Assembly: GCA_021513695.1 (NCBI GenBank)
Contig: CP084166.1
Span: 1,568,001-1,632,000 of the forward strand
Source of the DNA: Candidatus Heimdallarchaeum aukensis
Lineage (GTDB): Archaea; Asgardarchaeota; Heimdallarchaeia; Heimdallarchaeales; Heimdallarchaeaceae
DNA: 64,000 nt
Direction: 5' to 3'
In this document: positions 1 through 64,000 of the stretch, piece by piece
How positions within the stretch are numbered: the first letter of the stretch is position 1
Layout of the letters: each line of letters begins with the position of its first letter
Translations under genes and position numbers: made by a program
Notes under the pieces: generated by a model
Databases searched by the model: none
Told to the model about the DNA's origin: nothing
The model's input: the letters and a program-made list of their open reading frames with translations, nothing else

Positions 1-280
1 CTCCACCAGTTAAACCTAAGAATGCAAGATCAAAATCATATGTAACAGTAAGAGTACCTATAAAGACTATCCATTCTTCATTCTTTATATTAACTTTAAT
101 ACCTAATTTGTCCAAATATTGAGCAATGTAAAGACCATAATCAGGAAGATAACCACTACCACTAACTTTAAGGGTTAATACCGCAATTATATCAGCTTCA
201 GCTTTTGTATTTAAAGCATAAAATGAACTAGTTATCAAAAGAGTAGAGAGCAGAATTAGATTGTACAATTTTTTTTTCAT
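1..280 (-). CDS. Putative secreted protein, N-terminal part only (ORF runs off the left window edge)
   Basis: Reverse-strand ATG at 278-280. My translation MKKKLYNLILLSTLLITSSFYALNTKAEADIIAVLTLKVSGSGYLPDYGLYIAQYLDKLGIKVNIKNEEWIVFIGTLTVTYDFDLAFLGLTGG stays open to base 1, so it is absent from the ORF track because it is truncated. The basic n-region plus hydrophobic core looks like a signal peptide. There is a weak resemblance to family-5 solute-binding proteins. Confidence 0.4.
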   Translation of the reverse strand, partial: MKKKLYNLILLSTLLITSSFYALNTKAEADIIAVLTLKVSGSGYLPDYGLYIAQYLDKLGIKVNIKNEEWIVFIGTLTVTYDFDLAFLGLTGG

Positions 281-510
281 TTTTATACCTCTATTTTATT
301 TATCTATTGATGTAAGGTTAAAATTACTAATCAATAATTACAACCCTTCTTCTCTACAAAATATAGAATTTTAACCGATACATCGTCAACTTATATCCAA
401 AGACACTTATAATAATATCGACAAATAGGTATTTTTTGAAAAGAATCATTTTTTATGTAGAAAAAAATTAAATAAATTTTAACAAAGATAAGCAAACAAA
501 AATGATAGAA

Positions 511-759
511 CTAACCAACAATTTTTAGTTTGCCTTTAAAAATAAAAATACTACCTATTCCAGAGATTACCAGCATAAATAAAGCTCCGATAAACCAATC
601 AAAATTTGTTGTATCTTTTAGATATTGTAACAAGAAGATGACAAAAAGAGTACTAAATACTGCATCAAACAAGACCATATTCAAGAAGATGTTACTAAAA
701 CTAGGTTTCTGGGAATCGTTTCCTAATGAATCTTTCTTTAACTCATTCATAGTTTTCAC
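511..759 (-). CDS. Small hypothetical membrane protein (2 predicted TM helices)
   Basis: 82-aa ORF with two hydrophobic stretches (FLNMVLFDAVFSTLFVIFLLQYL, WFIGALFMLVISGIGSIFIF). The overlapping plus-strand ORF 530-766 looks like antisense noise. No family recognised. Confidence 0.3.
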   Translation of the reverse strand: MKTMNELKKDSLGNDSQKPSFSNIFLNMVLFDAVFSTLFVIFLLQYLKDTTNFDWFIGALFMLVISGIGSIFIFKGKLKIVG

Positions 760-945
760 TTCCTAAGGAAAGGTTTTTCGTCTCTTCTTCTATTGAAGCG
801 TAAAACTATTAATTATTTTCTGTGAAAATATTAATGAAAAATTAAATTATTGCTTGGTTTCATTAATTTCATGTTTGAGCGAGAAAAGTAATGGTAGTGG
901 TTTCTTCTTTATGTAAATTGTATCTCTAACAATAATTCTATGATT

Positions 946-2148
946 TCATTTTTTTAGTGTTTTAATAATTGTTACAGGAAGATGGTAGAGTACTTTTCTT
1001 AAAAACCTTCCATAGTCTAATATTCCCATTATCATCTTACCTACTAAGTCAGCTAATTTATCATCTTTAATAGCTAAATTGACAATTAGCTCCATTCTTC
1101 TCAAAGTTTTATATAGAAAGTTTTGGAGAAATAGCCCTGTTTTGCTTAAATCTTTACCAAAATCTTTCATCCACTTTTTCTGATAAGCTTTCAACGGTTT
1201 ACCATATTTTTTATTGTTGTATATAGCTTCTGCAGCAAATTTTCCTCCAGAAATACAATAATATAGTCCTTCACCTGTTACTGGACTAACAAATCCTGCA
1301 GCATCACCTACTAGCAAGAGTTTATGAAAAACGGATTTTTTTACAGGTTTCTTAAAAACTAGTGTATAGGACTTTGCTTTGGCTAATTTGATACCAGAGG
1401 GAATAAGATTCATTCCTTTTAACTGTTCAACAAATCGTTCATATACATTTTTTGGGCCAGTTTCTTTAATATCGACCCATGTAGCTCCAATACCGATGTT
1501 GATGTAACCTTTTTTGATGAAATACCACCCATACCCTCTGGGAACAACTCCAAAAAAGATTTGCAAGCTAGTCTTTTCTATACCTAAATCAGCTAATAAT
1601 TTCTGTTCGATTTCAGTTTCTGAATTAACACATATAGCGAGATAACCCTCTGGCCAGCGAGATCTAATACCCAGAGAACGAATTAACTTATTATTTTGAA
1701 CTCCTGTGGCAAGAATAACATAATTTGCAGTGATTATTCTTTTTGTGGTGACAATAGTGTATATATCATTATTGGAATCATGTTTTATTTCTAGAACTGC
1801 TTCACCATCAAAAATTATAACACCTTGTTCTTGAGCGTCACGAGCCATAGCTTCATCAAACTGTTCTCTAATAACAAAATAACCTTTGTTGCCCCTATTA
1901 ATGAAATGTTTAAGAGACGGTGAATAGATAGTAATATTGTCTATTGAACAATTAATAGACTGTTTGGCTTTTTCACCTAATAAGGATAAAGTTCTATAAG
2001 ATAAAGCTCCACCACAAGGTTTGTCTCTGGGATAAGCCTTTTTTTCAAATAAAATGGTTTTCAGGCCCATTTTTGCACAATAATAAGCTGATGAAGAACC
2101 AGCAGGCCCTCCTCCAATAATCGCAACATCATATAATTCGTTTGACAC
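946..2148 (-). CDS. Geranylgeranyl reductase family FAD-dependent oxidoreductase (archaeal lipid saturation type)
   Basis: N-terminal dinucleotide-binding motif VAIIGGGPAGSSSAYYCAKMG followed by FEKK...PRDKPCGGAL. The 400-aa length and motif order are typical of archaeal geranylgeranyl reductases. Confidence 0.85.
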   Translation of the reverse strand: MSNELYDVAIIGGGPAGSSSAYYCAKMGLKTILFEKKAYPRDKPCGGALSYRTLSLLGEKAKQSINCSIDNITIYSPSLKHFINRGNKGYFVIREQFDEAMARDAQEQGVIIFDGEAVLEIKHDSNNDIYTIVTTKRIITANYVILATGVQNNKLIRSLGIRSRWPEGYLAICVNSETEIEQKLLADLGIEKTSLQIFFGVVPRGYGWYFIKKGYINIGIGATWVDIKETGPKNVYERFVEQLKGMNLIPSGIKLAKAKSYTLVFKKPVKKSVFHKLLLVGDAAGFVSPVTGEGLYYCISGGKFAAEAIYNNKKYGKPLKAYQKKWMKDFGKDLSKTGLFLQNFLYKTLRRMELIVNLAIKDDKLADLVGKMIMGILDYGRFLRKVLYHLPVTIIKTLKK

Positions 2149-2592
2149 ACACTCAAAAAAAGCTAATATTTAAAAAAATTTGCTGTAACCAAAAGTAATT
2201 TCTAATTGATTATTGTTTCATGTTTTGTACAATAGATTAATCACTGTTGGGCAGGGTATTACAAAAACATTTACTTATACAGTTAAAATTAAGGTAAATG
2301 ATTATCTTGAATTGAAAGTTAAGCTTTCCTCTATCAGGGATTAAAATGGAATGCAGTTGCAAAGTTACATACGGAATTGTTTACTCTTATACAACTAAAT
2401 TATATATCAAAGACACTACACAAGACCTCGAATTCTATATTGAATCTGATGATATGCTGACATCCTCGTTTATCAATGACCCAATCTTCTGGTTTAGTCC
2501 AATGGAATAAAACAGCAGAGGTGATATAAATTAAGAAGAGATTAGAGTTCTTCATTTTTTTCTTTCTTTTATTATTTGCTTATAGTAGTAGT

Positions 2593-4575
2593 ATGAACAT
2601 GAGCAGAATTAATAGTCTTTATAAAATTGAAGGCAACAATTATAATAAATTAAAACATGAAAAGTATTCATTTATTACAGATAACAATTTTAGGGATAGT
2701 AATTATAAAGAAAAAATGAAACAAAAATTAAATAATAACCAGCTGAATAAAAAAATAAAATCAGAAATAAGTTTTGATGTGGTTTTTGATAAAGATTGGG
2801 TAATTAATGAATCAATTACAGTTGTAGGAAAAACTATATTACTAAAAGGAAATCTAATTGTAAACTCAACAGGGAATATCACAATAGAGAATTCAATTTT
2901 AATATTTAACTCTTCGTGGATAGTTAATAATGGAAATCTTGTAGAAGAAGCTTTACAGATTAGAATTCTTGGAGGTAAAACTATTTTTATTAATACTACA
3001 ATATCAGTTTTAGTTCCATTTGTAGAATTAAGTTATAATCAAATACGTAATAATTACTTTACGATAAGCGCAGAAAAATCTTCCCAGTTGTACTTTATAA
3101 ACAGCGAATTGAAACATTTAGGAATTATAGATAACATAAATAGTGGGATAAATGTTAACCAAATAAGTGAGTTAAAACTAGAAAATTGTAATATTAATGC
3201 ATTATGGGGAATTCTTTATGCTAATAATACAGACAGAATCGTAATCAATAATTGCAAATTAAACTCAAGCTTGAGGGGAGATATGAGATTTGGAACAAAT
3301 TATACCATGGTAACTCTAAATGGTGGAATTGAACATATAATTACACACAACAATTTCTTTAGAAATGAGGAAACAAAGTCTATAGAATATTCAGAAGAAA
3401 AAATAGACAGGCTTGTTATCTTGAATTCAAAGAACAGTATTATTTCAGAAAACACATTTAAACAAGCAAGATCTTATGATAATTCCTTTGGTCTAAATGT
3501 TAGAAACTGCACTTCAACGATAATTAATAACAATAAGGGACCATCAATGCACATGCATTTAAAAGATTCTAGAAATATTACAATAACACAAAATCACTTT
3601 GGGCAACTAATGGTTCATAATACCTGCGAATTGTTACTTAAATTCAACATAGCTGAAAATCTGGAACTCGCTAACTGTTCTTATATAAACGTCAATTACA
3701 ATATTTTTAATGCTACAAAGGAAAGAATCTATGATATAGGATCTTGCGTTTTTCTAATGGGTTCAAATGAATATATTAATATTTCATGTAACATTAATGC
3801 AGTACCTATTTTGGAAAGTTCATTTTATACAATAACAGCAGAAATAAAGAACAGTTTCTTTTATATGAATAATCAAGTTGGCCCCATATATATAAATGAT
3901 TATCCAGATTTCTATGAGAAAGTGTTTAATTTCTCAATAGAAAATAAAAGAGAAATAGTAATAGAATACCCAAAACTATCAGTAAATCAATATTACAGTT
4001 ATAACAGTCAAGGTAATTTCTATTCAGCCGATATACAAGCAAGTTTAGAAAATATATTAGAAGATTTTAACAACGATGGTATAGGAGATGCATCCTTTCC
4101 AGTATCGTCCGTTCCTATAATAATGGATGAAAATCCATTAATGTTCCCCATTACGTTTAATAATAATTTCGATCAAAAAGCCCCAACTCTTAATCATAAA
4201 AATTATTTTCCAGGGGGCGATAATTCTATTTATGATACCATCTATGCTAGTGTAACTGACAATTTTATGTTGGCTACAATTGTAGTAGCTTATGATTTAG
4301 GTTCATCTGGTTCATGGACTTTTAAGACTATGATAAAGGATGAATTTACAGGAGAATTTATTGCAAAAATTCCTAAATTGACACAAGGGATAAATCAATA
4401 CTACTTTATTGTATGTGATATTTTTGGTAACGAAGCGAAAAGCGAAATTTATACTTATAAGGTTCCAATTATTACTTCACAGATTTCATGGCAAATCTTG
4501 AATTCCTTTCTAGGAGTATTACTTTTGATTTTTTATCTGAAAAAAACTAAACTCAAAAGGGTTCAAAAATGTTAA
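2593..4575 (+). CDS. Cell-surface protein with parallel beta-helix (PbH1/NosD-like) repeats and a C-terminal TM anchor
   Basis: 660 aa, Asn-rich, with periodic short repeats (NxxIxN, IINNN, ITITQN) typical of right-handed beta-helix proteins. The C-terminal hydrophobic helix WQILNSFLGVLLLIFYL is followed by the basic tail KKTKLKR. A signal-peptide-like sequence lies in frame just upstream of the ATG (see findings). Confidence 0.6.
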   Translation: MNMSRINSLYKIEGNNYNKLKHEKYSFITDNNFRDSNYKEKMKQKLNNNQLNKKIKSEISFDVVFDKDWVINESITVVGKTILLKGNLIVNSTGNITIENSILIFNSSWIVNNGNLVEEALQIRILGGKTIFINTTISVLVPFVELSYNQIRNNYFTISAEKSSQLYFINSELKHLGIIDNINSGINVNQISELKLENCNINALWGILYANNTDRIVINNCKLNSSLRGDMRFGTNYTMVTLNGGIEHIITHNNFFRNEETKSIEYSEEKIDRLVILNSKNSIISENTFKQARSYDNSFGLNVRNCTSTIINNNKGPSMHMHLKDSRNITITQNHFGQLMVHNTCELLLKFNIAENLELANCSYINVNYNIFNATKERIYDIGSCVFLMGSNEYINISCNINAVPILESSFYTITAEIKNSFFYMNNQVGPIYINDYPDFYEKVFNFSIENKREIVIEYPKLSVNQYYSYNSQGNFYSADIQASLENILEDFNNDGIGDASFPVSSVPIIMDENPLMFPITFNNNFDQKAPTLNHKNYFPGGDNSIYDTIYASVTDNFMLATIVVAYDLGSSGSWTFKTMIKDEFTGEFIAKIPKLTQGINQYYFIVCDIFGNEAKSEIYTYKVPIITSQISWQILNSFLGVLLLIFYLKKTKLKRVQKC

Positions 4576-4825
4576 ACATTTTATTTTTTTCTCTTAGACA
4601 GAACAATAAGAAAGAAAACTCAAACTCTTCAAGGTTAAGATGAATTGCGTAGTAAGCATACTAAAAGATTCATATAATATAATAAAGAAACAGCAGACTC
4701 TCCACCAATAATCCAACATCTAATTCATTTGTCATAAACCCAAAAAAAGTTATGGAAAAATTGTTATAAATAAAAATTACTAGTTAATCATTGTTTCACA
4801 ATTTTATGTTATAGATTTTGTTAGA

Positions 4826-5425
4826 TTAAGTTAAATGATCGGTATTATTGAATTGGCTAATATAAAAGAGACCATTCTCATAAACTATCTTTGAGATTGA
4901 ACTTGGTTTAGGGTAAACTCGCCAAAAGTTGGATGGGTGAGTTCTAGTAATATAAACAAATATTAAATTTATTACTGCTCCGTGAGTAACGAGAACAACA
5001 ACTTTTTCGTCTTGTTTTTCAAGTCGCTTAAACAATCTGTGAATTCGATCTAAAACTGTGTAAAATGTTTCTCCATTAGGAATAATAAAATCGTGTGGAT
5101 TAGAAAACCATTTTTCTTTCTCTTCTCCTACAAAAATTTCATCAAAGGTTTTTCCTTCCCAATCACCAAAAGACATGTCTAACAAATAAGGCTCTTCCTT
5201 AAAAATAGCTTTAGGATGATGGACTTTTATTTTCTCTGCTGACACTCTTGTTCTAGAAAGTTTACTATAATAAATAGCTTCTACAGGAACTTTAGCAAGA
5301 GCTTGTCCTGTTTCTTCTGCATGTTTAATTCCTAATTCAGATAGTGGGATGTCTTTTCTCCCTCTAAATCTAATAGCACCGACATTATAATCTGTTTCCC
5401 CGTGTCTTACTACGTATATTTCCAT
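4826..5425 (-). CDS. Histidine phosphatase family protein (phosphoglycerate mutase-like)
   Basis: Catalytic RHG motif at the N-terminus (MEIYVVRHGETDYN) and a downstream LVTHGAVI motif. The 199-aa size fits histidine phosphatase superfamily branch 1. Confidence 0.8.
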   Translation of the reverse strand: MEIYVVRHGETDYNVGAIRFRGRKDIPLSELGIKHAEETGQALAKVPVEAIYYSKLSRTRVSAEKIKVHHPKAIFKEEPYLLDMSFGDWEGKTFDEIFVGEEKEKWFSNPHDFIIPNGETFYTVLDRIHRLFKRLEKQDEKVVVLVTHGAVINLIFVYITRTHPSNFWRVYPKPSSISKIVYENGLFYISQFNNTDHLT

Positions 5426-5530
5426 TTTTAACGCAATTATTCAGAATATGCAATAGAAAAATGTTTCTCACCGAGTATTAACCAAATGGTTAAAGCTAAG
5501 AAAAACCATATACCTTCTTATATATAGACC

Positions 5531-5556
5531 CATCTAATAACTTACATTATTAGATG
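5531..5556. promoter_or_regulatory. Perfect 10-bp inverted repeat (CATCTAATAA-N6-TTATTAGATG), candidate operator downstream of a TATA-like box
   Basis: 5531-5540 is the exact reverse complement of 5547-5556. TTATATATA at about 5517-5526 lies immediately upstream. The site sits in the divergent intergenic region about 60 nt upstream of the archease ATG. Confidence 0.35.
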
Positions 5557-5616
5557 ATAGGCGAACTTATGTCTACAACAATTAAGTTAAAATTATGAAG
5601 AGATAAAGAATTTCAC

Positions 5617-6045
5617 ATGGGAAAATATCGATTGCTTGAAGAGGAGACCACTGGTGATTTTGCATTTGAAGCATATGGTTCTTCTTTAGGAGAATTGTTT
5701 AAGTATGCAGGGTTAGCTACAATGAGTGCAATGGTCGACATTTCTCAACTTAAAGGAGACCAAGAATACTCATTCGAAATAGAATCGTCTAATCTTCAAA
5801 TGCTTCTTTATGAATTTCTCTCCGAAATAATCTTTGTTAAAGATGTGGAGATGGTATTTTTTACAGATTTTGAAATTGAGATAATAGAAAACAGTGGTTA
5901 TAAACTTCTTTGTAAAGCAAAAACAACGCCAATAGATAGTTTAAAACAAGACCACTTTACTGATGTAAAAGCTGCAACTATGCACCATTTAGTTGTAGAA
6001 AAACAGGGTACACAATGGTATTGTAAAGCAATTCTGGATCTCTAG
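5617..6045 (+). CDS. Archease (RtcB/tRNA-modification chaperone family)
   Basis: 142 aa. The N-terminal EETTGDFAFEAYGSSLGELF and C-terminal DVKAATMHHLVVE... match the archease pattern (H/T-x-D-x-x-x-x-A-x-G ... KA-T-H). Confidence 0.75.
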   Translation: MGKYRLLEEETTGDFAFEAYGSSLGELFKYAGLATMSAMVDISQLKGDQEYSFEIESSNLQMLLYEFLSEIIFVKDVEMVFFTDFEIEIIENSGYKLLCKAKTTPIDSLKQDHFTDVKAATMHHLVVEKQGTQWYCKAILDL

Positions 6046-6123
6046 TCTCAACTTTCTTATGAAATTTTATTATTTTTAAAAAATCTAGTTATTGGAACTA
6101 AAAAAGGGTAAAGAATAAGGATA

Positions 6124-6606
6124 TTACACTATCCTTTGTTTTCCTCCAGGAGGATTAATGAAAAATACTGTTAATAGTAATAGAAATATCCCTACAGATT
6201 CCTTAAATGTTACATTATTTACAATGTCTTGTGGTAATCCTTCTCTAAAGGCTGTAATTGCCTGGAAGCCAAAAAACACTATAAAGAGTTGTATAAAGAA
6301 ATATAGTATAACTGTGATAAATGCTCCTCTTATTAGATATCTCAAAAGTTTTCTATCTTCAGCTCTTCTTACTCTACTTAACAAATAATCTGTTACTAAT
6401 AATGATGAAGCTGTTAACACTATTGCACCAAATAGTGGAAAAGCAATTACTAAGCTAATATATCCTACCTGATTTAGTTGCACAATTTCACTGAGATAAT
6501 AATAGTGTGGTAATTGTGCAATCATGGATATTCCAAATAAGATTAAAATACTAGGTAAAGCTGCTTCTTTGTTCCAAAATCTTGATTGTTCACTCATAGC
6601 TTTCAT
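6124..6606 (-). CDS. Hypothetical integral membrane protein (about 4 TM helices)
   Basis: 160-aa ORF with four long hydrophobic segments. No family recognised. The antisense ORF 6158-6388 was rejected. Confidence 0.45.
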   Translation of the reverse strand: MKAMSEQSRFWNKEAALPSILILFGISMIAQLPHYYYLSEIVQLNQVGYISLVIAFPLFGAIVLTASSLLVTDYLLSRVRRAEDRKLLRYLIRGAFITVILYFFIQLFIVFFGFQAITAFREGLPQDIVNNVTFKESVGIFLLLLTVFFINPPGGKQRIV

Positions 6607-6679
6607 TCCTTAACATTAGGGATGCTTTTGCTATAATCAACAGTGTTTTTTTTAACTTTTCTGTTCAAGTTTCTATTAG

Positions 6680-8311
6680 TTAATGCATATCTTCCTCAAA
6701 AGAATAACCTTTTTCTATTCTAAATTCGCAGTAATTGTATCCTGTTCCATGACATTTTGTTTCTGTAACAATTGGTGGGTCTTTCAGCAGTAATGCTAGT
6801 CTTCCTGCAATGTATCCTGAAGTGAAGTCACACAGCGTTTCACCTTTGCTTTCTCCATCTTCGGTAAGATTTATTCCAGAGGAATAGGCATTTTCATAGA
6901 TTCTAATGTACATTTCATCTTCGTCCTCCCCATCTATGACTTCAACAAAAGAATACTCTCTTTTTAGGATATTTGTAGGATGAGTGAGATAAAGTTTCAA
7001 GATTTCAACTGCTTTTTTTAGCGATTCGATAGGTAAACTTTCTTCTTCTAGTACATCGTAAATTATTGTTTTACCTGGTCCAATTACACCCAACTCTCTT
7101 CCTGCAGAGTATAGTAGAGCTCCACAGAATTTATCTCTGAACTTAAGTGACATTATCTGTTGTTGTAAGATGCTTATATGCACGTAATCCACGTCATTTG
7201 GTCGTAAAGCGTTAGTCATAAGTAAAGATTCAAATCCATTTTGACTTGTTTCATGAATTAGTTCAAAAAACATTTGCTTACGATATTCTGATTTCGGAAG
7301 ATCTCCTAAGTACTGAATGTTCTTTTTACTTTCATCAATTTCTTTTACTTTATATGGAGCTTTTCCTGGTTCTTTTCCTATATATACCTCAATCTCAAAT
7401 TCACAGTAAGGATCGCCAAGCCCTTTGCACTTTGTTTCCACAACAGATGTAGCAGAACCAGTCATTGCTTCAACCGTACCTGCAATTTTTCCTGCAGTAA
7501 AGTGACACAAAGGTTCTCCTACGTTAATTACTCCAGAAACAGTACAAAGATCATGAATTCTAAGTGTAGCCTTATAATTTTCAATACTTGCTATATCACA
7601 GTGAGTAGCTTGATAAATTGGAACATCGCTATTATGACTATACAATTTGGCTAATGCGATTAGAACTTCTTGAAAACGTTCTTCTGGATTTACAGCTTGA
7701 ACATTAGGATTAAGCACTGTTAGATAGTAAGGGTCTGCACCATAAATCCCTAATTCTCTTCCACTTTGATAAAGTAATTGAGGTACTAATGGGTCTAAAG
7801 CGAGTAATGATAAAACAACTTGCTGATATACGCTGATATGGCAATAATCCCCGATAGTTTTTCGAACAATATTCTGAGAAATGAGAGAAGAGATGGTATT
7901 TTTTGTAAGAACCATCATACTTTCTTTTCTCTGAGTTTTTTTATCAGAAGCTACCATCAAAGGAAGAATATGACTCCACAATTTGTCTTTGATATCGTCT
8001 TCAGTTATCATCCCTTGTGCAATTACGCTGTCATTCATCATAATAACAGGTACTGACATTACATTATATTGAGAAGCAATCTCAGGTTCCTCTGTTATGT
8101 CTACTTTTGTTACACTCACAAGATTTTTTAGAGAGGTCCCTGCTACTTGCTCTACAACATGTTCTACAGATGGGCACGCAAAACATGTAGGGCTTGTAAA
8201 TAGTAATAATCGAACCTTAGATTGCATTTCTTCTTCTGACATAGTAACCGCATTTACAAATTTCTTAATACTTATTATTCGTTTATATTGAAAAAGATTT
8301 CTTCGATGCAA
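6680..8311 (-). CDS. Thioredoxin/glutaredoxin-like domain fused to two V4R (4-vinyl reductase / Bet3-TRAPP-related) domains
   Basis: N-terminal LLLFTSPTCFACPSVEHVV (CxxC thioredoxin fold). There are two copies of the V4R C-terminal signature: LCHFTAGKIAGTVEAMTG...ETKCKGLGDPYCEFEIEV and LCDFTSGYIAGRLALLL...ETKCHGTGYNYCEFRIEKG. A more likely start is the internal Met at 8242 (MSEEEMQ...). Confidence 0.7.
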   Translation of the reverse strand: MHRRNLFQYKRIISIKKFVNAVTMSEEEMQSKVRLLLFTSPTCFACPSVEHVVEQVAGTSLKNLVSVTKVDITEEPEIASQYNVMSVPVIMMNDSVIAQGMITEDDIKDKLWSHILPLMVASDKKTQRKESMMVLTKNTISSLISQNIVRKTIGDYCHISVYQQVVLSLLALDPLVPQLLYQSGRELGIYGADPYYLTVLNPNVQAVNPEERFQEVLIALAKLYSHNSDVPIYQATHCDIASIENYKATLRIHDLCTVSGVINVGEPLCHFTAGKIAGTVEAMTGSATSVVETKCKGLGDPYCEFEIEVYIGKEPGKAPYKVKEIDESKKNIQYLGDLPKSEYRKQMFFELIHETSQNGFESLLMTNALRPNDVDYVHISILQQQIMSLKFRDKFCGALLYSAGRELGVIGPGKTIIYDVLEEESLPIESLKKAVEILKLYLTHPTNILKREYSFVEVIDGEDEDEMYIRIYENAYSSGINLTEDGESKGETLCDFTSGYIAGRLALLLKDPPIVTETKCHGTGYNYCEFRIEKGYSFEEDMH

Positions 8312-8488
8312 AAAAATCGAAAAGAAAAATAACAGACTAATCGGTCAATAAAACAATTTTTTATTATAAATAAAAAAAGACATATTTAAAATAAACATTT
8401 ATCCAATATTAATTTTAGAAATTTGAACTTTTCAGATAAAATTTTATTAATGACTAAAAAAAATGCACAAATGATTTGGTGAAAAAAC

Positions 8489-9694
8489 GTGACAGATATA
8501 ACCAAAATTGAACGAGTTGCAAAGTTGTTAAAAAGAGAAAGAAAACTGCGTCTAGCAAGATTAAATGATGTATATATGAGGCCTATTGAGGGTCCGACTG
8601 ATCGTCTTGTAACTAGCGAAAAAAAAGATTATATAATGTTAGGTAGCTATTCATATCTAGGTCTAATTAATCACCCAGAAATCAAAAAAGCAGCAAAAGA
8701 AGCTATTGATAAATATGGAACAGGGGCTGGAGGAGTAAGATTACTTACAGGAACACTGGATTTACACAAAAAACTTGAAAGAAAAATAGCTGAATTCAAG
8801 AATGCAGAGGATGCTGTAGTGTATTCAAGTGGTTATGTTACCAACGAAGCTATTTTATCTAGTATTTTTGGGAAAGGAGATCTTATTATTATTGACCGAT
8901 TTGCTCACGCAAGTATTTACAGTGGATGTACTCTTTCAAAAGCTGAATGGACAAGATTCCAACATAATGACATGGAAGATCTAGAAAGAGTTTTGAAAGA
9001 GAATAGAGAAAAATACGATAACATCGTTATTGCCGTCGATGGTGTTTACTCAATGGATGGAGATGTAGCTCATATGCCTGAAATTATCGAACTAGCAAAA
9101 GAATATGATGCTTTTACGATGGTTGATGAAGCACATGCCATTGGTGTTTTAGGTGAAACAGGAAGAGGAGTCGAAGAATATTTTGGATTGAAAAAAGATG
9201 ATATTGATATAAAAATGGGAACATTAAGTAAAGCCATTCCTTCTGTTGGCGGTTATATTACTGGAAAAAAAGAACTAATGACATTTTTAAGATACAGTTC
9301 TAATCCTTTTATTTTCTCCGCTGCTTTACCTCCACCTAGTGCTGCTGCAGCTTTAAAAGCTTTTGAAATCATAGAAAATGAACCAGAGCGAATAAAGCAG
9401 GTTCAGCATAATGCTAAAGAGTTCATAAAAGGTGTAAAAGAATTAGGCTTTGATACTCTAAAAAGCAAAGATACTGCCATTATTCCTGTTATTATAGGCC
9501 CAGAAGTAAAGACATTTCGCTTTGCACGAAAATTAGAAAAAGAAGGAATAATTGTTCCACCAGTCGTATATCCTGCTGTCCCTAGAGATGGGGGAAGATT
9601 AAGGTGCTGTGTAATGGCTACACATACAGAAGAAGACATGCAGAAAATACTAGAAAAATTTGAAAAAGTAGGAAAAGAATTAGAAGTAATATAA
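8489..9694 (+). CDS. PLP-dependent alpha-oxoamine synthase (8-amino-7-oxononanoate synthase / 2-amino-3-ketobutyrate CoA ligase / serine palmitoyltransferase family)
   Basis: 401 aa with family motifs: LGSYSYLGL, SGYVTNE, DEAHAIGVLGETGRG, and GTLSKA (PLP lysine). GTG start preceded by GGTGA. Confidence 0.85.
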   Translation: MTDITKIERVAKLLKRERKLRLARLNDVYMRPIEGPTDRLVTSEKKDYIMLGSYSYLGLINHPEIKKAAKEAIDKYGTGAGGVRLLTGTLDLHKKLERKIAEFKNAEDAVVYSSGYVTNEAILSSIFGKGDLIIIDRFAHASIYSGCTLSKAEWTRFQHNDMEDLERVLKENREKYDNIVIAVDGVYSMDGDVAHMPEIIELAKEYDAFTMVDEAHAIGVLGETGRGVEEYFGLKKDDIDIKMGTLSKAIPSVGGYITGKKELMTFLRYSSNPFIFSAALPPPSAAAALKAFEIIENEPERIKQVQHNAKEFIKGVKELGFDTLKSKDTAIIPVIIGPEVKTFRFARKLEKEGIIVPPVVYPAVPRDGGRLRCCVMATHTEEDMQKILEKFEKVGKELEVI

Positions 9695-10271
9695 ACTAAC
9701 TTTTTCTTTTCTTTAGTAATAAGTTCAGTCTACGTAAAGGAGAAGAAAAATTATTCCATTTTTTAAAGAATATACTACTTTCACCTTTTTAATTCAGATT
9801 GTAACTATCTGAATAAGCAAATAAAACAACTCCAATTGTGTTTCTAATAATTCTTCACATCTCTTTAGGTGCTTTAACACCAGTATGTCAGACATAAAAT
9901 AGGTAACAATTACAATGTCATCAATTATTAATACAGAATGGTATTTGTTATATTTCGAATTTTGCATATTAAAAAGGATTAAGTACGAAAAAATACATTT
10001 ACAAAAGACCTAATATTGACAAATGTTTTAATTGTGAAATACTGGATAACTAAAGAAAAAATCATAGAAAAACAAGAACATAATGAACTTAGTTACAAAT
10101 ATTTTTTTTATTGTAGATAACATTAGTAACGATCTAGTTACTACACAACTGGTATTTCAATGTGAGAAAAAAGTGAAAAGTATCTTTGTTTCTGTTATTT
10201 CAATTATTGAATTTGTTATCTTCATTAAACTAACTTGTAAAAAGCTCGAATATTAGAAAAAACAATTTAGT

Positions 10272-11138
10272 TTACACAAAAACTGATCGTAATTTGTAAA
10301 CTATACTAGAAAATGAAAGAACTTTTTTTCTACGAAGAATAGCTTCTCTTGTAAAAAGATCTACATAAGCAAAAAAACCATTTACTAAAGGACCAGGATT
10401 AATAAGCATAATATTTTTTTCAGTTTGAATAGCTTGTATTTCATGAATGTGCCCACAAAAAACAAAATCAAACAATAATGATTCAAAAATAAAAGAGGTG
10501 ATTTCTTGATTTCCTGCGTGATAGTTTCTTGAAGGAATTAGATCAATATGTGTATTCTTGGGGGGTTCATGGAAAAGACCAATAAATAGTTTATTTTCAT
10601 TCTTCTTTTTAAGAAGAAGAGCTTGTTCTTTTAGTTTAAGTAAATCTTTTCTTATAATGCTTATGTCTCTATTTGTAGGTGTTTGAACAGATGAGTATTC
10701 AGCTTTTTGGCAATACCCATACCCTAAAACAATAAATTTGTCATGCTCAACAATGCTTGATTCGATAAAAATTAAATTCGAATTTTGTTCTGTTTGTTTT
10801 TTAATATATGTAATTACTTCAGGAATATCTGTATTTCCGTGTGTAAAGAACACAGGTTTATTTAATCCACGCAGAAAATTCAGAATTTTCTTGGTTGTTT
10901 GTAATTGAAAATCAACAAATTCCTTATATTTTTCTCCAAATACAAGTTCCATGTATTTTTTTCTACTAATTCTTTTATATTTGATAATTGATTGAAAAAT
11001 AAGAGGTATACAAATAGTTCCTGCTATGTCTCCAGCAATAAAAATCACATCAACCTCTTCTAGTTCCTTTCTTAATCGTCTTAATAACTTTAATGACCCA
11101 TGAATATCCGCTATAACGATAGCTTTCAACTTACTCAC
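10272..11138 (-). CDS. Calcineurin-like metallophosphoesterase
   Basis: Metallophosphoesterase motif series DIHGS, GDIAG, HGNTD and CGHIH. It overlaps the hutH 3' end by 8 nt, so it is probably co-transcribed. Confidence 0.7.
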   Translation of the reverse strand: MSKLKAIVIADIHGSLKLLRRLRKELEEVDVIFIAGDIAGTICIPLIFQSIIKYKRISRKKYMELVFGEKYKEFVDFQLQTTKKILNFLRGLNKPVFFTHGNTDIPEVITYIKKQTEQNSNLIFIESSIVEHDKFIVLGYGYCQKAEYSSVQTPTNRDISIIRKDLLKLKEQALLLKKKNENKLFIGLFHEPPKNTHIDLIPSRNYHAGNQEITSFIFESLLFDFVFCGHIHEIQAIQTEKNIMLINPGPLVNGFFAYVDLFTREAILRRKKVLSFSSIVYKLRSVFV

Positions 11139-12663
11139 CAGAAATTGAGAGTAATTCTTCTTCTGTAAATTTTAGTAGGCCCCCTGTCTTTACTTGTTCA
11201 ATAACCCAATATACATCCTCATCATATCGTCTATCATTAGCAATAGGCGGTATTTTTTTTCTGATGTGATTATAGATTTTCATGTTCACTGGTGAGAGTT
11301 TTCTCTCTCCTCGAAATTCCAAAGCTTGACATGCAGTAAAAATTTCTATCGCAATCATTTGTGAGACTATATCTCTTATTTTGTAAACTTTTTTACTAGA
11401 AGTTAACCCCATACTTACATGGTCTTCTTGATCAGCTGAAACAGGTGTATTATCTATCGATGCAGGAGTGCTTAAAATTTTATTTTCTGCTGATAAAGCA
11501 GCGTCAGCATATTGAAGAATCATCAATCCAGAATTTAATCCTGGTTTCCCTGTTAAAAAGGCTGGAAGACCAGAAAGCGCGGTATTTAATAATTGATTAA
11601 CTCTTCTTTCAGATATTGTTCCTAATTCGGTTAAAGCAATAGAAAGAAAATCCATGACTAAAGAAATTGGTTCTCCATGAAAATTTCCACCAGAGAAAGC
11701 ATGGTTATGGTTTACTGAAATTAAAGGATTGTCAGTAGCAGAATTCATTTCTACTTCTACTACACTCTTTACATATCTAATAGTATCGAGAACTGCCCCA
11801 TGAACTTGAGGAGAACAACGTATAGAATAGGGATCTTGTACTCTCGGAGCTTTAATGTGTTCAATATCACTTCCTTTTATAAGTTTTAACACTGTATCAG
11901 CAAAGTCAGATTGCCCCTTATGTTTTCTATTTTGCATGATGAAAGGAGAAAAAGCATCAGTATTTCCATGAAGTGCTTCTAAAACTAAAGCAACCGCTAT
12001 AGCTGAATGTTTCAAAATATTTAAAGAATCATAAATCGTATGAGCTGCAAAAGAAGTAAGAACATGAGTACCATTAACTAAGGAAAGACCTTCTTTTGAT
12101 ACAGGTGAGATAGGTTCTAGCCCCAACTTTGCTAGAATTTCTTTGCCTGTTAAAATTTGATCATTGTATTTTACTTTTCCTTCTCCTATTAACACACTAG
12201 CAATATAGGATAAAGGAGCGAGATCACCACTTGCGCCTAAAGAACCAATGCTAGGAACCAGAGGAATAACGTTATTATTTACTAAATCCACATAAAGCTC
12301 GACAGTGGATAAACGTATTCCACTGCTACCTTTACAATAAGAATTAATCGCAATAACCATAGCTCCTTTAACTATTTCATCAGGAAGAAACTCACCAAAA
12401 CTTATGCTATGAGAACGAATAATATTTTCTTGTAACTGTGATTGCTCATTAATTGAAATAAGTACATTTGCTAGTTTTCCAAAACCTGTTGAGACACCGT
12501 AGATGGGATCGTTTTCGGCGATTAAATTTTCAATTGCATTACGTGATTCTCTTATTCTTTCTTTACTGTCATCACTTAGTCGGATTTTATATCCTTGTCT
12601 TGTTATTTTGATTAAATCGTTTATATTTAGAGAGTTTCCATTAAGGACAATAAAATTGCTCAT
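11131..12663 (-). CDS. hutH: Histidine ammonia-lyase
   Basis: 510 aa with the MIO-forming Ala-Ser-Gly signature in GSLGASGDLAPLSYIA. Aromatic ammonia-lyase family motifs are present throughout. Confidence 0.93.
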   Translation of the reverse strand: MSNFIVLNGNSLNINDLIKITRQGYKIRLSDDSKERIRESRNAIENLIAENDPIYGVSTGFGKLANVLISINEQSQLQENIIRSHSISFGEFLPDEIVKGAMVIAINSYCKGSSGIRLSTVELYVDLVNNNVIPLVPSIGSLGASGDLAPLSYIASVLIGEGKVKYNDQILTGKEILAKLGLEPISPVSKEGLSLVNGTHVLTSFAAHTIYDSLNILKHSAIAVALVLEALHGNTDAFSPFIMQNRKHKGQSDFADTVLKLIKGSDIEHIKAPRVQDPYSIRCSPQVHGAVLDTIRYVKSVVEVEMNSATDNPLISVNHNHAFSGGNFHGEPISLVMDFLSIALTELGTISERRVNQLLNTALSGLPAFLTGKPGLNSGLMILQYADAALSAENKILSTPASIDNTPVSADQEDHVSMGLTSSKKVYKIRDIVSQMIAIEIFTACQALEFRGERKLSPVNMKIYNHIRKKIPPIANDRRYDEDVYWVIEQVKTGGLLKFTEEELLSISGE

Positions 12664-12753
12664 GGTAATTACTTTATCAAAATAAATTTAAGAATTTGGA
12701 TAGACGGATGAAATTTAAGCAAAGAAAAATTGTACGATAATCGAAGGTTCTGT

Positions 12754-12782
12754 AAAAATAAAAAATAGGGTATTACACCCTA
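12754..12782 (-). terminator. Hairpin (TAGGGT-attac-ACCCTA) followed on the minus strand by a T-run; candidate terminator
   Basis: A 6-bp perfect stem at 12766-12771 / 12777-12782. The minus-strand reading continues into TTTTTTATTTTT (plus 12754-12765). It lies downstream of the DUF1295 gene and GC island and upstream of the hutH promoter region. Confidence 0.3.
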
Positions 12783-13020
12783 CTTCTTTCTAACTGGTAG
12801 AGGAACTAATGAAGAAACTCTATGCTTATAATCTTTATATGCGCTGTATTTAGAAAGCAGTCTATTCTCCATAAGATACTTTTTTACGTAAAAAACTAAA
12901 TTTTTAGTTTGTGGAGTTATTAGACTAATAACAACCAGAAACACATTTGCATTAATAAAGAATATACAATATTATGGGTGTCACAACTTTTCCGCTGTCT
13001 TTATATATTCAATTATCATT

Positions 13021-13237
13021 TATCTAGTGTCTTGAGCTAGATGCTTAAAGACGTAGGTTTCATTCCTACGACACCCGGTCTTCCCTGTGGGAGTGATGAG
13101 TGCCCGGGATCAGGAGATGAACCCCTTAGAGAACTCACTTAAGACTGTGTCTTTCATGTTCTCTTAACCCAGTCTTCACAACTTTCGCTATGTTTGTTGA
13201 CTGGTTGGGTAGAGTCCTGAAGAAATTACGTAAAATT
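13021..13237. ncRNA. Candidate structured non-coding RNA of unknown class (GC-rich island)
   Basis: No ORF. Local GC is well above background (I counted 39 G+C in the 68 nt from 13071). Several perfect stems: CGTAGG/CCTACG (13052-57/13065-70), CCCGG/CCGGG (13074-78/13104-08) enclosing TCCC/GGGA (13082-85/13089-92), AGAGAAC/GTTCTCT (13128-34/13158-64), and CCAGTC/GACTGG (13169-74/13199-204). Strand and class are undetermined. Confidence 0.25.
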
Positions 13238-14049
13238 TCAACTCATAAGAGGGATGCTAATAAATATAAACAGCAGCGAAATAGAGATTGGCCCAATAAT
13301 CATCCACCAATTGCTTAAAGAAGAACCAAGTGCGAAGAAATATAATCCCCACCAGAAGGATATTTCTCCAAAATAGTTAGGATGGCGAGAATACTTCCAA
13401 AGTCCGATATAATTATTTCTCCTTCTCTTCTTCTTTTAGCAAAAACTCTTCGTTGTTCATCAGAGATTGCTTCAATCGCAATTGCAGCTATTGTGATAAC
13501 TATGCCTATGATATCTAGATAATTAAATTGTTCATTTTTAACGTTCACGGAAGGATAAATCGATAAACAACCTAGAAAAACTAGGACAGTGGGAAGCATC
13601 TGTAATCCTGAAAGATTAATCAATTCAAAAATAAACCTCGAGTGTTTTTTTCGATACAAAGTATATCTCCAATCTTCATCAGTTAAACCTTTCCATCCTC
13701 TTAACCAATTAACTGTTAATCTAATTCCCCAAATAGAAACAAGGATAGCAACAATTAACGGTTTTAAATAGATATCATTCGAGTTATTAATAAATAGCCA
13801 ATAAAAAGCGATAAATATAGGAATAACACTCCAGTAAGGGTCGTATACACTTGTATTTGCAAAGAGAACACTGAACAAGTAGACAATTATAGTAGCCAAT
13901 ACATCAGCAATAAAAGTTCTCCAAATAATGGAGATTGACCAATTAACATAATGAAGAAAACTCCAACCAGCAAAAATTGCTATGGCATAGACTAAAAAAA
14001 CACTCAATAATGAGGTCCAGTATTTAGTTTTAATAACCTTCAAACTCAT
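13238..14049 (-). pseudogene. DUF1295 / steroid-5-alpha-reductase-like membrane protein, interrupted by a 1-nt frameshift near 13405
   Basis: The track ORF (13315-14049) ends in an unrelated tail. Shifting frame at about 13405-13407 gives GLWKYSRHPNYFGEISFWWGLYFFALGSSLSNWWMIIGPISISLLFIFISIPLMS*, with its stop at 13238-13240. That tail contains the family signature RHPNYFGE. Confidence 0.7.
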
Positions 14050-14218
14050 AAATGGAAGAGATTTAAGGCAGTTTATAAAGATTTATTCAAAAATTTTGTA
14101 AATGGAAGTAAAAAAGAATAATGGTTAAAGTATTGGAAAATTCTATTTATCGGGATTAGAAATCAAAACAAGTTTTTTACAAAAAAAATAAATTAAAGTA
14201 CATAAAAGTTAAACTGAA

Positions 14219-15490
14219 ATGTTCCATGAAGAAAAAGAAGGAATTATTATTGCAAATATAGCTGAGCTTTTTTTAGGCGAAGTAAAAAAATATGAACCAT
14301 CTTATCCCAACGAGAAACCTGACGCTCTCGTTATAAAAAATGGAAAGATAGAAGCTATTGGTGAAACTGGGAGAATACTAGCTGACTACAATAGAACAGA
14401 TTATGAATATATTAATTGCAATAATGAACAGAGTGTTTGCCCAGGTTTTGTAGATTCCCACACACATCTTGTATTTGCTGGAAATAGATCCCATGAGCTA
14501 GAAATGAAAATTCAAGGAATAAGTTATAGTGAGATAGCTGCGAAAGGAGGAGGAATAAATTATACAGTTAGAGAGACTAGAAATGCATTAAAAAAAGAGT
14601 TGAAAGAAGCTGCATTAAAGGTATTAAATAAAATGTTATTACACGGAACAACAACTATTGAAGCAAAATCAGGATATGGATTAAACCACGAAAGTGAACT
14701 AAAAATATTGGAAGTAATTAATGAATTAAATGAAGAACATCCGATTGAGATAGTTCCAACATTTTTAGGCTGCCATATCAAACCTGAGGACTTCATGGGT
14801 AACACATATGAATACATCGAAACAATGATGTATTTGCTCCCTGAGATAAAGAGAAGAAATTTAGCTGAATATGTAGATATATGGACTGATTTAGGAGCAT
14901 TTACAGTAGAAGAATCAGAATTTTTCCTTAAAGAAGCAATAAAGCAGGGATTCAAAATAAGAGTTCATGCTGACGAAATGGACAATGTTGGAGCAGGAAT
15001 CATGGCTGCAAATCTGGGAGCAGTATCAGCAGATCATTTACTAAAATCGGAAGCTATAACTGCAGAAGCAATGGCAGAGAAAGAAGTTGTAGCAAATTTA
15101 TTACCAGGAACACCATTTGTTTTGATGAGTAAAAAATATGCTAATTATAGAATGTTTAGAGATGCAAATTGTACAGTTGCATTGAGCACCGATTTCAATC
15201 CCAATTGTTATATTCTAAACATGCAAACTATCCTAACACTGGGAACATATATGATGAAGATGACACCAAAAGAAGCTCTGAAAGCAGGAACATTTGGTGG
15301 AGCAAAAGCACTTAATAGAGAAAAAAGGATTGGATCTTTAGATCTAGGAATGCAAGCAGATGTCCTAATCTTAGACGTACCCTCAATAGACGATTTAGTT
15401 TATCAATTTGGAACAAATAATGTTTCAACAGTAATAAAGGAAGGAAAAATACTAGTAAAAGATAGAGAGATAGTTACAGAAACAAAATAA
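14219..15490 (+). CDS. hutI: Imidazolonepropionase
   Basis: 423 aa amidohydrolase fold. Metal-binding GFVDSHTHLVFAG, with later HADE and DH motifs. The overall pattern is typical of HutI. Confidence 0.88.
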   Translation: MFHEEKEGIIIANIAELFLGEVKKYEPSYPNEKPDALVIKNGKIEAIGETGRILADYNRTDYEYINCNNEQSVCPGFVDSHTHLVFAGNRSHELEMKIQGISYSEIAAKGGGINYTVRETRNALKKELKEAALKVLNKMLLHGTTTIEAKSGYGLNHESELKILEVINELNEEHPIEIVPTFLGCHIKPEDFMGNTYEYIETMMYLLPEIKRRNLAEYVDIWTDLGAFTVEESEFFLKEAIKQGFKIRVHADEMDNVGAGIMAANLGAVSADHLLKSEAITAEAMAEKEVVANLLPGTPFVLMSKKYANYRMFRDANCTVALSTDFNPNCYILNMQTILTLGTYMMKMTPKEALKAGTFGGAKALNREKRIGSLDLGMQADVLILDVPSIDDLVYQFGTNNVSTVIKEGKILVKDREIVTETK

Positions 15491-15520
15491 GAAAAAAAGT
15501 GCTGTAAACCTTAATTTGAT

Positions 15521-15542
15521 ATGTCGAGAAAAAACTCGACAT
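15521..15542 (+). terminator. Perfect 8-bp hairpin (ATGTCGAG-aaaaaa-CTCGACAT) about 30 nt after the hutI stop
   Basis: 15521-15528 is the reverse complement of 15535-15542. A T-rich sequence (gttttatt) follows shortly after. Confidence 0.35.
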
Positions 15543-15820
15543 CAACTTTCAATTGTCGAAGTTTTATTAGACACTAACAAAAGTAGAATACACAAGAGTT
15601 CTTAAACGAATATATTACAGATAGCCATTTTTCTCCCAGAATTTTTACAAAATTAAGTAAAGTTGACTGACCGTTAATTTTATATATCAGTCTAAGTCGA
15701 ATTTTTACGGAAATTGTTTCTCGTGTAATAAAAAACAAAGAAAAAAATACAATTAAAGCAATTATCAAGTAAGAAATTCTAAAAAATAATAAATTATAAC
15801 ACAGAGAAATAAAAAACTAA

Positions 15821-15826
15821 AGGTGA
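15821..15826 (+). promoter_or_regulatory. Shine-Dalgarno-like AGGTGA upstream of the thermosome gene
   Basis: AGGTGA lies 8 nt before the ATG at 15834. The same motif recurs before the actin gene (44855-44860), and GAGGTG before the second ESCRT-III gene (19457-19462). Confidence 0.5.
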
Positions 15827-15833
15827 AAAAAAA

Positions 15834-17498
15834 ATGTATGGGCAAGGCCAAGTACCAGTGATAGTCCTAAAAGAAGGAACAGAAAGGACAAAAGGAAAAG
15901 ATGCACAGAGAAATAACATAATGGCAGCACAAGTAGTAGCTGAAACAATTAAGACCACCCTAGGTCCAAAGGGTATGGATAAAATGCTCGTTGACGGGCT
16001 AGGAGATATTTTGATATCTAATGATGGTAAAACAATTCTTGACGAAATTGACGTCAAGCATCCTGCAGCAAAGATGATGGTTGAAGTAGCAAAAGCTCAA
16101 GACCAAGAAACAGGAGATGGTACCACTTCAAGTGTTACCCTTGCTGGAGAATTGCTAAAAAACGCTACTGATCTTTTAGACAAACAGATTCATCCTTCAA
16201 TAATTGTTGAAGGCTATAAAGCAGCTGCTGAAAAAGCTGAAGAGATCTTACAAGAATTAGCCAAGCAATTTGATCCTTTTGGCGATGAACAAATTCTGTT
16301 CAAGATTGCTAATACTTCATTAAACAGCAAATCTGTATCTGGCGCTAAAGAGCACATTGCTCAACTAGCAATTAACGCTGTAAAGAAGGTTGCAGATGAA
16401 GATAATGGCAATCATATCGTTGATCTTGATAACATTAAGATTTTACAAAAATCAGGTAAGAGTTTAGCCGAGTCTGAACTTATTGAAGGAGTAATTATTG
16501 ATAAAGAAGTTGTTCACCCTGGTATGCCAAAGCAAGTTAAAGAGGCAAAGATTCTTCTACTCAATCAAAACATTGAGATCGAAAAAGGAGAATTTGACAA
16601 AGAAATTAGAATTAGCGACCCTCTACAGATGCAAAGTTTCTTAGAAAATGAAGAAGCTATGTTAAGAGAGATGGTTGAGCAGATAGCTACTACAGGAGCC
16701 AATGTTTTAATCTGTCAGAAAGGAATCGATGACATGGCCCAATATTTCCTTGCAAAGAAGGGTATTATGGCTGTTCGTCGCGTTAAAAAATCTGACATGG
16801 AGAAACTTTCACGTGCTACAGGAGGAAAAGTAATTAGTAATTACAAAGACGCTAAAGCTGAGGATCTTGGCTATGCTGGACTAGTTGAAGAAGTCAAAAT
16901 TGGTGATGATGATCACGTTTTTGTTCGTGAATGTAAGAATCCTAAAAGCGTTTCTATTATTCTCCGTGGAGCTACAAAATACGTTACTGATGAAGCTGAA
17001 CGTGCTCTTCATGATGCTCTATGTGTAGCTCGTAATGCTGTTGAAGACAAAACCTATTTACCTGGTGGAGGAGCTACTTATCTTGAGCTTGCTAAACAGC
17101 TAAATGTTTTCGCTGAAGAGTTCAAAGACAAACGTCAAATGGCAGTTAAGGCTTTTGCTCAAGCTCTTGAGGTTATTCCTACCACTTTAATTGAAAATGC
17201 AGGTTTAGATCCTATTTCAATCATGAACGAATTAAAAGCTGCACATGCTTCTGAAAACGGTGTTTCTATGGGTCTAAATCTTTTTAAGAATGGTCAAGTT
17301 CTTGACATGTTTGCTGAAGGAATAATTGAACCTCTTCGAGTAGTTAGTCAAGCTGTTAAGTCAGCTTCTGAATCAGCTATAATGATTCTAAGAATCGATG
17401 ATGTAATTGTCGCTAAGGCTTCCTCTCCACAAGGTCCACCTGGCGGTGGTGGAATGGGCGGCATGGGCGGCATGGGCGGCATGCCTGGTATGATGTAA
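15834..17498 (+). CDS. ths: Thermosome subunit (group II chaperonin)
   Basis: 554 aa. Motifs: [11 protein letters not shown], the [11 protein letters not shown]-binding motif, and VPGGGA-type [10 protein letters not shown]. The C-terminal tail is [18 protein letters not shown]. Confidence 0.95.
17454..17480 (+). repeat. Tandem 9-bp repeat (ATGGGCGGC x3) encoding the chaperonin Gly-Gly-Met tail
   Basis: Three exact consecutive ATGGGCGGC units, flanked by degenerate copies, inside the thermosome 3' end. Confidence 0.9.
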
Positions 17499-17522
17499 TT
17501 TTTTTCTTATCAATTTTTTTTA
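17499..17522 (+). terminator. Oligo-T tracts directly after the thermosome stop codon
   Basis: A T7 run at 17499-17505 and a T8 run at about 17514-17521. Archaeal termination typically occurs at oligo-T. Confidence 0.5.
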
Positions 17523-17577
17523 TTAACTTTGATTTTTCATTTTCTTACTTTGTTTATTCTTTGGGAAAATACTTTTA

Positions 17578-17904
17578 TTGTTCCTCTCTCACAATGTAGA
17601 TATGACCAAGCAAAATAAATCAAAATTTGATCGCATTACTTGGATTGTCACAGAGTTGATTATTGGCTTTGCTGCCGCAGGTTATGGAGTTTATGGTTTA
17701 TTTAAAGGTTTACCAGAACAAAAGATTGTCCACATAATTATTGCTTCTATTGGTGGGGTTCTATTATTACTTGCTTTTAGTCAGATTCTTATATTAAGAG
17801 GTAAAAAGAAAAGAACTAAAGAAATCAAGCATTGCCCCAAATGTGGAGCTGAAGTCCAAAAAGGAGATGAACACTGCAGAAAATGTGGAGAAAAATTAAA
17901 ATAA
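17578..17904 (+). CDS. Small membrane protein with C-terminal zinc ribbon
   Basis: Two TM helices, then CPKCGAEVQKGDEHCRKCGEKL (CxxC-N9-CxxC). The likely true start is the ATG at 17602 (MTKQNKS...). Confidence 0.5.
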   Translation: MFLSHNVDMTKQNKSKFDRITWIVTELIIGFAAAGYGVYGLFKGLPEQKIVHIIIASIGGVLLLLAFSQILILRGKKKRTKEIKHCPKCGAEVQKGDEHCRKCGEKLK

Positions 17905-17922
17905 TAATTATTTGCTCTTTTC

Positions 17923-18309
17923 TTATTTCCAAACTTTTAGAAACTCTGGCATTTCTTCGAAGTTTACAATTGGTATTGATACGGGCCATCTAGCATCACT
18001 TACTTCATCAGCGAATTCGAACTCTTCCTTTGGACTTGTTCTATATCTTATAAATGATCCTGCAGGAGGTTCATCATTTTCTATCCAGACCACTATTGGA
18101 AGAGCTCTTAAGTTATAGTATCCTAAGCTAGTGTTGAACATGAAAAAAATATTCCTATTCGCTTCTTTTTCATAAAAATATCCAATATAACCAGTCACTC
18201 TATCTGATAAAGTTGAAGCAATGAGTTTTATTATATCTGATAATCCCTTAAGTTTTATTGACGCAGCTTTTTTTATATTATCTACTATTTCATCCATATT
18301 AACCACCAA
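17923..18309 (-). CDS. Hypothetical protein (128 aa) immediately downstream of atpK
   Basis: Clean ORF 19 nt after the atpK stop on the same strand. No motif recognised. Confidence 0.45.
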   Translation of the reverse strand: MVVNMDEIVDNIKKAASIKLKGLSDIIKLIASTLSDRVTGYIGYFYEKEANRNIFFMFNTSLGYYNLRALPIVVWIENDEPPAGSFIRYRTSPKEEFEFADEVSDARWPVSIPIVNFEEMPEFLKVWK

Positions 18310-18328
18310 AAATAAAAAAATAAGAAGT

Positions 18329-18634
18329 TTAGAAGATTAATAGAATAGCTACAAGTAGACCATAAATTGCTACTGCTTCAATAAGCACGATGAACAAGAA
18401 GATTTTACCAAAAATCTCTGGTTTTTCAACTAATGCGCCTATACCAGCCGAACCAGCTGAACCCATTCCGAGTGCACTACCGATTCCTGCTAGACCTATT
18501 GCTAGAGCAGCGCCTATAGGTCTCATATCTCCTTCTTCACCTAGAGGAATTTCTGCAGCGAATGTACCTTTTGCGGTTATAATGATAAGCGCAACAATTG
18601 CTAGTAGTCCAATAATCAGATCATTTTTTTTCAT
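18329..18634 (-). CDS. atpK: A/V-type ATPase proteolipid subunit K (c subunit)
   Basis: Gly-rich helix GAALAIGLAGIGSALGMGSAGSAGIG and a second helix with the conserved carboxylate (FIVLIEAVAIYGLL). The track ORF extends to 18730, but the Met at 18634 (MKKNDLIIG...) is the plausible start. Confidence 0.8.
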   Translation of the reverse strand: MKKNDLIIGLLAIVALIIITAKGTFAAEIPLGEEGDMRPIGAALAIGLAGIGSALGMGSAGSAGIGALVEKPEIFGKIFLFIVLIEAVAIYGLLVAILLIF

Positions 18635-18834
18635 AATACGTCCCTTTTTCACGTGTTTAAAATTACAAATCATCGTTTCTTTATTAGTTTTTTGTATTGG
18701 ATACTTTTTAATATTGAATACTTTTTTCAATAAAAAAGTTTTAAGAATAACATATTTTATATTTCATGTATAAGTAAGAAAGCAAACCTATAATAAATGG
18801 GAAAACTTTATGATTATTAAGAAAAGATTCTATC

Positions 18835-19452
18835 GTGAGTAAAATGTTTGGAAACTTTATGAGATGGTTATTAGGAACTCAAAAATCAAGTAGAGACCAT
18901 ATAGTAAACCTTAAACTAACTATTCGCAGACTAGAAAGAGCTCAAAGGAAACTGGAGAGAGATGAATCAAGAATACAACTAAAAATGCGAACAGCTATTC
19001 AGCGTGGTGATTTAGAAGGTGCCCGTCTTTATGCTACAGATATTGTTCGTTCTCGTAAGTGGGTTTTAGGTTACCAGCGTTTAGTTTCTCGTATTAATGG
19101 TCTTATTTTTAAACTAGAACGAGCTGATTCTGCTGCTAACTTGGCAGCTGAAATGCATTCTATTGCAGGAGCTCTTCGACAAGCTAACGCTCAATTAAAT
19201 GTTCCTGATTTAGATCATGTTATTCAAGACATGGAACGTAGTATTGATGGAATTGAGGATTCAACTGAAACAATTGAAGATGGAATTGATGATCTTCTTA
19301 TTGCTGATACCGACCCAGCTGAAGTCGATAGGTTAATTGACCAAACAGCTACAGAGATGGGTGTTAGTGTAGGAGGAGAACTCCCTTCAGTAAGCGCTGT
19401 TGCAACAGACGATCTCGAGGAAGAGATTCAAAAATTAAGGAAAAAAGAGTAA
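18835..19452 (+). CDS. ESCRT-III, Vps2/24/46 (CHMP1-3)-like Snf7-family protein
   Basis: By-eye alignment to CHMP2: ARLYATDIVRSRKWV vs VRIMAKDLVRTRRYV, and MGVSVGGELPSVS vs LGLSLTDELSNLPS. The C-terminal MIM-like DLEEEIQKLRKKE matches DLEERLKNLRRD. Confidence 0.85.
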   Translation: MSKMFGNFMRWLLGTQKSSRDHIVNLKLTIRRLERAQRKLERDESRIQLKMRTAIQRGDLEGARLYATDIVRSRKWVLGYQRLVSRINGLIFKLERADSAANLAAEMHSIAGALRQANAQLNVPDLDHVIQDMERSIDGIEDSTETIEDGIDDLLIADTDPAEVDRLIDQTATEMGVSVGGELPSVSAVATDDLEEEIQKLRKKE

Positions 19453-19456
19453 ATAT

Positions 19457-19462
19457 GAGGTG
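19457..19462 (+). promoter_or_regulatory. Shine-Dalgarno-like GAGGTG before the second ESCRT-III gene
   Basis: GAGGTG lies 5 nt upstream of the ATG at 19468, and only 15 nt separate the two ESCRT-III genes. Confidence 0.45.
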
Positions 19463-19467
19463 TTTAT

Positions 19468-20127
19468 ATGGGTATGAAAAACTGGTTATTTGGAACCAAA
19501 CGCAAGGATGATGCTGAAGCTTTAGCTACACTCAAAGCTCAGATCAATCGATATGAGCACGAGTCCCGCAATTTAGAACGTCAAGCTGATGAACAAAAAT
19601 CTTTAGCTGCTAAGATGTTAAAGTCGGGTAATAAAGCTGGAGCTAAACAAGCTCTTAAGCGTCGAGCTATTTATATGAAACGTTTAAATCAGGTTCAAAA
19701 TATGCTAATGAACCTTCAGAGTCAGATTGATAGTATTCAAACTGCAACCTCTACTGTTGAAACAGTAAAGGCAATGGAGTTAGGTACGAAAGTTGTCAAG
19801 ACGAAGATGCAAGAAGTTGATGTAGAGAAAACTGAACGTGTAATGGATGAAGTTATGAGTCAACGTGATGAAATTGAAATGATGACAGAAGCTTTATCTG
19901 ATACTGCACTAAGTGAGAGCATTTTAGATTACGAAGATGATGTCGCAATTGATGATCAACTTGCTCAATTAGAAGCCGAGATGAATCTTGGTAAAACAGA
20001 AGAATTACCAGATCTTTCAGATCTTCCTTCAACTCCATCAGAAAAACCGACTGAAAAAGAAGAAGATACTTCTGACCTTGAAGCCGAATTAGCTTCTCTT
20101 AAGAAGAAGTTAAGTGATGACAAATAA
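19468..20127 (+). CDS. ESCRT-III, Vps20/32/60 (Snf7/CHMP4)-like protein
   Basis: AKQALKRRAIYMKRLNQVQNMLMNLQSQIDSIQTA aligns by eye with CHMP4 ALQALKRKKRYEKQLAQIDGTLSTIEFQREALENA. The C-terminus is acidic with a terminal amphipathic helix (DLEAELASLKKKL). Confidence 0.85.
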   Translation: MGMKNWLFGTKRKDDAEALATLKAQINRYEHESRNLERQADEQKSLAAKMLKSGNKAGAKQALKRRAIYMKRLNQVQNMLMNLQSQIDSIQTATSTVETVKAMELGTKVVKTKMQEVDVEKTERVMDEVMSQRDEIEMMTEALSDTALSESILDYEDDVAIDDQLAQLEAEMNLGKTEELPDLSDLPSTPSEKPTEKEEDTSDLEAELASLKKKLSDDK

Positions 20128-20254
20128 TAATAATCAAATTCTTTTTTCAATTCTTTTTTTCATCATTTTAGAAACGAACAGTTTTTTAACGATAATGATG
20201 TTACTAGTTTAGTAATTCAATTAATAGGATTATTCAGTTAGAGAGGTTAAAGAA

Positions 20255-21400
20255 TTGAGCGCGCAAGGACTGATTGAACACGCACGTAAATTTGCAAAAA
20301 AAGCTTATGAACTTGATAAGGCAAAACAATACAATGAGGCAATACCACTTTATCTCGACGCTGCAGAAGCTCTAATGAAAGCAATAAAATTTGAAAGAAA
20401 TCCACAAGTGGGAAAGACATTAAAGAAAAAAGCAGAGATGTACATTGAACGAGCAAAAGATCTAAAAGAAATTATTGAGAAAAAAGCTGAAAAGGGGGCA
20501 GAAACAGGGTCAGACGAAGAATCTGATAAATTAGAAGGAGCAATTAGCGATATCATAGTTACAGAAAAGCCATCAGTTACTTTGGATGATATTGCAGGAC
20601 TAGAAGAAGCAAAACGGAATCTTCGAGAAGCAATAGTGTTACCTCTTGTAAGACCAGACTTATTTAGTGGTGCAAGAAGACCATGGAAAGGGATTTTACT
20701 TTTTGGCCCCCCAGGATGTGGAAAAACTCTTTTAGCAAAAGCAACAGCTGCAGAAGTAGAAGCTACGTTTTTTAATGTTAGTGCGTCCGCGGTTATATCC
20801 AAATGGTTAGGAGAATCTGAAAAATTAGTTAATACATTATTTAAAATTGCTCGTGAAAGGCAACCAAGTATAATTTTCATAGATGAAGTAGATGCTCTTA
20901 CCGGAGCACGTGGTGGCGAGCATGATGCTATGCGCAGAGTTAAAACTGAATTATTAACTTCTATGGATGGTTTATCTAGCTCTGCTCAAGATCGTCTTGT
21001 AGTTATTGGGGCTACTAACCTTCCTGAGTCTATTGATGGAGCTTTTCGCCGTCGTTTTGAGCGTCGTATTTACATTAAGCTTCCAGATTTTGAAGCGCGT
21101 AAAGCTATCTTTCAACTAAATGTCAAAGGAGTGGACTTAGCTCCCGATGTTGATTTTGAATCTTTAGCAGAGATTACAGAAGGTTATTCTGGAGCAGATA
21201 TTGCTATGGTTTGTCGCGATGCTATTATGACTCCTATTCGTGAACTTGATTTATCAGGAGACATTCATGACCCCAATATTAAAGCCAGACCAGTTACACA
21301 AAAAGATTTTCTTGAGTCTATTCAGTCAGTTAATCCTTCTGTAAGTGCAGAAGAAATCGAGAAATATGAGAAATGGAATGAAGAATTTGGTTCAGCGTAA
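20255..21400 (+). CDS. vps4: Vps4-like AAA+ ATPase with N-terminal MIT domain
   Basis: MIT-like helices AKKAYELDKAKQYNEAIPLYLDAAEALMKAIKFERNP. Walker A GPPGCGKT and Walker B IIFIDEVD. The C-terminal helix EEIEKYEKWNEEFG matches the Vps4 pattern. TTG start preceded by GAGAGGT. Confidence 0.95.
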   Translation: MSAQGLIEHARKFAKKAYELDKAKQYNEAIPLYLDAAEALMKAIKFERNPQVGKTLKKKAEMYIERAKDLKEIIEKKAEKGAETGSDEESDKLEGAISDIIVTEKPSVTLDDIAGLEEAKRNLREAIVLPLVRPDLFSGARRPWKGILLFGPPGCGKTLLAKATAAEVEATFFNVSASAVISKWLGESEKLVNTLFKIARERQPSIIFIDEVDALTGARGGEHDAMRRVKTELLTSMDGLSSSAQDRLVVIGATNLPESIDGAFRRRFERRIYIKLPDFEARKAIFQLNVKGVDLAPDVDFESLAEITEGYSGADIAMVCRDAIMTPIRELDLSGDIHDPNIKARPVTQKDFLESIQSVNPSVSAEEIEKYEKWNEEFGSA

Positions 21401-21412
21401 AAGGGTGTTTTT

Positions 21413-21433
21413 ATGATTTACCTTTTTACGTAA
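21413..21433. repeat. Left terminal inverted repeat of element B
   Basis: ATGATTTACCTTTTTACGTAA. The reverse complement of 23311-23331 is ATGATTTACTATTTTACATAA. Confidence 0.7.
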
Positions 21434-21707
21434 GTTTTTCGCACTCGGTCTTTCAAGGGAGAAAACAGGAGTTTCATCACTTGATAACTCAACCACAACA
21501 TACAATGAAAGGAAACGTGGTTAAGACAGACGTCATACACGAATCGTGGGAATCATAAAGAAGGAAAAGAAAAAAGTAAGAAAGGAGAAAAGAAAGGAGG
21601 TTATCTCCTTCTTTATTCTACTTTCTTTTCTTTCCTTCACTCCACGAGAGACGAAAAAACAAACAAATAATCCTCTAACAAGAGAGAATGTAAGTTTATA
21701 TTTTCAT
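21413..21707 (-). ncRNA. Candidate omega-RNA/reRNA scaffold of element B (decayed copy)
   Basis: The non-coding stretch between the tnpB stop and the element end shares conserved blocks with copy A. The CTTAACC/GGTTGAG helix at 21488-94/21519-25 stays paired only in the tnpB-sense RNA, through a U-G wobble. Confidence 0.3.
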
Positions 21708-23161
21708 CTACTGGGGCTGCAACCAATGGCTGAGCCCTTGGCAAACAGTGAAATGAGTGAGACTAAATTTACGACCAGTGAGTAGATCAGTAATAGTTGT
21801 TGCACGGGGGCGGAAAAGAGAACTAAGGAGCAGACGAGCGATATTCATTGCTCCTGTTAGATCAGAGTGGAAGGTGTAATTGCAAGAGGGACAATAAACT
21901 AACCCTCTAACGGGGCGGGTAACTTTTTTTCCGCAACGGGCACAGTGAGATGATGTTCCTCTTTCCTCTATCGTCAGAATTCGGTGAGAGGGAAAACCTC
22001 TAAGTATTAGTGCACGACGGATAAAAGAAAGAACAAGAGCATAGTTCCACTGGTGAAGTTTTCTTCGTGACTTGCGATTAGTTACTCCCTTATTTTTTTC
22101 TCGTCGAATGTATTTAGGATAACCTATAACAACGAAAAGATTATAGATCCGAGCATAAACCTCTATTGTCCACACGATAGCACTTACAAATTGATTGATA
22201 TACGCTCGTCTGACGTTTCTATACCTCCGACGGAGACGTTTGAGAAAACGGTAAACTTGGTGTTTTTTACCCGATTGGTCGTTTAAAGCTGCTTTCCTCT
22301 GAAGACGGGAAAGTTTGAGTTTATATCGATGATTAACTTTATTCCACTGTTTGGTATACTAGAACTTTATTTCTTTACTTGTTACCTTCTTTTTCGGGGT
22401 CAGTAGCACTTCTACCGCAGGAATGTTTATCCCTAGATCTATTCCCAGCACAGCTGGGGGAAGAAAAGAAGAGTCAGAAGAAAGATTATCTCCCTGAAGG
22501 AAAGAAGAAGGAAGAACTTTTGAATGAAAATATATCCACCATTCACGTGTAGAACGTTTGTATCTTATTTCTAAACTTTTTACTCTTTCTTTAATTCTTT
22601 TTGATGAAACTCGCTCATCTCTAAAGGTAACCACAATCGCTGATGAAAACGTGTTTTTCTTTTCCACCTATCTAACGAGTCTCGTATTCCTACCCACCAA
22701 CGAGAAAGAGTGTTATTCTTATCTTTTGGTAGATGGACGAGGATGAACCTTTTTTTATTAATTAATTGTCTTCTTGCTCTCTTTCTTGGAGGACGAGTAT
22801 TGTTAGGTCTATATCCTTGCTCATATAGTTGCACAGCTATATCTCTACATTCTTGAAACTCATCGTGAGAACAATAGGGAAACATTTTCTTCATATCGTG
22901 AGGAACAGTCGTTCTTCTTTCTTCCTCTTTTTTTACTCTCGAGGTCGTTAATGTCAATTCGTCTAATTTTCCTTTATGTACTTTTATTTTCCCTTCTTTT
23001 GCTTTAATACCTATTTTTTTTCTGTTATGGTGTATAATTCTCACATACTTTTCTATTATTCTAGTATCTCTCCCCGTTATTCTCCTTAACTTTTCTTTTT
23101 TTCTCGTCGTCAATACTTCATTCTTCACTCTCACCTTTAACGTTTTGACGACGTCCTCCAT
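21708..23161 (-). pseudogene. tnpB: tnpB pseudogene (frameshift plus premature stop)
   Basis: Three track ORFs (22580-23161, 22359-22667, 21708-22175) together reproduce the 484-aa copy-A protein. There is an indel near 22585-22595 relative to copy A. TGG became TAG at 22359-22361 (KFWYTKQ in A, KF*YTKQ here). Confidence 0.85.
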
Positions 23162-23310
23162 CCTTTTTTTCTCCTCTTATTTTACTCTCTCTTTTTTTCT
23201 ATTTTTTTCTCTTCTTTTACTTCTTCTCTTCCTCATTATACTTTTTTTCCCTATAAAAAGTCCTTTCTTTTCTTTTTTTCTCATTATTCTTCCTCAATTT
23301 TTATATAAAG

Positions 23311-23331
23311 TTATGTAAAATAGTAAATCAT
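23311..23331. repeat. Right terminal inverted repeat of element B
   Basis: See 21413-21433. The terminal ..TCAT abuts a G, so the first ATG of the next ORF (23330) is built from the element end. Confidence 0.7.
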
Positions 23332-24130
23332 GGCTACAATGGAAAAACAAAAAGATAATGAATTTGAGCAAATTGATCTTGAAAAATTGAAAGAAGAAAA
23401 GAAAATATCAGAAGATAAGCTTAAGCTTATTGAAGCCAGTATTAAGGGATTAAAAGTTTCAGAAGAAGAACTGAAGTCCACGAAACCTATTGTTAGAGAA
23501 GAAGCAAGATTAGAACTAACAGAAGACACAAAGACGAAGCTAATTAAAGAATTTGAGCAAAGTTTACCTGATTGGGTTAACAAGCCTTGGATGTATGTCA
23601 CCCCAAAAAAGGCAAATCAAGTTGAGTCTTGGTTAGACAGTTGGTCATCAGTCATGCTTGATTATACAAAGAAATTTGTTATTCATATTGTTAATGTCAA
23701 TTCTCTTAGAGAAACTTATCCTTTTTGTAATAAGAAAATAAGAAAAGAACTTACCATCGATCAAATTCGTGATATCATCGATTTTCTTGAAACAAAGGGT
23801 TTTGCTCTTTGGATAAATGATAGGACAAAATTCTTTGAGAAACTTTTTGCAAAGATACTTGGAAAACCTTTAACAAAAAAGATCCGTGCAAAGATAGAAT
23901 GGAAAACAAAAGAAGAATTTGCTGAAGATTTACTTAAATGGATGATTGAAACCGGTAGAGTAGTTGAAGTTCACTCTTTATATGATTTAACAAAATATGA
24001 ACAACCCTGGTCTTCTTTACCTTCAGATGATTTAATCCATGTATGCAATTTACTCGTAGAAAAAGGTTCTGCTAGATGGTTAAATAGAGAAAGAACTATA
24101 ATTTCCTTTGAAGCAACAAAGGTATTCTAA
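23330..24130 (+). CDS. Vps25-like ESCRT-II subunit (two winged-helix domains) with a charged N-terminal extension
   Basis: The C-terminal 170 aa align by eye with human EAP20/Vps25: VESWLDSWSSVMLDYTKKF vs QLAAWCSLVLSFCRLH, DIIDFLETKGFALWIND vs VLEELRKKGNLEWLDK, and WKTKEEFAEDLLKWMIETGRVVEVHSLYDL vs WRRPEEWGKLIYQWVSRSGQNNSVFTLYEL. The native start may be the ATG at 23339. Confidence 0.7.
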   Translation: MATMEKQKDNEFEQIDLEKLKEEKKISEDKLKLIEASIKGLKVSEEELKSTKPIVREEARLELTEDTKTKLIKEFEQSLPDWVNKPWMYVTPKKANQVESWLDSWSSVMLDYTKKFVIHIVNVNSLRETYPFCNKKIRKELTIDQIRDIIDFLETKGFALWINDRTKFFEKLFAKILGKPLTKKIRAKIEWKTKEEFAEDLLKWMIETGRVVEVHSLYDLTKYEQPWSSLPSDDLIHVCNLLVEKGSARWLNRERTIISFEATKVF

Positions 24131-24183
24131 CTTTAATTTTTATTTTAATTTTATTTATTTACTATTTTTTGTGATGTAATGCT

Positions 24184-24621
24184 ATGTTTAAAAATTATAT
24201 ATTGAATAGACTTTTGAGATTTATGTCTTTAGACGATGAAGAATTACAAAGGATTCGAGAAAAAAAGGCACAACAACTTAGGCAAATTTTAGAACAGAGA
24301 AAATCAAAAATGGAACAACTTAAACAAGAGGAAACAGCGCCAAAAAGCATTACAAAAGAGGACAAGTATCGTTTAATGAATTATTTTCTAACTGATGACG
24401 CTTTTTCTTATTGGAAGAGTCTATATGAAAATCCACAAAAGCATAATACAGCAGAAACAATTTTCATTAATTTGCTCTATCTGATTAAGATTGGTTTTAT
24501 GGAAGGAAAACTTATCTCTCTTCTAGGAATTAAAAAATTAGAAAGAAAAATAGATAATATTCCTTCTAAAATCACAATAAAGAGAAAAGGAGAAAAAGAA
24601 AGATCCAAAGTTTTGGATTAA
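24184..24621 (+). CDS. PDCD5/TFAR19-like double-stranded-DNA-binding family protein
   Basis: DDEELQRIREKKAQQLRQ..., then a helical core (LMNYFLTDDAFSYWKSLYENPQKHNTAETIFINLLYLIKIGFMEGKLIS...KITIKRKG). These parallel PDCD5 (ELEALRRQRLAELQ ... [41 protein letters not shown] ... VKFNRR). The start may be Met14. Confidence 0.6.
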   Translation: MFKNYILNRLLRFMSLDDEELQRIREKKAQQLRQILEQRKSKMEQLKQEETAPKSITKEDKYRLMNYFLTDDAFSYWKSLYENPQKHNTAETIFINLLYLIKIGFMEGKLISLLGIKKLERKIDNIPSKITIKRKGEKERSKVLD

Positions 24622-24697
24622 TAATTGACTTTTACTTATTAGGTTACATTTATTTAGGATAATGAAAATAAAGTATTAGAAAGGAGCTGATGGATAA

Positions 24698-24934
24698 ATG
24701 AAGTTGAGTATTGTTACCGCAATAGGAGGAGGTCTTTTAGAATTAGATGTTGATAGCCATCAAACAATTGCACAACTTAAAAGAGAAGTTTCAAGAATTA
24801 AAAAGATACCTGCAAATACAGTTATTTTGGTTCATCATGGTCAACAGTTAGATGATGGTGAAACAATTAAGAGTTGCGGATTACAAGAAGGAGATAAACT
24901 CTATCTAATTGCAAGAACAAAAGGTGGACTTTAG
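24698..24934 (+). CDS. Ubiquitin-like beta-grasp protein ending ...RTKGG-L
   Basis: 78 aa. The pattern matches ubiquitin (TIAQLKREVSRIKKIPANTVILVHHGQQLDDGETIKSCGLQEGDKLYLIARTKGGL vs [55 protein letters not shown]). AGGAG lies upstream of the ATG. Confidence 0.85.
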   Translation: MKLSIVTAIGGGLLELDVDSHQTIAQLKREVSRIKKIPANTVILVHHGQQLDDGETIKSCGLQEGDKLYLIARTKGGL

Positions 24935-25009
24935 CTTTTCTATTTCAAAATTTTTTTAGAAGAATAGAAACTGTTTTATTACTTCTAAAAGATATTTTTG
25001 TGAAAGTGG

Positions 25010-26014
25010 ATGTCTAAAGAAGGTAGATATGCGAGACAGACTCTCATACCTGGTTGGAATCAGAAGAAACTCAACAAATCAACAGTTATTATTGTTGGTG
25101 TGGGAGCAATTGGATCATATGTATCAACGATTTTAGCTTCTTCAGGAGTAAAAAATCTCATTCTAATTGATTTTGATACTATTGAAATCTCTAATCTTAA
25201 TCGTCAATTACTATTTCGGGATGGAGATATTGGAAAATCCAAATCTGAAATTGCAGCTATGCGATTATCGGAACTAAATCCAGATATTAACATTACCTTT
25301 CATCATAAGAAGATGCAAGATTTACCTATTTCTATTTACAAAAAAGCAGATGTCATTGTGGCTTGTCTTGATACCTTCATTGGAAGAAGATGGATAAATT
25401 CACTTGCTGTAAAAATAAACAAACCTTTAATTTTAGGTGGAATGTTTGCTTTTCTAGGAGATGTTCAAGTTGTTTTACCAAAAAAAACTGCTTGCTTTGA
25501 TTGTCAACCTTTAGTTGCAGAAAGAGAACTTGCGCAAGCTTGTACTCCATTCGGAGAAGAAAGGAAGAAAAACAGAGAAGAAAAAGAGGATGAAGCGAAA
25601 TTACCATCTGTAGCCACATTGTCTGCGATTATCGGAGGAATTATGGCACAAGAAGCCTTAAAACTTCTTTTAGACATAGGTGAACCAATCAAGAATTATC
25701 TTTTCTATGATGGATTACATAATGCAACAACAATAATTGAACTTGCAAGAAGAAAAAAAGATTGTCCAACTTGTGGAGAACTATATGAGTTGGAACAAGT
25801 CGAATTTGTGGTAAATAAAGATAATACCGTCAAAGAACTATTAATCCAATTAGGTTTACAATTCGGACTTGAGAGCCCAGACATTATGATTAAAGGGAGG
25901 ATACTCCCTCACGATTCAAAAATCCAAGAACTAGGTATAAAAAATAACATGAAGGTTTTTGTAATGGACAAAAATTTAGCTTCACCAATCAAGTTAAAGT
26001 TAAAGATTGAGTGA
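25010..26014 (+). CDS. E1-like ubiquitin-activating enzyme (ThiF/MoeB fold) with C-terminal beta-grasp/UFD-like domain
   Basis: Rossmann motif VGVGAIGSYV, then DFDTIEISNLNRQLLF. Zinc-type cysteine pairs CFDC and CPTC. A charged crossover-loop insert (EERKKNREEKEDEAK) follows ACTPF. The last ~70 aa (VKELLIQLGLQFGL...MKVFVMDK) look like a beta-grasp domain. Confidence 0.85.
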   Translation: MSKEGRYARQTLIPGWNQKKLNKSTVIIVGVGAIGSYVSTILASSGVKNLILIDFDTIEISNLNRQLLFRDGDIGKSKSEIAAMRLSELNPDINITFHHKKMQDLPISIYKKADVIVACLDTFIGRRWINSLAVKINKPLILGGMFAFLGDVQVVLPKKTACFDCQPLVAERELAQACTPFGEERKKNREEKEDEAKLPSVATLSAIIGGIMAQEALKLLLDIGEPIKNYLFYDGLHNATTIIELARRKKDCPTCGELYELEQVEFVVNKDNTVKELLIQLGLQFGLESPDIMIKGRILPHDSKIQELGIKNNMKVFVMDKNLASPIKLKLKIE

Positions 26015-26025
26015 AAAAAGAAAAT

Positions 26026-26751
26026 TTAGGTGTGTGACAGTCCAGGGAAATAATATTTAGTTCCTTCAGCATAGGAACTATCTACTCTTGCTATACCATT
26101 TTCTTCAAAAAATGATAAGCAACGATTAATTCTTTCCTCTGCCCACCCTGTTCTAAGTAATAGATCTTCTTTTGTTACAAATCCTGTTCTTGAAGCAATG
26201 TTTAATATTACATCATGGTCGGGACTGAATTCAACAGGAGCAAATTCTACTAGTTTCACTCCAGATTCTAAAACTTTGAAAGGTGGAATTAATTTTGAAT
26301 TTATGAGTTTCTCTAATGAACGATACAAGTCATCAATTGTAACTAGTTTTCCAGGTCTAGTTTTATTTAATTGGGTAAACAATTCACCTACAGACATTAT
26401 ACCTCCATTTTCTTCTATAAGTTTTTGACCCAAATCCATGATTTCGTTTGCTAAAACATCATAGAAACCTTTTCCTGTTAATCTATCTTTTAGAGTTGGA
26501 GCTTCTTTCCATTCATATCTCCCTATTTCTGTAGGTAAGCCTAGTTCTTCTCGCAGGCCAGCAAGTTTTTCATAATATTCTTTATTTTCAACTATTTTAT
26601 CACCATATTTCTTTTCAAATTTCTTTAGTTGCTTTTTAACTTGTTTAATATTTTCCAACATTTGTTCTAATTCTTTTATCATTAATTCGGCTTCTTTAAC
26701 TTGGAAAGCTGACTTCACTTTTAATTTCTTTTCAATATCTCTTAAGCCCAA
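26026..26751 (-). CDS. EAP30-domain ESCRT-II subunit (Vps22/Vps36-like)
   Basis: By-eye alignment to SNF8/EAP30: FYDVLANEIMDLGQKLIEENGGIMSVGELFTQL vs [33 protein letters not shown], and DHDVILNIASRTGFVTKEDL...W..ER....L..FEENGIARVD vs DHTVVLQLAEKNGYVTVSEI...W..ER....L..LLKEGLAWLD. An N-terminal coiled coil is present. Confidence 0.8.
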   Translation of the reverse strand: MGLRDIEKKLKVKSAFQVKEAELMIKELEQMLENIKQVKKQLKKFEKKYGDKIVENKEYYEKLAGLREELGLPTEIGRYEWKEAPTLKDRLTGKGFYDVLANEIMDLGQKLIEENGGIMSVGELFTQLNKTRPGKLVTIDDLYRSLEKLINSKLIPPFKVLESGVKLVEFAPVEFSPDHDVILNIASRTGFVTKEDLLLRTGWAEERINRCLSFFEENGIARVDSSYAEGTKYYFPGLSHT

Positions 26752-26823
26752 CTTTAATCACTATTTTTTATTTGTCAGTGAGATATAAAAAATATACTAT
26801 TTAATTTCGCAATTAGCTTAGAG

Positions 26824-27132
26824 TTAAAAAAGGAGAGGAAGTCTTCTAATCCACTCTTTAATTGAATTCATAAGCTTTTTAGATTCATTTGGAGGAAGAA
26901 AAGCTGCTAGTTTGTCTTTATAGTTTTTGTATAGTTTTTGATAAACGCTGTCCATTTCATCAACAATTGAATCATTTACCAAATTGATTTTTTTAACAAG
27001 ATGTTTTATCTCTTCCAACTCTTCTAAGATGTATGAACAGTCAATTTTTATTTCTAAGAGATCCATCAACTCGAATAAACTATCTTTTGCTTTATTATAG
27101 GTATTTTCTAAAGATTTTCTCCTAGAAATCAT
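26824..27132 (-). CDS. Small all-helical protein (102 aa) between the ESCRT-I-like and ESCRT-II genes
   Basis: Heptad-like, charged helical sequence. It has its own SD-like GAGGAG 6 nt upstream of the ATG. No family recognised. Confidence 0.5.
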   Translation of the reverse strand: MISRRKSLENTYNKAKDSLFELMDLLEIKIDCSYILEELEEIKHLVKKINLVNDSIVDEMDSVYQKLYKNYKDKLAAFLPPNESKKLMNSIKEWIRRLPLLF

Positions 27133-27168
27133 GTTTACTCCTCTAAAAAGGCTGGATAAAAGATAGGA

Positions 27169-28638
27169 CTACATATCTTTTAAAATTCGTCTAAATTCGT
27201 TTAACCATCTTGATGCTTGGAATTCTAGTTTTTCACAATCGTCTTCATTTATTATTTCACTTGGTTTATAATTTGAAAGAATGTCTTTCCAGTTTTTCAT
27301 ATCGCTGAGCATCCAATGATCTTGCGGAATAGATGGAAACGAGTGCAAAACATGAATTAGCTCTTCTACGTCAGCCAACAGCAAATCAGCTCGTGCGACT
27401 GATTTAAGCCTTGTTAGATCAATTAATTCAATTGCAGCTGAAACAAAATCAGCTGTTTTTACAGGCATTTTCTTTAAGGATTCAAATGGTATCATTTCAA
27501 CATCTTTAGTTCCAGTTCCTTCAGCCATTTGTAGCAATCTCATTCCTTTGTCAAATCTATTTAGCAGATTTTCTTGCTCTATAAACGAATCGAGATCAAA
27601 TCCACCTAATTGTTCCAGTTTCATTCTTGTTTTGAAAACTGTTCTTATTAGTGATCTTAACTGCTTTTTATATGCAACTTGCTCAATCTCACCATTTTCA
27701 TACCCTCTCGCTAAATTATCTAATGTCACTATTGCTGCATATAAATCAGCTTCAAAATCTAATCTTTTATCTAAATCACTAGGCATTACTTGTCCTCCAA
27801 CATTTTCTAAATAAGCTAATTTTTTATTTGTCTTATAACTTTCCACTGAATATTTTCTATAAAGTTTCAAGTAATCAACACTTGAAAGATCTCCATCATC
27901 AAATTTCTCATTTAATAGCTCTAATAAGTCATTAGATGCTCTTGAACTTGCTTTTAAATCATCGGTTACAGAAATTGTAAGTTCTTTTAATGAATGTGAA
28001 GGCTCAGCTTTCTTGATTAGAGCAGCTCTTTTTTCCTCAATTTGTTTATTTAGTTCGTTTATCTGCTGCTGATACGCTTCTATCTCTGCTTCAATAGTAC
28101 TTTTTTCTATCGATGTTTGACTCCGTTCATTAAAGGATGGTACACTTTGCTTACGTACAGTGTGACGTGAAACTGTTCTTGGTTTCATCGGTTGAACTAC
28201 AGATCTAGACACACTCCTAGCTGTAGACATATGCTTTGTTCTTAATGGTCTTGCAGGAACATTAGCAAATAATCGCCGAATATCATTTATAACTTGATAA
28301 ATATGATAGCGTGGTTTCCATTGAGCGAGTATTTGCAAACTAAGAAAGTCATTGTCGTCAACATTAGGATGATTTACTTTAGGAGTAATTTCAACTTGAG
28401 GAGGAATTCTTGGGAACTCTGGAGAGATATATATTGTAGCATAAACAGTTATCTTCGTTCCTTGAATTATCCCTACAGGGCCTTTCCACTTTCTTAAATT
28501 GCCTCCTACTGGCTCAAATCCTTCAACATTATTATAAATTAATTGCATCTCATTAGCAAGAATCTGATCTAGAGAAATTTGTCTCACCTTTACTCTTCTA
28601 TTATTGTTATAAACTTCAAAGTTTAAAAAATATTGCAT
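27169..28638 (-). CDS. ESCRT-I-like fusion: UEV/E2-variant domain + coiled-coil stalk + Vps28-like domains
   Basis: Residues ~45-125 have a UBC fold (KWKGPV..GT...V...I....FP..PP.V.....V.HPNV) with Ser100 where E2s carry the catalytic Cys (DFLSLQIL vs GSICLDIL). A coiled coil spans ~170-205. The C-terminal ~200 aa align by eye to Vps28 (DLYAAIVTLDNLARGYENGEI...Y vs ELYSLIITLDHLEKAYLKD.I...Y, plus a C-terminal helical bundle). Confidence 0.75.
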   Translation of the reverse strand: MQYFLNFEVYNNNRRVKVRQISLDQILANEMQLIYNNVEGFEPVGGNLRKWKGPVGIIQGTKITVYATIYISPEFPRIPPQVEITPKVNHPNVDDNDFLSLQILAQWKPRYHIYQVINDIRRLFANVPARPLRTKHMSTARSVSRSVVQPMKPRTVSRHTVRKQSVPSFNERSQTSIEKSTIEAEIEAYQQQINELNKQIEEKRAALIKKAEPSHSLKELTISVTDDLKASSRASNDLLELLNEKFDDGDLSSVDYLKLYRKYSVESYKTNKKLAYLENVGGQVMPSDLDKRLDFEADLYAAIVTLDNLARGYENGEIEQVAYKKQLRSLIRTVFKTRMKLEQLGGFDLDSFIEQENLLNRFDKGMRLLQMAEGTGTKDVEMIPFESLKKMPVKTADFVSAAIELIDLTRLKSVARADLLLADVEELIHVLHSFPSIPQDHWMLSDMKNWKDILSNYKPSEIINEDDCEKLEFQASRWLNEFRRILKDM

Positions 28639-28729
28639 TCAAAAAAAAGAGTCTTTTCTTGAGAAAAAAATATATGAAAAAAAATTGATTATAATTCTAA
28701 ATTACAATAGAACCTAGGAATAAACTCTT

Positions 28730-29272
28730 TTACTTTCTATTTTTGACTAAAAGTGTAGCTAGTTTCACAAATGCTTCTTGAACATGTTCTCCTGTAAGTG
28801 CACTTGTTTTTATGAAATCCAAACTATTGATTTTGTTTTGTAATGATTTACATTCATCATCTGATACAGCAATTTTATCTTCTAAATCATTTTTATTTCC
28901 AACTAAGATGGTAAGGGTGTTCTTTCCACAGTTTTTAACAAGTTCAGAGTTCCATTTCTCTAGATCAGTTAGTGTTGAATTCCTGGTTAAATCGAAAACC
29001 ATCAGTGCTGCTTTTGCTCCTTTAAAGAAAGTATGTCTTATAAACCTAAATCTATCTTGTCCTGCTAGATCCCAAATTGAAAGAGCTACAACTGTATTGT
29101 CCTCTAATGTAACAAATTTCTCACTCGGTTCCATACCTATTGTCATCAGATAACTTTGTTCAAAACGATTATGAACAAAACGTTGTACAAGAGATGTCTT
29201 TCCTACAGCGGCGGCACCTAATAGAAGTATTTTGAAATTGAAATCAGGACGAATTGAACGCATTATTCTCAA
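28730..29272 (-). CDS. Rab/Ras-like small GTPase
   Basis: G1 GAAAVGKTS, G3 WDLAGQD, G4 GNKND and G5 TSAL. By eye it aligns end to end with Rab-type GTPases. There is no C-terminal Cys prenylation motif. The likely start is the ATG at 29263 (MRSIRPDF...). Confidence 0.9.
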   Translation of the reverse strand: MRIMRSIRPDFNFKILLLGAAAVGKTSLVQRFVHNRFEQSYLMTIGMEPSEKFVTLEDNTVVALSIWDLAGQDRFRFIRHTFFKGAKAALMVFDLTRNSTLTDLEKWNSELVKNCGKNTLTILVGNKNDLEDKIAVSDDECKSLQNKINSLDFIKTSALTGEHVQEAFVKLATLLVKNRK

Positions 29273-29275
29273 CTT

Positions 29276-29572
29276 TTACATTTTTTTTGCTTTTACAAGC
29301 TCTTCTTTTAAACTTTTAAGATAGTATGTTTCAAAATTTTCTTCTGCGCGTTTAATAGTAGTAAGAGAAATACAGAGATCTAATATGAATTCATATTGTT
29401 CTTTTTTCTCTTTCTGTGGTTTGAATGCTTTAAATTTTTTTAATAAATACTCGGCTAACTTTGACGCTTCTTTTTTTGTTAATGTTCCTTGCTCATATAA
29501 ATTAATAATTAACTCCATTTTCTCTATAGTAATATCATTGTTAATCTCTTTTAACGACAAAATTTTACTCAT
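29276..29572 (-). CDS. Small helical hypothetical protein (98 aa), first gene of the GTPase/ESCRT-I/II strand
   Basis: Clean ORF ending a few nt before the GTPase start. Lys/Glu-rich helices. No family recognised. Confidence 0.5.
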   Translation of the reverse strand: MSKILSLKEINNDITIEKMELIINLYEQGTLTKKEASKLAEYLLKKFKAFKPQKEKKEQYEFILDLCISLTTIKRAEENFETYYLKSLKEELVKAKKM

Positions 29573-29791
29573 ATGCTATCTATTCATTTTTTTCGGTTAA
29601 TATATGTTTTGCTGTTAAACTGGTTAGAAAATTGCTATCAGGGACTTATAATTAGATCAATAAATCAGATATTATATTTAAAATTGAGTAAGAAATTTCA
29701 ACAAGGATAACCTTTAGAAAAAGATAAAATAACCAAATAACTATTTTTGGGAGAAATATAAATTTAAAAATGGAAAAAAAAAATAATTTTA

Positions 29792-30499
29792 ATGACAAAA
29801 AAAACAATACTTGCTTGTTTTGCCCATCCTGATGATGAATTGGGTTGTGTTGGAACATTAGCAAACCATGCAAAAAATGGAGATAGAGTTGTAATTGCAT
29901 GGACTACTAGTGGTGAGATGGCTTCTTTTTTTGAAGGGATGAGTTTTGAAGAAGTAAAAGATATTAGAGAAAAACAAGGAAGAGAAATCGGTAAAATCAT
30001 AGGAAGTAATGTAGAAACTATTTTCTTAGGTTATGGTGACACAGAAGTCATTCCTACTAGGGAAAATGCTATTAAAATGGCAAAAATAATTGCTAAAATT
30101 AAGCCAGATGCCGTTATTAGTTGGGGATTTAATAATCGACACCCAGATCATAGAGGAACAGTACAATTATTGTATGATGCTATGACATATGCTAGAATCC
30201 CAAGAATAACAAGTCCTGACCCTCCTCACAGACCTCCATTTCATATACCCATGTTCTTATATTATGAGAAAATCAGCCCTTTACGAACAGTTTACGTAGA
30301 TATTAGTGAAACTTATCCTCAGGTAGAAAAAGCGTTTAGACTTTACGCTGATTTCTATGGATGGTCGGTAAGTGATTGGATTCATGTAAGAAGAAGAACA
30401 GATGGAATGGATTGCGGAGTAAAATTCGCAGAGAAATTTAATGTTTTTTCAAGATATGAGCCATATTCATCTTTATTACCAATAAATAATGATGCATAG
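29792..30499 (+). CDS. PIG-L/LmbE family N-acetylglucosaminyl deacetylase
   Basis: Signature AHPDDE (LACFAHPDDELG) and a later HPDH (NRHPDHRGT). 235 aa. Confidence 0.85.
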   Translation: MTKKTILACFAHPDDELGCVGTLANHAKNGDRVVIAWTTSGEMASFFEGMSFEEVKDIREKQGREIGKIIGSNVETIFLGYGDTEVIPTRENAIKMAKIIAKIKPDAVISWGFNNRHPDHRGTVQLLYDAMTYARIPRITSPDPPHRPPFHIPMFLYYEKISPLRTVYVDISETYPQVEKAFRLYADFYGWSVSDWIHVRRRTDGMDCGVKFAEKFNVFSRYEPYSSLLPINNDA

Positions 30500-30538
30500 A
30501 AAAATCTAGAAAAAATCCAGTGCTGATTTACTTTTTTA

Positions 30539-31162
30539 TTATTTTTCATCATCAGTTTGCTTCTCTTCTTTTTCTTCTTCATTTTCTTCTTCAAAGAAGT
30601 CATCATCAAACATTAATACACTGTCTAAAACAGAGTCAAGGGAAGGTCTTTCAGGAGGAGTTAATGGTATATCTGCTTTATCTGCAACAGAAATATCTAA
30701 AGATGAAAGATCTGCTCTCGCTCTTCTTCTCGTTGTTGGAGTCGTACTAACATATTGAATATTCTTTAACATTGATTTAACAGAACTGATTTCTTCTTTC
30801 AAATCTTTCAGAGAACTGAGTGCATTAATTTTTTCTAAAAGCTCATCTACTTTCTCTAACTCTCTTTTGGTTTTCTCTTCAAACTTTTTACTTGTTTCAG
30901 TTATCTTTGCAAACTGGCCTTCAGTTATGTTTATTCTTCTAGGAATTGAGGGTTCAGTGGGTGGAAAAAACAATGCAGGAGATGCTTTTAATTCTTCAAG
31001 AGAACCAAATTTTTCACTATGGTGTGCCTTGATTGACGCAAGAATTGCAGTTATAGGGTTTCCATATTCCGTCATTAAATCTTCAATCATATCCCATATT
31101 GCTATAGGAATTGGTACTTCTATTATTCTAGCTATCCTTTGCTTCTTTTTTTGAGAATACAT
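30539..31162 (-). CDS. Hypothetical protein with central coiled coil and strongly acidic C-terminal tail
   Basis: 207 aa. The N-terminal region could be ribbon-helix-helix-like (RIARIIEVPIPIAIWDMIEDLM), which is a weak call. The tail is FDDDFFEEENEEEKEEKQTDDEK. Confidence 0.5.
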   Translation of the reverse strand: MYSQKKKQRIARIIEVPIPIAIWDMIEDLMTEYGNPITAILASIKAHHSEKFGSLEELKASPALFFPPTEPSIPRRINITEGQFAKITETSKKFEEKTKRELEKVDELLEKINALSSLKDLKEEISSVKSMLKNIQYVSTTPTTRRRARADLSSLDISVADKADIPLTPPERPSLDSVLDSVLMFDDDFFEEENEEEKEEKQTDDEK

Positions 31163-31397
31163 TATTTTCTACCAGATTAATTAGTAATTTGAGTATTTAA
31201 TTAAAGACCACTACTTTACACATCTCTGATAATACTTCTCTGTATATAAATATACTTTTTAATCTACTAAAATCAAAGAATGATAAATATTAGACAATAA
31301 TAGGAATTTTAACCTAATTAAAAAACAAACTGTTAAAATAAGAAGATAAGGTAGAAAGGAAAGATCCTTTCTCTCTCTCCCTTTTAATAGAATTTTC

Positions 31398-31670
31398 TTA
31401 TGCAGTGTCTGTTACTTTGCTTTCTTCTTGTAGGAACTCAAAAGTTTCACGTAACTCAGGAGCTAAGTAATAATAGACCGACCGCATATCTGATAGATTA
31501 GACATTTTCTTTAAAATGCCTTTTTCTAGAAGGCGTCTAATACCATAACGAACTGTTCGTTCTGGTTGTTCTACAGATGCTAAGATCTGTTTCTGTGTCA
31601 TTGGTCCTTTTTCGTCCAATACTTTTATTATATCTTCTCCGCCTCGGGGTAATTTTCGTCTTTTCATCAT
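31398..31670 (-). CDS. Small winged helix-turn-helix DNA-binding protein
   Basis: 90 aa. DIIKVLDEKGPMTQKQILASVEQPERTVRYGIRRLLEKGILKK is a typical wHTH (MarR/TrmB-like) core. AGGTGA lies 3 nt upstream of the ATG. Confidence 0.65.
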   Translation of the reverse strand: MMKRRKLPRGGEDIIKVLDEKGPMTQKQILASVEQPERTVRYGIRRLLEKGILKKMSNLSDMRSVYYYLAPELRETFEFLQEESKVTDTA

Positions 31671-31692
31671 GATTCACCTTTTTTTTGTTCAT

Positions 31693-31709
31693 CTAGTGTT
31701 TTACACTAG
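31693..31709. promoter_or_regulatory. 7-bp perfect palindrome (CTAGTGT-ttt-ACACTAG) 22 nt upstream of the wHTH gene start
   Basis: 31693-31699 is the reverse complement of 31703-31709. Its position in the 5' region of a DNA-binding protein gene suggests an autoregulatory operator. Confidence 0.3.
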
Positions 31710-31767
31710 CTTTAACACATGCATATTGAGCGTAACTCAATCAAACTACTGGGTTTATAAACTTTTG

Positions 31768-31851
31768 CCTAGTCCGAGAGCATCTCTGCTAATGCAATGA
31801 ATACGTATCATTGTTGCGTATGTTTATCCATACACACAACGCGGACTTAGG
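31768..31851. ncRNA. Cloverleaf-like 84-nt element of unknown nature (not a canonical tRNA)
   Basis: The closing stem is CCT-AGTCCG / CGGACT-(T)-AGG. It encloses three hairpins: AGAG-cat-CTCT, CAATGA-atacgta-TCATTG, and GTATG-tttatc-CATAC. GC is above local background. There is no T-loop GTTCRA, no D-loop and no proper spacers. Confidence 0.15.
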
Positions 31852-31964
31852 AATTCGCCCAAACCCCAAATTTATTGAAGTTACTGTTACTCAGTATTTA
31901 CTATTCTCATCTAAGTATATAATGATTTCTATGTAACAAAATAAAAAAATTATATATATTTAAC

Positions 31965-32867
31965 CTATAAATTATTTAAAAAATCTCTTATTCTTTGAAG
32001 AGCAAGTCTACTTTCTGGCAACATTTTTCCAAAGAGAGTGAAACAGTGTGTCATTTCTTCCCAAATATCTAGCTCCACATTTACACCTTGTTCTAGTGCT
32101 TTTTTTGCGAATCTTATTGAATCATCGAGTAAAATTTCAGAGGTTCCAACTTGGATAAATATTGAAGGTAGACCACGAAGGTCACCAAACAAAGGGGACA
32201 CTAAGGGGTTTCTAGGATTTTGTCCTTGTAGATACATTTCGGCGGCAAATTCTAGATTCTTTTTTGATAACTGGGGATCTTCATCTTCTTTAGTAAGAAC
32301 TGATTCACCAGATAAGGTTAAGTCAGTCCAGGGAGAGATACATATTCCTGCCCTAGGAAGAGGTTTTCTTAATGATTTCAAGTTGAGCATTGTAGATAGT
32401 GTCAATCCTCCTCCTGCAGAGTCACCCATTATGATTACTTTTTTTGGGTTAAGTTCCAGATCGCCTATCAAGTTCAAATATGCTTTTGTTGCATCTTCAA
32501 GAGCTGCAGGAAAAGGAAATTCTGGAGCTAAACGATAATCAAGAAGTAGTACTTGCGTTTCAGTTATCAGTGAAAATCTTCCTGCAAAAGCTCTATGCGT
32601 TTTTGGAGATCCAATTACATATGCTCCCCCATGTAAATATAAAATAGTATATTCAGATTTCATGTAACCGATCTTTGTTGGATATAACCATTCTGCATTT
32701 AAATTATTTATTTCAGTTTTTTCAACAGTTATTGCTTTTGGTACTTTTAAAATAGAAAGAGTTCTCTCTAAAATGTGCCTTTTTCTTTCTACACTCCTGT
32801 CTCCAGTAGATTTTACGGGCAGAGAACGTAAAAGATTTAACAAAATTTTTGCTTTACGACTAACCAC
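31965..32867 (-). CDS. Alpha/beta-hydrolase fold-3 esterase/lipase (HSL family)
   Basis: Oxyanion-hole box YLHGGAY (an HGG motif) and nucleophile elbow GDSAGG. A late acidic residue and His (EEMTHCF) are also present. 300 aa. Confidence 0.85.
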   Translation of the reverse strand: MVSRKAKILLNLLRSLPVKSTGDRSVERKRHILERTLSILKVPKAITVEKTEINNLNAEWLYPTKIGYMKSEYTILYLHGGAYVIGSPKTHRAFAGRFSLITETQVLLLDYRLAPEFPFPAALEDATKAYLNLIGDLELNPKKVIIMGDSAGGGLTLSTMLNLKSLRKPLPRAGICISPWTDLTLSGESVLTKEDEDPQLSKKNLEFAAEMYLQGQNPRNPLVSPLFGDLRGLPSIFIQVGTSEILLDDSIRFAKKALEQGVNVELDIWEEMTHCFTLFGKMLPESRLALQRIRDFLNNL

Positions 32868-32912
32868 AATAACAAAGAATTACTACATAAAACATAAATG
32901 TTTTCTTTGGAC

Positions 32913-32935
32913 ATGATTTACTTTTTTCCGTAAGT
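32913..32935. repeat. Left terminal inverted repeat of element A
   Basis: See the mobile_element entry; 20/23 match to the inverted right end. Confidence 0.75.
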
Positions 32936-33173
32936 TTTTCGCACTCGGTCTTTCAAGAGAGAAAAACAATAAAATAGCTTAATCGCTTGGTAACTCAACC
33001 TAAACATACAATGAATGGGAGTGGTTGAGACAGACATCATACACGAATCGTGGGAATCATAAAGAAGAAAGGAAGAAAAAAGTAAAACCTTTTTTCTTTT
33101 TTCCTTCACTCCACGAGAGACAAAAAAGAAAGACTAACTCTAACACAAGAGGATAGAATTAGTTTCTTTTCGT
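32913..33173 (-). ncRNA. Candidate omega-RNA/reRNA scaffold of element A
   Basis: A 261-nt non-coding stretch between the tnpB stop and the element end. Its blocks are conserved with copy B (CGCACTCGGTCTTTCAAG, CATACACGAATCGTGGGAATCATAAAGAAG, CCTTCACTCCACGAGAGA). Conserved hairpins: CTCAACC/GGTTGAG (32994-33000 / 33023-33029) and a purine/pyrimidine hairpin at ~33066-33106. Confidence 0.4.
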
Positions 33174-34628
33174 CTACTGGGGCTGCAACCAATGGCTGAG
33201 CCCTCGGCAAACAGTGAAATGAGTGAGACTGAATTTCTGACCAGTGAGGTAATCAGTAATGGTGTTACATCGAGGACGGAAAAGATATCCAAGGAACTTA
33301 CGAGCGATATTCATTCCCCTTGTTAGATCAGAATGAAAAGTGTAGTTACAGGAAGAACAATGAACTAACCCTCTAACGGGACGGGAAACTTTCCTCCCGC
33401 AACGAGCACAGTGAGAAGATGTCCCTCTTTCCTCTATTGTTAATATTCGGTGAGATTCAAAGCCTCGAAGTATAAGTGCCCGACGGAGAAGAGAGAGAAC
33501 AAGAGAAAAATTCCACTGATGAAGTTTTCTGCGAAACTTACGATTACTTTTTTCTTTTTCTTTTCCTTCTCGAACATGTTTGGGGTAACCTACAACAACG
33601 AAAAGGTCATACACTTGTGCATAACTCTCTATCGTCTGCACAACATCGCTTATAAATTGGTGAATATACGCGCGTTTAACGTTTCTATACCTCCGACGAA
33701 GAAGACCAAGAAAACGGTAAACTTGGTGCTTTTTACCTAACTGGTCGTTTAAAGCTGCTTTCCTCTGAAGACGGGAAAGTTTGAGTTTATATCTATGATT
33801 GATTCTATTCCACTGTTTAGTATACCAGAATTTTATCTCTTTTTTTGTTAACTTCTTTTTAGGAGTCAGTAACACTCCTGCAGCAGGAATGTTTATCCCT
33901 AGATCTATTCCCAGCACAGCTGGGGGAAGAGAAGAAGAATTATCTCCTTGACTTGTGAGATAAAAGGAAGAAGGAGGAAGAACTTTTAATTGGAAATACA
34001 CCCACCATTCACGTGTAGAACGTTTGTATCTTAGTTCTAGACTTTTCACCCTCCCTTTCTTTAACTCTTTCTGGTGAAAATCGCTCATCTCTAAAGGTAA
34101 CCACAACTTCTGATGATAAGGTGTCTTTCTCTTCCAGGTATCTAACGAGTCTCTTATTCCTACCCACCAACGAGTAAGTGTATTATTCTTCTCTTTTGGT
34201 AGATGGACAAGAATGAACCTTTTTCCATTAATTAATTGCCTTCTTGCTCTCTTTATTGGAGGACGAGTAGGACGGGGTCTATACCCTTGTTCATATAATT
34301 GTACAGCTATATCTCTACACTCTTGGAATTCATTGTGAGAACAATAGGGAAACATTTTCTTCAAGTCGTGAGGAACAGTCTTTCTCCTCTCTTCTTCTTT
34401 TACTCTTGAAGTAGTCAGTGTCAACTCGTCTAATTTTCCTCTATGTACTCTTATTTTCCCTTTTTTTGTTCTTATACTTATTTTTCTTCTGTTGTGGTGT
34501 ATAATTCTCACATATTTTTCTATTATTCTCGTGTCTCTCCCCGTTATTCTCCTTAATCTTTCCTTTTTTCTCGTCGTCAATACCTCATTCTTTATTCTCA
34601 CTTTTAATGTTTTGACGACGTCCTCCAT
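33174..34628 (-). CDS. tnpB: TnpB-like RNA-guided endonuclease family protein (OrfB, RuvC + zinc ribbon)
   Basis: 484 aa. RuvC-I is LGIDLGINIP. The zinc ribbon is CARCGRKVSRPVRGLVHCSSCNYTFHSD. RuvC-III is HSDLTRGMNIA. The N-terminal KTLKVRIKN... is typical of TnpB. Confidence 0.9.
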   Translation of the reverse strand: MEDVVKTLKVRIKNEVLTTRKKERLRRITGRDTRIIEKYVRIIHHNRRKISIRTKKGKIRVHRGKLDELTLTTSRVKEEERRKTVPHDLKKMFPYCSHNEFQECRDIAVQLYEQGYRPRPTRPPIKRARRQLINGKRFILVHLPKEKNNTLTRWWVGIRDSLDTWKRKTPYHQKLWLPLEMSDFHQKELKKGRVKSLELRYKRSTREWWVYFQLKVLPPSSFYLTSQGDNSSSLPPAVLGIDLGINIPAAGVLLTPKKKLTKKEIKFWYTKQWNRINHRYKLKLSRLQRKAALNDQLGKKHQVYRFLGLLRRRYRNVKRAYIHQFISDVVQTIESYAQVYDLFVVVGYPKHVREGKEKEKSNRKFRRKLHQWNFSLVLSLLRRALILRGFESHRILTIEERGTSSHCARCGRKVSRPVRGLVHCSSCNYTFHSDLTRGMNIARKFLGYLFRPRCNTITDYLTGQKFSLTHFTVCRGLSHWLQPQ

Positions 34629-34780
34629 CTTTCTTTCCTCTTTTCTTATTCTAAACTTTTTTCTTCTCCTTTAATTATACTTTTTTTCCCTATAAAAATT
34701 CCTCACTTTTTCTTCTCTCCCTCCCTCTTCCTTCCTTCTTTCCTTTCTTTTTTCGTTGCACTCTTCCTCAATTTTTATAA

Positions 34781-34803
34781 ATTTACGTAAAAAAGTAAGT
34801 CAT
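34781..34803. repeat. Right terminal inverted repeat of element A
   Basis: ATTTACGTAAAAAAGTAAGTCAT, the inverted match to 32913-32935. Confidence 0.75.
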
Positions 34804-34947
34804 TTATTATGCTTTTCTTTAAAGTTTTTACAGTAAGTGCTGAATGTTTCTATTTCATTTATCCCTGAAAGAGGACAATAGTATAAAAAAGTGTAAAAAA
34901 CAATAATTAAGAAAATATTTATAGTTTAACAAAAATAAAAAACATCA

Positions 34948-35895
34948 ATGTGCTGCAAGATAAAAGAAGTTCATGCAAAAATAAGACAATATATCAACAA
35001 AACTCCAGTGATGACTTCAACTACACTAAATAAACTAACTAAAGCGGAATGCTACTTAAAGTGTGAAAACTTCCAAAAAATGGGTGCATTTAAGATTAGG
35101 GGAGCAGTTAATGCCATACTAAATCTAACTGAAGAACAAAAAAAGAAAGGAGTAATAACGCACAGTTCAGGAAATCATGCTCAGGCCTTATCTCTTGCAG
35201 CTTCTTTTTTTAATGTTAAAGCCACAATTGTTATGCCTGAAAATGCACCAAAGGTTAAAATTGAAGCAACCAGAAATTACGGCGGAGAAGTTATTTTTTG
35301 TGGAAACAAACCCTTGGATAGAGAAAAGAAAACAGAAGAATTAATTAAGCAACACGATTATACATTAATTCATCCTTCAAATAATTGGGACATTATTCGT
35401 GGAGCGGGAACAGCAGCCTATGAATTGATACATGAGATCCAAGATCTAGATTATGTTTTTGCTCCTGTTGGAGGAGGAGGGCTATTAAGTGGAACATCTT
35501 TAGCAGTTAAAGAATTATCACCAAAAACAAAAGTGATTGGTGTTGAACCTGAAAAAGCAGATGATGCTTTTAGATCTATAAGAGACAATAAGATTTACCC
35601 CTCAATTAATCCAGACACAATAGCAGATGGCCTTAGAACTTCATTAGGAAATATTACTTTTTCTGTAATAAGAGACAATGTTGATAAAATCATTTTGGTA
35701 ACAGAAGAAGAAATAGTAAAAGCAATGGAATTTCTGTGGTCTCGTATGAAATTAGTTGTTGAACCCTCTGGTGCTGTTTCATTAGCTGGATTATTAAAAC
35801 AAAAAGAAAGTATAAAAAACAAACGAGTAGGAGCAATCATTTCAGGCGGAAATATTGATTTGACCGATTTCTTTGCAAAATTTAAGGGATTGTAA
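34948..35895 (+). CDS. PLP-dependent threonine ammonia-lyase / serine racemase family enzyme (fold type II)
   Basis: CENFQKMGAFKIRGA (PLP lysine), HSSGNHAQAL, and the Gly-rich phosphate loop PVGGGGLLSG. 315 aa with no regulatory ACT domain. Confidence 0.85.
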   Translation: MCCKIKEVHAKIRQYINKTPVMTSTTLNKLTKAECYLKCENFQKMGAFKIRGAVNAILNLTEEQKKKGVITHSSGNHAQALSLAASFFNVKATIVMPENAPKVKIEATRNYGGEVIFCGNKPLDREKKTEELIKQHDYTLIHPSNNWDIIRGAGTAAYELIHEIQDLDYVFAPVGGGGLLSGTSLAVKELSPKTKVIGVEPEKADDAFRSIRDNKIYPSINPDTIADGLRTSLGNITFSVIRDNVDKIILVTEEEIVKAMEFLWSRMKLVVEPSGAVSLAGLLKQKESIKNKRVGAIISGGNIDLTDFFAKFKGL

Positions 35896-35909
35896 AACTA
35901 TTCAAAACA

Positions 35910-37439
35910 GTGAAAGTTATGGAAGAATCTTCAAAAAAGCCAATCGCATTTATACCTACACCAAAAGAGATAGCTTCTCTAATGGTTTCTTTGATAACAA
36001 AATCTAAAACTGACAGTATATTAGATCCGGGTTGTGGAAAAGGTATTTTCATTGAATGTTTAAAGGAACAGAACTTCACTAACATAACAGGAGTAGAATT
36101 AAACAAAGAATTGTACAATTATTGTAAAAATAAATTCTCTCAAAATAATATAGTTAACCACGATTTTCTTGATTTGAGCGAAGATAACAAATTTGATGTA
36201 ATCATCGGTAACCCACCCTATACCCATTATAATTCTCTTCCTACAAGTATGAGAGAAAAAGTTTATTCAATTACAAAAACAAGAGAAACAGATATTTATT
36301 ATGCTTTTATCATAAAAGCTGTAAAATTATTGAAGGATGAAGGCGAACTTATTTTTATTGTACCATACAGTTTTTTTTATAATACATTTGCAAAAACAGT
36401 AAGAGAGATTCTTGCAGAAAATGGTTTTTTTGAGATAATAATAGATTTAGATGAAGTAAATTTATTTGAAGGAGAGTTACCAGAAACAATAATTTTTAAG
36501 TTTAAGAAGGTAAAGGAGAAAAGAGATACAGTTGTTCTAAAGATTAAAACAAGGTTAACAAAACCAGCACAAGTTGCTGAAAGAGCACTAGAGAGTTTAG
36601 AAAAAAGAAGAGAAAATGAACTTTTTTCCTATTTCATAAAAAAATTTGATTATAAAGCAGAAACATGGTCAACTTTTCCAGATATTGAAGTCAGTTTTTT
36701 TAACAGACTATCAGAATTAGCTTTTGTTGGAGTTGGAATGGTTTCAGGCTATGATAAAGTCTTTAGACTAGAAGAAAAAACAATTAAATTACTAAACGAT
36801 GAAGAACAAAAAAGAGTTTTTCCATTTGTAAAAGGGGAAAACTGTAAGGGATATTTTATTCAAGGTTGCGTATATTATTTCCTACTAGATAATAACATAA
36901 AATCAGAGGAAGAACTATGTAAAAAATACCCCAATTTTTATTCTATGATTTTGTCTTCTAAAGAAAAAATGATTAAAAGGTATTTACCAAAAAACGGCAA
37001 ATGGTTTCATTGGCAAGCTCTTAGAAATTATGAAACATACAGAAAGAGGTTAGATGCTCCCAAGATTTTTGTTCCTACATTGGATAGAAGTAAGATAAAC
37101 CGTTTCAGCCTTACCTATGAAAAATTGTTTCCTTCAGGAGATGTTATTACAATCATTCCTTACAAAGATGTTGATCCCTTCTTCCTTCTAGGTTATTTGA
37201 ATAGTGACTTCTTTAGGAGATATTATTTTTCATATGGAGGAAAAAGAGGAAACAGAGTTTCGTATACACAACGATTATTATCTAACGCTAAAATACCCAA
37301 ATTTTCTGAGAAAATAAAAAAAATAATTTCATCTGAAGCCAAAAAGATCTTTAATCAAAAGTCATTTCAAAATTGTAGGGAAAAGATAGAAAGAACCATA
37401 CTCAAATCTTTCGAGGAAAATCTTTTTGATTCAGTATAG
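35910..37439 (+). CDS. N6-adenine DNA methyltransferase (gamma-class, TaqI/Eco57I-like) with C-terminal target-recognition region
   Basis: Motif I ILDPGCGKGIF and motif IV IIGNPPYTHY (NPPY), followed by a ~300-aa C-terminal region. The likely start is the ATG at 35919. No adjacent endonuclease gene was recognised. Confidence 0.8.
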   Translation: MKVMEESSKKPIAFIPTPKEIASLMVSLITKSKTDSILDPGCGKGIFIECLKEQNFTNITGVELNKELYNYCKNKFSQNNIVNHDFLDLSEDNKFDVIIGNPPYTHYNSLPTSMREKVYSITKTRETDIYYAFIIKAVKLLKDEGELIFIVPYSFFYNTFAKTVREILAENGFFEIIIDLDEVNLFEGELPETIIFKFKKVKEKRDTVVLKIKTRLTKPAQVAERALESLEKRRENELFSYFIKKFDYKAETWSTFPDIEVSFFNRLSELAFVGVGMVSGYDKVFRLEEKTIKLLNDEEQKRVFPFVKGENCKGYFIQGCVYYFLLDNNIKSEEELCKKYPNFYSMILSSKEKMIKRYLPKNGKWFHWQALRNYETYRKRLDAPKIFVPTLDRSKINRFSLTYEKLFPSGDVITIIPYKDVDPFFLLGYLNSDFFRRYYFSYGGKRGNRVSYTQRLLSNAKIPKFSEKIKKIISSEAKKIFNQKSFQNCREKIERTILKSFEENLFDSV

Positions 37440-37472
37440 TAATTATTTTAAATAAAAACACATTGTGCCTAT

Positions 37473-38114
37473 ATGACCTCTAGAACTTCAACGAACGGTC
37501 TATTTTTAGTTATTGAAGGAATCGATGGTGTAGGTAAAACTACTCAAGCAAAGAAGCTAGTTGAGTTCCTAAAGTCCAAGAAGATAAAAGCTGAATATAC
37601 AACTGAGCCTACTCACTGGAGCATTTATGGAAAAAAGTTGAGAGAGAGTTTTTTTGCCCCAGAAAGACTATCTGTTGAAGAAGAATTTAGACTTTTTTTA
37701 GAAGATAGAAAGGAACATATTGCAAAAGAAGTACTACCACTTATAGAGCAAGAGACAATAGTTGTATGTGATAGATATTACTTTTCATCTGCTGCATATC
37801 AGGGATCTAGAGGACTAGATTGGAAATATATTCTAGAAGAAAATATGAAGGTTGTTCCACCTCCAGATATTACATTTTTAATTGACATTCCTGTAGAAAA
37901 AGCAATAGATAGAATATCTAATGGAAGAGCGGGAAAAATCAATACCTTTGAGAAAAGAGAGAATCTCATCAAAGTAAGGAAAATTTACCATAAGATTGCT
38001 CAAGAGTTCAGTGATTTAATAGTCGTAATAGATGGAACAGATAGTATAGAAGCAGTTCATGAGTTAATAATTAAGAACTTAAAACCTAAACTTTTGGAAA
38101 AAAACTTAATTTAA
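37473..38114 (+). CDS. tmk: Thymidylate kinase
   Basis: P-loop FLVIEGIDGVGKTTQ and the DRY-type motif VCDRYYFSSAAYQG. 213 aa. Confidence 0.9.
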   Translation: MTSRTSTNGLFLVIEGIDGVGKTTQAKKLVEFLKSKKIKAEYTTEPTHWSIYGKKLRESFFAPERLSVEEEFRLFLEDRKEHIAKEVLPLIEQETIVVCDRYYFSSAAYQGSRGLDWKYILEENMKVVPPPDITFLIDIPVEKAIDRISNGRAGKINTFEKRENLIKVRKIYHKIAQEFSDLIVVIDGTDSIEAVHELIIKNLKPKLLEKNLI

Positions 38115-38311
38115 ATTGTTTTAGTATCACTTTAAATTTCTTAAAAAGTTTCAAAAACAAAGCATTTTTAAATAAAAAGAAATGATGCTATTTGAGGACT
38201 AATGAGTATAGGTGAATTTGTTCCGAACTTGCAGTAGCAACATTGTTTTACTTAGGAGTAGGAACAACACCTTGAAGAGTCTTTTTTCTATGAAAAAAAA
38301 TATGAGAGGAT

Positions 38312-39757
38312 GTGAAACAGTTGTCAGTTTTTACAAAGAAAAAGGATGAGCAATTCATGGCATGGTATCTTGATGTCATTCGAAGAGCAGAAATTGTAGA
38401 CACTCGAACAGGGGTAAAAGGAGCTAACGTACTTATGAGCAACGGATATGAAATCTGGAAAAGGATGCAAAACATCTTAGATGAGAAATTCTATGGAACT
38501 AATCACAAGACCATGATATTTCCTTTATTAATTCCTGAAAAGTTCTTAATGATGGAAAAAGAACACTTTGAGGGATTTGTTCCAGAAGTAGCACTCGTTA
38601 CTCACGCTGGTGAAAAAAAATTAGAAGAAAATTACGCTTTGAGACCAACATCTGAAACTATAATGTATCACTTATATAGTCAATGGATTAGAAGTTATAC
38701 GGATCTACCTTTAAAAGTAAATCAATGGTGCAACATTATTAGAATTGACACAAAGGATACTCGACCTTTACTTCGTGACAGAGAGTTTCACTGGACAGAG
38801 GCCCATACATGTCATGAAACAGCAGAAGAAGCAGAAGAACAAGTGAAAGAATCGATGTGGATTTATTCAACATTCTTTGATGAATGCTGTTTACCTTATT
38901 TAGTACTTAAACGTCCAAAACATGACACTTTTCCTGGAGCAGAATATAGCGTAGCTTATGATTGCCCTCTTCCTGATGGAAAAAGTTTACAAATTGGGAC
39001 TACACACAATCTTGCACAAGGATTTAGCAAAGTATTTAAAATCAAGTTCCAGAAAGCAGATGGTTCACATGATTTTGCTTATCAAACATGTTACGGACTA
39101 TCCACAAGAGTCATAGCTGCCGTTATTGGAGTACATGGTGATGATCGAGGACTAATCTTACCTCCATATCTAGCACCCACACAAATAGCCATTATCCCTA
39201 TTATATTCAAAGGCAAAGAAGAAAAAGTGAAAAAAACTAGTAAAGAAATATATGAGAAAATCAAGTCGTCTGGTATAAGAGTAATATTAGATGACGGTCC
39301 TAAAACTAGTGGCTGGAAGTTTAATGAATATGAACTTCGAGGGGTACCACTAAGAATAGAAGTAGGTCCAAGAGATGTAGAAAAAGGATCAGTGATTATT
39401 GTTCGTCGTGATACAAAGGAAAAGATCGAAGTCAAAAATGAAGATATAATAGAAGAGATACAAAAATTGTTTGAAGCAATTACTACAGAATTAAAACAAA
39501 GAGCCAAAACCTTATTGGAAAAATCTGTTTCCACAATAGAAACTTTAGAAGAAATTGAAGAGAAATTCAACACAAAAAAACCTGGTTTCATCAGAACAAA
39601 CTGGTGCGGAAATAAGAAATGTGCTGAATATATAAAAGAAAACTTCCGAGCTAATATTCTAGGCACAAAGTATGGTGAAGTAGAGCAAGTTTTTGGAGAT
39701 TGCCCAGTTTGCGGTGAAAAAGCTAAACATGTTGTGTATCTTTCAAGAACCTACTAG
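38312..39757 (+). CDS. proS: Prolyl-tRNA synthetase, archaeal/eukaryotic type
   Basis: Class II aaRS core (LRPTSET, REFHWTEAHT) and an anticodon-binding domain. The C-terminal zinc-type module is WCGNKKC...CPVCGEK, ending in the conserved terminal Tyr (..SRTY). GTG start after GAGAGGAT. Confidence 0.9.
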   Translation: MKQLSVFTKKKDEQFMAWYLDVIRRAEIVDTRTGVKGANVLMSNGYEIWKRMQNILDEKFYGTNHKTMIFPLLIPEKFLMMEKEHFEGFVPEVALVTHAGEKKLEENYALRPTSETIMYHLYSQWIRSYTDLPLKVNQWCNIIRIDTKDTRPLLRDREFHWTEAHTCHETAEEAEEQVKESMWIYSTFFDECCLPYLVLKRPKHDTFPGAEYSVAYDCPLPDGKSLQIGTTHNLAQGFSKVFKIKFQKADGSHDFAYQTCYGLSTRVIAAVIGVHGDDRGLILPPYLAPTQIAIIPIIFKGKEEKVKKTSKEIYEKIKSSGIRVILDDGPKTSGWKFNEYELRGVPLRIEVGPRDVEKGSVIIVRRDTKEKIEVKNEDIIEEIQKLFEAITTELKQRAKTLLEKSVSTIETLEEIEEKFNTKKPGFIRTNWCGNKKCAEYIKENFRANILGTKYGEVEQVFGDCPVCGEKAKHVVYLSRTY

Positions 39758-39866
39758 TTTTTCACTTTCTTATTTTATTTTTTAAAATCTGTGACAAACG
39801 ATAGATTTTTTTGTTTGAAAGATAGTTTTTTAATATTAATACAGTAATTAAGAAAGGAAGAGTAAA

Positions 39867-40247
39867 ATGTCAATAAGTTTACCACCAGAAAAGAAAAAAG
39901 AATTAATTAAAATATTAAAACAAATTTCACAAGGTTGTGAATTGGAAGCTTTAGCAGTTGTAACAGATGAGGGAATTAAAGTAGCTTTTTTTGCCGAGAA
40001 AAGTGCAGACCCTGATTTACTCAGCGCTGTAAGCTCGGCTGTTCTTTCCACCGGAGAGATGGTTACAAAACAGCTTTCTCACGGTTTTTTGGAACAAGTT
40101 TTAATCCGCGGTGCTAAAGGATTTACTATCTTATCTAATTTAGATCACTATCTTTTAATTGGAGCTTCTAAGGATTTACACAGCGTTGGTTTAGCTATAC
40201 AAGTAATAAGAAGGCATAGCCCCACAATTGCAGAATTGTTAAACTAA
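39867..40247 (+). CDS. Roadblock/LC7/MglB-family protein
   Basis: 126 aa. ALAVVTDEGIKVAFF...AVLSTGEMVTKQLSHGFLEQVLIRGAKGFTILSNLDHYLLIGASKD follows the Roadblock/LC7 alpha-beta-alpha pattern. Confidence 0.8.
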   Translation: MSISLPPEKKKELIKILKQISQGCELEALAVVTDEGIKVAFFAEKSADPDLLSAVSSAVLSTGEMVTKQLSHGFLEQVLIRGAKGFTILSNLDHYLLIGASKDLHSVGLAIQVIRRHSPTIAELLN

Positions 40248-40289
40248 AAAAGAATTAAAAAAAAGAACTAACTGATTAGTAAGAGAGAG

Positions 40290-41291
40290 TTAATAAAAGA
40301 GGAAACTCTTCTCTATTTCCTCTTGGCTAAAGCCAGCATTAATTCCAACAATTATTCTAATAAGATCAGAGATTTCTGCGTATTTCATTTCAAAAAAGGC
40401 AATCAATATTTTAAGATCAGTTGAAGATTTTTGACGAAATATTTTTTTCCATTTTTTGATTTGGAAACGCTCAACAGCAAATTCTATATCATGTAGAGGA
40501 ATATCATCTTTTCCCATGTAGTCAGCGAAGATTCTTTTGTATATTCCAAAATTGTACATGCTTAGGACTTCAGGAATGGAATTTGATTCTAATGCTTTTG
40601 CAATAAATGTTGTTGGTTTAATATAACGATAGGGAGCAATCCCAAGATTAATACATCTACACACCCAAATTATGTTCTTTAAGTTAACGTAGACATCAAA
40701 CTCACGAGAAATTACAGGGAGAATATAATATTCAAATTGATCTATTGCTGCGTCAACTGGTACAAAACGTCCTGTTTTCTGAAATTCAGAATAGCCTTGT
40801 TCTAATAATTGTTTGAAAGTCTGAATTTTTTCTGACTTAATGATATCAGCAATTGATGAGGAGGAAGAAAGAACTTTTTCATAATATTCATAACTGTATC
40901 TTCCAACTGGAGAAATTCTTTCTATTATTTCTTCATGAGGTTGCTTCATAAACAGTCCACGAAGAATATATCGGATATTCTCTGCATGAAATCGTTGGGA
41001 ATGAAGATCAATTATCTTTTTTGCTCTACTTGATCCCTGTTTATAAAAAGTGCTCACAGTTTGAGCAAAATGGTTCTTTAATTGTTTTGCAACTTCTGGC
41101 ATCTCTGTAACAAAATTAATATCTTGAACAATTGGACCATATTGCGTTTGCCGAAAAGCAGCTTGTAGTTCTTTAAGATTAGAAGAGGATAGAAGAAAAT
41201 TTATCTGACTTCGACTAAGTACTTTGCCTATTATTCCATGAGCTCTTCCATATAAATATCCATCTCCTGAGAACATTTCATTCACCAGCAA
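40290..41291 (-). CDS. atpC: A/V-type ATPase subunit C (eukaryotic V0-d / AC39 family)
   Basis: 333 aa helical protein. YLYGRAHGIIGKVLSRSQINFLL at the N-terminus, AENIRYILRG in the middle, and EISDLIRIIVGINAGFSQEEI near the C-terminus fit the triple-repeat AC39 pattern. It overlaps atpI by 14 nt. Confidence 0.75.
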   Translation of the reverse strand: MLVNEMFSGDGYLYGRAHGIIGKVLSRSQINFLLSSSNLKELQAAFRQTQYGPIVQDINFVTEMPEVAKQLKNHFAQTVSTFYKQGSSRAKKIIDLHSQRFHAENIRYILRGLFMKQPHEEIIERISPVGRYSYEYYEKVLSSSSSIADIIKSEKIQTFKQLLEQGYSEFQKTGRFVPVDAAIDQFEYYILPVISREFDVYVNLKNIIWVCRCINLGIAPYRYIKPTTFIAKALESNSIPEVLSMYNFGIYKRIFADYMGKDDIPLHDIEFAVERFQIKKWKKIFRQKSSTDLKILIAFFEMKYAEISDLIRIIVGINAGFSQEEIEKSFLFY

Positions 41292-44200
41292 TAGTTGTGT
41301 ATTGAATAAATTTGGTTTTCTCTAGTAATGGAGTATATTGGACACCTTCCCCTTTGTAGAACTTGGAGAAAAATTCTACCCAATGCAACCTCAGTGTCTG
41401 TAAGAATGAGAACATTCCTTCAATAGGTACAATCACAACAAGTCCCCAAACAATGCCAACAATCCAATAAATCCAAGAGGTAGCTAAAGCAGAGACGTTA
41501 TGGGTATCAACACCAGCTAAAATATATGGAAGACCACTCAAAATTGCATGGACTAGTAACATAGCTAAGATACGGCTAAAGGATAGTGTGTTAGAGAATA
41601 GAGCAATAAGATGATCTATAGCTTCCATAATCCCCTCTGTTCCTTCATGGAGATATTCGAATAGGAAAACTAGAGGAATTGAAACTAAGGCAATAATTGT
41701 AAATATTGTAGAATAGGGTTTTGGAATACTAGGAAGTGCATTTCCACCGATAAGTCGTGAAGTAGCACCAGCACCCATTAAATTATACAATACTGCAAAA
41801 AGTCCTACGTAAAAAATGGAAAGTATAATTGGAGAAATCCATGAAGCTACACCGTGACCGTATTTTTTGTTTTGTATAAATCTTAACCAGATCCCAAGTT
41901 GTATAATTACAAAACCAATAGAAATGGAAAACAATAAGAACAATGGTACTTCTTTTGTAGGCTCAATCAAAGGCAACCATTCAATATGCAAAACGTTTTC
42001 ATAAATATCAGGTAGAAATACTTCATCACCTAGAAGTGCTCCAAATAGGAAACCAAAGATAATTGAAGAAAAACCAGAAAGAGCAAGTAACTCAGAACCT
42101 TTATACAGAAATCCAGACATTGATTCATCAGGTTCAATATTCTTTTTGTTTTTCTTATAAGTTAGAAACAATCCAATCAAGAAGAGAAGTATTCCATGTC
42201 CCACATCAGCGAACATTATACCAAATATCAAGGGAAAAGTAAATTGTATAATTTTGAAGGGGTCTACTTCATGAGTTGAAGGGATACCCATTCCATCAAC
42301 TATTCCTCGAAAAACTTTAGTAACCTTATTCCCATGTTTTGTCATTGAAGGATTCGTTAATGGTACTTTTTGTTTTTCAGACATAGTTATTGGAAAATCC
42401 AATTTTTCGGTTTCTTTCTTTAAGTCTTCAACCCTATCTTTAGGAACCCAACCCCAAATTGTTGTAGTGGTTTCATCAGTTTTACATTTTTCTTCTGTTT
42501 CCAACCTTTTAATTTCTGTTTCTATTAACTCTTCTAGTGCGAAGATTTTGTCTTCTACTTTCTCCCTAATTTCATCCAATTCATGTTCTTTATGTTCTAT
42601 TTCAGTTTGAAGATTCGTGAGCTGACTTTCAATAGATTCTGAAGATATCATGCTATAGTCAATAGATAACAGCTCAAAGGAATATTCTTCTAGAACTTGT
42701 TGTATAGACTTCTTATAATCTATTAGAGACAATATGTAGACAAAGACTGTGTCACTTTTTTCTGGTTGCTCAACCTCAATGAAAATTAATTGCCCATCAG
42801 AAACTTCATTTAGGAAAAACTTTACAGCCTTAACATTCTTTTTTGGGATATTCCCCAAAAAGGTACAAGTTTCAAAATCTGGATCATCCAAGTATGGTTT
42901 AACATCAGAGCTTAAATAGGAATAAATAGGGATATATGCTTCTAATTCTGTTTTCTTCGCTTTTAATTCTTTAAGTTCGGAACTAAGATTTTCTATTTTT
43001 TCTCCATAATCTGCAATAAATTGCTCAACAAAAGATATAGCTTCATCATAGTTATCTTTTACAGCAATCTTAGAATCAGATATTGCTGGAGGAATAGATA
43101 ATCCAAGGGCTTGTTTGTATCTGCTAATTTTGGAAGATAGTAAAGTAAAATTCTGTCTTTTTTGTTTTATGTCGTTTAAAATATCTTCTGACTGTCTTCC
43201 TATCTTTTCTTGATGAAGGATACCAGTGTTATGAATAAAGGAGATTAACTTACGTGTGTGCTCCTTTGGGACTTCCATTTTAACAAACTCTACATCCTTC
43301 GGAAATAAAGCTCCTCCCTTACTGTCACCTAAATGATGATAAGGAGGAATTTCTTTTTCAATTGTTTTTTCTTCTTTCAAAGTCAAAGAACCACGATCCT
43401 TGGAAATTTTTTTAGATTTTTTATATTTCAGAGGAACATCCCTCAATTGAGTGAGTTTAACAGGAAAAGGAAGCTCTTTGAGTTCCTTTTCGAGATTAAG
43501 ATAATCATTAGGTTTAATCCAACCCCAAAGGGTGAAATTAGTTTGAGTTGTTCGACCCTGTTCTAGAATATCAAATAACTCAAGCATGAGATTAATAAAA
43601 GTGAGAAAATGCAAAAGAGTTTCACGATGTTCATCACGCAATTCTGAAATTTGAGATAAAATTTCATCGTGCTTTTCGTGCAGAAAATCATGTACATTAG
43701 CTACTGTAAGCTTGCTAGTTTCTTCATCACTGAACATATCGGCAAAAACAGACAGTTCAAAATCTATTGAAGAAAAATAGAAATTTTCTAGAATAGTCAA
43801 AACTTCATCTTGATATTCCTGGGGGGTGAGAATAAAAACCAAACGAAAATCAGGGTTAGATGATTCAATACTCCAGAAGTAATAAAGACCTTTAGTTATC
43901 TCATCAATATAAAAGGAGATAACTTTCTTATACGAATGATGGATTTCTCCAACGATAGAAAAGGTGGAAGGCCCAGAAGAAAGTAAATCTAAAGGGATAT
44001 CACCAGTCTCAAACTTATGCCGAAAATAATGAAGTTTGTCGGCAATTAGATGCTTCTTTGTTAAAGAATGATTTTCTTCAAAAAGAGAGATAAGAGAAGT
44101 TTCATGTGTATCTAAGAAAGATTTTAGTTCGGAAAGAAATCTAGAAGCATCAAAAACATCAGAGTAGTTTTTTTCTGAATATGAATAAACATCAGAAAGA

Positions 44201-44406
44201 TCTAGACCTAGTTCTTGTGATATGGTAGTAAAACGCTTTAACAAATCAGAAAAAAGCTGGCGATTATCTTCAATTTTAGCCAATTCTGAAGGAGATTGAG
44301 TATCAATTTGAACAAAATCAAAACAATCTAAATAATGTAATTTGGATACAAGAGGAAGGGAGTCGGAGGGTGACACCTGAACCTTTGAAAGTACTCTTTT
44401 TGCCAT
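41278..44406 (-). CDS. atpI: A/V-type ATPase subunit I (a-subunit), unusually long, with duplicated N-terminal cytoplasmic domain
   Basis: The C-terminal ~330 aa form the membrane domain (EVDPFKIIQFTFPLIFGIMFADVGHG ... SFSRILAMLLVHA ... LRLHWVEFFSKFY). Two successive N-terminal-domain-like units each end in a GW-x-P/K motif (FTLWGWIKPNDY..., TTIWGWVPKDRV...). Confidence 0.85.
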   Translation of the reverse strand: MAKRVLSKVQVSPSDSLPLVSKLHYLDCFDFVQIDTQSPSELAKIEDNRQLFSDLLKRFTTISQELGLDLSDVYSYSEKNYSDVFDASRFLSELKSFLDTHETSLISLFEENHSLTKKHLIADKLHYFRHKFETGDIPLDLLSSGPSTFSIVGEIHHSYKKVISFYIDEITKGLYYFWSIESSNPDFRLVFILTPQEYQDEVLTILENFYFSSIDFELSVFADMFSDEETSKLTVANVHDFLHEKHDEILSQISELRDEHRETLLHFLTFINLMLELFDILEQGRTTQTNFTLWGWIKPNDYLNLEKELKELPFPVKLTQLRDVPLKYKKSKKISKDRGSLTLKEEKTIEKEIPPYHHLGDSKGGALFPKDVEFVKMEVPKEHTRKLISFIHNTGILHQEKIGRQSEDILNDIKQKRQNFTLLSSKISRYKQALGLSIPPAISDSKIAVKDNYDEAISFVEQFIADYGEKIENLSSELKELKAKKTELEAYIPIYSYLSSDVKPYLDDPDFETCTFLGNIPKKNVKAVKFFLNEVSDGQLIFIEVEQPEKSDTVFVYILSLIDYKKSIQQVLEEYSFELLSIDYSMISSESIESQLTNLQTEIEHKEHELDEIREKVEDKIFALEELIETEIKRLETEEKCKTDETTTTIWGWVPKDRVEDLKKETEKLDFPITMSEKQKVPLTNPSMTKHGNKVTKVFRGIVDGMGIPSTHEVDPFKIIQFTFPLIFGIMFADVGHGILLFLIGLFLTYKKNKKNIEPDESMSGFLYKGSELLALSGFSSIIFGFLFGALLGDEVFLPDIYENVLHIEWLPLIEPTKEVPLFLLFSISIGFVIIQLGIWLRFIQNKKYGHGVASWISPIILSIFYVGLFAVLYNLMGAGATSRLIGGNALPSIPKPYSTIFTIIALVSIPLVFLFEYLHEGTEGIMEAIDHLIALFSNTLSFSRILAMLLVHAILSGLPYILAGVDTHNVSALATSWIYWIVGIVWGLVVIVPIEGMFSFLQTLRLHWVEFFSKFYKGEGVQYTPLLEKTKFIQYTTIAGE

Positions 44407-44854
44407 TAATTTCTCACCAGAATAGTAAGCAAGAACAATTTTAAAATCTTCCTACTGAACATAAGACAAAAAAAATAGTGAGCTTGTTACTAAAAAATAT
44501 GAGAAAATATTGGAGAAGAAACAAGAAAGAGAAGAATGAACTACAAAAACAAAGAAGAGAGTTAAAAAATTAAAAAAGAGATTTGAAAAAAGAATTGTTT
44601 GGTTTAAAAACCAGTGAAATTTTTCAATTTTATTCGAGAATAATTATTTTCAAATGGAAAAACAGTAAAAAAGAGAAACAATAACAGATATGCAAATAAT
44701 CAAAAAACAAAAGATGGAAGAAGGATTCATTTAAAAAGAATGACCTAAGAATAACAAAAAGTTTAATAACTTTCTAAAGGTAACTAAGGTCAGTAACCAA
44801 ATAGGTTAGATTTGTAAAAACAAGTCGAAAAAAATTTGAAAAAAACCAAACAAT

Positions 44855-44860
44855 AGGTGA
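44855..44860 (+). promoter_or_regulatory. Shine-Dalgarno-like AGGTGA upstream of the actin gene
   Basis: AGGTGA lies 7 nt before the ATG at 44868. Confidence 0.5.
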
Positions 44861-44867
44861 AAAATTT

Positions 44868-46004
44868 ATGGAAGAAATAGTATCTGATAAACCGTTGGTA
44901 ATAGACAACGGAACAGGATTCACAAAAAATGGATTCGCAGGAGAAGATCAACCAAGAAGTGTGTTCCCAACGCTAATAGGTTATCCAAAATACCAAATAA
45001 TAATGACTGATGTTGAACATTACGTAAGAGAATACTATATAGGAGAAGAAGCACTAAACTTGAGAGGAGTGCTCAAACTAGTATACCCAATAGAACATGG
45101 TCAAATAGGTGACTGGGACGCCATGGAAAGAATCTGGCATTACACCTTCTATAACGACCTTAGAGTTAATCCTAACGAGCATCCTATTTTGCTCACCGAA
45201 CCTCCTCTTAACAAGAATGTCAACAAGGAAAAGATGGCCGAATTAATGTTTGATACCTTTAATGTTCCTGCTATGTATATTAGCATGCAAGCTATTCTTT
45301 CGCTTTATGCTTCTGGTCGTACTACAGGTATTGTAGTCGACAGTGGTGATGGTGTTACACACATCGTTCCTGTTTACGAAGGTTTTGCAATTAGTCATGC
45401 TATTCGCAGAGCTGATATTGGTGGTCGTGATATTACTGACTATCTACGTCGTCTATTAAGACAAAGAGGATATTCCTTAACCAGCAGTGCAGAACGAGAA
45501 ATTGTTCGTGACATTAAGGAACGTCTTTGTTACGTAGCTTTAGATCCTGAAAAAGAACTCAAACTTGCTGAGAAAGTTTCTGGTATGGAAAAGACTTACA
45601 CCTTGCCAGATGGTGAAACTCTAAGCATTGGCGCTGAGCGCTTTATGGCTCCTGAATTGTTCTTCAATCCTGGTGCCATCGGTTCTGAAGAACTTCCTTT
45701 GGATGAACAGATCTATCAAGCTATCACTGATTGTGATGTCGATCTTCGTAGAGATCTTTATTCCAACATTGTTCTTTCTGGTGGATCCACCATGTTCCCA
45801 GGTTTGAAGGAGAGATTACACAAGGAACTTACTGAACTAGTCCCCGAAACTATGGAGGTTAAGATTATCGCTCCACCAGAACGTCGTTACAGTGTTTGGA
45901 TAGGAGGAAGCATCCTCAGTAGTCTTAAGACCTTTACCAAACTTTGGGTGACTAAGAAAGAGTATAAAGAAACTGGTCCTACCGCAGTTTATCGTTGTAT
46001 CTAA
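44868..46004 (+). CDS. Eukaryote-like actin (Asgard 'lokiactin' type)
   Basis: [28 protein letters not shown] vs eukaryotic [94 protein letters not shown] is nearly identical to actin. The C-terminus [12 protein letters not shown]...W..K.EY.E.GP..V.R.C also matches. Confidence 0.95.
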
Positions 46005-46185
46005 TTTAACTTGATTGAAATTTATTTAATTCAATCTTTTTTCTTCATTTTTGTGTTTTTCTGTTTTTCTTTTTTCCTATTGGTAAAGTCTTTTCTTCAA
46101 TATTCTCAAATTTTTTTCATTAATTTTTATCGGGTTGAGAAAACTTTATTTTATTCTTTGAGTATACATTCTTTTAGGGGGTATA

Positions 46186-47124
46186 TTGTTGGACGTCAAT
46201 TTACTCAGATCTTATTTATCTGAGCCTAACTATCGCGCTGTTTTATCGGAGATTATACATTCCCATCGTAGCCGTTCTATTGACGAACTTTCTTCTCTTT
46301 TTCCTTCTTTAACTAGTAACTACTCTTTAACTAAAATTTTGAAGAAGTTTGTAGATATAGGTATTATTAAAAGCAAGAAAATTTCCCTTGGTTCTCAAGA
46401 GCGTGAATTTTATTTTCCCAATCGGGAACTTTTACGAAGTAATTTTTATCAAGATTTGCTTTTAGAATATGAAGATCTAAATTATCCAGCCAAACTAGAT
46501 CTGGAATTTACTTATCTTTGGGAAGATTGGCCTCAGTGCCTTGTTGATAATGGTTCTTTAACCCTGTATATTGTCACCAGTACTTATTTACCTGAAAATG
46601 TAGATATTTCACACCTAACAAAGCTTCTTACTGTTTGGGCTTTAAAATATGCAAAACTATCTATTGAAAACATTCATATTTCTAATATTGTTGATATTAA
46701 AGCAACACCAGTTAAAACTAATAATCTAATAGTTATTGGTTCTGGAGAAGTCAACAAGGTTACTGCCGATATTTTATCTCTTTATGGTGACTCTTTACCT
46801 ATTCGTTTTCAATCTAAATCAATATATAGTTCCTTGACTTCCAAAAATTATTCTTCTACAAAAGGTTCTATTGTAGGTTTACTTCCAAATCCCTGGAATC
46901 CTAGCAAAATTGCTTTAATCTGTTCTAGTATGAGTTATTTTGGAACTAATATTTCACTTAAAGCTTTAATTGATGATCTTGATTCAATTATCCATCAAGA
47001 ACCCAGAATTTTATCTAATCACTCTGTTTATTCTGAAATCCCCATTCGTGTTCTTGCATCAGAAGAAAACAACAAGAATAAAGAAAAACTTGAAGGACTG
47101 AAATCTTACACTTTCAAAGAATGA
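46186..47124 (+). CDS. Hypothetical protein with probable N-terminal winged-helix domain, downstream of actin
   Basis: 312 aa with a TTG start. The N-terminal ~80 aa (YRAVLSEIIHSHRSRSIDELSSLF...LTKILKKFVDIGIIKSKK) are wHTH-like. The remainder was not recognised. Confidence 0.5.
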   Translation: MLDVNLLRSYLSEPNYRAVLSEIIHSHRSRSIDELSSLFPSLTSNYSLTKILKKFVDIGIIKSKKISLGSQEREFYFPNRELLRSNFYQDLLLEYEDLNYPAKLDLEFTYLWEDWPQCLVDNGSLTLYIVTSTYLPENVDISHLTKLLTVWALKYAKLSIENIHISNIVDIKATPVKTNNLIVIGSGEVNKVTADILSLYGDSLPIRFQSKSIYSSLTSKNYSSTKGSIVGLLPNPWNPSKIALICSSMSYFGTNISLKALIDDLDSIIHQEPRILSNHSVYSEIPIRVLASEENNKNKEKLEGLKSYTFKE

Positions 47125-47269
47125 CTTCTATGATACTGTTCAAATATACCCCCCTTTTTTTACTATTTCTGCTTTCTTCTTCATATTTTAATTTTCTATT
47201 AAATAATGTAAATCTTAAAGAGGGTTTATAAAAAAAGAGAAACTGAAGTTAACATTTTTAGTTATTTGT

Positions 47270-48058
47270 TCATTTTCCTACATTAACTTCCAGCTTTGGT
47301 AGTTCACCTATTTTCAGTGAAACTATATCCCCCAAATTTATTTTTCCTACTCCCTCAGGTGTTCCTGTTGCAATAATATCTCCTGGCTCTAAAGTCATCA
47401 CTTCTGAGACATATTCTATCATTCTTTCTGGTGGAAAAATCATTTTCTTCGTGTTACTATTTTGTTTTAATTCTCCGTTTACAAATGTTTGAATACTTAA
47501 GTTTTTTACTCGAGTAGTCAAGTCTATCCACGGGCCTAAAGGTCCAAAGGTGTCGAACCCTTTCGCTCTTGTCCACAATCTATCTTTTTTCTGTAAATCT
47601 CTAGCAGTTATATCCAAAAAACCAGTCCAAGCATAATAATCTTCTGGCCATTGTGCTATATCTTCTGCTTTTTCACCTCTTATTTTTCTTCTTATTACTA
47701 GAGCTAGCTCCCCTTCAAAATCCACATGGTTTGACAAAGAAGGATAAATTATTCTTCCCTTGTGAGGAAGTAGAGAACTTGGAGGTTTTAAAAAGATTAT
47801 TGGCTCTTCTGGTACTTCATTACCCAATTCTTTTGCGTGTTCACTATAATTTCTTCCTACACAAACAATTTTTGTTGGAGTTATTGGAATATCAATTTTT
47901 ACCTTTTCTATCTCAATGCCTATTGGATCAAGGTCTATCTCTTCGTGATTTTTTAAGACTTCCTCAATAGGAGATAATATTTCATACACTTTTTCCTCTT
48001 TTTGATCAAATAGCACGTTAAATTTTCTATTTTTATAAATGACCTTTCCTATTAACAA
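47270..48058 (-). CDS. Fumarylacetoacetate hydrolase (FAH) family protein
   Basis: CVGRNYSEHAKELGNEVPEEPIIFLKPPSSL, VDFEGELALVI, and TGTPEGVG near the C-terminus. These are typical FAH / 2-keto-4-pentenoate hydratase family motifs. Confidence 0.85.
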   Translation of the reverse strand: MLIGKVIYKNRKFNVLFDQKEEKVYEILSPIEEVLKNHEEIDLDPIGIEIEKVKIDIPITPTKIVCVGRNYSEHAKELGNEVPEEPIIFLKPPSSLLPHKGRIIYPSLSNHVDFEGELALVIRRKIRGEKAEDIAQWPEDYYAWTGFLDITARDLQKKDRLWTRAKGFDTFGPLGPWIDLTTRVKNLSIQTFVNGELKQNSNTKKMIFPPERMIEYVSEVMTLEPGDIIATGTPEGVGKINLGDIVSLKIGELPKLEVNVGK

Positions 48059-48079
48059 AATAATCCCTTTTTTACTTTT

Positions 48080-49636
48080 TCATTTTTTATGTTTTGTTTT
48101 CTCTTTATTTTTTGTTTTAAATAATTCAAACTTTTCTGGTCGTAATAACATATAAGTTAGCATTCCAATTACTATCATTAATGCTGCAATATAAAAGGTT
48201 ACTCTGTATGAATAAGCATCAGAATTTCCCCCTGAACTTATCCAGTTAGCTATTTTTTGTGAGAACAGAAAGGCAACAATTACAGAAAACACAAAAGAGA
48301 TACTAAAGGATGACATCTGAATACCTTTTGTTTTATTTAACTTGAAATAAGAAATAAAGAATGTAGCTAACCACATACATACGCTTACAATGAAGAATCC
48401 AACATATATTGAAAGAGTCACTAGATTTACGTCAACTATGCTATCTGCAACTGGGCCAGTTATTAATGTCCCCCCTAATCCCCATGACAAATAAAAAGCG
48501 GCATTATAGTAGCCCATCATTTTCCCTCTTATTTCAAGTGGGATAATCTTCGTTATCATTGAATAAGAGATAGTCTGTATCCACACCCTAGATAATCCTA
48601 AAAGAGCCATATAAACAAAGATAAGTACAATAGACGGTGCAAAAGGTAGAATTAATGTTCCAATAAACAAAAAACTAAATCCAACTAACAATAGTGTATG
48701 ATCACTGAAATGTTTAGTTAAAAAACCAACAAGTAATCCACCAATTATTATTGCAATACTACTTGTATTTCTTAATTGAGCAACAATTACATCTGAAGCA
48801 GCAAAAGTTGACGGTAATCTTATGTAAATACTTACCATTTGATTAATGCTATTTCCTCCAATATTTACAATTCCAAGAACTACTAAAATCCACACAAATA
48901 ATTGCCATTCCCAACGTATTTTTTGAGGATTCTCGACAGTGTTATTTTTTCCTTTATTCTCCATACCCTCTTCATTTTTATTCAAAATCGCGTTGTTAAT
49001 TGGCACTACACCACTATCTTCCAGTTCAGCATAAGATTCAGGTATAAGGAACAAGGCTATAATACTGAAAACCATTATTCCTGAAGAAATAAAAAACAGA
49101 TTTCCATTGGAAAATCCCTCTCCACCTAAGTATAAAAATCCACTCGCTGTAACGCCCAATATATTTCCTATTCCTCCAATAAATTGGAGTCTACCCATTA
49201 TTTTTCCTCTTTCAGTTTCTTTTGTTAGATCTGCAATTAATGCAGTCCACCCTAGGTTACTACTACTCCATCCAGCTTCTATTATTGTGAAACCTATGAT
49301 TATTGTATAAGCTGCTGCATGAAGACTCTTGTTTATGGCCATGTTCTTGTGAATGAAATAAACTACAATATAGCCCACAGCGGCGTATAATTCTCCAAAA
49401 ATAATTAATAATCTCCTTTTTTGGAATTTGTCAGAGATTCTCCCCCAAACTGCTGATTGAGTTAAAATGTTAGCAACCATTGGCAATGTTGCATAAAGTG
49501 TCATTTCTGTGTTACTTACACCCAGATTCTCTTTCAAATATATACTTAGAAAAAAATAGAAGATTCCTCTCCTAAACATAGCCATTATCTGAAATATAGA
49601 CAAGCTTACAAAATGCTTATTTCTCAAAGGTTTCAC
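48080..49636 (-). CDS. Major facilitator superfamily transporter
   Basis: 518 aa with about 12-14 hydrophobic segments in two halves separated by a hydrophilic loop. The MFS-like GRISDKFQKRR motif sits after TM2. Confidence 0.8.
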   Translation of the reverse strand: MKPLRNKHFVSLSIFQIMAMFRRGIFYFFLSIYLKENLGVSNTEMTLYATLPMVANILTQSAVWGRISDKFQKRRLLIIFGELYAAVGYIVVYFIHKNMAINKSLHAAAYTIIIGFTIIEAGWSSSNLGWTALIADLTKETERGKIMGRLQFIGGIGNILGVTASGFLYLGGEGFSNGNLFFISSGIMVFSIIALFLIPESYAELEDSGVVPINNAILNKNEEGMENKGKNNTVENPQKIRWEWQLFVWILVVLGIVNIGGNSINQMVSIYIRLPSTFAASDVIVAQLRNTSSIAIIIGGLLVGFLTKHFSDHTLLLVGFSFLFIGTLILPFAPSIVLIFVYMALLGLSRVWIQTISYSMITKIIPLEIRGKMMGYYNAAFYLSWGLGGTLITGPVADSIVDVNLVTLSIYVGFFIVSVCMWLATFFISYFKLNKTKGIQMSSFSISFVFSVIVAFLFSQKIANWISSGGNSDAYSYRVTFYIAALMIVIGMLTYMLLRPEKFELFKTKNKEKTKHKK

Positions 49637-49875
49637 TCCAAGGAATAATTTACTTTTCGTCGTTTTGCTTTTTTTTGTAACGAATAAATAGTTTGTGTTT
49701 TGCCTATTTTTGTAATAAAAAAATTAAGTTAAAGTAAACTTTTTTATATCGGTGCAATTTTCCTCTTTTGAGGACAATGAATCCTGGTGAATATGAAACA
49801 ATACAGTAAAATGCTTTCTTTTGGTTTAGTAGTTTATCTTTGTCCTCTTGGGAAAAAATGTTTTAAGGTGGAAAG

Positions 49876-51801
49876 ATGGTAGAAGTAAAAGTAAAATTAC
49901 CTGATAACAACGAGATTACCATTGAAAAGGGTAAAACAGTATTGGATTTAGCCAATAAAATAAGCCCTAATTTAGCAAAAGCATCTTTAGCAGCAAAAGT
50001 AGATGATAAATTAGTGGATCTTACTTACCCAATTGAACAAGATTGCAAAGTAGAATTAATTACAGCCAGATCAGATGAAGCTTTTCATATTCTAAATCAC
50101 AGTGCGGCTCACGTATTAGCTAGTGCTGTCGTCGAATTGTTTCCTGAAGCGAAGCCAACTATTGGACCCTCTGTTGATGAGGGATTTTATTACGATTTCG
50201 AGGTAAAAAAGCCCTTTTCTCAAGAGGATTTGGAAAAAATAGAAAAGAAAATGATAGAGATAATAGAAGAAGATACTCCGTTTATTAGAGAAGAAGTTCC
50301 AATTCAAGAAGCCATTAAGTACTATAAAACAGTTGAAAAAAACAAATTCAAAGTAGAAATATTGGAAGAGATGCCAGATGTTGGCACCGTTTCTTTTTAC
50401 TCTCATCGAAACGGTAAATTCAAAGATCTTTGTAGAGGACCACATGTTCCATCAACGAAAAAAATTAAAGCTGTAAAAGTGTTAAACGCTTCTTCTGCAT
50501 TCTGGAGAGGAGATGCAAAAAGAGAATCTCTTCAACGAGTATATGGTATTGCTTTTACTGACGCTAAAAAACTAAAGAAGCACTTGAAAATGCTTGAAGA
50601 AGCAAAGAAACGTGATCATAGAATTTTAGGTCCTCAACTTGACCTATTCGATACTGCAGATGAATGGGGGCCTGGGATGCCATTAATCTATCCTAAAGGC
50701 ACAATCCTTCTAGATACAATCAAAGAGTTTTGGAAAAAAGAACACAAAAAAGCAGGGTATAAGGTTGTTCAAACTCCTCATCTGTTCAAAGAGATAGTTT
50801 GGAAAACGAGTGGGCATCTAGACTACTACATTGAAAACATGTATCCAGTTGACGCTAGAGGTGAACGTTGGTATGTTAAACCTATGAATTGTCCAGGACA
50901 TATGATGATCTTTAATAGAAAAACATATTCCTACAGAGAATTACCTGAAAAAATTGCAGAAATGGGTACTGTATATAGATACGAACTTTCAGGAGTACTT
51001 CATGGTTTATTCAGAATTCGAGGTTTTACCCAAGATGATAGTCACATTTTCATGCTTCCGGAGCAACTAGAAGACGAGATAGTAAAGATTATTGAAATGG
51101 TTAATCATTTTTATAAAGTGTTTGGATTCAAAGAGTGGGAATTTTTCATTAGTACAAGACCAGAGAAGTCTATTGGAACTGACGAAGGCTGGGAACACGC
51201 CACCAAATCTTTAATGAATGCTATAGAAAGAGTTGGAATCAAATACAAGGTTAAGCAAGGAGATGGAGCTTTCTATGGACCAAAGATTGATGTTGATGTT
51301 AAAGATGCAATTGGAAGACGTTGGCAATTAGCAACTATACAAGTAGATTTTAACTTACCTGAGAGATTTGATATAAATTACATAGGAGAAGATGGTCAAA
51401 AACATAGACCATTTGTTATTCACAGAGTCATATACGGTGCCTTAGAACGGTTTTTAGCTATATTAGTCGAGCATTATGCAGGAAAATTGCCAATATGGTT
51501 GAGCCCTGTACAAGCAATTGTTATTCCTATTACTGATGAACATATAGAATATGCAAAAATGGTTGCAACGGCACTTGATAATGAAGGAATTAGAGCAGAA
51601 GCTGATCTTTCTGGAGAGCGAATGGAGTACAAAATAAGACAAGCTACTCTTCAAAAAATACCTTACATTATTAACGTTGGTGGAAAAGAAATAGAGAACA
51701 ACACTATAGCTGTTCGTGATCGAACAAATAAAGTAAGATTTGGCGTTAAGATTGAAGAATTCGTTAAAGAAGTCAAAGAAAAAATAGCAAATTATGAATA
51801 A
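49876..51801 (+). CDS. thrS: Threonyl-tRNA synthetase
   Basis: N-terminal TGS domain (VKVKLPDNNEITIEKGKTVLDLA), the HSAAHVLA second-additional-domain motif, a class II core (FRIRGFTQDDSHIF, GAFYGPKID), and a C-terminal anticodon-binding domain. Confidence 0.95.
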   Translation: MVEVKVKLPDNNEITIEKGKTVLDLANKISPNLAKASLAAKVDDKLVDLTYPIEQDCKVELITARSDEAFHILNHSAAHVLASAVVELFPEAKPTIGPSVDEGFYYDFEVKKPFSQEDLEKIEKKMIEIIEEDTPFIREEVPIQEAIKYYKTVEKNKFKVEILEEMPDVGTVSFYSHRNGKFKDLCRGPHVPSTKKIKAVKVLNASSAFWRGDAKRESLQRVYGIAFTDAKKLKKHLKMLEEAKKRDHRILGPQLDLFDTADEWGPGMPLIYPKGTILLDTIKEFWKKEHKKAGYKVVQTPHLFKEIVWKTSGHLDYYIENMYPVDARGERWYVKPMNCPGHMMIFNRKTYSYRELPEKIAEMGTVYRYELSGVLHGLFRIRGFTQDDSHIFMLPEQLEDEIVKIIEMVNHFYKVFGFKEWEFFISTRPEKSIGTDEGWEHATKSLMNAIERVGIKYKVKQGDGAFYGPKIDVDVKDAIGRRWQLATIQVDFNLPERFDINYIGEDGQKHRPFVIHRVIYGALERFLAILVEHYAGKLPIWLSPVQAIVIPITDEHIEYAKMVATALDNEGIRAEADLSGERMEYKIRQATLQKIPYIINVGGKEIENNTIAVRDRTNKVRFGVKIEEFVKEVKEKIANYE

Positions 51802-51814
51802 TTTTTTATATTTT

Positions 51815-52960
51815 TTATTTTTCTTTAAATAGTTCAACAATTGTTTTGAACAACAAATTTGAATAAGTCACGACCTCATCCTTTAATGTATATTCATCAG
51901 TCACATGTAATTTATCCAATCTACCAGGACCAAAAATCACAAAATCAGTATTGTTAGGTGGAACCAATACTGCACCATCTGTACCGTAGGTAACACCTAT
52001 TACTTCCAAAATGCCTTTTTCTTTGAGTTTTTCTTTTAATTTGTCTAAAAATGCTATTTCTGAATTTGATTCAATTGGAGGAATAACATGTACTTCTTCA
52101 AACTCTGCTCGTGCATCCTCTTTAGAATTAAACTGATCTAATACTCTATTTATTTTCATTCTTATTTCATTATAATCGACAGAAGGAACAACTCTATAGT
52201 CTAGAGTAAATTCACAATATTCAGGAACAACGTTGAAAGAAGTCCCCCCGCTTATTTTACCAATATTAAGAGTTGAGTTGTTTAAAAGAGGATGCTTAGT
52301 TGATGGTATAGTTTTCTTAATTTTGGCTATTAATTCAGCAGCTTTCTCTATAGCATTAACTCCCAACTCAGGAGTTGAGCCATGAGCTGACTTGCCGTAT
52401 ACCTTTATTTTTGCCCAATATACACCTTTTTGAGCTATTGAAAGTTTTAATTCTGTTGGCTCACCTATTATAAGAAAGTGAGTCGAATCCATTATATCAG
52501 TGTTTAAAGCAGCTTTAGCACCCCCCATTCCTACTTCTTCATCACTTGTTATTAACAACTTAATTTTTTTTGTTAACTTTATGTTCTTTTCTTTTAATTT
52601 TAACAAAATTGCTATATATGACGCAATAGAGCCTTTCATGTCTGTTGCTCCTCGCCCATATATTCGTCCATTATGCTCAATCCCTTCAAAAGGATTAAAA
52701 GTCCATTTTTCTTCATCTCCAGGGGGAACAACATCAATATGTCCACATAGTACTATGCTTTCTTTACCAGATCCATATTCCGCAAAAAGATTGGCTCGAT
52801 CTTCTGAATACTTTTGAATTTCACATTGTATGCCTTTTTCAGAAAGAATTTTTTTCACATAATTAATCGCGTTTATTGTTTTTCCAGGAGGATTTACTGT
52901 TTTAAACTGGATGAGTTTTTGCAATATTGGAATTACTTCTTTTTCTTTTATTTCATTCAT
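51815..52960 (-). CDS. M20-family metallopeptidase/deacylase (ArgE/DapE type)
   Basis: CGHIDVVPPG, GRGATDMKG and TSDEEVG metal-ligand motifs, plus a dimerisation-domain insert. 381 aa. Confidence 0.85.
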   Translation of the reverse strand: MNEIKEKEVIPILQKLIQFKTVNPPGKTINAINYVKKILSEKGIQCEIQKYSEDRANLFAEYGSGKESIVLCGHIDVVPPGDEEKWTFNPFEGIEHNGRIYGRGATDMKGSIASYIAILLKLKEKNIKLTKKIKLLITSDEEVGMGGAKAALNTDIMDSTHFLIIGEPTELKLSIAQKGVYWAKIKVYGKSAHGSTPELGVNAIEKAAELIAKIKKTIPSTKHPLLNNSTLNIGKISGGTSFNVVPEYCEFTLDYRVVPSVDYNEIRMKINRVLDQFNSKEDARAEFEEVHVIPPIESNSEIAFLDKLKEKLKEKGILEVIGVTYGTDGAVLVPPNNTDFVIFGPGRLDKLHVTDEYTLKDEVVTYSNLLFKTIVELFKEK

Positions 52961-53139
52961 TATTGTTCTTGAGGAATTGAAGCCCCTTCTATAAAATTTT
53001 TTTCTATTGATGTTCTTTAGATTCTCAATGTTTTAAAAACGAAAATTTGCACCTAAAAATAAGATACTTGTAATCAAATTTTCCAGATATTACATTCATT
53101 TTAAAAACCCCTCATAATTGTGTTGTTGGTTGAACCATC

Positions 53140-54558
53140 TTGTTAGTATTATCAAGTTGTCAATATTGTGGTAATAAAGCTCAATATTATTGTACAAATT
53201 GTGGAAAATTACTATGTTCAGAACATGCGACTGAAGCCCACACAGTCTACTATTGTAAAAACTGTGATTTAGAAGTGTATGAAAAGCAATGTCACAAGTG
53301 TGGAAACAAAACAGAATTTTCTAGAAATGATAATGTTCTCCTGTGCGAATGGTGCAAAACTCCTACAGTAGTAGATGGCTATGCCTATCATCAACAATTA
53401 CCTGAAAAAATATTTAGTTCAATACTTAGAATAAATAAAAAGATAGCTGATTTGCTTTACCTAACAGATAGATATCACAAATTAGTTGACGAAATTCTAA
53501 AAGTGCGATATGCTAAAATAAAATTATTTCCAGAAATTGAAGATGATCTCTCCATTCTAAGAACAAAAATAGACAACTTAATCAAAAAACTAAGAATCAT
53601 CAGTGATAGCTTATTTTTGAAAATAAACAAAAAGTTACAATCATTAAACTACCTTAGATCCCCAAACTTAAACAACCTTGAACCAGCTGAAGAATTAATC
53701 AATTATTTAGACAAAAACTATGAATCTTTAGGATATAGCTTACATTTAAAAATTGAGCAAATAGAAGAATACTTTGCCTCCATTGGCAAAAAAGTTGATT
53801 TTCTGAATTATCAATATACTCTTTTGAAGATAATATACCGACTTATTCCTGAAGTTGAAGGAGAGGAATTAATTGCTATCATTCCTAGAATGTGGATAAA
53901 AAAAAGTTATAAGCTCCCTAAGCGTCATGTTTTTGTTTTAACAAACAAGAACATCTACCTCTTAAGAGAAAAAGGCCTATTTCGTACAATGTTAAAATTA
54001 AAAGAGAAAATCGATCTCTCTAATGTAAGATTAGTTTCAGAATCCCAAACATTATTGAAAGGAAAGGTTGTAAAAATTTCAACATTACTTTCACAATATT
54101 CATTGTTTGGTAGAGATATAGCTATTTCAGAGTTATCAAAATATTTCAGTATCTATTATGAATACTTCAAATATTCTACAAGTGACCTCACAGTAATTAA
54201 TGAATTTAAATATTATAATTTATCTGTAAAAGATTTACGAGAAGCAATAAATAAATACCTCAACAACCTCCGTGTTTCTCTTCTTAAAAAGAGAGAAATA
54301 AAAAGAGAAATAATGTATAAAAATAGTTTAGTAGCAAGACGACAGCAGATATTACAACGATTAGCAAATATAAGACGTAAAATCCAAGAAATAACGCAAT
54401 CTAGAACAGGAAGATATCAAAGTCCTAAAGTTTTCAACAACCTGTTACAGAGACTTATGGAAGAGCAATCTCGTTTAGAAAAAGAAATAAGAATAAATGA
54501 CGCAAAAATCAGAGAGATAGATGAATTGTGGGGTGTTTTTTATGATCAAGTTTCTTAA
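53140..54558 (+). CDS. Multi-zinc-finger protein (B-box-like N-terminus) with PH/GRAM-like middle region and C-terminal coiled coil
   Basis: CQYCGNKAQYYCTNCGKLLCSEHATEAH has C-x2-C-x7-C-x2-C-x4-C-x2-H-x4-H spacing. Further pairs are CKNC, CHKC and CEWC. The segment HVFVLTNKNIYLLREKG... suggests a beta-sandwich. The C-terminus is heptad-rich. TTG start. Confidence 0.55.
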   Translation: MLVLSSCQYCGNKAQYYCTNCGKLLCSEHATEAHTVYYCKNCDLEVYEKQCHKCGNKTEFSRNDNVLLCEWCKTPTVVDGYAYHQQLPEKIFSSILRINKKIADLLYLTDRYHKLVDEILKVRYAKIKLFPEIEDDLSILRTKIDNLIKKLRIISDSLFLKINKKLQSLNYLRSPNLNNLEPAEELINYLDKNYESLGYSLHLKIEQIEEYFASIGKKVDFLNYQYTLLKIIYRLIPEVEGEELIAIIPRMWIKKSYKLPKRHVFVLTNKNIYLLREKGLFRTMLKLKEKIDLSNVRLVSESQTLLKGKVVKISTLLSQYSLFGRDIAISELSKYFSIYYEYFKYSTSDLTVINEFKYYNLSVKDLREAINKYLNNLRVSLLKKREIKREIMYKNSLVARRQQILQRLANIRRKIQEITQSRTGRYQSPKVFNNLLQRLMEEQSRLEKEIRINDAKIREIDELWGVFYDQVS

Positions 54559-54641
54559 CCCCCTTTTCCTTTCCTATTACTATAGAAAAACTAATAAGGA
54601 CTGTAATTAACTCTATTTTAGTTAATTCAAGAGTTGAAAAA

Positions 54642-55790
54642 ATGAATCCAATTCCTGTTGTAGATGTGAATATTAATGAAAAAGAGTTAGAAGCGGTAAA
54701 AAAAGTAATTGAAAGCAAGTATCTTGTAGAAGGTAAGAACGCGAGAGAATTTGAAAAGAAATTTGCTAAATTCACTGGTGCTAAATATGTTACTACTGTT
54801 GTAAACGGTACAGCCGCGCTTCATCTTGCAATGACCGCTTTGGATATTGGTCCTGGAGATGAAGTTATAACTACACCATTTACTTTTATTGCTTCTTCAA
54901 ATGCTATCCTATTTAATGGTGGAGTACCGATTTTTGTTGATGTTGATAAAGAGACTTTTAACATAGACCCAGAGAAAATTGAAGAAGCAATTACTGAAAA
55001 AACAAAAGCTATTCTTCCCGTACATATTTTCGGAAACCCGTGTGACATGAAAGCAATATCTGATATCGCTGAAGATCACAATTTAATAGTAATTGAAGAT
55101 TGTGCTCAAGCACATGATGCGCGAATAGATGGTGTTCATACTGGAAATTTTGGACAGATTGGTTCATTCTCTTTCTATGGAACGAAGAACCTTATTGGTG
55201 GAGAAGGTGGGGCAGTAATCTGTAATGATGAAGAACTTTTCGAAAAAATAAAAAGTATAAAAAATCACGGAAGAAGTCCAAAAGGAGGGTATTATCACTA
55301 TAGAATAGGGTTTAACTATCGAACAACAGATATATCTGCTGCCATCATGAATGTACAAATGGATAGAGCTCAAGAAATTTTAGAAAGAAGGCATAAGAAT
55401 GGAGAACTTTATAGAAAATTACTTTCTGAACAAGAAAATTTAATGATACAAAAAGTTCTTCCAGGCCATCAGCATAGTGACTATATAATGACACCAATAA
55501 TACTAAATGAAAAAGTGAAAACTGAAGAAATTATTAGTTACCTTAAGAAGAATGGCATCTCATCAAGAACAATTTACTCAATACTTTCTTACGAACAACC
55601 ATCTTATACTGATCTTTCAAATTGGCACATGTCTCGTGTTGTTAACTATCCAGATTATTCGAAAGTTTCTTGCCCTAATGCAGAATTTTTAGCAAGAAAC
55701 CACTTCGAAATACCTATGGTATCCACACTTTCAGATGAAGAAATTACTTTCATTGTAGAAAAAATAAATGATTTCTTCAAAAAAAAGTAA
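54642..55790 (+). CDS. DegT/DnrJ/EryC1/StrS-family sugar aminotransferase
   Basis: VVNGTAALHLAM, EDCAQAHDA, and SFSFYGTKNLIGGEGG (PLP lysine). 382 aa. Confidence 0.9.
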   Translation: MNPIPVVDVNINEKELEAVKKVIESKYLVEGKNAREFEKKFAKFTGAKYVTTVVNGTAALHLAMTALDIGPGDEVITTPFTFIASSNAILFNGGVPIFVDVDKETFNIDPEKIEEAITEKTKAILPVHIFGNPCDMKAISDIAEDHNLIVIEDCAQAHDARIDGVHTGNFGQIGSFSFYGTKNLIGGEGGAVICNDEELFEKIKSIKNHGRSPKGGYYHYRIGFNYRTTDISAAIMNVQMDRAQEILERRHKNGELYRKLLSEQENLMIQKVLPGHQHSDYIMTPIILNEKVKTEEIISYLKKNGISSRTIYSILSYEQPSYTDLSNWHMSRVVNYPDYSKVSCPNAEFLARNHFEIPMVSTLSDEEITFIVEKINDFFKKK

Positions 55791-55913
55791 TATAGACTTA
55801 AAAAAAATCTTTTTCTTTTCTTATAGATTCTATCATTTTACTTGGAACTTAAAAAAATGAATATTCAATCTTTTTCCAAAACATTTTTTTGCTCTTACTG
55901 ACAAGAATAAACA

Positions 55914-56846
55914 ATGAGTAACTTACCATTAGAATTTCCTTTGTATCTTAGTAATATTTCAGTAAAAGAAAAAGACACTCCAGAATTAGTTTTAACTTAT
56001 GAGGGAGATGAAACCCTTGTTGATAAATTGCTTCTAATTGGGAAGAATAATGGCTTACCTGACAACATTAATGCGGCCTTACCTTTTGAGCAAAAGAAAG
56101 TAAAAGGGAGAGTAGTTTTTGAGATTACTATCCCTATTTATGAGGACGGAGAATTTCAAGCTGTTGTGGAGTATGAAGACGAATATATTTATGAACCAGG
56201 GCAAGCTCATAATATAGTCTTTAGAGGTAAAGGTATTTTTTTGGATTTCAGAAAAATATTCCATCTTCAAAAAGAAGTTGTAAGACCAAAAGGAGCACCT
56301 AAACCTACCAAAAAAGAAACAGAACTCGAGGAAAAAATTGAAATTAAGAAAGAAGAGGATAAGCTTACTCCGTCTATTGAAAAGAAGAAAGATTTGACTC
56401 CTATTGCGGATAAAGATAACCTGCTAAAGGTTCAGCCTAAGGATTTTAGAAACTTTGATGAAAACCTTAAAACAAAACTTCTTCAGATATTGGATTATTT
56501 AGCAAATGAAAAAAGTAAAAAACTTGTTCTTGACACCATTATTCTGCCAGATATCTCTAGAACACTCAAAAGGCTAATTCTAGAAGAAATGAGGAAAAGC
56601 GTCTACGAAGCATGTTTTCCTGTAATTGTGTTGATCGAGAAGGCTCTGATATTAGGTGGTATGGTTTTTCAAGCTGTTTTTACTGATGAAACATTTGAAG
56701 AATATAAAAAAGAGGTTGTAGAAAAAATCCCAAAAATAAAAGAAAAAATCAATAGAATTGAGTTTGAACCCACAAATACTATGATAAAAGTAAAATACGA
56801 TAAAGACAAGCATTCATTTAAGAAAATGTTATATCATCAGATATAA
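55914..56846 (+). CDS. Hypothetical protein (310 aa) with central Lys/Glu-rich linker
   Basis: Clean ORF. No motif recognised. Confidence 0.45.
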   Translation: MSNLPLEFPLYLSNISVKEKDTPELVLTYEGDETLVDKLLLIGKNNGLPDNINAALPFEQKKVKGRVVFEITIPIYEDGEFQAVVEYEDEYIYEPGQAHNIVFRGKGIFLDFRKIFHLQKEVVRPKGAPKPTKKETELEEKIEIKKEEDKLTPSIEKKKDLTPIADKDNLLKVQPKDFRNFDENLKTKLLQILDYLANEKSKKLVLDTIILPDISRTLKRLILEEMRKSVYEACFPVIVLIEKALILGGMVFQAVFTDETFEEYKKEVVEKIPKIKEKINRIEFEPTNTMIKVKYDKDKHSFKKMLYHQI

Positions 56847-56882
56847 TTTTACTTTTTAATTATTGAAAAAATAAAAAAATGA

Positions 56883-57998
56883 TTAGGATTTATCTAGTTT
56901 TACTTTTTTTACTTTGTACTGGTGGTAAGCTGTTAACACTCTAATGAAACCATTATTTAATTCAGGAATATTCACTTCACCGTTTAAGTCAATTTTTATG
57001 CTTTCAATTGTTTGAACCTTTGAACTTGTTGAGACAACAATAAGATCAACTTTTTTACAACCATTGATTACTCTTGCGCTTATTTGTTGATTTCCTCTAC
57101 CTAATAGAAATCCTTGGCCCCCTATTGGTGAAAGAAGAATTTTAACTTCTTTATCTTTCGCTAGATTATATAATGTCTCTTCGTCAACATCCTCTGCAAT
57201 AATTTTTCCATTTTCCATAAAGTCTACGCCTAAAAGAGTTTTGTTAAAACCCAAATATTTCATCACTTGATAAACTGTACTCCCTGTACCTAAGATAACG
57301 GATCCATTCAATATATCATAACTAAATTTCAGATCCTCTGCAATAGATTCATACTCAATTTCATCACTATGTCCAGTGGGAATTTTTCCTCCTTGCATTA
57401 AGCCACCCTTTACTGGAGTTAAAACAGAGCCAAAATAATTTGCTGAAACTTGCCCATTTCTGAAGAGTTCTTCGTCAACGTCAAGAACATCTTCTAAAGT
57501 ATATTGAATCTCACCACTTTCTATTGCCTTGATTATCTCACCAAGATAAGTAGGATATTGCAGGAAACATCCACTGAACATTTTCACTCCAGAGGGTATA
57601 CCTACAATAGGAACTTCTTGGTTAACCACTGTTAATATATCTCTAGCTGTTCCATCTCCTCCAACAAAAACAATTAAATCAACTTTTTTATCTAGGAACA
57701 ATTTACATGCATTTTTCGTGTCTTCAGCTGTCGTTTGATCTTTTGCAAATGAATACACTAATTCTTTTTTAAAAGGATAGTTTTGTAGAATCGATTCACC
57801 CATTGGATCTGAACAATAATAGAAGAAAAGTGATTTTGAGTCAGAAATTGAAGATAGAGCTTTTTCAACTCTTTCATATGCATATTTCTCTTTTTCGAAA
57901 ATAGTCCAAGCTTCTTCTATTCCATCAGTTCCCTTCCAAGCTCTTTTTCCTCCAATTCCTGCAATTGGATTAACAATAAAACCAATTTTAATCGTCAT
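56883..57998 (-). CDS. ATP-NAD kinase-like protein (COG3199-type)
   Basis: FIVNPIAGIGG at the N-terminus and the diacylglycerol/NAD-kinase GGDGT motif (FVGGDGTARDIL). The track ORF extends to 58073, but the Met at 57998 (MTIKIGFIVNP) is the plausible start. Confidence 0.7.
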   Translation of the reverse strand: MTIKIGFIVNPIAGIGGKRAWKGTDGIEEAWTIFEKEKYAYERVEKALSSISDSKSLFFYYCSDPMGESILQNYPFKKELVYSFAKDQTTAEDTKNACKLFLDKKVDLIVFVGGDGTARDILTVVNQEVPIVGIPSGVKMFSGCFLQYPTYLGEIIKAIESGEIQYTLEDVLDVDEELFRNGQVSANYFGSVLTPVKGGLMQGGKIPTGHSDEIEYESIAEDLKFSYDILNGSVILGTGSTVYQVMKYLGFNKTLLGVDFMENGKIIAEDVDEETLYNLAKDKEVKILLSPIGGQGFLLGRGNQQISARVINGCKKVDLIVVSTSSKVQTIESIKIDLNGEVNIPELNNGFIRVLTAYHQYKVKKVKLDKS

Positions 57999-58134
57999 TG
58001 AAAAGGAATAAAGTATAAGAAATTTTAATTTTCCGCATAAGCAAAAAATAGAAAAAAGTAGACAATTGAACAAGTTATTTTATTTGAAAGTTACACATTA
58101 AAAAAACTTAAAACAATATCAAAAAAGTTATCTT

Positions 58135-58506
58135 GTGATTACCTTAAAGAAAAAAGACTTGTTGAAATATTATGGAGGAGCTTATTTATTAGTTGCCATC
58201 CTTGAAACATTATTATTTACCGCTATTCACGGAGATTGGAGCTTTAGGAGTATAATACTTAGCTTTAGCATTTGGGGAATTATCTGGTTAATATCAATGT
58301 TCGCATACCCTTCACTGATTACTGATGCAAACTATGAAATGCTAGCATTATCGCCATATCTATCACTTCTAGGATATGTAATAATCATTTTAGTTTTCTA
58401 TATTGTTTTCCGAGTTCATAAGCAAAAGGTAGAAAAAAAATTAGGAAAAAAATTAACTTTTGGGAAACTAATGGATTTATACTTTCCAATCAAAGAAGAA
58501 ACTTGA
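58135..58506 (+). CDS. Small hypothetical membrane protein (about 4 TM)
   Basis: 123-aa ORF with a GTG start and hydrophobic segments. No family recognised. Confidence 0.4.
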   Translation: MITLKKKDLLKYYGGAYLLVAILETLLFTAIHGDWSFRSIILSFSIWGIIWLISMFAYPSLITDANYEMLALSPYLSLLGYVIIILVFYIVFRVHKQKVEKKLGKKLTFGKLMDLYFPIKEET

Positions 58507-58730
58507 ACCCTTCTTTATATTGTTCAGAACAAAATTTCTTTCTTTTTGAATTAAAATATAGCAATAATGTTATTCAAGTTAGTATCTTTGATCTTACTCT
58601 TATTGCTTTTTCTAATCTTTCTTTACTCCCTTTCACACCTATTACTTGAATTTTTCTTTTTTTTCTATAAAATTCTCAATTATTTTTCTTCTTTCCTAAA
58701 CTTTATAAAAATTATACAAAAAATTCAATC

Positions 58731-59936
58731 ATGAAAATATCAAGTCGAGCTTCTAGTTTTAGTTATGCAATCAGAGACATTCTATCGGTAGCTAAAGAAG
58801 TGGAAGAAAAAGGTCATAAATTAATAAAATTAAATATCGGAGACCCTATTAAGTATGACTTTAAAACTCCTGATATCTTAACTGAACAATTAAAATTTGC
58901 AAAAACAGAAAATTATAATTTTTATGCTGATTCTCAGGGTTTGCTTGAATTTAGAGAGCAAATTGCGAATTATGAAAATAGAAAACATGGATTAAATGTT
59001 TCAGAAGAAAACGTGTTAGCTACTTCAGGGGTAAGTGAAGGCATTGCTTTTACATTTATGGCCTTCACAAATGAGGGAGATGATGTTTTAATTCCAGGAA
59101 TACATTATCCTAGTTATTCTGGAAATTCTTCAATCTATGGCACTAATTCAATATTTTATAAGACGGTAGTTGAAGAAAACTTTTATCCTGACCCAGATGA
59201 GATTCGTTCTCTCATGACAGAAAAAACGAAATTGGTATTTCTTAATACGCCTAATAATCCTACTGGAAGTGTTTATCCTGAAAAAGTAATTAAAGAGATT
59301 GTTGATATAGTTGGAGAATATGACGCGTGTATCGTCTCTGACGAAACTTACGATCAACTAATCTTAGATGATGGACTCAAACACATTCCAACTGCAAAAG
59401 TGGCAAAAGATGTTCCAGTAATAGCTTACAATGGTTTTAGCAAAGTTTTTTTGGCTCCAGGATGGAGATTGGGGTATCTTTACGTTCATGACCCAGAAGG
59501 AAAGATAGAAGAACCTTGGGAAGGAATAAATAAGTTAGCTAGAATTCGTTTATGTGCTTCAACCCCCTTGCAAAAAGCAGGAGCAGAGGCCTTAAAAATT
59601 GACCAAAGCGTTTACTTACCAGAAGTCATCCAAGATTTAAGAAAAAGAAGAGATTTAATGTATAATCGATTAAAAGAAATGGATGGTGTTTCTGTTTATA
59701 AACCCCAAGCAGCGTTTTACATCTTTCCTGTACTTGATATGGAACAATTCACATGGAAAAATGATAAAGAGTTTGTAATAGATTTTCTAAAAAAGAAACA
59801 TGTGTTAACAGTCTTTGGAACTGGTTTTGGTCCTTATGGAAAAAATGGTTTCCGTATGGTCTTTTTGCCTACACCAGAAGAGATAGACGAATCAATGAAC
59901 AGGCTTGAGGAATTGTTAAAAGAAAATAGAAAATAA
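58731..59936 (+). CDS. Class I/II PLP aminotransferase (alanine/aspartate aminotransferase type)
   Basis: LNIGDP, NTPNNPTG, SDETYD, and NGFSKVFLAPGWRLGY (PLP lysine). 401 aa. Confidence 0.9.
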   Translation: MKISSRASSFSYAIRDILSVAKEVEEKGHKLIKLNIGDPIKYDFKTPDILTEQLKFAKTENYNFYADSQGLLEFREQIANYENRKHGLNVSEENVLATSGVSEGIAFTFMAFTNEGDDVLIPGIHYPSYSGNSSIYGTNSIFYKTVVEENFYPDPDEIRSLMTEKTKLVFLNTPNNPTGSVYPEKVIKEIVDIVGEYDACIVSDETYDQLILDDGLKHIPTAKVAKDVPVIAYNGFSKVFLAPGWRLGYLYVHDPEGKIEEPWEGINKLARIRLCASTPLQKAGAEALKIDQSVYLPEVIQDLRKRRDLMYNRLKEMDGVSVYKPQAAFYIFPVLDMEQFTWKNDKEFVIDFLKKKHVLTVFGTGFGPYGKNGFRMVFLPTPEEIDESMNRLEELLKENRK

Positions 59937-59946
59937 GAGAATACCT

Positions 59947-60903
59947 TTATTCTTTATCTACTTCTTCTTTTGTTTTTTTCAAATTTTGTGAAACAGATGT
60001 TAAACCGATACCTATTATCACAATTAGAGCATAAGCAAGTGTGATTATTTCTGGAATTTGATCTAGAAAAATTATGCCTAATATAGTAGCTCCAATAGGT
60101 TCTGCAACTATAACAGTTCCTACAATAAAAGCGGGGATTTTTCTAAGAGAATAGTTATATGTAGCATGACCAATAAGTGATGGTCCTAAAGCCATTAGGA
60201 CTATAAATAAAAATGCTTTTCCTGAAAAAACAAAACTATTACGTTGAATTAGATTATAAATCATTAACGCGACTGCAGAAACGATGTTTACAACTCCAAA
60301 ATAAGCCCATAGCGGAGAATCTTTTAATATTTTTTTTCCTATTAAGAAATAAAAACTTACAGTGATTGCTCCTATTATAGCTAAAATTCCACCTAATAAA
60401 GGGTTAAGCAAATCAGAAGACTGAGATGTTGAGAGTGTTAGTAAAACACTACCAACAATTGCTATAACAATCCCGGTAACACCTATCCAGTTAACCCTTT
60501 CTCGAAAGAATAAATAGCCAAAAATAGCCATAAAAATTGGTACAGTGTCGACCAATGTTGTGGAGATTGCAACAGAGATAAATCGTAGGGATAAGAACCA
60601 AGTTGCGAAATGAATAGCTAATAGTATACCAGAGAGAATTATCCAGTGATATCTCCTTCTAGTTTTTTCTGATTTTAGCCATTTAACATCTTTATTAATC
60701 GTTGAAATAGTGAGAGCACCAATTCCAGCAAAGAAGGTTCGATACATTGCCACAATTTCAGAAGAAACATTGTATTCTTGAATTAAAACAACGAGAGGAG
60801 CAGCAAATGAAACGGCAATTATTGCTATGAATAAAAGAATAAAAGGGGTGTATTTTTTTATCCACGAGTTATTTCTAATTTTTTTCATTTGCACCAATTC
60901 CAA
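59947..60903 (-). CDS. EamA/DMT-family transporter
   Basis: 318 aa with about 10 TM segments arranged as two similar halves, typical of the drug/metabolite transporter superfamily. Confidence 0.8.
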   Translation of the reverse strand: MELVQMKKIRNNSWIKKYTPFILLFIAIIAVSFAAPLVVLIQEYNVSSEIVAMYRTFFAGIGALTISTINKDVKWLKSEKTRRRYHWIILSGILLAIHFATWFLSLRFISVAISTTLVDTVPIFMAIFGYLFFRERVNWIGVTGIVIAIVGSVLLTLSTSQSSDLLNPLLGGILAIIGAITVSFYFLIGKKILKDSPLWAYFGVVNIVSAVALMIYNLIQRNSFVFSGKAFLFIVLMALGPSLIGHATYNYSLRKIPAFIVGTVIVAEPIGATILGIIFLDQIPEIITLAYALIVIIGIGLTSVSQNLKKTKEEVDKE

Positions 60904-60936
60904 TACTCCTCACTGTCAATAAAGTAATATAGTGTT

Positions 60937-62172
60937 TTAAGCTCCAAACTTTTCTACCAAGTGCAACTCATTTAATAACACTTTCATTAGATGTTTTCCT
61001 TTAATTCTTCCTAATCCACCATTATACGCATAACGTTCTCCAAAATACTTAACATTATCTTTTACGCAAGTTGGAGAATAAACAATTAGTGGAACTGGAT
61101 CAGCAGAGTGGTCTTTAAAGGAACAAGGAGTACTATGATCCCCAGAAATCATTACAACTAATTCTTCATCAAAGTTTTCAGGAAGAAATCTGTAAAGCTC
61201 TTTGTCAACTTTTTCAATGAATTCGACTTTTCCGTTATAATTTCCATCGTGCCCATAATTATCTGTTCCCTTAAAATGTAAAAATATGAAATCATGAGTT
61301 TTTAGAAGGTTAAAAGCAGTTTCAGCTTTTAAACGTACATCAGTGTTTGTTCCTCCTGTCATTCCATCTTTTTCAACTATTTCCATTCCGAGCATTCGAG
61401 CAACACCTTTGTAAAGACCTCCACCCGCTACACATGCTGTTTGCAACCCATATTCTTTTTCAAAGTTTGGCAATTTAGGGACTCTTCCAGCACCTCTGAT
61501 TAGCAAGTAATTTGCAGGTAATTTACCGGCTTCAATTCTTTGTTCATTTAGGGGGGAATGAGACAAAATTTCGTGAGATTTCCTTGCAAACTCAGATAAC
61601 ACCCTAGCAGTTTTTTGTGCTGATTCTGAATCATCTAAAGCTTTAAACGAATAAGGAGCTTTTCCTTCTACTTTAGGATCATTTGCTGAAACTTTATCTG
61701 ATAGATTTTCACCACGAAGAACTAGCGCAGCCCTATGTTCAGTACCTGCTTTCATGAGAAATTGAACATCTTCTATCTTCATTCCATTTAATTGCTTAAT
61801 GAACTCTTCTGTTCCTTCTTTTATACGCCCAGCACGACGATCAATAATAATTCCTTTTTCATCCATCGTGGCAAAATTCACTCTAAAAGCAATATCTCCC
61901 TCTTTTACAGTCAAACCAACACCTGAAGCTTCAAAAGGTCCGCGTCCTGTATAATACTGAAAAGGATCAACTCCAAATAGTGCAAGATGAGCAGTATCAC
62001 TTCCTGGCGTCTGTCCAGTTTCAATTACGTCCATGATTCCAGTTACACCCAGTTCAGCAAACTTATCCATATTTGGTGTTTTTGCATACTCTAAGGGAGT
62101 TTTACCGTCTAATTCAGGAATTGGACGATCACCTAATCCATCAAGGATAATAAATAATAATTTTCCAGTCAT
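60937..62172 (-). CDS. apgM: 2,3-bisphosphoglycerate-independent phosphoglycerate mutase, archaeal type
   Basis: [12 protein letters not shown] at the N-terminus, [14 protein letters not shown], and ISGDHSTP. 411 aa, the archaeal ApgM pattern. Confidence 0.9.
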
Positions 62173-63637
62173 TAATCAACTTGATTTTTGTACAAAAATA
62201 AATTTTGTGCAAGAATCTTGCTCTCGGAAAGCACTAAAAGAAACTATCACGAAGGAGAGTTTAGATTAGGCGAACCGGTCATAGAGCCAGAGGAGAGAGT
62301 TGATAAACCCTCGACCACGGAAACTGGAAAAAAGAACTTTTTCCGCTCACGTGGGACAGGAAAATAAGAAAAAAAGGAAGAAGAGAGAGGGAGAGGAAGA
62401 GAACCAAAAAAGAGAAGAGAAAGGTTGCGAGAGGCGTTGCGGTCAGAGTGAACTTCAAAACCACAAGAAACGCAACGAAAAAGGTCACGAGTGACACGGG
62501 AGGAAGGAGAAACGTGACCGCAACGAGAGCAACGTTGACTGGTATAATGAGGGGGGACAGGAAGAACAGGAATATGCTTTTCTTCAGCAAGAGAGGTCAA
62601 GAAAGAGAGGAAAAAGCGATAAGACCAGCGGTTGAGAGAGCGACGAATACGTTCTCTTCCTCTAAAATTCTTTTTAGTCCATTTTTTTCTTATTTTACTA
62701 ATTTCTTCAATTACTATCGCAGAGCGTGTAACTACTGCTAAATCTACAATCTCGTGAGCTATTTGCTCACATCGGGTTTTGTTATAATTTTTTTCTTTAT
62801 TTTTCAATCTTTTTAACGCACGCCGTGCTTTTTCACTTCCTTTATCAGCATACGATTGTAGCTTTCTTCTTCTTTCATTAAACTTATGTTGTTTCCAGGC
62901 AAGATCTTTTCCGAGGTAACGTTCAATTAGAGTAAAAGAGGGATGATTAAGTGTTATTGCGGCAGCTATCTTTCTACCTACGTCTACTCCTATCGTTCCT
63001 TCTACTTGTTGAGGAGGAAAAAGGTTAAGTTCTTTACGTAAAATTATGTGCTCTACCCACTTTCTTTCCCGTTTAAAGACTTTACAACTATGCTCTTTCC
63101 ATCCTTCTCTGCGGTATGCTTCTACTCTTCTCCATCCTCCATCTAGTTTGATAGGTATAGCTATCCTTTCTTTCATCGGAGAAATAGCTAAAACAGGGTT
63201 CCCTCTCTCTGTTTCTTTTATTCCTCCACTCCTGGGAAAGTTGAACTCCAACGGTAAATTATCGAACTTTTTCACTTTCCTTGCCGCATAAACTCTTCTC
63301 TGTACCGCTTCTTGCACTTGACTGTGTAACTTCACATATTTGAACCTCTTATATACTAAATGATGGAACTCTTTTCCTGATTTCGCTTTTTCCTTGAACA
63401 CTATTATTTTATTTGCCATCTCTGTCGCTTTTTTCTGTGCTCTCTGCATGTATGCTCTTTTTCTTCTACTCGGGAGAATATTCACTTTTACTGTTTTTTC
63501 TTTCCACTTCCTTTTCTTTCCTTTTCTTCTCCCTTTCGTTTTCATTCCTTCTTCTTACTTTTTTTTCCTATATAAACCCCTCTCCTCTCTCTTTCCTTTT
63601 CTTTTCTTTCCTCTTTTTTTACAAAAAACTTGTTCAT
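62171..63637 (-). mobile_element. Third TnpB-only element (copy C, different subfamily); boundaries approximate
   Basis: The tnpB ORF is flanked by a pyrimidine-rich leader region and by ends resembling those of copies A/B (..TTTACAAAAAACTTGTTCAT at 63618-63637; ATTAATCAACTTGATTTTTGTA from 62171). The alignment of the ends needs indels, so the limits are uncertain. Confidence 0.5.
62247..63545 (-). CDS. tnpB: TnpB-like protein (OrfB, RuvC + zinc ribbon), second subfamily
   Basis: RuvC-I is IGVDVGRKIAAA. NRWSYRFFLSFLTSLAEEKHIPVLPVPPHYTSQRCSRCGH...CVSCGFEVHSDRNASRNL carries the zinc ribbon and RuvC-III. The last ~55 aa are low-complexity and may be read-through of the RNA-coding 3' region. Confidence 0.85.
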   Translation of the reverse strand: MKTKGRRKGKKRKWKEKTVKVNILPSRRKRAYMQRAQKKATEMANKIIVFKEKAKSGKEFHHLVYKRFKYVKLHSQVQEAVQRRVYAARKVKKFDNLPLEFNFPRSGGIKETERGNPVLAISPMKERIAIPIKLDGGWRRVEAYRREGWKEHSCKVFKRERKWVEHIILRKELNLFPPQQVEGTIGVDVGRKIAAAITLNHPSFTLIERYLGKDLAWKQHKFNERRRKLQSYADKGSEKARRALKRLKNKEKNYNKTRCEQIAHEIVDLAVVTRSAIVIEEISKIRKKWTKKNFRGRERIRRSLNRWSYRFFLSFLTSLAEEKHIPVLPVPPHYTSQRCSRCGHVSPSSRVTRDLFRCVSCGFEVHSDRNASRNLSLLFFGSLPLPLSSSFFSYFPVPRERKKFFFPVSVVEGLSTLSSGSMTGSPNLNSPS

Positions 63638-63789
63638 GAGAAAAATTAGTGAATACAAATAAATGTTGCTTTAAATCAATAATTCTTTTTGAAACTACTT
63701 TATTTTTCTTATTAAGAATTTAAAAACGGAGAATCTGCTCTGTTTAATATTAAGCTGAAAAATTTTGCTTGGTGTTAAATCAGATTATT

Positions 63790-64000
63790 CTAAAAGAAAT
63801 AAAATGAAAGAACACAAATAGCTATCGAAACAGATGAGATAAAGAAATCTTTTATTCTAAATCTCCTACTGATGCTATATTTTCGTTTGATGGAGGGGTT
63901 ATATCCTTTTATAACTAAAGTTTCGGCAAATAGGATACTATTATTGATAGCTCTAATAAATACTGTTTTCAACATTTTTTTTAGGATGGAAAATTGATTT
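63790..64000 (-). CDS. C-terminal part of an ECF-transporter T component (EcfT/CbiQ-like); 5' end outside the window
   Basis: The frame stays open upstream of the track Met to base 64000 (NQFSILKKMLKTVFIRAINNSILFAETLVIKGYNP...). The pattern A..NS...AE.L..KGY, followed by a final TM helix, resembles EcfT/CbiQ C-termini. Confidence 0.4.
   Translation of the reverse strand, partial: NQFSILKKMLKTVFIRAINNSILFAETLVIKGYNPSIKRKYSISRRFRIKDFFISSVSIAICVLSFYFF

Follow-up and report, generated by a model that had tools for sequence, protein, structure and literature searches.

Does a ubiquitin gene that is paired with an E1 gene, but has no catalytic E2 beside it, belong to a eukaryote-like conjugation cascade, or does it work in some other way? 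The question is raised by a stretch of 64,000 nucleotides (the window) from Candidatus Heimdallarchaeum aukensis (assembly GCA_021513695.1; contig CP084166.1, positions 1,568,001 to 1,632,000, forward strand). We consider it probable, with good confidence, that the ubiquitin and the E1 encoded there are the modifier and the activator of a eukaryote-like cascade that feeds the surrounding ESCRT machinery.

A Ubiquitin-E1 Gene Pair within an ESCRT Cluster

Pfam searches place two Snf7 genes, Vps4, Vps25, ubiquitin, a ThiF protein, EAP30, a UEV-Vps23-Vps28 fusion and a Ras-like GTPase in a single cluster. It corresponds to the ubiquitin-ESCRT cluster of Asgard archaea known from the literature, found here in a member of the Heimdall group. 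Its features, in the coordinates of the window, are as follows.

18835-19452 and 19468-20127, plus strand: two Snf7/ESCRT-III genes (Pfam)
20255-21400, plus strand: Vps4 (Pfam)
23330-24130, plus strand: Vps25-like ESCRT-II subunit (PF05871, E = 6.6e-16)
24223-24621, plus strand: conserved gene for a 132-amino acid protein, directly 5' of the ubiquitin gene, a position kept in relatives
24698-24934, plus strand: pro-ubiquitin, 78 amino acids (PF00240, E = 1.1e-13; named "ubiquitin family protein" in GenBank)
25010-26014, plus strand: E1-like ubiquitin-activating enzyme, 334 amino acids, with a single ThiF domain and a predicted C-terminal ubiquitin-fold domain (UFD)
26026-26751, minus strand: EAP30 (Vps22/36-like) ESCRT-II subunit (PF04157, E = 1.4e-22)
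26824-27132, minus strand: conserved helical protein of 102 amino acids, between EAP30 and the UEV-Vps28 gene
27169-28638, minus strand: UEV-Vps23 core-Vps28 fusion, ESCRT-I (UQ_con, 7e-12; Vps23_core, 2e-5; VPS28, 1.4e-11)

A broken TnpB-like element separates Vps4 from Vps25. The 132-amino acid protein gives a full-length but weak match to the NCBIfam model NF003268 ("DNA-binding protein"; E = 0.0096); an identity as a PDCD5-like protein was dropped, its NCBIfam score being sub-threshold (16 bits versus a cut-off of 98).

The Ubiquitin Gene Encodes a Putative Short-Tailed Precursor

The original prediction read the C-terminus of the modifier as RTKGGL, and translation of positions 24698-24934 indeed yields a 78-residue protein that ends in IARTKGGL. 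This protein scores 51.2 bits against PF00240, for which the Pfam cut-off is 25.4; it combines a beta-grasp fold with a C-terminal Gly-Gly pair, and its Val45 aligns with Ile44 of human ubiquitin. One residue, Leu78 (codon 24929-24931), stands beyond Gly76-Gly77. Both glycines are kept in at least 90% of the aligned homologues, where they are followed by zero to two variable residues, and the close homologues in the alignment end in GG, in GG plus L, F, Y or S, or in GG plus YC. Since 19 of 26 orthologues carry tails of one to eight residues that show no conservation, the gene in the window is an ordinary pro-ubiquitin. Removal of the residue after the Gly-Gly pair is a reasonable inference; an archaeal pro-ubiquitin with a nine-residue tail is refractory to its E1 until an Rpn11 homologue has cut it (PMC5654768).

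The window itself yielded no candidate for this maturation step and none for a RING-type E3. Neither JAB nor RING domains were found in Pfam scans of 57 open reading frames, only one of them shorter than 90 codons, a set that covers every plausible gene of 90 codons or more. A regular expression for the JAMM motif matched no open reading frame of the window of 60 codons or more, and when run over the first 88 loci that we retrieved, it matched only beside the ubiquitin operons of Atabeyarchaeia and Caldarchaeales. Scanning metagenomes with an alignment of the JAMM proteins found there returned 80 loci, none of them from the source metagenome of H. aukensis; these are apparently for the most part short Rpn11/CSN5-like fragments, along with other archaeal contigs. 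An Asgard RING query gave no tblastn match in the window. Two proteins were considered as hidden RING E3s and rejected when neither matched RING models: a 108-amino acid membrane protein with a plain zinc ribbon (17578-17904) and a 472-amino acid protein with multiple CxxC motifs (53140-54558), which resembles the Asgard Znr-coiled-coil-PH family.

The E1 Is a Minimal Relative of UBA3

A gap of 75 bp separates the ubiquitin gene from the E1 gene, which follows it on the same strand, and the two are also paired in the relatives' loci L001-L005 and in those E2 loci that carry an E1. The E1 is 100% identical to the protein of H. aukensis, and searching with it gave 551 homologues at E ≤ 1e-10; of the 120 that were listed, those with a name are nearly all from Asgard archaea. 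Three parts of the enzyme matter here.

25031-25771, plus strand: adenylation (Rossmann/ThiF) domain, E1 residues 8-254 (PF00899, E = 1.3e-64)
25541-25543, plus strand: codon of Cys178, in a QACTPxGE motif of the crossover loop; invariant in 62 homologues
25793-26011, plus strand: UFD, E1 residues ~262-334, a predicted E2-docking module

The adenylation domain has the ATP loop G30-x-G32-A-x-G35, the NLNRQ motif (N62-Q66), K78 and D121. In an alignment of 62 homologues, G30, G32, G35, N62, R65, Q66, K78 and D121 are invariant, as is the zinc site C162/C165/C252/C255. Cys178 is the putative catalytic thioester cysteine, a role assigned from its position in a loop that is modeled with low confidence: the crossover loop (residues ~167-197) is poorly ordered, with pLDDT values of 46-55 for the three 10-residue blocks that span residues 171-200. 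This 31-residue loop stands where UBA3, the catalytic subunit of the human NEDD8 E1, has residues 196-280, its Cys domain of about 85 residues; a separate inserted catalytic cysteine domain is thus absent from the crossover loop of the window E1.

Among proteins of solved structure, UBA3 is the nearest relative by sequence (E = 4e-38), with ThiF and MoeB behind it. The AlphaFold2 model of the full-length enzyme (pLDDT 85.6) with its C-terminal domain included fits UBA3 chains best as well (TMq 0.79-0.81, as compared with 0.63 for ThiF and MoeB). Profiles of MoeB, ThiF and UbaA match the E1 at E-values of about 1e-36 to 1e-42, yet it falls far under the NCBIfam cut-offs of these families (MoeB, 145 bits versus 449 and 266; ThiF, 143 versus 275; UbaA, 123.9 versus 450). 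Pfam finds only one ThiF domain in the E1, and the window contains no other ThiF-like gene that could supply a second adenylation domain in the manner of APPBP1 or SAE1, the heterodimer partners of the eukaryotic enzymes. With 334 amino acids, the window E1 is also shorter than the UBA3 constructs among the PDB matches (about 430-460).

A C-terminal Ubiquitin-Fold Domain Predicted to Recruit an E2

The enzyme had been described as longer than typical archaeal SAMP/MoeB-type activators, with last ~70 residues that resemble a ubiquitin-fold domain, the E2-recruiting module of eukaryotic E1s. The MoeB, ThiF and UbaA profiles, which have about 200-270 positions, all end by about residue 266, so that 70-80 residues of the E1 are extra. 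Structure prediction gave a beta-grasp domain for residues ~262-334 (pLDDT 86.8 when this part was modeled by itself), and its best PDB matches in a Foldseek search are E1 UFDs with TM scores of 0.66-0.77, ranked above free ubiquitins. These matches comprise UFDs of UBA3 (3fn1_A, 1y8x_B, 2lq7), of SAE2/Uba2 (5fq2_B, 4w5v_B, 3ong_A) and of a plant E1 (6gum_B); the entries 3fn1, 1y8x, 5fq2, 4w5v and 3ong are UFD structures solved with E2s (UBA3-Ubc12; SAE2/UBA2-Ubc9). Comparison of its profile with that of the local ubiquitin family by hhalign points to homology (95.6% probability, E = 1.3e-8).

No Pfam E1-UFD model matched the C-terminus of the E1 at E ≤ 0.1, and the only Pfam matches there are weak ones to ubiquitin-like models (Ubiquitin_5, E = 6.8e-4; in residues 256-319, ubiquitin, E = 0.022, and ThiS, E = 0.058); the UFD assignment therefore draws on the predicted structure, the weak Ubiquitin_5 match and the profile comparison. 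The domain is present in all 62 aligned homologues, with P326 invariant and G286, P290, G296, D320 and L323 conserved in at least 90% of them. Both the structure prediction and the fold search favor a UFD, which is predicted to recruit an E2.

The Only UBC Fold in the Window Is a UEV

As previously reported for this stretch of DNA, no catalytic E2 is encoded nearby, and the sole UBC fold has a serine in place of the catalytic cysteine. The N-terminal domain of the UEV-Vps23-Vps28 fusion is the only UQ_con match among the 57 scanned open reading frames, and it was also the sole match (28563-28072) when the window was searched by tblastn with the genome's own E2. Alignment with E2s shows that the HPN motif is kept (H90-N92), that Ser100 aligns with the catalytic cysteine and that the domain contains no cysteine at all; the UBC-fold protein is hence a UEV. 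The fusion protein is likely to be the reader of the ubiquitin mark, by analogy with its HeimAB125 orthologue, which binds ubiquitin via the UEV domain (PMC9192718).

A Canonical E2 Is Encoded Elsewhere on the Chromosome

A UBC protein with an intact cysteine is present on the same 3.08-Mb chromosome. This 156-amino acid E2 (UJG39738.1) has an N-terminal helix and the motif FHPNFFNRRIC with Cys85 intact; it lies 158 accession numbers, about 160 genes, from the UEV gene, and no ubiquitin-system genes occur in its neighborhood. We reached it via a 90%-identity protein cluster of which it is a member: it was not among the best 120 matches in a protein search with two Asgard E2s, and a genome scan for E2 matched the sister species H. 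endolithica and not H. aukensis.

The same separation is seen in the closest relatives, in which the E2 gene is about 150-190 kb away from the ubiquitin-E1-ESCRT cluster; a distance of about 186 kb separates E2 from E1 on a single contig of the relative CSMAG_1225. Neither E1 nor ubiquitin was found within about 10 kb of the E2 in any of 27 loci, mostly labeled Heimdallarchaeota, that encode an E2 at least 72% identical to UJG39738.1. E1s of the same family occur in RING-Ub-E2-E1 operons of Freya-, Baldr- and Atabeyarchaeia, in Ub-E2-E1 clusters of Caldarchaeales (a RING was detected in one locus there) and, in Hodarchaeales, within ~6 kb of E2 and RING genes. The absence of E2 and RING genes from the operon is a trait of the operon type and not of the E1 enzyme, and the absence of an E2 beside ubiquitin and E1 is a gene-order trait common to the closest relatives rather than a sign of different chemistry. 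The original prediction had left a choice between a cascade completed by distal genes and an unconventional one; the distal E2 bears out the former, and nothing requires the latter.

These data bear directly on an alternative in which ubiquitin and E1 would act alone, as in the SAMP/UbaA or Urm1/Uba4 systems (models of E1-only conjugation, sulfur transfer or both), while the C-terminal beta-grasp domain serves some other end. A window of 64 kb without E2, E3 or JAMM genes, an E1 that shares with MoeB, UbaA and UBA5 a single ThiF domain and the lack of a separate Cys domain, and the E-values obtained with the MoeB, ThiF and UbaA models would all agree with such a system. We regard it as unlikely, however: those scores lie far below the family cut-offs, UBA3 rather than MoeB or ThiF is the nearest solved relative in both sequence and structure, and the E1 has no rhodanese domain. 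Moreover, H. aukensis and all of the relatives examined keep an intact E2, the UFD is a conserved part of an E1 family that elsewhere resides in RING-Ub-E2-E1 operons, and the modifier fits the ubiquitin family and not ThiS/MoaD.

With the catalytic E2 gene gone from the cluster and the UEV still beside the E1, the UFD might instead have been re-targeted to the Cys-less ESCRT-I UEV, either in place of the distal E2 or besides it. The UEV retains the UBC fold that UFDs recognize, the E2 gene has been relocated by about 150-190 kb, and in the relative locus L005 the UEV-Vps28 gene follows directly 3' of the E1 gene on the same strand. Canonical E2s contact the UFD mainly through helix 1; residues ~1-45 of the UEV align poorly with this helix (MAFFT), whereas the distal E2 retains both the helix and the catalytic motif. 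We know of no coupling of an E1 to a UEV in eukaryotes. If true, docking of this kind would couple the activation of ubiquitin physically to the receptor in ESCRT-I, or could alternatively permit E1-proximal ubiquitylation at ESCRT sites. Binding of ubiquitin by the UEV, which experiments have demonstrated (PMC9192718), accounts for the adjacency of the genes equally well, and we hold this alternative to be very improbable.

It is scarcely conceivable that the C-terminal beta-grasp domain represents, instead of an E2 dock, a modifier or sulfur carrier (MoaD, ThiS or Ubl) that is fused to the E1 and activated in cis: the weak Pfam matches to ubiquitin and ThiS and the profile-level homology to the local ubiquitin family would fit this idea, but none of the 62 homologues ends in Gly-Gly, their C-termini being variable and rich in Lys and Glu, E1 UFDs outrank free ubiquitins among the structural matches, and the whole E1 chain superposes on UBA3.

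A Proposed Pathway and Its Relation to Known Systems

In the eukaryote-like cascade that we favor, a protease encoded outside the window, probably of the JAMM/Rpn11 type as in Caldiarchaeum, would trim the single residue after the Gly-Gly pair of the 78-residue pro-ubiquitin. The ThiF domain of the E1 would adenylate the exposed carboxylate of Gly77, and ubiquitin would then be held as a thioester on Cys178; the E1 probably acts as a homodimer, given that it contains only one adenylation domain and that a gene for a partner is lacking. From there, ubiquitin would pass to Cys85 of UJG39738.1 docked on the UFD, a step that we infer from the likeness of this domain to the UFDs of UBA3 and SAE2 and from the published biochemistry of archaeal E1-E2 pairs. 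The Cys-less UEV of the UEV-Vps23-Vps28 protein may finally read ubiquitylated targets and hand them over to ESCRT-II, ESCRT-III and Vps4.

The closest biochemical precedent for the E1 comes from Caldiarchaeum subterraneum, whose operon encodes ubiquitin, an E1-like protein, an E2-like protein and the RING protein srfp, with an Rpn11 homologue adjacent (Hennell James et al., 2017; PMC5654768). This E1/E2/RING cascade has been reconstituted, with ATP-dependent activation of ubiquitin and its transfer to the E2, and a C-terminal UBL domain was described for the E1-like enzyme, which was modeled on the UBA3 structure 3GZN (PMC5654768); UBA3 is likewise the top match of our E1 model. The two enzymes belong to the same family (residues 6-333 of the window E1 align to Caldarchaeales loci at 32-34% identity in tblastn) and share one adenylation domain, the zinc site and the C-terminal UBL domain. 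Both ubiquitins are encoded with residues past the Gly-Gly pair, nine in Caldiarchaeum versus one here. Whereas E1, E2 and ubiquitin are contiguous in Caldiarchaeum, with a RING reported in the operon and a JAMM protease next to it, the window pairs only ubiquitin and E1, and does so inside an ESCRT cluster.

In this last respect, the locus resembles that of Heimdallarchaeota AB_125, in which a UEV without cysteine binds ubiquitin via a Val45 patch and from whose ubiquitin-ESCRT cluster two Cys-bearing E2s are encoded at a distance (Hatano et al., 2022; PMC9192718). The cluster is of the same kind, with the UEV-Vps23-Vps28 fusion, a Cys-less UEV, a ubiquitin that also has Val45, and distal E2s, one of which (locus L017) is 76% identical to the E2 of H. 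aukensis. The species differs, the gene order in the window is rearranged, and the broken TnpB-like element is present. The Helarchaeial system likewise combines an Asgard ubiquitin-ESCRT cluster with a short-tailed pro-ubiquitin (tail SPKN), and its E1/E2/RING cascade ubiquitylates UEV-Vps23 in vitro (Lu et al., 2023, preprint; 10.1101/2023.07.25.550441). Activation of ubiquitin with ATP and its passage to the E2 have been demonstrated in this preprint too. There, E1, E2 and RING are encoded inside the ESCRT operon, in contrast to H. aukensis with its distal E2 and a window in which no RING was found.

With UbaA of the SAMP system (Haloferax), MoeB and ThiF, the window E1 shares the presence of just one ThiF domain, the zinc site and a crossover-loop cysteine; it stays below the curated cut-offs of all of them, and their profiles leave the UFD uncovered. 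To our knowledge, these activators possess no UFD and involve no E2. Their partners are ThiS/MoaD-like proteins that end in a free Gly-Gly.

Earlier papers have already described the C-terminal UBL domain of archaeal E1s, the processing of pro-ubiquitin by Rpn11 and the Heimdall UEV-Vps28 protein as a ubiquitin receptor (Hennell James et al., 2017; Hatano et al., 2022). All of these points being known for close relatives, the locus in the window is a confirmation rather than a discovery. Lying on a closed chromosome of a Heimdallarchaeial species, it cleanly exemplifies the forerunner in archaea of the ubiquitin-ESCRT pathway of eukaryotes: a pro-ubiquitin is joined by a UEV-based reader of ubiquitin and by a minimal E1 in which the UFD of canonical eukaryotic E1s, a predicted dock for the E2, is already present. 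What it adds, modestly, is a pattern of gene order: in the closest relatives, the E2 is consistently located 150-190 kb from the cluster, while other Asgard lineages keep these genes together.

The Ubiquitin and E1 Genes Belong to an ESCRT Cluster

Two co-directional genes, separated by 75 bp, encode the ubiquitin-like protein and the neighboring activating enzyme:

24698-24934, plus strand: ubiquitin-family protein, 78 amino acids, C-terminus ...IARTKGGL (PF00240, E = 1.1e-13; 51.2 bits against a cut-off of 25.4)
25010-26014, plus strand: ThiF-type adenylating enzyme (E1), 334 amino acids (PF00899, residues 8-254, E = 1.3e-64)

According to Pfam, they are preceded by two Snf7/ESCRT-III genes, Vps4, TnpB-like fragments, Vps25 and a conserved 132-amino-acid gene; next, on the opposite strand, lie EAP30 (Vps22/36), a 102-amino-acid helical protein, a UEV-Vps23core-Vps28 (ESCRT-I) fusion and a Ras-like GTPase. 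Since the neighbors are ESCRT genes and the E1 sequence is 100% identical to a Candidatus Heimdallarchaeum aukensis protein entry, the locus is an Asgard ubiquitin-ESCRT cluster. Its system genes have corresponding GenBank annotations, and a system of this kind, comprising a pro-ubiquitin, an E1 with a ubiquitin-fold domain (UFD, the putative E2-docking module) and a UEV-based reader, has already been described for close relatives.

Other eukaryotic signature proteins in the window include an actin homologue (44868-46004, plus strand; PF00022, E = 3e-132); a Roadblock/LC7 protein (39867-40247, plus strand) is also present, and the Ras-family small GTPase gene (28730-29272, minus strand) directly adjoins the ESCRT-I gene. 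V/A-type ATPase genes are scattered over the window (41278-44406, 40290-41291 and 18329-18730, all minus strand). At 1042 amino acids, the subunit I homologue is of unusual length, with Pfam V_ATPase_I covering part of it only, and the c-subunit gene adjoins the Snf7 genes, as it does in the related locus L005.

The E1 Carries a C-Terminal Ubiquitin-Fold Domain

The original prediction that the last ~70 residues of the E1 form a ubiquitin-fold domain was corroborated by structure modeling and profile comparison. Matches to the MoeB, ThiF and UbaA profiles end by about residue 266, and AlphaFold2 (62 homologues, mean pLDDT 85.6) modeled residues 264-333 as strand, helix, two strands, short helix and two strands. 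The full model superposes best on UBA3, the catalytic subunit of the NEDD8 E1 (TMq 0.79-0.81), over about 420-436 alignment columns, so that the UBA3 C-terminal domain is included in the match; ThiF and MoeB reach a TMq of about 0.63 only. When the domain was modeled alone (79 residues, pLDDT 86.8), its best PDB matches were specifically E1 UFDs, several of them solved with a bound E2, from UBA3 (3fn1_A, 1y8x_B, 2lq7), SAE2/Uba2 (5fq2_B, 4w5v_B, 3ong_A) and an Arabidopsis E1 (6gum_B), with free ubiquitins ranking lower. Profile-profile comparison with the local ubiquitin family gave 95.6% probability (E = 1.3e-8). Fold and family of the ubiquitin, the E1 and the UFD are established. All 62 aligned homologues have the UFD, and in none does it end in Gly-Gly; P326 is invariant, and G286, P290, G296, D320 and L323 reach a conservation of at least 90%.

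The ATP loop, the adenylation residues, a four-Cys zinc site and Cys178 are likewise conserved among the homologues, Cys178 being located in a short crossover loop that stands in for the ~85-residue Cys domain of UBA3. The fold of the UFD is common to this protein and the canonical eukaryotic E1s; however, it is not one of the latter, because it lacks both a second adenylation domain and a Cys domain. It shares its adenylation domain, zinc site, loop Cys, C-terminal UBL and adjacent ubiquitin gene with the eukaryote-like E1-like family of archaea, but differs from that family by the missing operon linkage to E2 and RING genes. A C-terminal UBL domain, modeled on 3GZN, has been explicitly annotated in archaeal E1-like proteins (Hennell James et al., 2017, PMC5654768).

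The Catalytic E2 Is Encoded at a Distance

Pfam was run on 57 ORFs, one of them shorter than 90 amino acids and the others including all plausible genes of that length or more in the window; no JAB or RING domain was detected, and no UQ_con domain besides that of the UEV fusion. This fusion was also the sole match when the window was searched by tblastn with the H. aukensis E2 and an Asgard RING protein. Its UEV domain keeps the HPN motif, has Ser100 aligned with the catalytic Cys of E2s and is free of Cys. The absence of a catalytic E2 near the ubiquitin and E1 genes, and the Ser in the only UBC-fold protein of the window, had both been read correctly from the sequence.

GenBank gives the UEV-Vps23-Vps28 gene (27169-28638, minus strand) a product of 472 amino acids (UJG39580.1, 'hypothetical protein'). 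Several metagenome gene calls agree with the longest ORF on 489, the two start codons being 17 codons apart. Some relatives are labeled 'ubiquitin-conjugating enzyme E2' despite the absent catalytic Cys.

A 472-amino-acid protein (53140-54558, plus strand) with six N-terminal CxxC pairs, weak B-box-type zinc-finger matches (E~3e-4), long coiled coils and a weak Myosin_TH1/PH-like match was not matched by RING models. It resembles an Asgard-specific ESCRT-associated family named 'Znr_CC_PH_SB' (PMC10936438). No E3 for H. aukensis emerged from the scans of the window.

Homologues of the E1 in Freyarchaeia are found in a RING-ubiquitin-E2-E1 operon, and in one Heimdallarchaeia relative an E2 lies two genes from the E1. 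Queries with E2s from such loci recovered an Asgard E2 family of 135-165 amino acids, and the 90%-identity cluster of one member contained UJG39738.1, annotated 'ubiquitin-conjugating enzyme E2 [Candidatus Heimdallarchaeum aukensis]'. This protein combines an N-terminal helix with FHPN and an intact Cys in RICVGVLG, and is encoded on the same 3,081,793-bp chromosome as the E1. A catalytic-type E2 is present, and of the two alternatives originally considered, a cascade completed by distal genes or one working unconventionally, the former is probably correct. Around the E2 gene lie queuosine/archaeosine-type genes, RadA and a zinc-ribbon protein, but nothing of the ubiquitin system. The accessions of the E2 and the UEV-Vps28 protein differ by 158 (165-169 in the sister species H. 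endolithica), a gap from which we infer the distance of the E2 gene along the chromosome. In the relative CSMAG_1225, E2 and E1 are about 186 kb apart on one contig, and none of 27 loci with an E2 at least 72% identical to that of H. aukensis has E1 or ubiquitin within ~10-kb flanks. Given the distal E2 of H. aukensis and the unlinked E2s of its relatives, the 'missing' E2 is a conserved gene-order trait of this group. In Hodarchaeales-type loci, the genes for E2, RING, ubiquitin and E1 all fall within ~6 kb. They form contiguous RING-Ub-E2-E1 operons in Baldr-, Atabey- and Freyarchaeia; the arrangement in Caldarchaeales is Ub-E2-E1, and a RING was detected in one locus there.

An assignment of the E1 as a MoeB, ThiF or UbaA enzyme was rejected, all scores being far below the family cut-offs. 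This shortfall, the UBA3 protein as nearest solved relative and the retention of both an E2 and a UFD make it unlikely that ubiquitin and E1 operate independently of an E2 in the manner of SAMP/Urm1. We regard a UFD redirected to the neighboring UEV domain as slightly less probable still, and a C-terminal domain serving as a fused modifier activated in cis as highly improbable, since it lacks a terminal Gly-Gly and matches UFDs specifically.

A Proposed Conjugation Route and the Maturation of Ubiquitin

For the cascade with a distal E2, published work on homologues suggests the following as the most likely route. A protease encoded elsewhere would cut off the extra Leu. The E1 would adenylate Gly77 and form a thioester on Cys178; with a single adenylation domain and no partner encoded in the window, it is probably a homodimer. 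The UFD would then dock the E2 for transthiolation, and the UEV domain of the neighboring ESCRT-I fusion would recognize the ubiquitylated proteins. The E1/E2/RING cascade of C. subterraneum has been reconstituted, and a pro-ubiquitin of this organism is refractory to its own E1 before cleavage behind Gly-Gly by an Rpn11 homologue (Hennell James et al., 2017, PMC5654768). A Helarchaeial cascade, whose pro-ubiquitin tail is SPKN, ubiquitylates UEV-Vps23 (Lu et al., 2023, bioRxiv 10.1101/2023.07.25.550441). The UEV-Vps23-Vps28 fusion of Heimdall AB_125 binds ubiquitin via a Val45 patch, and the AB_125 genome has Cys-bearing E2s at other sites (Hatano et al., 2022, PMC9192718).

The ubiquitin gene ends in GG-L, as originally noted. 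Gly76-Gly77 is conserved among the homologues, but the next position varies: the C-termini of close homologues read GG, GGL, GGF, GGY, GGS or GGYC, and among 26 distinct orthologues from loci of other Asgard and Caldarchaeales genomes, 19 have unconserved tails of 1-8 residues and seven a plain GG end. No ORF of at least 60 amino acids in the window has a JAMM motif. A JAMM-motif scan of the window and fetched loci, and a metagenome scan that returned no locus from the H. aukensis source metagenome, yielded no maturation protease for H. aukensis, JAMM genes being seen only beside the ubiquitin operons of other lineages. In the Atabeyarchaeum and Caldarchaeales loci, JAMM/Rpn11-type proteases adjoin the operon; none does so in any fetched Heimdall- or Hodarchaeales-type locus.

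L075, 7738-8172, plus strand: JAMM/Rpn11-type protease beside the ubiquitin operon
L079, L080, L084, L085: JAMM/Rpn11-type proteases upstream of ubiquitin

Conserved Small Genes and TnpB-Like Elements

Immediately upstream of ubiquitin, the 132-amino-acid gene (24223-24621, plus strand) holds the same position in the related loci L005 and L087 and in H. endolithica (UJG42226.1). No family matched it significantly: the sole match, to NF003268 'DNA-binding protein' (E = 0.0096), was full-length but below threshold. The gene may be an uncharacterized accessory of the cluster. The all-helical 102-amino-acid protein between EAP30 and UEV-Vps28 (26824-27132, minus strand) is conserved in relatives (101 amino acids in L005); its GenBank name 'YtzH-like' derives from a below-cut-off Pfam match, and its position suggests a free-standing helical subunit of ESCRT-I/II.

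Two adjacent ORFs between Vps4 and Vps25 (21708-22175 and 22580-23161, both minus strand) look like halves of a broken TnpB/IS605-OrfB-type gene: one has a Cas12f1-like TNB domain, and the other, without a Pfam match, occupies the expected N-terminal position. The same TNB domain recurs in two longer ORFs at other sites of the window (33174-34628 and 62247-63545, both minus strand). The same ESCRT and ubiquitin genes occur in L005 in a different order and orientation; the cluster has therefore been rearranged, possibly by way of TnpB-like elements.

Follow-up and report, generated by a model that had tools for sequence, protein, structure and literature searches.

The gene under study lies in a window of 64,000 nucleotides, the whole stretch of DNA that was analysed, and, judged by its sequence, is an ordinary ortholog of the known, biochemically tested UEV-Vps23-Vps28 fusion of Heimdallarchaeia. 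We consider it probable (roughly 0.85) that the gene encodes a single-chain ESCRT-I of Heimdallarchaeaceae that would work by the mechanism proposed below, and that the HPN triad and the serine at the former catalytic position of its E2-variant domain are remnants of an E2 enzyme. The fusion of Heimdallarchaeota AB_125, namely HeimAB125_14070 (OLS31938.1), has been published as a UEV-Vps23-Vps28 ('UEV-Vps28') protein (Hatano et al. 2022, PMC9192718), and its UEV is a reported ubiquitin binder (PMC9192718; bioRxiv 10.1101/2023.07.25.550441), so that the possible novelty raised in a preliminary description of this DNA falls away. The same description had implied an origin in Lokiarchaeia, which is incorrect: the window is from Heimdallarchaeum, its nucleotide sequence being 88-94% identical to that of its close relative Ca. 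Heimdallarchaeum endolithica PR6. One further Heimdallarchaeum genome thereby receives a correct annotation for its ESCRT-I fusion, a protein already known from Asgard archaea, with no conceptual addition to the archaeal ubiquitin-ESCRT pathway that predates eukaryotes.

The gene and the parts of its product, with residues counted from the ATG, are as follows.

27169..28638, (-) strand: UEV-Vps23-Vps28 fusion ORF, the Heimdallarchaeaceae ESCRT-I protein, 489 aa counted from ATG.
28585..28587, (-) strand: GTG at residue 18, the probable true start, giving a 472-aa protein (from ortholog starts, a PR6 indel, and the model).
28246..28572, (-) strand: UBC-fold/UEV domain, residues 23-131 (from Pfam, PDB profile matches, Foldseek, and hhalign).
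28363..28371, (-) strand: HPN triad, H90-P91-N92 (read out from the translation).
28339..28341, (-) strand: Ser100, codon AGT, at the E2 catalytic Cys position (aligned to C85 of UbcH5B).
28129..28239, (-) strand: disordered linker rich in Ser/Thr/Arg/Pro/Lys, residues 134-170 (pLDDT 31-46).
28009..28125, (-) strand: stalk helix/coiled coil, residues 172-210 (a single 39-residue helix in both models).
27799..27969, (-) strand: Vps23-core/steadiness-box hairpin, residues 224-280 (Pfam near cutoff, model, and homologs).
27769..27816, (-) strand: fusion junction, residues about 275-290 (the stop/start site of separate genes in Hermodarchaeum-type genomes).
27607..27780, (-) strand: Vps28 N-terminal hairpin, part of the headpiece, residues 287-344 (within the Pfam VPS28 match).
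27175..27462, (-) strand: Vps28 C-terminal four-helix bundle, residues 393-488 (phmmer and Foldseek matches to 2j9w).

Translation probably begins at the GTG at 28587 and not at the upstream ATG. Most orthologs have N-termini (MRQIS or MNKIS) that match the GTG position in our alignment; a 1-nt indel throws the upstream ATG out of frame in PR6; and residues 1-20 of the fusion model have a pLDDT below 50.

The window protein aligns with HeimAB125_14070 (P0027) at E 1e-151, with 51% identity over 95% coverage, and its PR6 ortholog is 95% identical. Like HeimAB125_14070, it shows full-length homology within the family, a Cys-less UBC domain, the stalk and Vps23 hairpin, Vps28, and a location in the ESCRT cluster. 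The two proteins are alike in (i) domain order, length, and Pfam content, (ii) the combination of HPN with Ser, and (iii) their common neighbours, namely p102, Vps22, Vps25, Vps4, and two Snf7 genes; they differ in species, and the linker sequence has diverged. The full-length AB_125 fusion, as well as its isolated UEV, binds Heimdall ubiquitin in a V45D-sensitive manner (Hatano et al. 2022, PMC9192718); this binding is non-covalent and requires neither E1 nor ATP. The AB_125 protein also forms dimers and gives interactions in yeast two-hybrid assays (PMC9192718), and an interaction with Vps22 has been shown for it. Further, surface plasmon resonance gave a micromolar KD for ubiquitin binding by the AB_125 protein (2023 preprint, bioRxiv 10.1101/2023.07.25.550441). 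By analogy with this ortholog, we infer that the window protein binds ubiquitin, dimerises, and binds Vps22.

An E2-variant domain, a coiled-coil stalk, and both Vps28 domains had been proposed for one polypeptide in the preliminary description, and our Pfam searches and structural models bear this out. Two AF2 models, with pLDDT values of 76 (full-length) and 83 (residues 171-489), contain the expected elements; the second was built since Foldseek searches with the full-length model returned E2 matches only, and it was needed for the Vps28 and headpiece matches to appear. At the N terminus, the modelled UBC fold comprises helix a1, a four-stranded sheet, a short 3-10 helix, and helix a2. Pfam UQ_con matches residues 47-139 (PF00179; E 7e-12, 45.5 bits, cutoff 27), PDB profile matches are to UbcH5/Rad6 (E 1e-9), and Foldseek places the domain with E2 folds at a TM(target) of 0.55-0.60 and a probability of 1.00. 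The Pfam UEV family (PF05743) scores 18.6 bits for the window protein, below its cutoff of 27, and is precomputed on some orthologs. E2 helices a3/a4 are absent: the UQ_con match breaks off at position 124 of the 140-position profile, and in the model the UBC domain closes with helix 113-126, after which the chain is disordered. The result is a UBC fold without Cys and without a3/a4, joined to a stalk and a steadiness box, as in a UEV of the Vps23/TSG101 type.

The middle region had been described as a linker and a coiled coil; both are present, and the Vps23-core/steadiness-box hairpin that precedes Vps28 had been overlooked. Conservation in the alignment is lowest in the linker, which carries indels, and the stalk helix has invariant residues that include I186, Y189, Q190, I193, I200, and R204. 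Pfam Vps23_core matches residues 227-268 with 24.7 bits, slightly under its cutoff of 26.8; the corresponding helices in the model are H224-247/H253-280, and PF09454 is precomputed on most fusion homologs. The assignment of the last ~200 residues to both Vps28 domains, previously made by eye, is upheld by Pfam VPS28 (PF03997; residues 297-486, profile 2-188/188, E 1.4e-11, 45 bits, cutoff 24.5), as well as by Foldseek, which pairs the N-terminal hairpin with Vps28-N in 2f6m_D (probability 0.98), 2caz_E (0.96), and 6vme (0.92-0.95). The C-terminal bundle, which is the most conserved alignment block of the family, matches the Xenopus Vps28 CTD 2j9w in phmmer (E 0.005) and in Foldseek (TM(target) 0.84-0.87, rmsd 1.5 A over 95-97 residues). 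The Foldseek E-values for the Vps28 and headpiece matches are weak (0.03-1.9), despite the high probability and TM.

'ESCRT-I condensed into one polypeptide', as the protein had been called, is apt insofar as Vps23 and Vps28 are joined, but these are two of the four eukaryotic subunits, and nothing corresponding to Vps37 or Mvb12 was seen within the fusion polypeptide. Every stop-to-stop ORF of 50 aa or longer in the 64-kb window was also scanned, using UbcH5B and sub-profiles for the three fusion parts, and no second E2, UEV, Vps23, or Vps28 was found there. For AB_125, Hatano et al. (PMC9192718) record four E2-like genes.

In favour of an assembly or frameshift artefact uniting separate vps23-like and vps28 genes, such genes do occur side by side in Hermodarchaeum-type genomes. 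We nevertheless regard this explanation as having practically no chance of being correct. The ORF is uninterrupted in 28 species-representative genomes, assembled independently and including the closed PR6 chromosome (CP084167.1), where it belongs to the same ubiquitin/E1/ESCRT cluster; 40+ metagenomic protein clusters combine the three Pfam domains in this way; and the junction region can be aligned across all homologs. On these comparative grounds, the artefact named in the original proposal is rejected.

Separate UEV-Vps23 and Vps28 proteins are known from other Asgard archaea, for example, Odinarchaeum (Hatano et al. 2022, PMC9192718). A candidate fusion outside Heimdallarchaeia (L032-L034) was rejected, as the tblastn match spans residues 27-489 but covers two adjacent ORFs. 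In these genomes, a gene for a 255-aa UEV-Vps23 and a gene for a 215-aa Vps28 are adjacent and in the same order; after them come the same small gene and then vps22, so that the downstream gene order is like that of the window. The stand-alone Hermodarchaeum UEV-Vps23 aligns with window residues 27-274 (E 7e-30) and the Vps28 with residues 291-489 (E 5e-44), and in Hermodarchaeum yapensis (L034) 20 nt separate the vps23-like gene from vps28. Where the window protein has HPN and Ser, the Hermodarchaeum UEV carries HPR and His. These adjacent genes, in the same order and context, suggest a simple origin of the fusion, in which the 20-nt spacer and the stop codon between them would have been lost; this origin is one of two points that the present analysis adds to what was known. 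At the Hermodarchaeum locus, a RING-like zinc-finger gene adjoins the ubiquitin gene.

The gene neighbourhood in the window contains the following features.

26824..27132, (-) strand: conserved 102-aa helical protein (p102), always between the fusion gene and vps22 (about 30 loci).
26026..26751, (-) strand: Vps22-like ESCRT-II subunit (EAP30; Pfam EAP30 E 1.4e-22), syntenic.
25010..26014, (+) strand: E1-like ubiquitin-activating enzyme (ThiF; Pfam ThiF E 1.3e-64).
24698..24934, (+) strand: ubiquitin, 78 aa, ending in ...TKGG-L (Pfam ubiquitin E 1e-13).
23330..24130, (+) strand: Vps25-like ESCRT-II subunit (Pfam ESCRT-II E 6.6e-16).
20255-21400, (+) strand: Vps4 (MIT, AAA, and Vps4_C).
18835-19452 and 19468-20127, (+) strand: two Snf7/ESCRT-III genes (Pfam Snf7 E 1e-19 and 1e-26).

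The conserved synteny is Ub-E1-fusion-p102-Vps22 beside Vps25-Vps4-Snf7-Snf7, and in most Heimdallarchaeaceae genomes the fusion gene comes straight after Ub and E1, all three sharing one strand. The window and PR6 have the p145-Ub-E1 block inverted and placed between vps22 and vps25, whereas in AB_125 it is upstream of the fusion gene.

From these parts, a mechanism can be proposed. The E2-variant domain would bind ubiquitylated cargo non-covalently through the hydrophobic patch of ubiquitin, as extrapolated from the AB_125 ortholog; the window ubiquitin has Val45 where eukaryotes have Ile44, and Val45 would form part of this patch. The flexible linker and the stalk helix would hold the UEV apart from a headpiece that would be formed in cis by the Vps23 steadiness-box hairpin and the Vps28 N-terminal hairpin, and the protein is probably a dimer, as reported for the ortholog. 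The Vps28 C-terminal bundle, the expected docking module for ESCRT-II (Vps22), would recruit ESCRT-II by way of Vps22, encoded two genes downstream, and ESCRT-II would in turn recruit Vps25, the ESCRT-III proteins, and Vps4, all from the same cluster. This layout has in common with eukaryotic ESCRT-I the UBC-fold domain lacking both the Cys and a3/a4, the stalk helix, the steadiness-box hairpins, and the four-helix bundle of the Vps28 CTD. It differs in that eukaryotic ESCRT-I consists of four chains (Vps23/TSG101, Vps28, Vps37, and Mvb12) and the present one of a single chain, and the headpiece hairpins that share this chain belong to separate subunits in other Asgard lineages and in eukaryotes.

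The E2-variant domain shares with canonical E2s (UbcH5/UBE2D and Rad6/UBE2A) the UBC core, HPN, FP..PP, and the Trp after the active-site loop, and differs from them in having Ser100 for the catalytic Cys, in lacking a3/a4, and in being fused to ESCRT-I modules. The HPN triad was earlier reported to be intact at residues 90-92, as the translation shows, and none of the 46 homologs that cover the region, nor any of the 28 genome loci, departs from it; HPN, FP..PP, and W107 are all invariant across the aligned fusion homologs. The earlier placement of Ser100 at the catalytic position is confirmed by alignment, in which both the profile match and hhalign set it column for column with Cys85 of UbcH5B. 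Similarly, the pairing of HPN with Ser is, as had been remarked, unlike TSG101, which aligns with GKH for HPN and with Tyr110 for Cys/Ser. The hhalign probability is 97% against UbcH5B and 8% against the TSG101 UEV. As the window UEV is thus much closer to active E2s than to eukaryotic UEVs, it could conceivably still act like an E2 or bind partners as an E2 does.

The activity proposed in the preliminary description was that of an oxyester-forming pseudo-E2, in which the neighbouring E1 would charge Ser100 with the aid of HPN and give a long-lived covalent Ub~ESCRT-I, instead of or besides non-covalent binding. Such charging would fit the exact placement of Ser100 beside an intact HPN, the best PDB sequence match of the domain (3jvz, the engineered, oxyester-forming C85S mutant of UbcH5B), and the position of the gene in the usual E2 slot, after Ub and E1 on the same strand in most Heimdallarchaeaceae genomes. 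It would also fit the occurrence of Ser, which predominates at this position, in 23 of the 28 species-level orthologs (82% of species), as well as that of Lys in one ortholog; Lys in engineered E2s can also be charged. However, the remaining orthologs carry Val (two) or Asn (two) at this position, and one further metagenomic protein (P0008) carries Ala, with HPN and all else retained. A Cys ten residues after the HPN His is absent from the window protein, whose sole Cys in 489 aa is C468, and from all of the orthologs, which have S, V, N, K, or A instead. Moreover, among 115 wider archaeal UEV relatives, HPN occurs together with R, A, G, D, K, N, H, Q, L, M, T, and V, many of which are non-nucleophilic. 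The Ser codons at the site are all AGY, one nucleotide step from TGY; switching between TCN and AGY, sought as a sign of selection for Ser itself, was absent from the set. In addition, E2 helices a3/a4 and the following loop are missing, and the AB_125 ortholog binds ubiquitin non-covalently, in a V45D-sensitive manner, without E1 or ATP (PMC9192718).

Because orthologs have V, N, or A at the Ser position and HPN is kept whatever the residue, covalent charging is very unlikely, and the alignment of Asgard UEVs at the Cys position, which had been suggested as a check, shows a variable residue beside an HPN that is invariant in the fusion orthologs and lends no support to a catalytic Ser. The narrower claim that, in the Ser-bearing majority, the neighbouring E1 puts ubiquitin on Ser100 (or on Lys in the K variant) to form a stable ester or isopeptide Ub~ESCRT-I appears to us just as improbable. 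Were it true, it would be notable, and only then: a natural ester-linked ubiquitin adduct would sit on a sorting complex, the Ub~ESCRT-I would mark itself or autoregulate the complex, and it would be the natural counterpart of the C-to-S and C-to-K traps engineered in E2s.

On the sequence data, the preferred reading of the HPN triad and Ser100 is that both are left over from an E2 ancestor of fairly recent date. Retention of HPN is independent of Ser, since HPN is kept beside many residue types, and this decoupling of HPN conservation in Asgard UEVs from whatever residue now occupies the catalytic position, the second point added here, argues for a structural role of HPN. HPN may have been retained for fold stability, and Ser may have arisen from Cys by a single nucleotide change (TGY to AGY) and be tolerated rather than required. 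The Asgard UEVs would thereby document intermediate stages in the decay from E2 to UEV, beyond which eukaryotic TSG101, which lacks HPN and has Tyr110 in place of the Cys, has already passed. A search of the literature on HPN in archaeal UEVs found nothing specific, and neither PMC9192718 nor bioRxiv 10.1101/2023.07.25.550441 mentions HPN, an oxyester, or a charging test.

A domain far more E2-like than TSG101-like could, alternatively, act as a non-catalytic E2 mimic, whose E2-type surfaces would dock the ubiquitin-fold domain of E1 or a RING E3, besides or instead of binding ubiquitin, and would recruit the ubiquitylation machinery to where ESCRT acts. The invariance of HPN, FP..PP, and W107 and the operon-like Ub-E1-fusion order in most genomes accord with such docking, as do a weak ubiquitin-fold match at the C-terminus of E1 (Ubiquitin_5, residues 271-321, E 7e-4, below cutoff) and the RING-like gene beside Ub at the Hermodarchaeum locus. 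Fold stability, however, accounts equally well for HPN and the proline motif being conserved, and published assays already account for the domain as a ubiquitin binder. We therefore consider an E2 mimic unlikely, albeit less so than covalent charging; it is compatible with a non-covalent, ubiquitin-binding, single-chain ESCRT-I, the two not being mutually exclusive.

The small protein between the fusion gene and vps22, p102, matched no Pfam family above cutoff and gave no match to the steadiness box. Aligned to the Vps28 CTD by hhalign, it is collinear over 80 columns, a weak match with E 0.06 and a probability below 1%, and p102 may be a stand-alone Vps28-CTD-like module.

The 489-aa ORF at 27169..28638 (-) in the window carries every feature that a preliminary description had read from the sequence alone, namely an E2-variant domain with HPN kept and Ser for Cys, a linker with a coiled coil, and Vps28, as judged by translation, Pfam, and a profile search against PDB sequences. 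The linker and coiled coil are both there, and the same region also holds a Vps23 steadiness-box hairpin. In translation, the HPN triad is H90-P91-N92, residue 100 is Ser (codon AGT, 28339-28341), and C468 is the sole Cys of the protein. Pfam and an AlphaFold2 model of the fusion protein, built from 26 homologs (mean pLDDT 76), delimit the following segments, numbered from the ATG.

Residues 47-139: UQ_con (Pfam, E 7e-12, 45.5 bits against a cutoff of 27; Pfam UEV scores 18.6 bits only)
Residues 227-268: Vps23_core (Pfam, 24.7 bits, slightly below the cutoff of 26.8)
Residues 297-486: VPS28, whole profile, 2-188 of 188 (Pfam, 45 bits against a cutoff of 24.5)
Residues 23-131: UBC core with helix a1, four strands, a 3-10 helix, and helix a2 (AlphaFold2)
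Residues 134-170: disordered stretch (AlphaFold2)
Residues 172-210: 39-residue helix (AlphaFold2)
Residues 224-280 and 287-344: two helical hairpins (AlphaFold2)
Residues 393-488: C-terminal helical bundle (AlphaFold2)

The family profile matched UbcH5/Rad6-type E2s at ~1e-9 among PDB sequences, with the Ser aligned to the catalytic Cys85 column and with 3jvz, a C85S mutant, as the best match. In the model, a short 3-10 helix (102-105) lies directly past Ser100, and helix a2 spans 113-126. Foldseek likewise matched the full model to E2 structures (prob 1.00, TM(target) 0.55-0.60); the VPS37A UEV ranked 32nd. A second model covered residues 171-489 (pLDDT 82.6), and its top PDB match was the Vps28 C-terminal domain 2j9w (TM 0.84-0.87, rmsd 1.5 A over 95-97 residues), which a plain phmmer search also recovered (E 0.005); the ESCRT-I headpiece chains 2f6m_D, 2caz_E, and 6vme ranked lower (prob 0.92-0.98), and all these helical matches have weak Foldseek E-values (0.03-1.9).

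Translation probably does not begin with the ATG at 28638: most orthologs start at the equivalent of residue 18, residues 1-20 have pLDDT <40, and in the close relative Candidatus Heimdallarchaeum endolithica PR6 the upstream ATG is out of frame owing to a 1-nt indel within an A-rich run. Residue 18 is encoded by GTG (28585-28587 (-)), a start that would give a 472-aa protein with H73-P74-N75 and Ser83.

Scanning species-representative genomes with the family alignment returned 34 loci, the best being the closed chromosome of PR6 (CP084167.1; Heimdallarchaeaceae), which is 88-94% identical to the window in nucleotides across the entire 21-kb locus. The named close homologs are all Heimdallarchaeota except for three records, titled Bathyarchaeota (P0010), Thorarchaeota (L011), and Promethearchaeati only (L009); the Lokiarchaeia context first assumed is therefore wrong. 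The bins QM1B.68 (L011, labelled Thorarchaeota) and H3S.115 (L033, labelled Odinarchaeota) are at odds with their loci, which match Heimdallarchaeaceae-type and Hermodarchaeum-type clusters, respectively, suggesting that they are mislabelled or contaminated.

A protein search with the fusion gave 48 clusters, 43 of them near full length (444-489 aa) with PF00179 and PF03997 and mostly PF09454, and five shorter, each lacking one of PF00179 and PF03997. Among the 43 is HeimAB125_14070 (E 1e-151, 51% identity, 95% coverage), which Hatano et al. 2022 (PMC9192718) published as a UEV-Vps23-Vps28 fusion that contains a steadiness box and a coiled-coil stalk and has no catalytic-site Cys. Heimdall ubiquitin is bound in crosslinking by both the full-length protein and the UEV alone, ubiquitin V45D abolishes binding, and dimerisation of the protein and its yeast two-hybrid interaction with ubiquitin are also reported (PMC9192718). 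A 2023 preprint calls this fusion UEV-Vps28, restricts it to certain Heimdallarchaeia, notes its co-location with ubiquitin, and uses SPR to measure binding between the UEV and ubiquitin (10.1101/2023.07.25.550441). The fusion is thus already known and its ortholog experimentally characterised, which removes the novelty initially implied; the HPN triad and E1-dependent charging tests are absent from both reports.

Architecture, orthology, synteny, and origin by gene fusion are shown by the present analysis. By transfer from the ortholog, the fusion protein would bind the hydrophobic patch of ubiquitin non-covalently, and the window ubiquitin carries Val45 at that position; it would also dimerise. 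Eukaryotic ESCRT-I and the yeast two-hybrid data from Heimdall lead to the prediction that the Vps28 C-terminal bundle docks ESCRT-II (Vps22), which would in turn recruit Vps25, ESCRT-III proteins, and Vps4. Vps22, Vps25, ESCRT-III proteins, and Vps4 are all encoded in the cluster.

The HPN region and the Vps28 C-terminal motif lie in one uninterrupted ORF in 28 species-level genomes, so the fusion is not an assembly or frameshift artefact, a concern raised at the outset. The conserved order is p145 (a gene beside ubiquitin and E1), Ub, E1, fusion, a ~100-aa gene, and Vps22, opposite Vps25, Vps4, and two Snf7 genes; Pfam confirmed the window's neighbour genes. The p145-Ub-E1 block lies directly 5' of the fusion gene and co-directional with it in most other Heimdallarchaeaceae (compared: L002-L027); the window (24184-26014 (+)) and PR6 have it inverted and relocated between vps22 and vps25. 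In three more distant genomes (L032-L034), UEV-Vps23 and Vps28 are separate genes (255 and 215 aa, 20 nt apart, in Hermodarchaeum yapensis, L034); a 97-aa gene and vps22 come next. Since window residues 27-274 align with the separate UEV-Vps23 gene (E 7e-30) and residues 291-489 with the separate Vps28 gene (E 5e-44), the alignments place the fusion junction at residues 275-290 (27769-27816); the simplest scenario is that two adjoining genes lost the stop codon and spacer that separated them.

The claim that HPN with Ser is unlike TSG101 was borne out: the family N-domain profile aligned with UbcH5B at 97% hhalign probability, Ser100 opposite Cys85, and with the TSG101 UEV at only 8%, where GKH replaces HPN and Tyr110 replaces the Ser (TSG101 sequence checked against 1kpp). 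This pairing had raised the possibility that Ser100 makes the domain an oxyester-forming pseudo-E2, a reading that we consider very improbable. HPN occurs in every ortholog without exception, whereas the Ser position holds S in 23, V in 2, N in 2, and K in 1 of 28 species; an additional metagenomic protein has Ala there. The Ser codons are all AGT/AGC, one step from a Cys codon, and no AGY/TCN switching was seen among them. An exhaustive N-domain-only HMMER search gave 115 representatives, mostly of 200-300 aa, a length matching UEV-Vps23 proteins; those bearing HPN have at the former Cys site C (24), S (16), R, A, G, and D (4 each), K (3), N, H, and Q (2 each), and also L, M, T, and V. Judged from these sequences, HPN is therefore kept regardless of the residue replacing Cys. 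Moreover, the N-domain lacks the two C-terminal helices (a3/a4) and ensuing loop of canonical E2s (Pfam, model), and UEV domains likewise lack these helices. The Asn of HPN has an established structural role in E2s, and fold stabilisation is the simplest explanation for the triad. Of the preliminary interpretation, the domain assignments hold up; the taxonomic context, possible novelty, and catalytic proposal do not.

Several neighbouring features were also observed.

26824-27132 (-): p102, a 102-aa protein, all-helical and conserved, without exception located between the fusion gene and vps22 (97 aa in Hermodarchaeum)
24698-24934 (+): ubiquitin, ending one residue past the di-glycine (...TKGG-L)
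28730-29572 (-): small GTPase of the Ras/Rab family (180 aa, Pfam Ras E 4e-45), with a 98-aa protein
21413-23197: TnpB/Cas12f-like IS element, decayed (ORF fragments 21708-22175, 22359-22667, 22580-23161)
32913-34662: second copy, with an intact 484-aa ORF (33174-34628)

The hhalign alignment of p102 with the Vps28 C-terminal bundle is collinear and covers the whole domain but is statistically weak (E 0.06). There are two candidate identities for p102: the Vps28-C domain that Makarova et al. 2024 (PMC10936438) mention as encoded separately, and the free-standing steadiness-box protein in Hatano et al. (PMC9192718). Before activation, ubiquitin would have to lose its extra Leu by C-terminal processing. 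In the Hermodarchaeum locus, ubiquitin adjoins an 82-aa RING-like zinc-finger protein with a C-x2-C ... C-P-I-C pattern, a candidate E3 (L034 822-1070 (-) and 570-806 (-)); no counterpart of it was noticed in the cluster of the window. The GTPase/98-aa pair lies directly 5' of the fusion gene and accompanies the ESCRT/ubiquitin genes in most of the related genomes. The two TnpB/Cas12f-like copies, in the same orientation and ~84% identical, flank the Vps25-Ub-E1-Vps22-fusion-GTPase block (23330-32908), and the syntenic PR6 chromosome carries neither insertion.

Follow-up and report, generated by a model that had tools for sequence, protein, structure and literature searches.

In Candidatus Heimdallarchaeum aukensis, the genes coding for a small GTPase and for a 98-aa protein (orf98) lie immediately upstream of a set of ESCRT genes, raising the question of whether the GTPase belongs to the ESCRT-I/II transcription unit and acts on its products. 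An earlier note on this DNA proposed that the two genes head this unit and that the GTPase provides nucleotide-switch control of ESCRT recruitment. If the pair acts on ESCRT-I/II, it would link small GTPases with ubiquitin-ESCRT sorting, two eukaryote-like hallmarks of Asgard archaea, in the lineage closest to eukaryotes. We analysed a 64,000-nt stretch of the genome (referred to as the window in the rest of the text; Table 1) together with related loci. The order of the genes is as described before: the UEV-Vps28, 102-aa (orf102) and EAP30 genes follow the GTPase on the same strand (ORF list and Pfam). The analysis favours a more ordinary picture, that of one more Asgard Rab-like GTPase and a lineage-specific partner gene that lie beside the ESCRT cluster and are probably transcribed separately from it.

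Table 1. Coordinates of the genes and predicted signals in the orf98-GTPase-UEV-Vps28 region of the window.
Feature	Position	Strand	Basis
Putative BRE/TATA-like promoter of the pair, AGCAAAACATATATTAA	29597..29613	(-)	Conserved TATATTAA box
orf98, 98-aa protein, predicted four-helix	29276..29572	(-)	ORF list; orthologues 5' of every orthologous GTPase
Rab-family small GTPase	28730..29272	(-)	ORF list; Pfam Ras; PDB matches; 16-orthologue alignment
Oligo-T tract 3' of GTPase stop, likely terminator region	28641..28684	(-)	T8 28677-28684, T7 28664-28670, T8 28641-28648
Conserved non-coding element AATGCAATATTTTTTAAA, putative BRE/TATA-like promoter of UEV-Vps28/orf102/EAP30	28622..28639	(-)	Conserved in 29 loci
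UEV-Vps23core-Vps28 fusion (ESCRT-I), revised GTG start	27169..28587	(-)	Pfam UQ_con/UEV, Vps23_core, VPS28

The GTPase is Rab-like and has an invariant switch I

The GTPase gene codes for 180 aa from the listed TTG and for 177 aa from an ATG at 29263, which is the start found in database relatives. Its product matches Pfam Ras (PF00071; residues 14-174, E=3.6e-45) with 153.9 bits compared to 56 bits for Arf, and its best 60 PDB matches are all Rab or Ypt proteins. The full-length alignment with Rab-type GTPases and the five intact G motifs described earlier both held up. The best solved relative, Thorarchaeota Rab 7EZB, aligns end to end (E=3.9e-37), followed by Rab4B and Rab11, and the motifs were located at G19-T26 (G1, GAAAVGKT), D68-Q72 (G3, DLAGQ), N126-D129 (G4, NKND) and T156-L159 (G5, TSAL), with the switch-I threonine at T44. 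Across 16 orthologues, G1-G5 and the entire switch I (SYLMTIGMEPSEK) are unchanged, with the exception of the G12-position residue of the P-loop; only the window GTPase has Ala at both the Ras-G12 and Ras-G13 positions, the orthologues having Ser, Asp or Asn at G12. That switch I does not vary speaks for a binding partner that is likewise conserved. The alignment also reveals the segments IGMEP, ALSIW, RFRFIR, FFKGA and MVFDLT, which are partial matches to RabF1-F5, the motifs that Pereira-Leal and Seabra reportedly gave as IGVDF, KLQIW, RFRSIT, YYRGA and LVYDIT. Orthologues with at least 64% identity are confined to Heimdallarchaeaceae, the next tier of GTPases being at about 50-56%.

The protein terminates in ...LLVKNRK, and a C-terminal cysteine (CC/CXC prenylation motif) is absent from the window GTPase, as the earlier note had pointed out, and from all orthologues in the 16-orthologue alignment. 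Since such a cysteine is also absent from the aligned part of the 7EZB construct, we file the GTPase, on the basis of its alignments, as Rab-like and not as a canonical eukaryotic Rab. Its intact P-loop, switch-I Thr, catalytic DxxGQ Gln, NKxD and SAL elements suggest that it is a Rab-family nucleotide switch. Because it has no lipid-anchor cysteine, its localisation to a membrane or target would have to come via a protein partner, for which the product of orf98 is the best candidate, whether as a regulator, an effector or an adaptor.

orf98 codes for a small protein family that accompanies the GTPase

The orf98 stop codon lies 3 nt before the GTPase TTG and 12 nt before its ATG, which agrees with the previous description of a helical ORF ending a few nucleotides upstream. 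Both genes occur together in 15 genome loci with a gap of -8 to +21 nt, overlapping in several relatives, and the strict pairing also holds in L030-L033 and in 10 orf98-anchored metagenome loci. With the GTPase cistron starting 3-12 nt after the orf98 stop, or overlapping orf98 in relatives, both proteins are made together. Given this tight coupling and constant co-occurrence, the earlier suggestion that orf98 is a direct partner of the GTPase appears plausible, and the two proteins most likely act as a complex.

In all relatives that have an orthologue of the GTPase, orf98 is a real gene whose product is 39-63% identical to that of the window. Besides the start Met, twelve residues are invariant (K34, D65, L66, C67, S69, T72, I73, R75, F80, E81, S87 and L88), among them the motif DLC-S--TI-R----FE. 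An AlphaFold2 model built on 3 sequences (mean pLDDT 75) is all-helical, with helices predicted at residues 16-27, 33-49, 54-75 and 78-97. A word-indexed protein search had returned 2 homologues only and made orf98 look like an orphan, a view overturned by tblastn on related loci and by a full HMMER scan, in which orf98 matches only 7 clusters among 1.84 billion representative proteins. orf98 is a protein family specific to Heimdallarchaeaceae; its definition is a by-product of this analysis and opens the way to direct tests of whether orf98 binds the GTPase and ESCRT-I.

None of the 15 orf98 members scanned reached a Pfam family, and their scattered sub-threshold matches (UPF0175, Dsl1_N, RILP and others) were rejected as they point to no consistent family. 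No Robl_LC7 (Roadblock) match was found in these 15 members either, and orf98, being predicted all-helical, does not show the alpha/beta fold of a Roadblock/longin (MglB-like) GTPase partner. The window has a Roadblock gene of its own (39867-40247), which lies 10 kb from the pair and whose synteny is limited to the closest relatives. Structural matches of orf98 amounted to a generic four-helix bundle, none of them informative, and no similarity that would make orf98 and orf102 paralogues was found.

We also considered whether orf98 could be a diverged ESCRT-I headpiece module (a Vps28 N-terminal or steadiness-box hairpin) that ties the GTPase to ESCRT-I and replaces the missing Vps37, which we judge extremely improbable. 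The best four PDB profile matches of orf98 are all to the yeast Vps28 N-terminal core (E=0.078-0.15), and in hhalign residues 13-44 fall on the beginning of the Vps28 domain in the window fusion; however, the hhalign probability is 0.9%, and the profile of orf102, used as a control, reaches E=0.03 on eIF3a. After this control the similarity to Vps28-N was rejected as unsupported. Moreover, orf98 has no Pfam VPS28 or Vps23_core match and lacks an extended helical hairpin of the kind seen in ESCRT-I core structures.

Gene order points to a recent adjacency of the GTPase and UEV-Vps28 genes

Conservation of the GTPase-ESCRT linkage in relatives was one of two points, along with the absence of separate promoters and terminators, on which the earlier note had let its proposal stand or fall, and direct adjacency is largely missing. 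The GTPase is co-directional with and directly upstream of UEV-Vps28 only in the window, in Ca. Heimdallarchaeum endolithica PR6 (L001) and in the near-identical contig L039. The immediate 5' neighbour of UEV-Vps28 is the ubiquitin E1 gene in 28 related loci of Heimdallarchaeaceae, and in one more (L032) E1 is divergent. Where E1 is upstream, the orf98-GTPase pair lies 2.8-8.2 kb from UEV-Vps28. The arrangement usual in the family is wHTH - orf98 - GTPase - <orf207 - PIG-L - ... - Ub - E1 - UEV-Vps28, and the 3' end of the convergent gene that follows the GTPase touches or overlaps that of the GTPase. This common order persists in a relative whose identity is 80% for the GTPase and 71% for UEV-Vps28, indicating that the order found in the window is derived. 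Judged from these arrangements, the adjacency of GTPase and UEV-Vps28 is a recent local rearrangement, which would have arisen in the genus containing Ca. Heimdallarchaeum endolithica via local inversions and transpositions.

Predicted promoters and an oligo-T tract delimit two probable transcription units

In archaea, the TATA box lies ~25 nt upstream of the transcription start, and transcription terminates at oligo-T. The promoters and terminator proposed here are assigned from these general archaeal rules and from conservation. Upstream of the pair, all 20 loci compared carry TATATTAA 29-33 nt ahead of the orf98 ATG, with an A-rich stretch just 5' of it and flanks that diverge. The box of the window occupies 29597-29604 (-32 to -25 from the ATG), and in several relatives it comes after the hairpin and T-run ending the wHTH gene located 5' of the pair.

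A second element, the 18-nt AATGCAAYRTTTTTTAAA, lies ~51 nt upstream of a conserved GTG start of UEV-Vps28 and shows 90% identity or more in 29 loci, its flanks diverging. It is present in all three gene arrangements, that is, whether the 5' neighbour of UEV-Vps28 is E1, the GTPase or the divergent E1 of L032. Since E1 is divergent in L032 and the element is present there, transcription of UEV-Vps28 in that locus must start in the gap between the two genes. The spacing between element and GTG is 50-59 nt (nominally 50-65 nt from the residue-18 anchor), taking values that are not multiples of three, and stop codons close the frame between them in most loci, including the 95%-identical PR6. Like the TATATTAA box, the element shows the sequence features of an archaeal BRE/TATA (an A/T-rich 8-mer, a purine/A-rich 5' stretch, a short fixed distance and conservation), and these two well-conserved, predicted promoter elements of Heimdallarchaeaceae are a further by-product of the work. 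A regulon motif shared with other genes of the window was rejected, as only one exact copy of the 18-nt element occurs in the window and weaker matches are at chance level. An Rfam scan of 26000-32000 detected no RNA family in the intergenic regions; a single sub-threshold match, to snoR12, falls within the coding sequence of UEV-Vps28 and was put down to chance.

The element also bears on the annotation of the fusion gene. The listed UEV-Vps28 ORF of 489 aa is probably over-extended, because its ATG at 28638 falls inside the conserved non-coding element. The conserved start, GTG at 28587, yields 472 aa, and the homologues, which begin with VRQIS/VNKIS, are 459-479 aa long. This corrected start codon, another by-product, brings the gap between the GTPase and UEV-Vps28 to about 142 nt instead of 91 nt.

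Within this gap, the T8/T7/T8 tract located 46-89 nt beyond the GTPase stop separates the GTPase from the UEV-Vps28 promoter element. Two runs of at least eight Ts and one T7 within 90 nt make this the strongest oligo-T signal of the region; the 54 kb of coding sequence contain a single sense-strand run of eight or more Ts, and only 3/55 genes have one at most 80 nt after the stop. No such run was found between orf98 and the GTPase.

We thus consider it probable, from the conservation of these signals and of gene order, that the region holds two separate units that were brought side by side recently. The first would be a self-contained two-gene orf98-GTPase operon transcribed from the TATATTAA box 25-32 nt 5' of the orf98 ATG and most likely ending at the T8/T7/T8 tract. 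The second, coding for the ESCRT-I/II proteins UEV-Vps28, orf102 and EAP30, would be transcribed from the 18-nt element and begin translation at the GTG. A single polycistronic unit running from orf98 through the GTPase, UEV-Vps28 and orf102 to EAP30, which would have the GTPase expressed along with ESCRT-I/II and gating its recruitment, seems unlikely. Although the genes share a strand and are closely spaced in the window, in PR6 and in L039, a conserved promoter element lies directly 5' of UEV-Vps28 in every arrangement, the T runs intervene, and the adjacency is missing from 29 other loci, in which a convergent gene follows the GTPase. Archaeal oligo-T terminators are often leaky, and transcription may read through the tracts into UEV-Vps28. 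The earlier placement of the pair at the head of the ESCRT-I/II transcription unit was not borne out.

The pair belongs to an extended ubiquitin-ESCRT neighbourhood

Separate transcription leaves room for a functional connection. Of the loci whose flank on the side concerned reaches about 4.7 kb or more, 20/21 have the pair at a distance of 0.1-9.6 kb from UEV-Vps28, or 16/17 if near-identical loci (L030/L031, L020/L043 and L039) are collapsed to one each; no pair is found within 6 kb in L004. The block wHTH...ESCRT-III...orf108 is kept and the genes outside it are not syntenic. Gene order in these loci indicates that the pair is a stable member of an extended ubiquitin-ESCRT neighbourhood in Heimdallarchaeaceae, within about 10 kb. 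That the pair has stayed this close to the ESCRT cluster while the outer flanks were shuffled hints at more than chance proximity.

A functional ESCRT link of the pair is possible on this evidence. The pair could be transcribed separately and yet work in the ubiquitin-ESCRT system, for example by acting as the switch for recruiting or releasing ESCRT-I of the fusion type, an option we regard as conceivable, if doubtful. It would account for the proximity to UEV-Vps28 and the persistence of the block, and orf98 and the UEV-Vps28 fusion have the same narrow taxonomic range. However, the same block holds housekeeping genes, such as those for ATP synthase c and PIG-L, L004 departs from the pattern, and PIG-L still neighbours the most similar GTPases from outside the family (53-56% identity), which have no orf98 and, within 10 kb, no ESCRT gene. 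In addition, no GTPase is mentioned in the main texts of Hatano et al. 2022 (PMC9192718) and Makarova et al. 2024 (PMC10936438) as part of the ubiquitin-ESCRT cluster; the AB_125 contig (L029) begins at the fusion gene, so an upstream pair would not be visible there. Of the proposed nucleotide-switch control of ESCRT recruitment, what stands is synteny at the level of the family, and it does not extend to the closest non-family GTPases.

A more specific version would make the pair a dedicated ubiquitin-ESCRT switch of Heimdallarchaeaceae, with orf98 as the adaptor by which the GTP-bound Rab-like protein docks on ESCRT-I of the fusion type, possibly via a Vps28-N-like or steadiness-box-like hairpin in place of the missing Vps37. 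We hold this to be very unlikely; if true, archaea would offer a precedent for ESCRT recruitment controlled by a small GTPase.

The retention of PIG-L raises another explanation, namely that the older functional neighbour of the GTPase is the PIG-L-family deacetylase, or some other membrane or glycoconjugate process, and that the proximity to ESCRT genes is a family-specific accident of gene order. The GTPase and PIG-L lie near each other both in the family and in three outgroup loci that have no ESCRT genes (L034, L035 and L038), but within the family PIG-L is never co-directional with and adjacent to the GTPase, a convergent gene lying between them, and in the window it is divergent from orf98. 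The pattern could reflect inherited gene order only, and we know of no mechanistic precedent for a GTPase-PIG-L link. We give this explanation little credence, and retain as the preferred reading a separately transcribed orf98-GTPase operon within the ESCRT neighbourhood.

Comparison with known systems

The window contains the parts of the heimdallarchaeal ubiquitin-ESCRT cluster described previously (PMC9192718; PMC10936438), namely ubiquitin, E1, the UEV-Vps23-Vps28 fusion, EAP30/Vps22, Vps25, Vps4 and two ESCRT-III genes, and its fusion gene is the counterpart of HeimAB125_14070 (Hatano et al. 2022, PMC9192718). Among eukaryotic proteins, the best matches of the GTPase are to the Rab4/Rab11 subfamily (E about 1e-33 to 1e-35); we propose no orthology with any eukaryotic Rab. 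Its RabF-like segments match the RabF motifs only in part, and it has neither a CC/CXC tail nor a hypervariable C-terminal extension.

With Asgard Rab-like GTPases such as Thorarchaeota Rab 7EZB, it has in common G1-G5, a length of about 180 aa and the absence of a C-terminal prenylation cysteine, the 7EZB construct being judged as far as it aligns. It differs from them by its P-loop, GAAAVGKT instead of GDGAVGKT, and by a switch I whose invariant sequence is the family's own. Constant pairing with orf98 likewise sets its family apart from the next-closest GTPases, which lack orf98.

Finally, the arrangement of the pair resembles that of MglA-MglB and of the Asgard operons coding for a LAMTOR1-like protein, a Rab-like GTPase and a DENN protein (Liu et al. 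preprint, 10.1101/2020.10.19.343400). In each case a small GTPase gene lies beside, and is translationally coupled to, a gene for a small non-GTPase protein that likely binds it. In contrast to these systems, the putative partner in Heimdallarchaeaceae is an all-helical protein of 98 aa instead of a Roadblock, longin or DENN protein.

A Rab-like GTPase with a constant small companion

The minus strand of the window (G+C about 31%; Asgard family Heimdallarchaeaceae) carries, as the earlier note had described, orf98 (a 98-aa ORF), a small GTPase gene, the ESCRT-I fusion UEV-Vps28, orf102 (a 102-aa ORF) and the ESCRT-II type gene EAP30. The remaining ubiquitin-ESCRT set, comprising two Snf7/ESCRT-III genes, Vps4, Vps25, a 145-aa ORF (orf145), ubiquitin and a ThiF-type E1, lies on the adjoining plus strand. 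Gene order is identical in Candidatus Heimdallarchaeum endolithica PR6 (CP084167.1), and the locus proteins are 95-98% identical.

Features of the locus, in window coordinates
Feature	Position	Strand	Remark
ATP synthase c-subunit gene (133 aa), 128-aa ORF without family, zinc-ribbon membrane ORF (108 aa)	17578-18730		Conserved neighbours flanking the cluster at its ESCRT-III end in most relatives; far boundary of the conserved block
Degraded TnpB/OrfB_IS605-type element	21708-23161	-	Between Vps4 and Vps25; split into 155-, 102- and 193-aa ORFs
EAP30/Vps22-type gene	26026-26751	-	Fifth in series
orf102	26824-27132	-	Fourth in series
UEV + Vps23-core + Vps28 fusion	27169-28638 as listed	-	Third in series; 489 aa from ATG 28638
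C/D-box snoR12 match (Rfam)	27438-27509	-	Inside UEV-Vps28 coding sequence; sub-threshold (27.4 bits, gathering score 39; E=0.064), probably chance
UEV-Vps28 start region	28587-28639	-	Listed start inside a conserved promoter-like element
T8, T7, T8 runs	28641-28684		Candidate terminator signal
Small GTPase	28730-29272	-	Second in series
orf98-GTPase junction	29270-29278	-	orf98 and the GTPase TTG start in one reading frame, TAA AAG alone between
orf98	29276-29572	-	First in series
PIG-L-family (GlcNAc-PI de-N-acetylase-like) gene	29792-30499	+	Divergent from orf98, 219-nt gap
orf207	30539-31162	-	For example 4111-4731 in related locus L012
Winged-helix protein (wHTH, HTH_24/MarR-like), 90 aa	31398-31670	-	
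Intact TnpB/OrfB_IS605-type copy, 484 aa	33174-34628	-	
Roadblock/LC7 gene	39867-40247	+	Adjoins ProRS

The 64-kb window contains a single small GTPase gene. Its product matches Pfam Ras (E=3.6e-45) and aligns over its full length best with a Thorarchaeota Rab (PDB 7EZB, E=3.9e-37), followed by Rab4B and Rab11. Motifs G1 (GAAAVGKT), G3 (DLAGQ), G4 (NKND) and G5 (TSAL), the switch-I threonine T44 and the whole 13-residue switch-I segment SYLMTIGMEPSEK are invariant across 16 aligned orthologues, none of which has a C-terminal cysteine. The Pfam, PDB and orthologue comparisons bear out the earlier description of a Rab/Ras-like protein with intact motifs and no C-terminal cysteine; the GTPase adds a new member to the Asgard Rab-like GTPases already known.

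A word-indexed protein search with orf98 returned two homologues only. By tblastn on related loci, an orf98 orthologue (39-63% identity) was found directly upstream of every orthologous GTPase, and orf98 used as bait recovered ten more loci, in each of which the GTPase comes next after orf98. The intergenic distance within the pair ranges from -8 to +21 nt. This conservation indicates that orf98 is a real gene and a constant companion of the GTPase, and makes it a plausible partner. When 1.84 billion representative proteins were scanned in full with HMMER, only seven clusters matched, one of them an unrelated bacterial repeat protein, and no orf98 member reached a Pfam family; orf98 is a small protein restricted to Heimdallarchaeaceae. 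Its AlphaFold2 model has four helices (mean pLDDT 75). Besides the start Met, twelve residues are invariant, including a DLC-S--TI-R----FE block surrounding the loop that joins the last two helices. Since the shared reading frame at the orf98-GTPase junction is not kept in relatives, which have 8-nt overlaps or 1-21-nt gaps, stop-codon read-through is unlikely to matter.

We considered orf98 as a Vps28-N-like ESCRT-I module. The best four PDB matches of its profile were all to the yeast Vps28 N-terminal core (E=0.078-0.15), and hhalign matched residues 13-44 to the beginning of the fusion's Vps28 domain, though with a probability of only 0.9%. As a control, the profile of the neighbouring helical orf102, which is unrelated to orf98, reached eIF3a at E=0.03, so that scores of this size are noise. 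With no match to Pfam VPS28 and no ESCRT-I chain among the fold matches returned, this reading was dropped.

Gene order in relatives

An alignment of the UEV-Vps28 fusion was used to fetch 29 genome loci, onto which all window proteins were mapped. In the common order, the wHTH gene, orf98 and the GTPase converge on orf207; PIG-L, a variable insert, orf145, ubiquitin, E1, UEV-Vps28, orf102 and EAP30 then run towards Vps25, Vps4, ESCRT-IIIB and ESCRT-IIIA on the opposite strand, beyond which the ATP synthase c gene and orf128 converge on orf108. In this order the GTPase lies 2.8-8.2 kb from UEV-Vps28, and its 3' end abuts or overlaps orf207, as it does in most relatives (gaps of -4 to +4 nt). 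The gene directly upstream of UEV-Vps28 is a same-strand E1 in 28 loci and a divergent E1 in one (L032), as against the GTPase, on the same strand, in the window and two loci (PR6 and a near-identical metagenome contig); the direct adjacency of GTPase and fusion described in the earlier note is thus not conserved. Locus L030, whose GTPase is 80% and whose UEV-Vps28 is 71% identical, still keeps the common order, so the window's arrangement is a recent derived state. By this comparison, the orf207/PIG-L and orf145-ubiquitin-E1 blocks were each inverted and moved. L032 has a third arrangement, with convergent V-ATPase genes after the orf98-GTPase pair and the pair 9.6 kb from UEV-Vps28.

The degraded TnpB element is missing from PR6, where Vps4 and Vps25 are adjacent, and elements of this type may have driven local rearrangements. 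The wHTH protein is the neighbourhood's most conserved (77-98% identity across the family). orf207 has no Pfam match; it has an N-terminus resembling a ribbon-helix-helix, a middle part resembling a coiled coil and, at the C-terminus, the conserved acidic motif ERPLLDxVLDSxLxFDDE. Within the fetched flanks, the Roadblock/LC7 gene occurs in the closest relatives PR6 and L032 only and is absent from those of the other family loci; the comparative data therefore lend no support to a link between Roadblock and the pair.

Separate promoter-like elements and the start of UEV-Vps28

All 20 loci compared carry the octamer TATATTAA ahead of orf98, at a position between -29 and -33 relative to the ATG and just 3' of an A-rich stretch, while its flanks diverge among loci; it is a putative promoter of the pair. 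Where the wHTH gene directly precedes the pair, as in the common arrangement, a GC hairpin and T-run end that gene ahead of TATATTAA in several relatives.

Upstream of UEV-Vps28, the 18-nt block AATGCAAYRTTTTTTAAA, unique within the window, shows 90% identity or more across 29 loci, with divergent flanks. It lies 50-59 nt (nominally 50-65 nt from a residue-18 anchor) before a conserved GTG that opens VRQIS or VNKIS. These spacings are not multiples of three, and in most loci, PR6 included, stop codons close the frame from AATGCAAYRTTTTTTAAA to the GTG; the window's ATG 28638 therefore belongs to a non-coding element. In PR6 (95% identical), a 1-nt difference throws this ATG out of frame. The true start is very probably GTG 28587, giving 472 aa; homologues have 459-479 aa. 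AATGCAAYRTTTTTTAAA is retained in all three gene arrangements, with E1, the GTPase or a divergent E1 as the upstream neighbour, and in this last case (L032) transcription must begin in the gap between E1 and UEV-Vps28. We take its core TTTTTTAAA, a predicted element, to be consistent in sequence and position with an archaeal TATA box, and regard AATGCAAYRTTTTTTAAA as a putative UEV-Vps28 promoter.

Three T runs stand between the GTPase stop codon and AATGCAAYRTTTTTTAAA. Sense-strand runs of at least eight T occur once in the 54 kb of coding sequence surveyed and within 80 nt past the stop in 3 of 55 genes; the orf98-GTPase junction has none. Taken together, the separate promoter-like elements and candidate terminator point to two units, orf98-GTPase and UEV-Vps28/orf102/EAP30, and leave the proposed co-transcription of the pair with ESCRT-I/II unsupported.

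Possible link to ESCRT

From its synteny, a role of the pair in ESCRT control is possible, though less likely than not. The pair lies less than 10 kb from the ubiquitin-ESCRT cluster in nearly every informative locus, whether anchored on UEV-Vps28, the GTPase or orf98 (the one exception is L004, where it is missing from 6 kb of upstream sequence), and genes beyond the block (thermosome, esterase, PLP enzyme, methyltransferase) are not syntenic. However, the block also includes housekeeping genes (ATP synthase c and PIG-L, for example), and the GTPases that rank next in similarity (53-56% identity; from other Heimdall/Asgard lineages; L034:153-963, L035:9730-10540, L038:9729-10558) have neither orf98 nor an ESCRT gene within 10 kb. 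A conserved zinc-ribbon ORF of 81-83 aa, unrelated to orf98, precedes them and PIG-L follows, so that a layout of small ORF, GTPase and PIG-L appears older than ESCRT proximity; two further GTPase relatives likewise have no ESCRT neighbours. PIG-L is a repeated neighbour of this GTPase within and outside Heimdallarchaeaceae.

Neither Hatano et al. 2022 (PMC9192718) nor Makarova et al. 2024 (PMC10936438) names a GTPase of the ESCRT cluster in its main text; the AB_125 contig used in earlier ESCRT work begins at the fusion gene. The conserved Asgard GTPase operon of Liu et al. (preprint 10.1101/2020.10.19.343400), LAMTOR1-like/Rab-like/DENN, is different from the orf98-GTPase pair.

Follow-up and report, generated by a model that had tools for sequence, protein, structure and literature searches.

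The two related transposon copies within a 64,000-nt stretch of the Candidatus Heimdallarchaeum aukensis genome, here called the window, raise the question of whether the non-coding sequence downstream of their tnpB genes specifies a guide RNA (omega RNA or reRNA) and, if so, in what kind of mobile element this RNA resides. Copy A occupies positions 32913-34803 and carries an intact tnpB gene on the minus strand (33174-34628) that encodes a protein of 484 amino acids, identical to UJG39587.1 of Ca. Heimdallarchaeum aukensis; copy B (21413-23331, minus strand) is the same element at 80.5% overall identity to copy A, with a tnpB pseudogene that contains one frameshift near residues 186-191 and one in-frame stop codon. 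A preliminary description of this DNA had reported 260-295 nt of non-coding sequence between the tnpB stop codon and the element terminus, and a conservation pattern of near-identical blocks interspersed with diverged blocks; the non-coding interval measures 261 nt in copy A and 295 nt in copy B (21413-21707), and the alternating blocks are evident in the A/B alignment. From the comparative analysis presented here, this module is probably the scaffold of a TnpB guide RNA that belongs to a multi-copy Heimdallarchaeum transposon bounded by terminal inverted repeats (TIRs). The module is also kept in copy B, from 21413 to approximately 21753, with a predicted guide at 21393-21412.

A protein search for relatives of the copy A TnpB returned 168 sequences, nearly all of them from Heimdall- and Thorarchaeota, and a genome scan with the TnpB query yielded 77 loci. 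These included 12 close copies in Ca. H. endolithica (82-90% amino acid identity), the loci L013 and L014 at 53% identity, and approximately 15 loci at 40-48% identity that constitute family 2, besides more distant groups; the 13 family 2 copies that entered the boundary and fold tests belong to a family whose range is also given as 42-48% protein identity. Five further distinct close copies were obtained from a metagenome scan and from exact-protein look-ups. The metagenome scan, performed with the invariant 17-mer TCTCTCGTGGAGTGAAG, produced 58 loci of which four are true copies; two others, L093 and L119, are weak partial nhmmer matches, and the remaining non-copy loci are chance matches. 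In total, 19 close copies were used for boundary analysis and 18 were included in the sense alignment (A3) for folding.

In tnpB orientation, all 19 close copies can be aligned from approximately 45 nt inside the 3' end of the ORF to a common terminus, ...AAAAGTAAATCAT, where the similarity stops abruptly after ...GTAAATCAT; from the next base onward the sequences are unrelated. The 13 copies of family 2 have a similarly sharp end, at ...GGGGAAAATAACTCAT, and in L013 and L014 the module ends at ...AAAATTAACTCAT. Such a sharp junction of scaffold and flank is the literature signature for placing TnpB guide RNAs (PMC10691335); in the 19 close copies, it falls exactly at the position predicted in the preliminary description. 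Conservation of the candidate scaffold ends at the right transposon end and is followed by variable flanking sequence. In copy A, the candidate scaffold covers approximately 305 nt on the minus strand (32913-33219), composed of the last ~45 nt of the tnpB ORF and the 261-nt non-coding module, and its 3' end reads ...GUAAAUCAU. The module had originally been assigned to positions 32913-33173; the non-coding part of this span stands, but the predicted RNA is longer, since it starts ~45 nt inside the ORF. The guide had likewise been expected to begin just beyond 32913 in copy A and 21413 in copy B; the boundary is indeed located there, but the terminal AT dinucleotide (32913-32914 and 21413-21414) is itself host-derived. 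The predicted guide of copy A would be the flank immediately after the scaffold end (32893-32912, minus strand; GUCCAAAGAAAACAUUUAUG), which matches the empty site of L147, and the AU that precedes it would be target-derived as well. A second exact occurrence of GTAAATCAT was observed in L142 (positions 6920-6928), 2.2 kb downstream of the element and in or next to a called gene (6599-7453); it may represent another element end or a chance match.

The sense alignment of the 18 close copies folds in RNAalifold into 96 pairs and 13 helices (-55.45 kcal/mol), with 97.7% of the cells paired. Both sides have changed in 17 pairs, compared to 9.4±1.5 in column shuffles; as the 18 copies represent about three subfamilies, many of the compensatory cells are inherited and are not independent events. 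None of 500 column shuffles reached the observed pairing, double-change count or covariation score, and sliding the 3' partners by 1-3 columns reduced pairing from 97.7% to 40-49% and left 1-9 double-change pairs. The sense RNA of copy A alone has a minimum free energy (MFE) of -88.2 kcal/mol (z = -5.75), which none of 100 shuffles equalled.

Five local helices, all predicted on the minus strand, are well supported by the alignment. Beginning within the gene, the hairpin at the 3' end of the ORF (33180-33203; GGGCUCAGCC AUU GGUUGCAGCCC) has 10 pairs, one of which is A-U in nine copies, G-C in five and G-U in two; analogous hairpins with compensated changes occur in L013 and in family 2. A long hairpin that starts from the stop codon (33119-33174; GACGAAAAGAAA...UUUCUUUUUUGUC) and its small inner hairpin together contribute 15 + 4 pairs, five of them double-changed. 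The hairpin formed by a purine arm and a pyrimidine arm (hairpin 2, 33066-33106) has eight pairs and is 98.6% paired; it had been described as preserved in both copies despite changes in length and sequence, and it is in fact kept in every copy, with two pairs changing on both sides, one pair shifting from A-U to G-C in five copies, and a length that varies to the extent that the copy B version is ~38 nt longer. Hairpin 1 (32994-33029; CUCAACC...GGUUGAG) contains a conserved CAUUGUAUG in its apical part. Closest to the terminus, the 3' hairpin (32954-32989; CAAGCGAUUAAGC...UCUCUCUUG) has 12 pairs, four of them double-changed; one example is a pair that reads A-U in 10 copies and G-C in eight.

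The coordinates and sequences that had been given for hairpins 1 and 2 could all be verified in both copies. For hairpin 1, these are CTCAACC (32994-33000) and GGTTGAG (33023-33029) in copy A, and CTCAACC (21488-21494) and GGTTAAG (21519-21525) in copy B; the copy B difference does produce a C-A mismatch on the plus strand and a U·G pair in tnpB sense. Across the 18 copies, the variable pair is U-A in 10, C-G in seven and U-G in one, in other words compensated and not broken, and a second stem pair has changed from C-G to U-A in the L003 subfamily, as seen by eye (RNAalifold left this pair unscored). The check that had been named at the outset, whether additional copies break the helices, turned out in favor of the RNA: the helices are kept in the 19 close copies and in the 13 copies of family 2. 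Four other helices are invariant, hence without covariation either way; these are H2, in which GUUUGC from within the ORF would pair with the terminal GUAAAU, and H6, H8 and H9. Both H8 and H6 have a competitor in the helix CGUGG x CCACG, which is favored in the single-sequence MFE structure, in L013 and in family 2, and which has a U·C mismatch in 7 of the 18 copies. A search of the module against Rfam gave no match at gathering score, and the E-value scan returned only low-complexity chance matches (E at least 0.2).

The preliminary description had argued from the single altered pair in copy B that a functional RNA is made from the tnpB strand, and this argument generalizes. The consensus fold on the tnpB strand has an energy of -55.5 kcal/mol, 96 pairs and 17 double-changed pairs, versus -36.6 kcal/mol, 69 pairs and 10 double-changed pairs on the opposite strand; for copy A alone, the corresponding MFE values are -88.2 (z = -5.75) in sense and -77.8 (z = -3.76) in antisense orientation. 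If the strand were irrelevant, transitions should yield G·U and A·C combinations equally; yet the minority variants of the sense structure include G·U in 28 pair columns versus nine for A·C, a count that is partly circular because the structure itself was predicted on the sense strand. Selection on the module is indicated by the mean pairwise diversity of the full-length copies, which is lower in the 3' module (0.197) than at third codon positions (0.244) and at the left end (0.306). Third-position diversity drops to 0.02-0.09 in the last 12 tnpB codons, a level found in runs that make up only 4% of the ORF; this constraint goes beyond what coding explains, and the near-freeze implies that the functional unit begins ~45 nt before the stop codon, near 33219. 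The module is therefore found on the tnpB strand, where it overlaps and follows the 3' end of the gene.

Family 2 provides a separate test of the structure. Folded on its own, it forms 75 pairs that are 96.5% paired, with 13 double-change pairs versus 4.2±1.4 in shuffles, and its elements and short motifs follow one another as they do in the close copies. The motif order common to the three families consists of an AGCCAWTGGYT hairpin, TGGAGTGA, ATGAKTCCC, CAYTGTRTG, GAGTSC..AAAA and the end TAAMTCAT. Where the close copies have hairpin 1, family 2 forms a hairpin with an unrelated stem (CACCUCC...GGAGGUG) around CACUGUGUG, the conserved CAYUGURUG. The TIRs of family 2 (23-26 bp) are unrelated in sequence and are placed at the same distances, ~94 nt upstream of the ATG and ~260 nt beyond the match end. 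Built on the 3' half of the module, a covariance model recovered the close copies only; L013 and L014 scored at E ~3, and family 2 was undetected. Since this model does not bridge the families, homology across them rests on motif order and on the separate folds.

The presumed partner of this RNA has the characteristics of a TnpB nuclease. The copy A protein matches NCBIfam guided_TnpB (8.4e-21, below the model cut-off) and Pfam Cas12f1-like_TNB; its AF2 model (pLDDT 81) matched, in Foldseek and over its whole length, AsCas12f, OsCas12f, CnCas12f1, ISDra2 TnpB (8h1j) and the mimivirus Fanzor2 (9b0l). A PDB search with the single TnpB sequence gave no match, whereas a profile search did. The TnpB fold and the zinc finger are present, and 22 aligned relatives show no variation at D242, E400, D434 or the four zinc-finger cysteines. 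At the canonical RuvC-II position, which reads VVVGYP, the usual glutamate is replaced by glycine. Alternative RuvC-II glutamates are known from other TnpB clades and from Fanzors. The copy A protein fits the published Ealt pattern (PMC10711439) with D-L-G, 155 residues, E400, six residues, CxxC, 13 residues, CxxC, six residues and D434, and so do 108 of 111 full-length relatives; nuclease activity would then rest on the predicted alternative glutamate E400. Clades with a RuvC-II glutamate-to-glycine rearrangement and compensation elsewhere in the protein, some of them archaeal, have been described (PMC10691335).

Every comparative test run is consistent with the reading of the module as a TnpB guide-RNA scaffold. 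This reading draws on the position of the module on the same strand, directly downstream of and overlapping tnpB; on conservation that ends at the terminus in 19 close copies, 13 copies of family 2, and L013 and L014; on covariation in the close copies that was replicated independently in family 2; on the motif order common to three families together with the strand asymmetry; on purifying selection on the module and the near-frozen synonymous sites of the last 12 codons; on a protein that has the TnpB/Cas12f fold over its full length and in which D242, E400, D434 and the zinc finger do not vary; and on recent mobility, as documented by empty sites for both window copies.

Several other explanations for a conserved region at this position have to be weighed. 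The last ~21 bp are certainly a signal at the DNA level, since they form a TIR with the left end, and the entire module could in principle be a cis-acting DNA end, with subterminal transposase-binding sites or single-stranded DNA hairpins that serve transposition and not an RNA. IS200/IS605 ends use single-stranded DNA hairpins, and both the covariation and the G·T asymmetry would also fit single-stranded DNA structure; however, the conserved structured region is ~305 nt long and reaches into the ORF, whereas nothing comparable exists at the left end, where conservation is the lowest in the element (diversity 0.306). Moreover, inverted-repeat transposons need symmetric ends, but the module exists only at the tnpB 3' end of the element, and a similar layout recurs in families with unrelated TIR sequences; a pure DNA end is therefore improbable. 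An RNA without guide function, either a structured 3' UTR or a small RNA that regulates stability, termination or translation of the tnpB mRNA, would equally be expected to have sense-strand structure and to overlap the end of the ORF. It is disfavored to a marginally greater degree, because in each family the conserved sequence stops precisely at the end of the transposon, as is characteristic of a junction between scaffold and guide, because the family of the partner protein always works with such an RNA (PMC10691335, PMC10711439), and because the module is kept in copy B, where tnpB is a pseudogene.

The similarity could also be without function and simply reflect the recent common descent of transposon copies, which are 80-95% identical overall and share many inherited covariation cells. 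This is very unlikely, as the module is more conserved than synonymous sites and the left end, double changes maintain pairing far above the shuffled and slid controls, and a family at 42-48% protein identity keeps the same architecture with different sequence. Finally, a 63-aa ORF (32918-33109, minus strand) was listed among the open reading frames and might suggest that the region codes for a small protein; in the 17 other copies, the frame remains open over no more than 12-48 codons and shifts with hairpin indels, so that this ORF is not conserved and is refuted as a gene, and a coding function can be given almost no credence.

The type of transposon that carries the candidate scaffold differs from what the preliminary description had assumed. 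The IS200/IS605 placement does not hold for an element that has ~21-bp TIRs and a 2-bp AT target duplication and is not of the canonical type. In copy A, the right-end TIR (32913-32933; ATGATTTACTTTTTTCCGTAA), which is also the scaffold 3' end, matches the reverse complement of the left-end TIR (34783-34803), and the AT duplication accounts for positions 32913-32914 and 34802-34803. The TIR pattern has six matches in the window versus 0.03 expected. Copy B is inserted between vps4 (20255-21400) and the gene of an ESCRT-II subunit (23330-24130); in two related genomes with the empty site (L146:4147-4158 and L144:4147-4173) these genes are 12-27 nt apart, and the empty junction reads ...GATTTT-AT-GGCTACA (in L146, ...GATTTTATGGCTACA). 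Copy A is inserted between a hydrolase gene and a PALP gene; its empty site in L147, a strain with a 99% identical hydrolase, reads ...TAATAA-AT-GTCCAAAG, with the junction ...TAATAAATGTCCAAAG. The transposon family is multi-copy and has recently been mobile in Heimdallarchaeum, as empty sites exist for both window copies. At both sites AT is present once when the site is empty, and at both ends of the insertion when it is filled; it follows that the element proper extends from 5'-GAYTTAC to GTAAATC-3' with a perfect TIR, and that the terminal AU of the RNA would be target-derived. An alternative formal reading of this pattern is insertion 3' of AT by an element that itself ends in AT; the symmetry of the ends favors duplication or crossover at AT.

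A C precedes the left AT in 28 of 29 distinct copies, and a G follows the right AT in 22 of 34; no longer TAM-like motif was found beyond the C before AT in the copies compared. The base composition suggests a C-AT-G target with extra constraint on the 5' C; such a constraint would be explained by a TAM, with C-AT as the candidate TAM context. Two observations concern the insertion sites themselves. Copy B splits an ESCRT gene cluster, and the insertion has left the ESCRT-II gene with a start codon that overlaps the terminal AT of the element. On the left-end side of copy A, ~55 extra nt are present (window 34804-34870 vs L147:2930-2950); these were considered as a target duplicate, but their local alignment to the opposite flank was no better than that of shuffles, and they read as an intergenic indel. 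Within the element, all close copies have a conserved TTTTTATAGGGAAAAAAAGTA box in tnpB orientation, ~50-100 nt upstream of the tnpB start (34660-34720 in copy A, 23235-23280 in copy B); the box looks like an archaeal TATA/BRE promoter, and the purine-rich spacer around it varies widely in length.

The gene tnpB is the sole gene of the element. No transposase gene was found within 1.5 kb of any copy, and a DDE gene was found in or adjoining none of the 35 elements examined. A partner transposase was also sought among recurrent neighbors; the window family has none, and the upstream genes that recur in distant relatives do not explain the window element. One of these is a divergent ORF of more than 410 amino acids, without Pfam hit, upstream in Thorarchaeota relatives at 29-35% identity (L045-L063, e.g., L049:1427 and L060:1436). 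The other is a same-strand upstream gene that recurs in Heimdall relatives at ~37% identity (L136:3957-5612; L024, L031, L036, L039 and L066); in L136 it encodes a 551-aa DUF87 (HerA-like ATPase) protein, and three such loci come from one assembly. The DUF87 gene may belong to a larger element, as cargo or as a partner.

Comparison with known systems places the RNA in a familiar class and the transposon in an unusual context. As in ISDra2-type TnpB elements of the IS200/IS605 group, the RNA would be located at and beyond the tnpB 3' end on the same strand, with a scaffold that ends at the right transposon end and a guide that would be taken from the flank; the proteins share the same fold (Foldseek 8h1j). 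IS200/IS605 elements do not duplicate their target and insert on the 3' side of a fixed tetra- or pentanucleotide. The window element, with only tnpB and 21-bp TIRs, has neither a Y1 (HUH) TnpA nor asymmetric hairpin ends lacking inverted repeats and target duplication; it has TIRs and a 2-bp AT duplication instead. Its ~305-nt scaffold has no sequence or Rfam match, and its RuvC-II glutamate is in the alternative position, in further contrast to the ISDra2 type.

Closer parallels for the terminus come from IS607 TnpB (ISXfa1) and Fanzor reRNAs, where the right-flanking nucleotide of IS607, or the target-site duplication of eukaryotic TIR transposons, is built into the reRNA scaffold and TIR bases lie inside the reRNA (PMC10711439); the window scaffold likewise ends with the TIR and the duplicated AU. 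The window TnpB resembles Fanzors in its Ealt glutamate six residues before the zinc finger, but differs in RuvC-I (DLG, versus DPG in Fanzors) and in its host, an Asgard archaeon. Membership in IS607 was considered and rejected: IS607 elements have a serine recombinase as TnpA, lack TIRs and have their crossover at GG dinucleotides (PMC6188088, PMC10711439), whereas the window element has TIRs, a flanking AT dinucleotide, and no recombinase gene, in particular no serine recombinase.

The inverted terminal repeats and short target duplication agree with a DDE-type TIR transposon. According to a published census, all DDE-linked TnpBs are flanked by inverted terminal repeats, there are solo TnpBs with the ends of autonomous relatives, and the TnpB 3' end is in most cases at most 250 bp from the transposon end (PMC10691335). 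The window element resembles the DDE-associated and solo TnpBs and the RIIr clades of that study in its inverted repeats and its RuvC-II glycine; it differs from the DDE-linked TnpBs in that none of the 35 elements examined has a DDE gene in or next to it. For TnpBs associated with an Asgard Cas1 (aCas1), a GTTCACTCA motif has been published (PMC10691335). The divergent upstream ORF of the Thorarchaeota relatives recalls this arrangement, and could, as a guess, be an aCas1; L049 and L060 carry inverted GAGTGAGTGAACTC / GAGTGAAC repeats that resemble GTTCACTCA. In contrast, the window family has no such neighbor and has other ends. The archaeal IS200/IS605 omega RNAs, to the extent that their published description permits comparison (PMC12558985), are TnpB-linked sense RNAs at element ends as well, but belong to another transposon type and are unrelated in sequence.

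By analogy with these systems, a mechanism can be outlined for which we infer transcription and processing of the RNA, a guide taken from the flank, a TAM, cleavage at the empty site, and mobilization in trans. The RNA would have tnpB sense and would most likely be the 3' portion of the tnpB transcript; it would start ~45 nt before the stop codon and, as the covariation shows, fold into a series of hairpins. It would end in ...GUAAAUC-AU and, as in characterized TnpB systems, continue into the flank as the guide. The TnpB-RNA complex would then recognize and cut the element-less site C-AT-flank, and the element would thereby be more likely to be retained or copied anew. The final ~21 nt of the scaffold would double as the right TIR, presumably for a transposase acting in trans, and the terminal AU would stem from the 2-bp duplication.

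The candidate scaffold thus adds an uncatalogued example to the TnpB guide RNAs, and its transposon setting is uncommon among prokaryotes, though with precedents; nothing is overturned, as such an RNA is expected for every TnpB. The locus offers a testable set for an uncharacterized archaeal TnpB clade, consisting of a 484-aa predicted nuclease, a ~305-nt scaffold, two natural targets (the empty sites of L146 and L147), and C-AT as candidate TAM. It would indicate that RNA-guided TnpB logic can reside in a TIR/target-duplication transposon of Asgard archaea, in parallel to Fanzors, and bears on the adaptation of guide RNAs to different transposition chemistries. A bolder proposal, which is speculative and rather doubtful at present, is that these elements constitute an undescribed, Asgard-specific family of cut-and-paste or circle-forming transposons, with TIRs GAYTTAC...GTAAATC, a C-AT-G target with 2-bp AT duplication, an Ealt-type TnpB as the only gene, and a ~305-nt guide RNA whose scaffold has come to include both the TIR and the duplication, mobilized by a transposase not yet linked to TnpB. 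If true, an arrangement so far described for eukaryotic Fanzor transposons would occur in an archaeal lineage often placed closest to the eukaryotes.

Other parts of the window yielded additional observations. A third TnpB gene (62247-63545, minus strand; 432 aa) is unrelated and more canonical, with a Pfam match to Cas12f1-like_TNB (7.5e-19) and a weak match to OrfB_IS605; it is separated from the next gene by ~74 nt, and upstream it has a region similar to the promoter-like TATA/pyrimidine tract of the copy A/B family. At 19239-19313 (plus strand), an Rfam match to the C/D-box family SNORD36 (31.9 bits vs a gathering score of 30; E = 0.38) may represent an archaeal C/D sRNA; it lies a short distance upstream of the ESCRT cluster. 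The intergenic near-palindrome ATAAGATACTTTTTTACGTAAAAAACTAAATTTT (12871-12904) matches the TIR on both strands, with three mismatches each, and is a weak match to the covariance model (E = 4.5); it resembles a solo end in decay or a pair of abutted ends.
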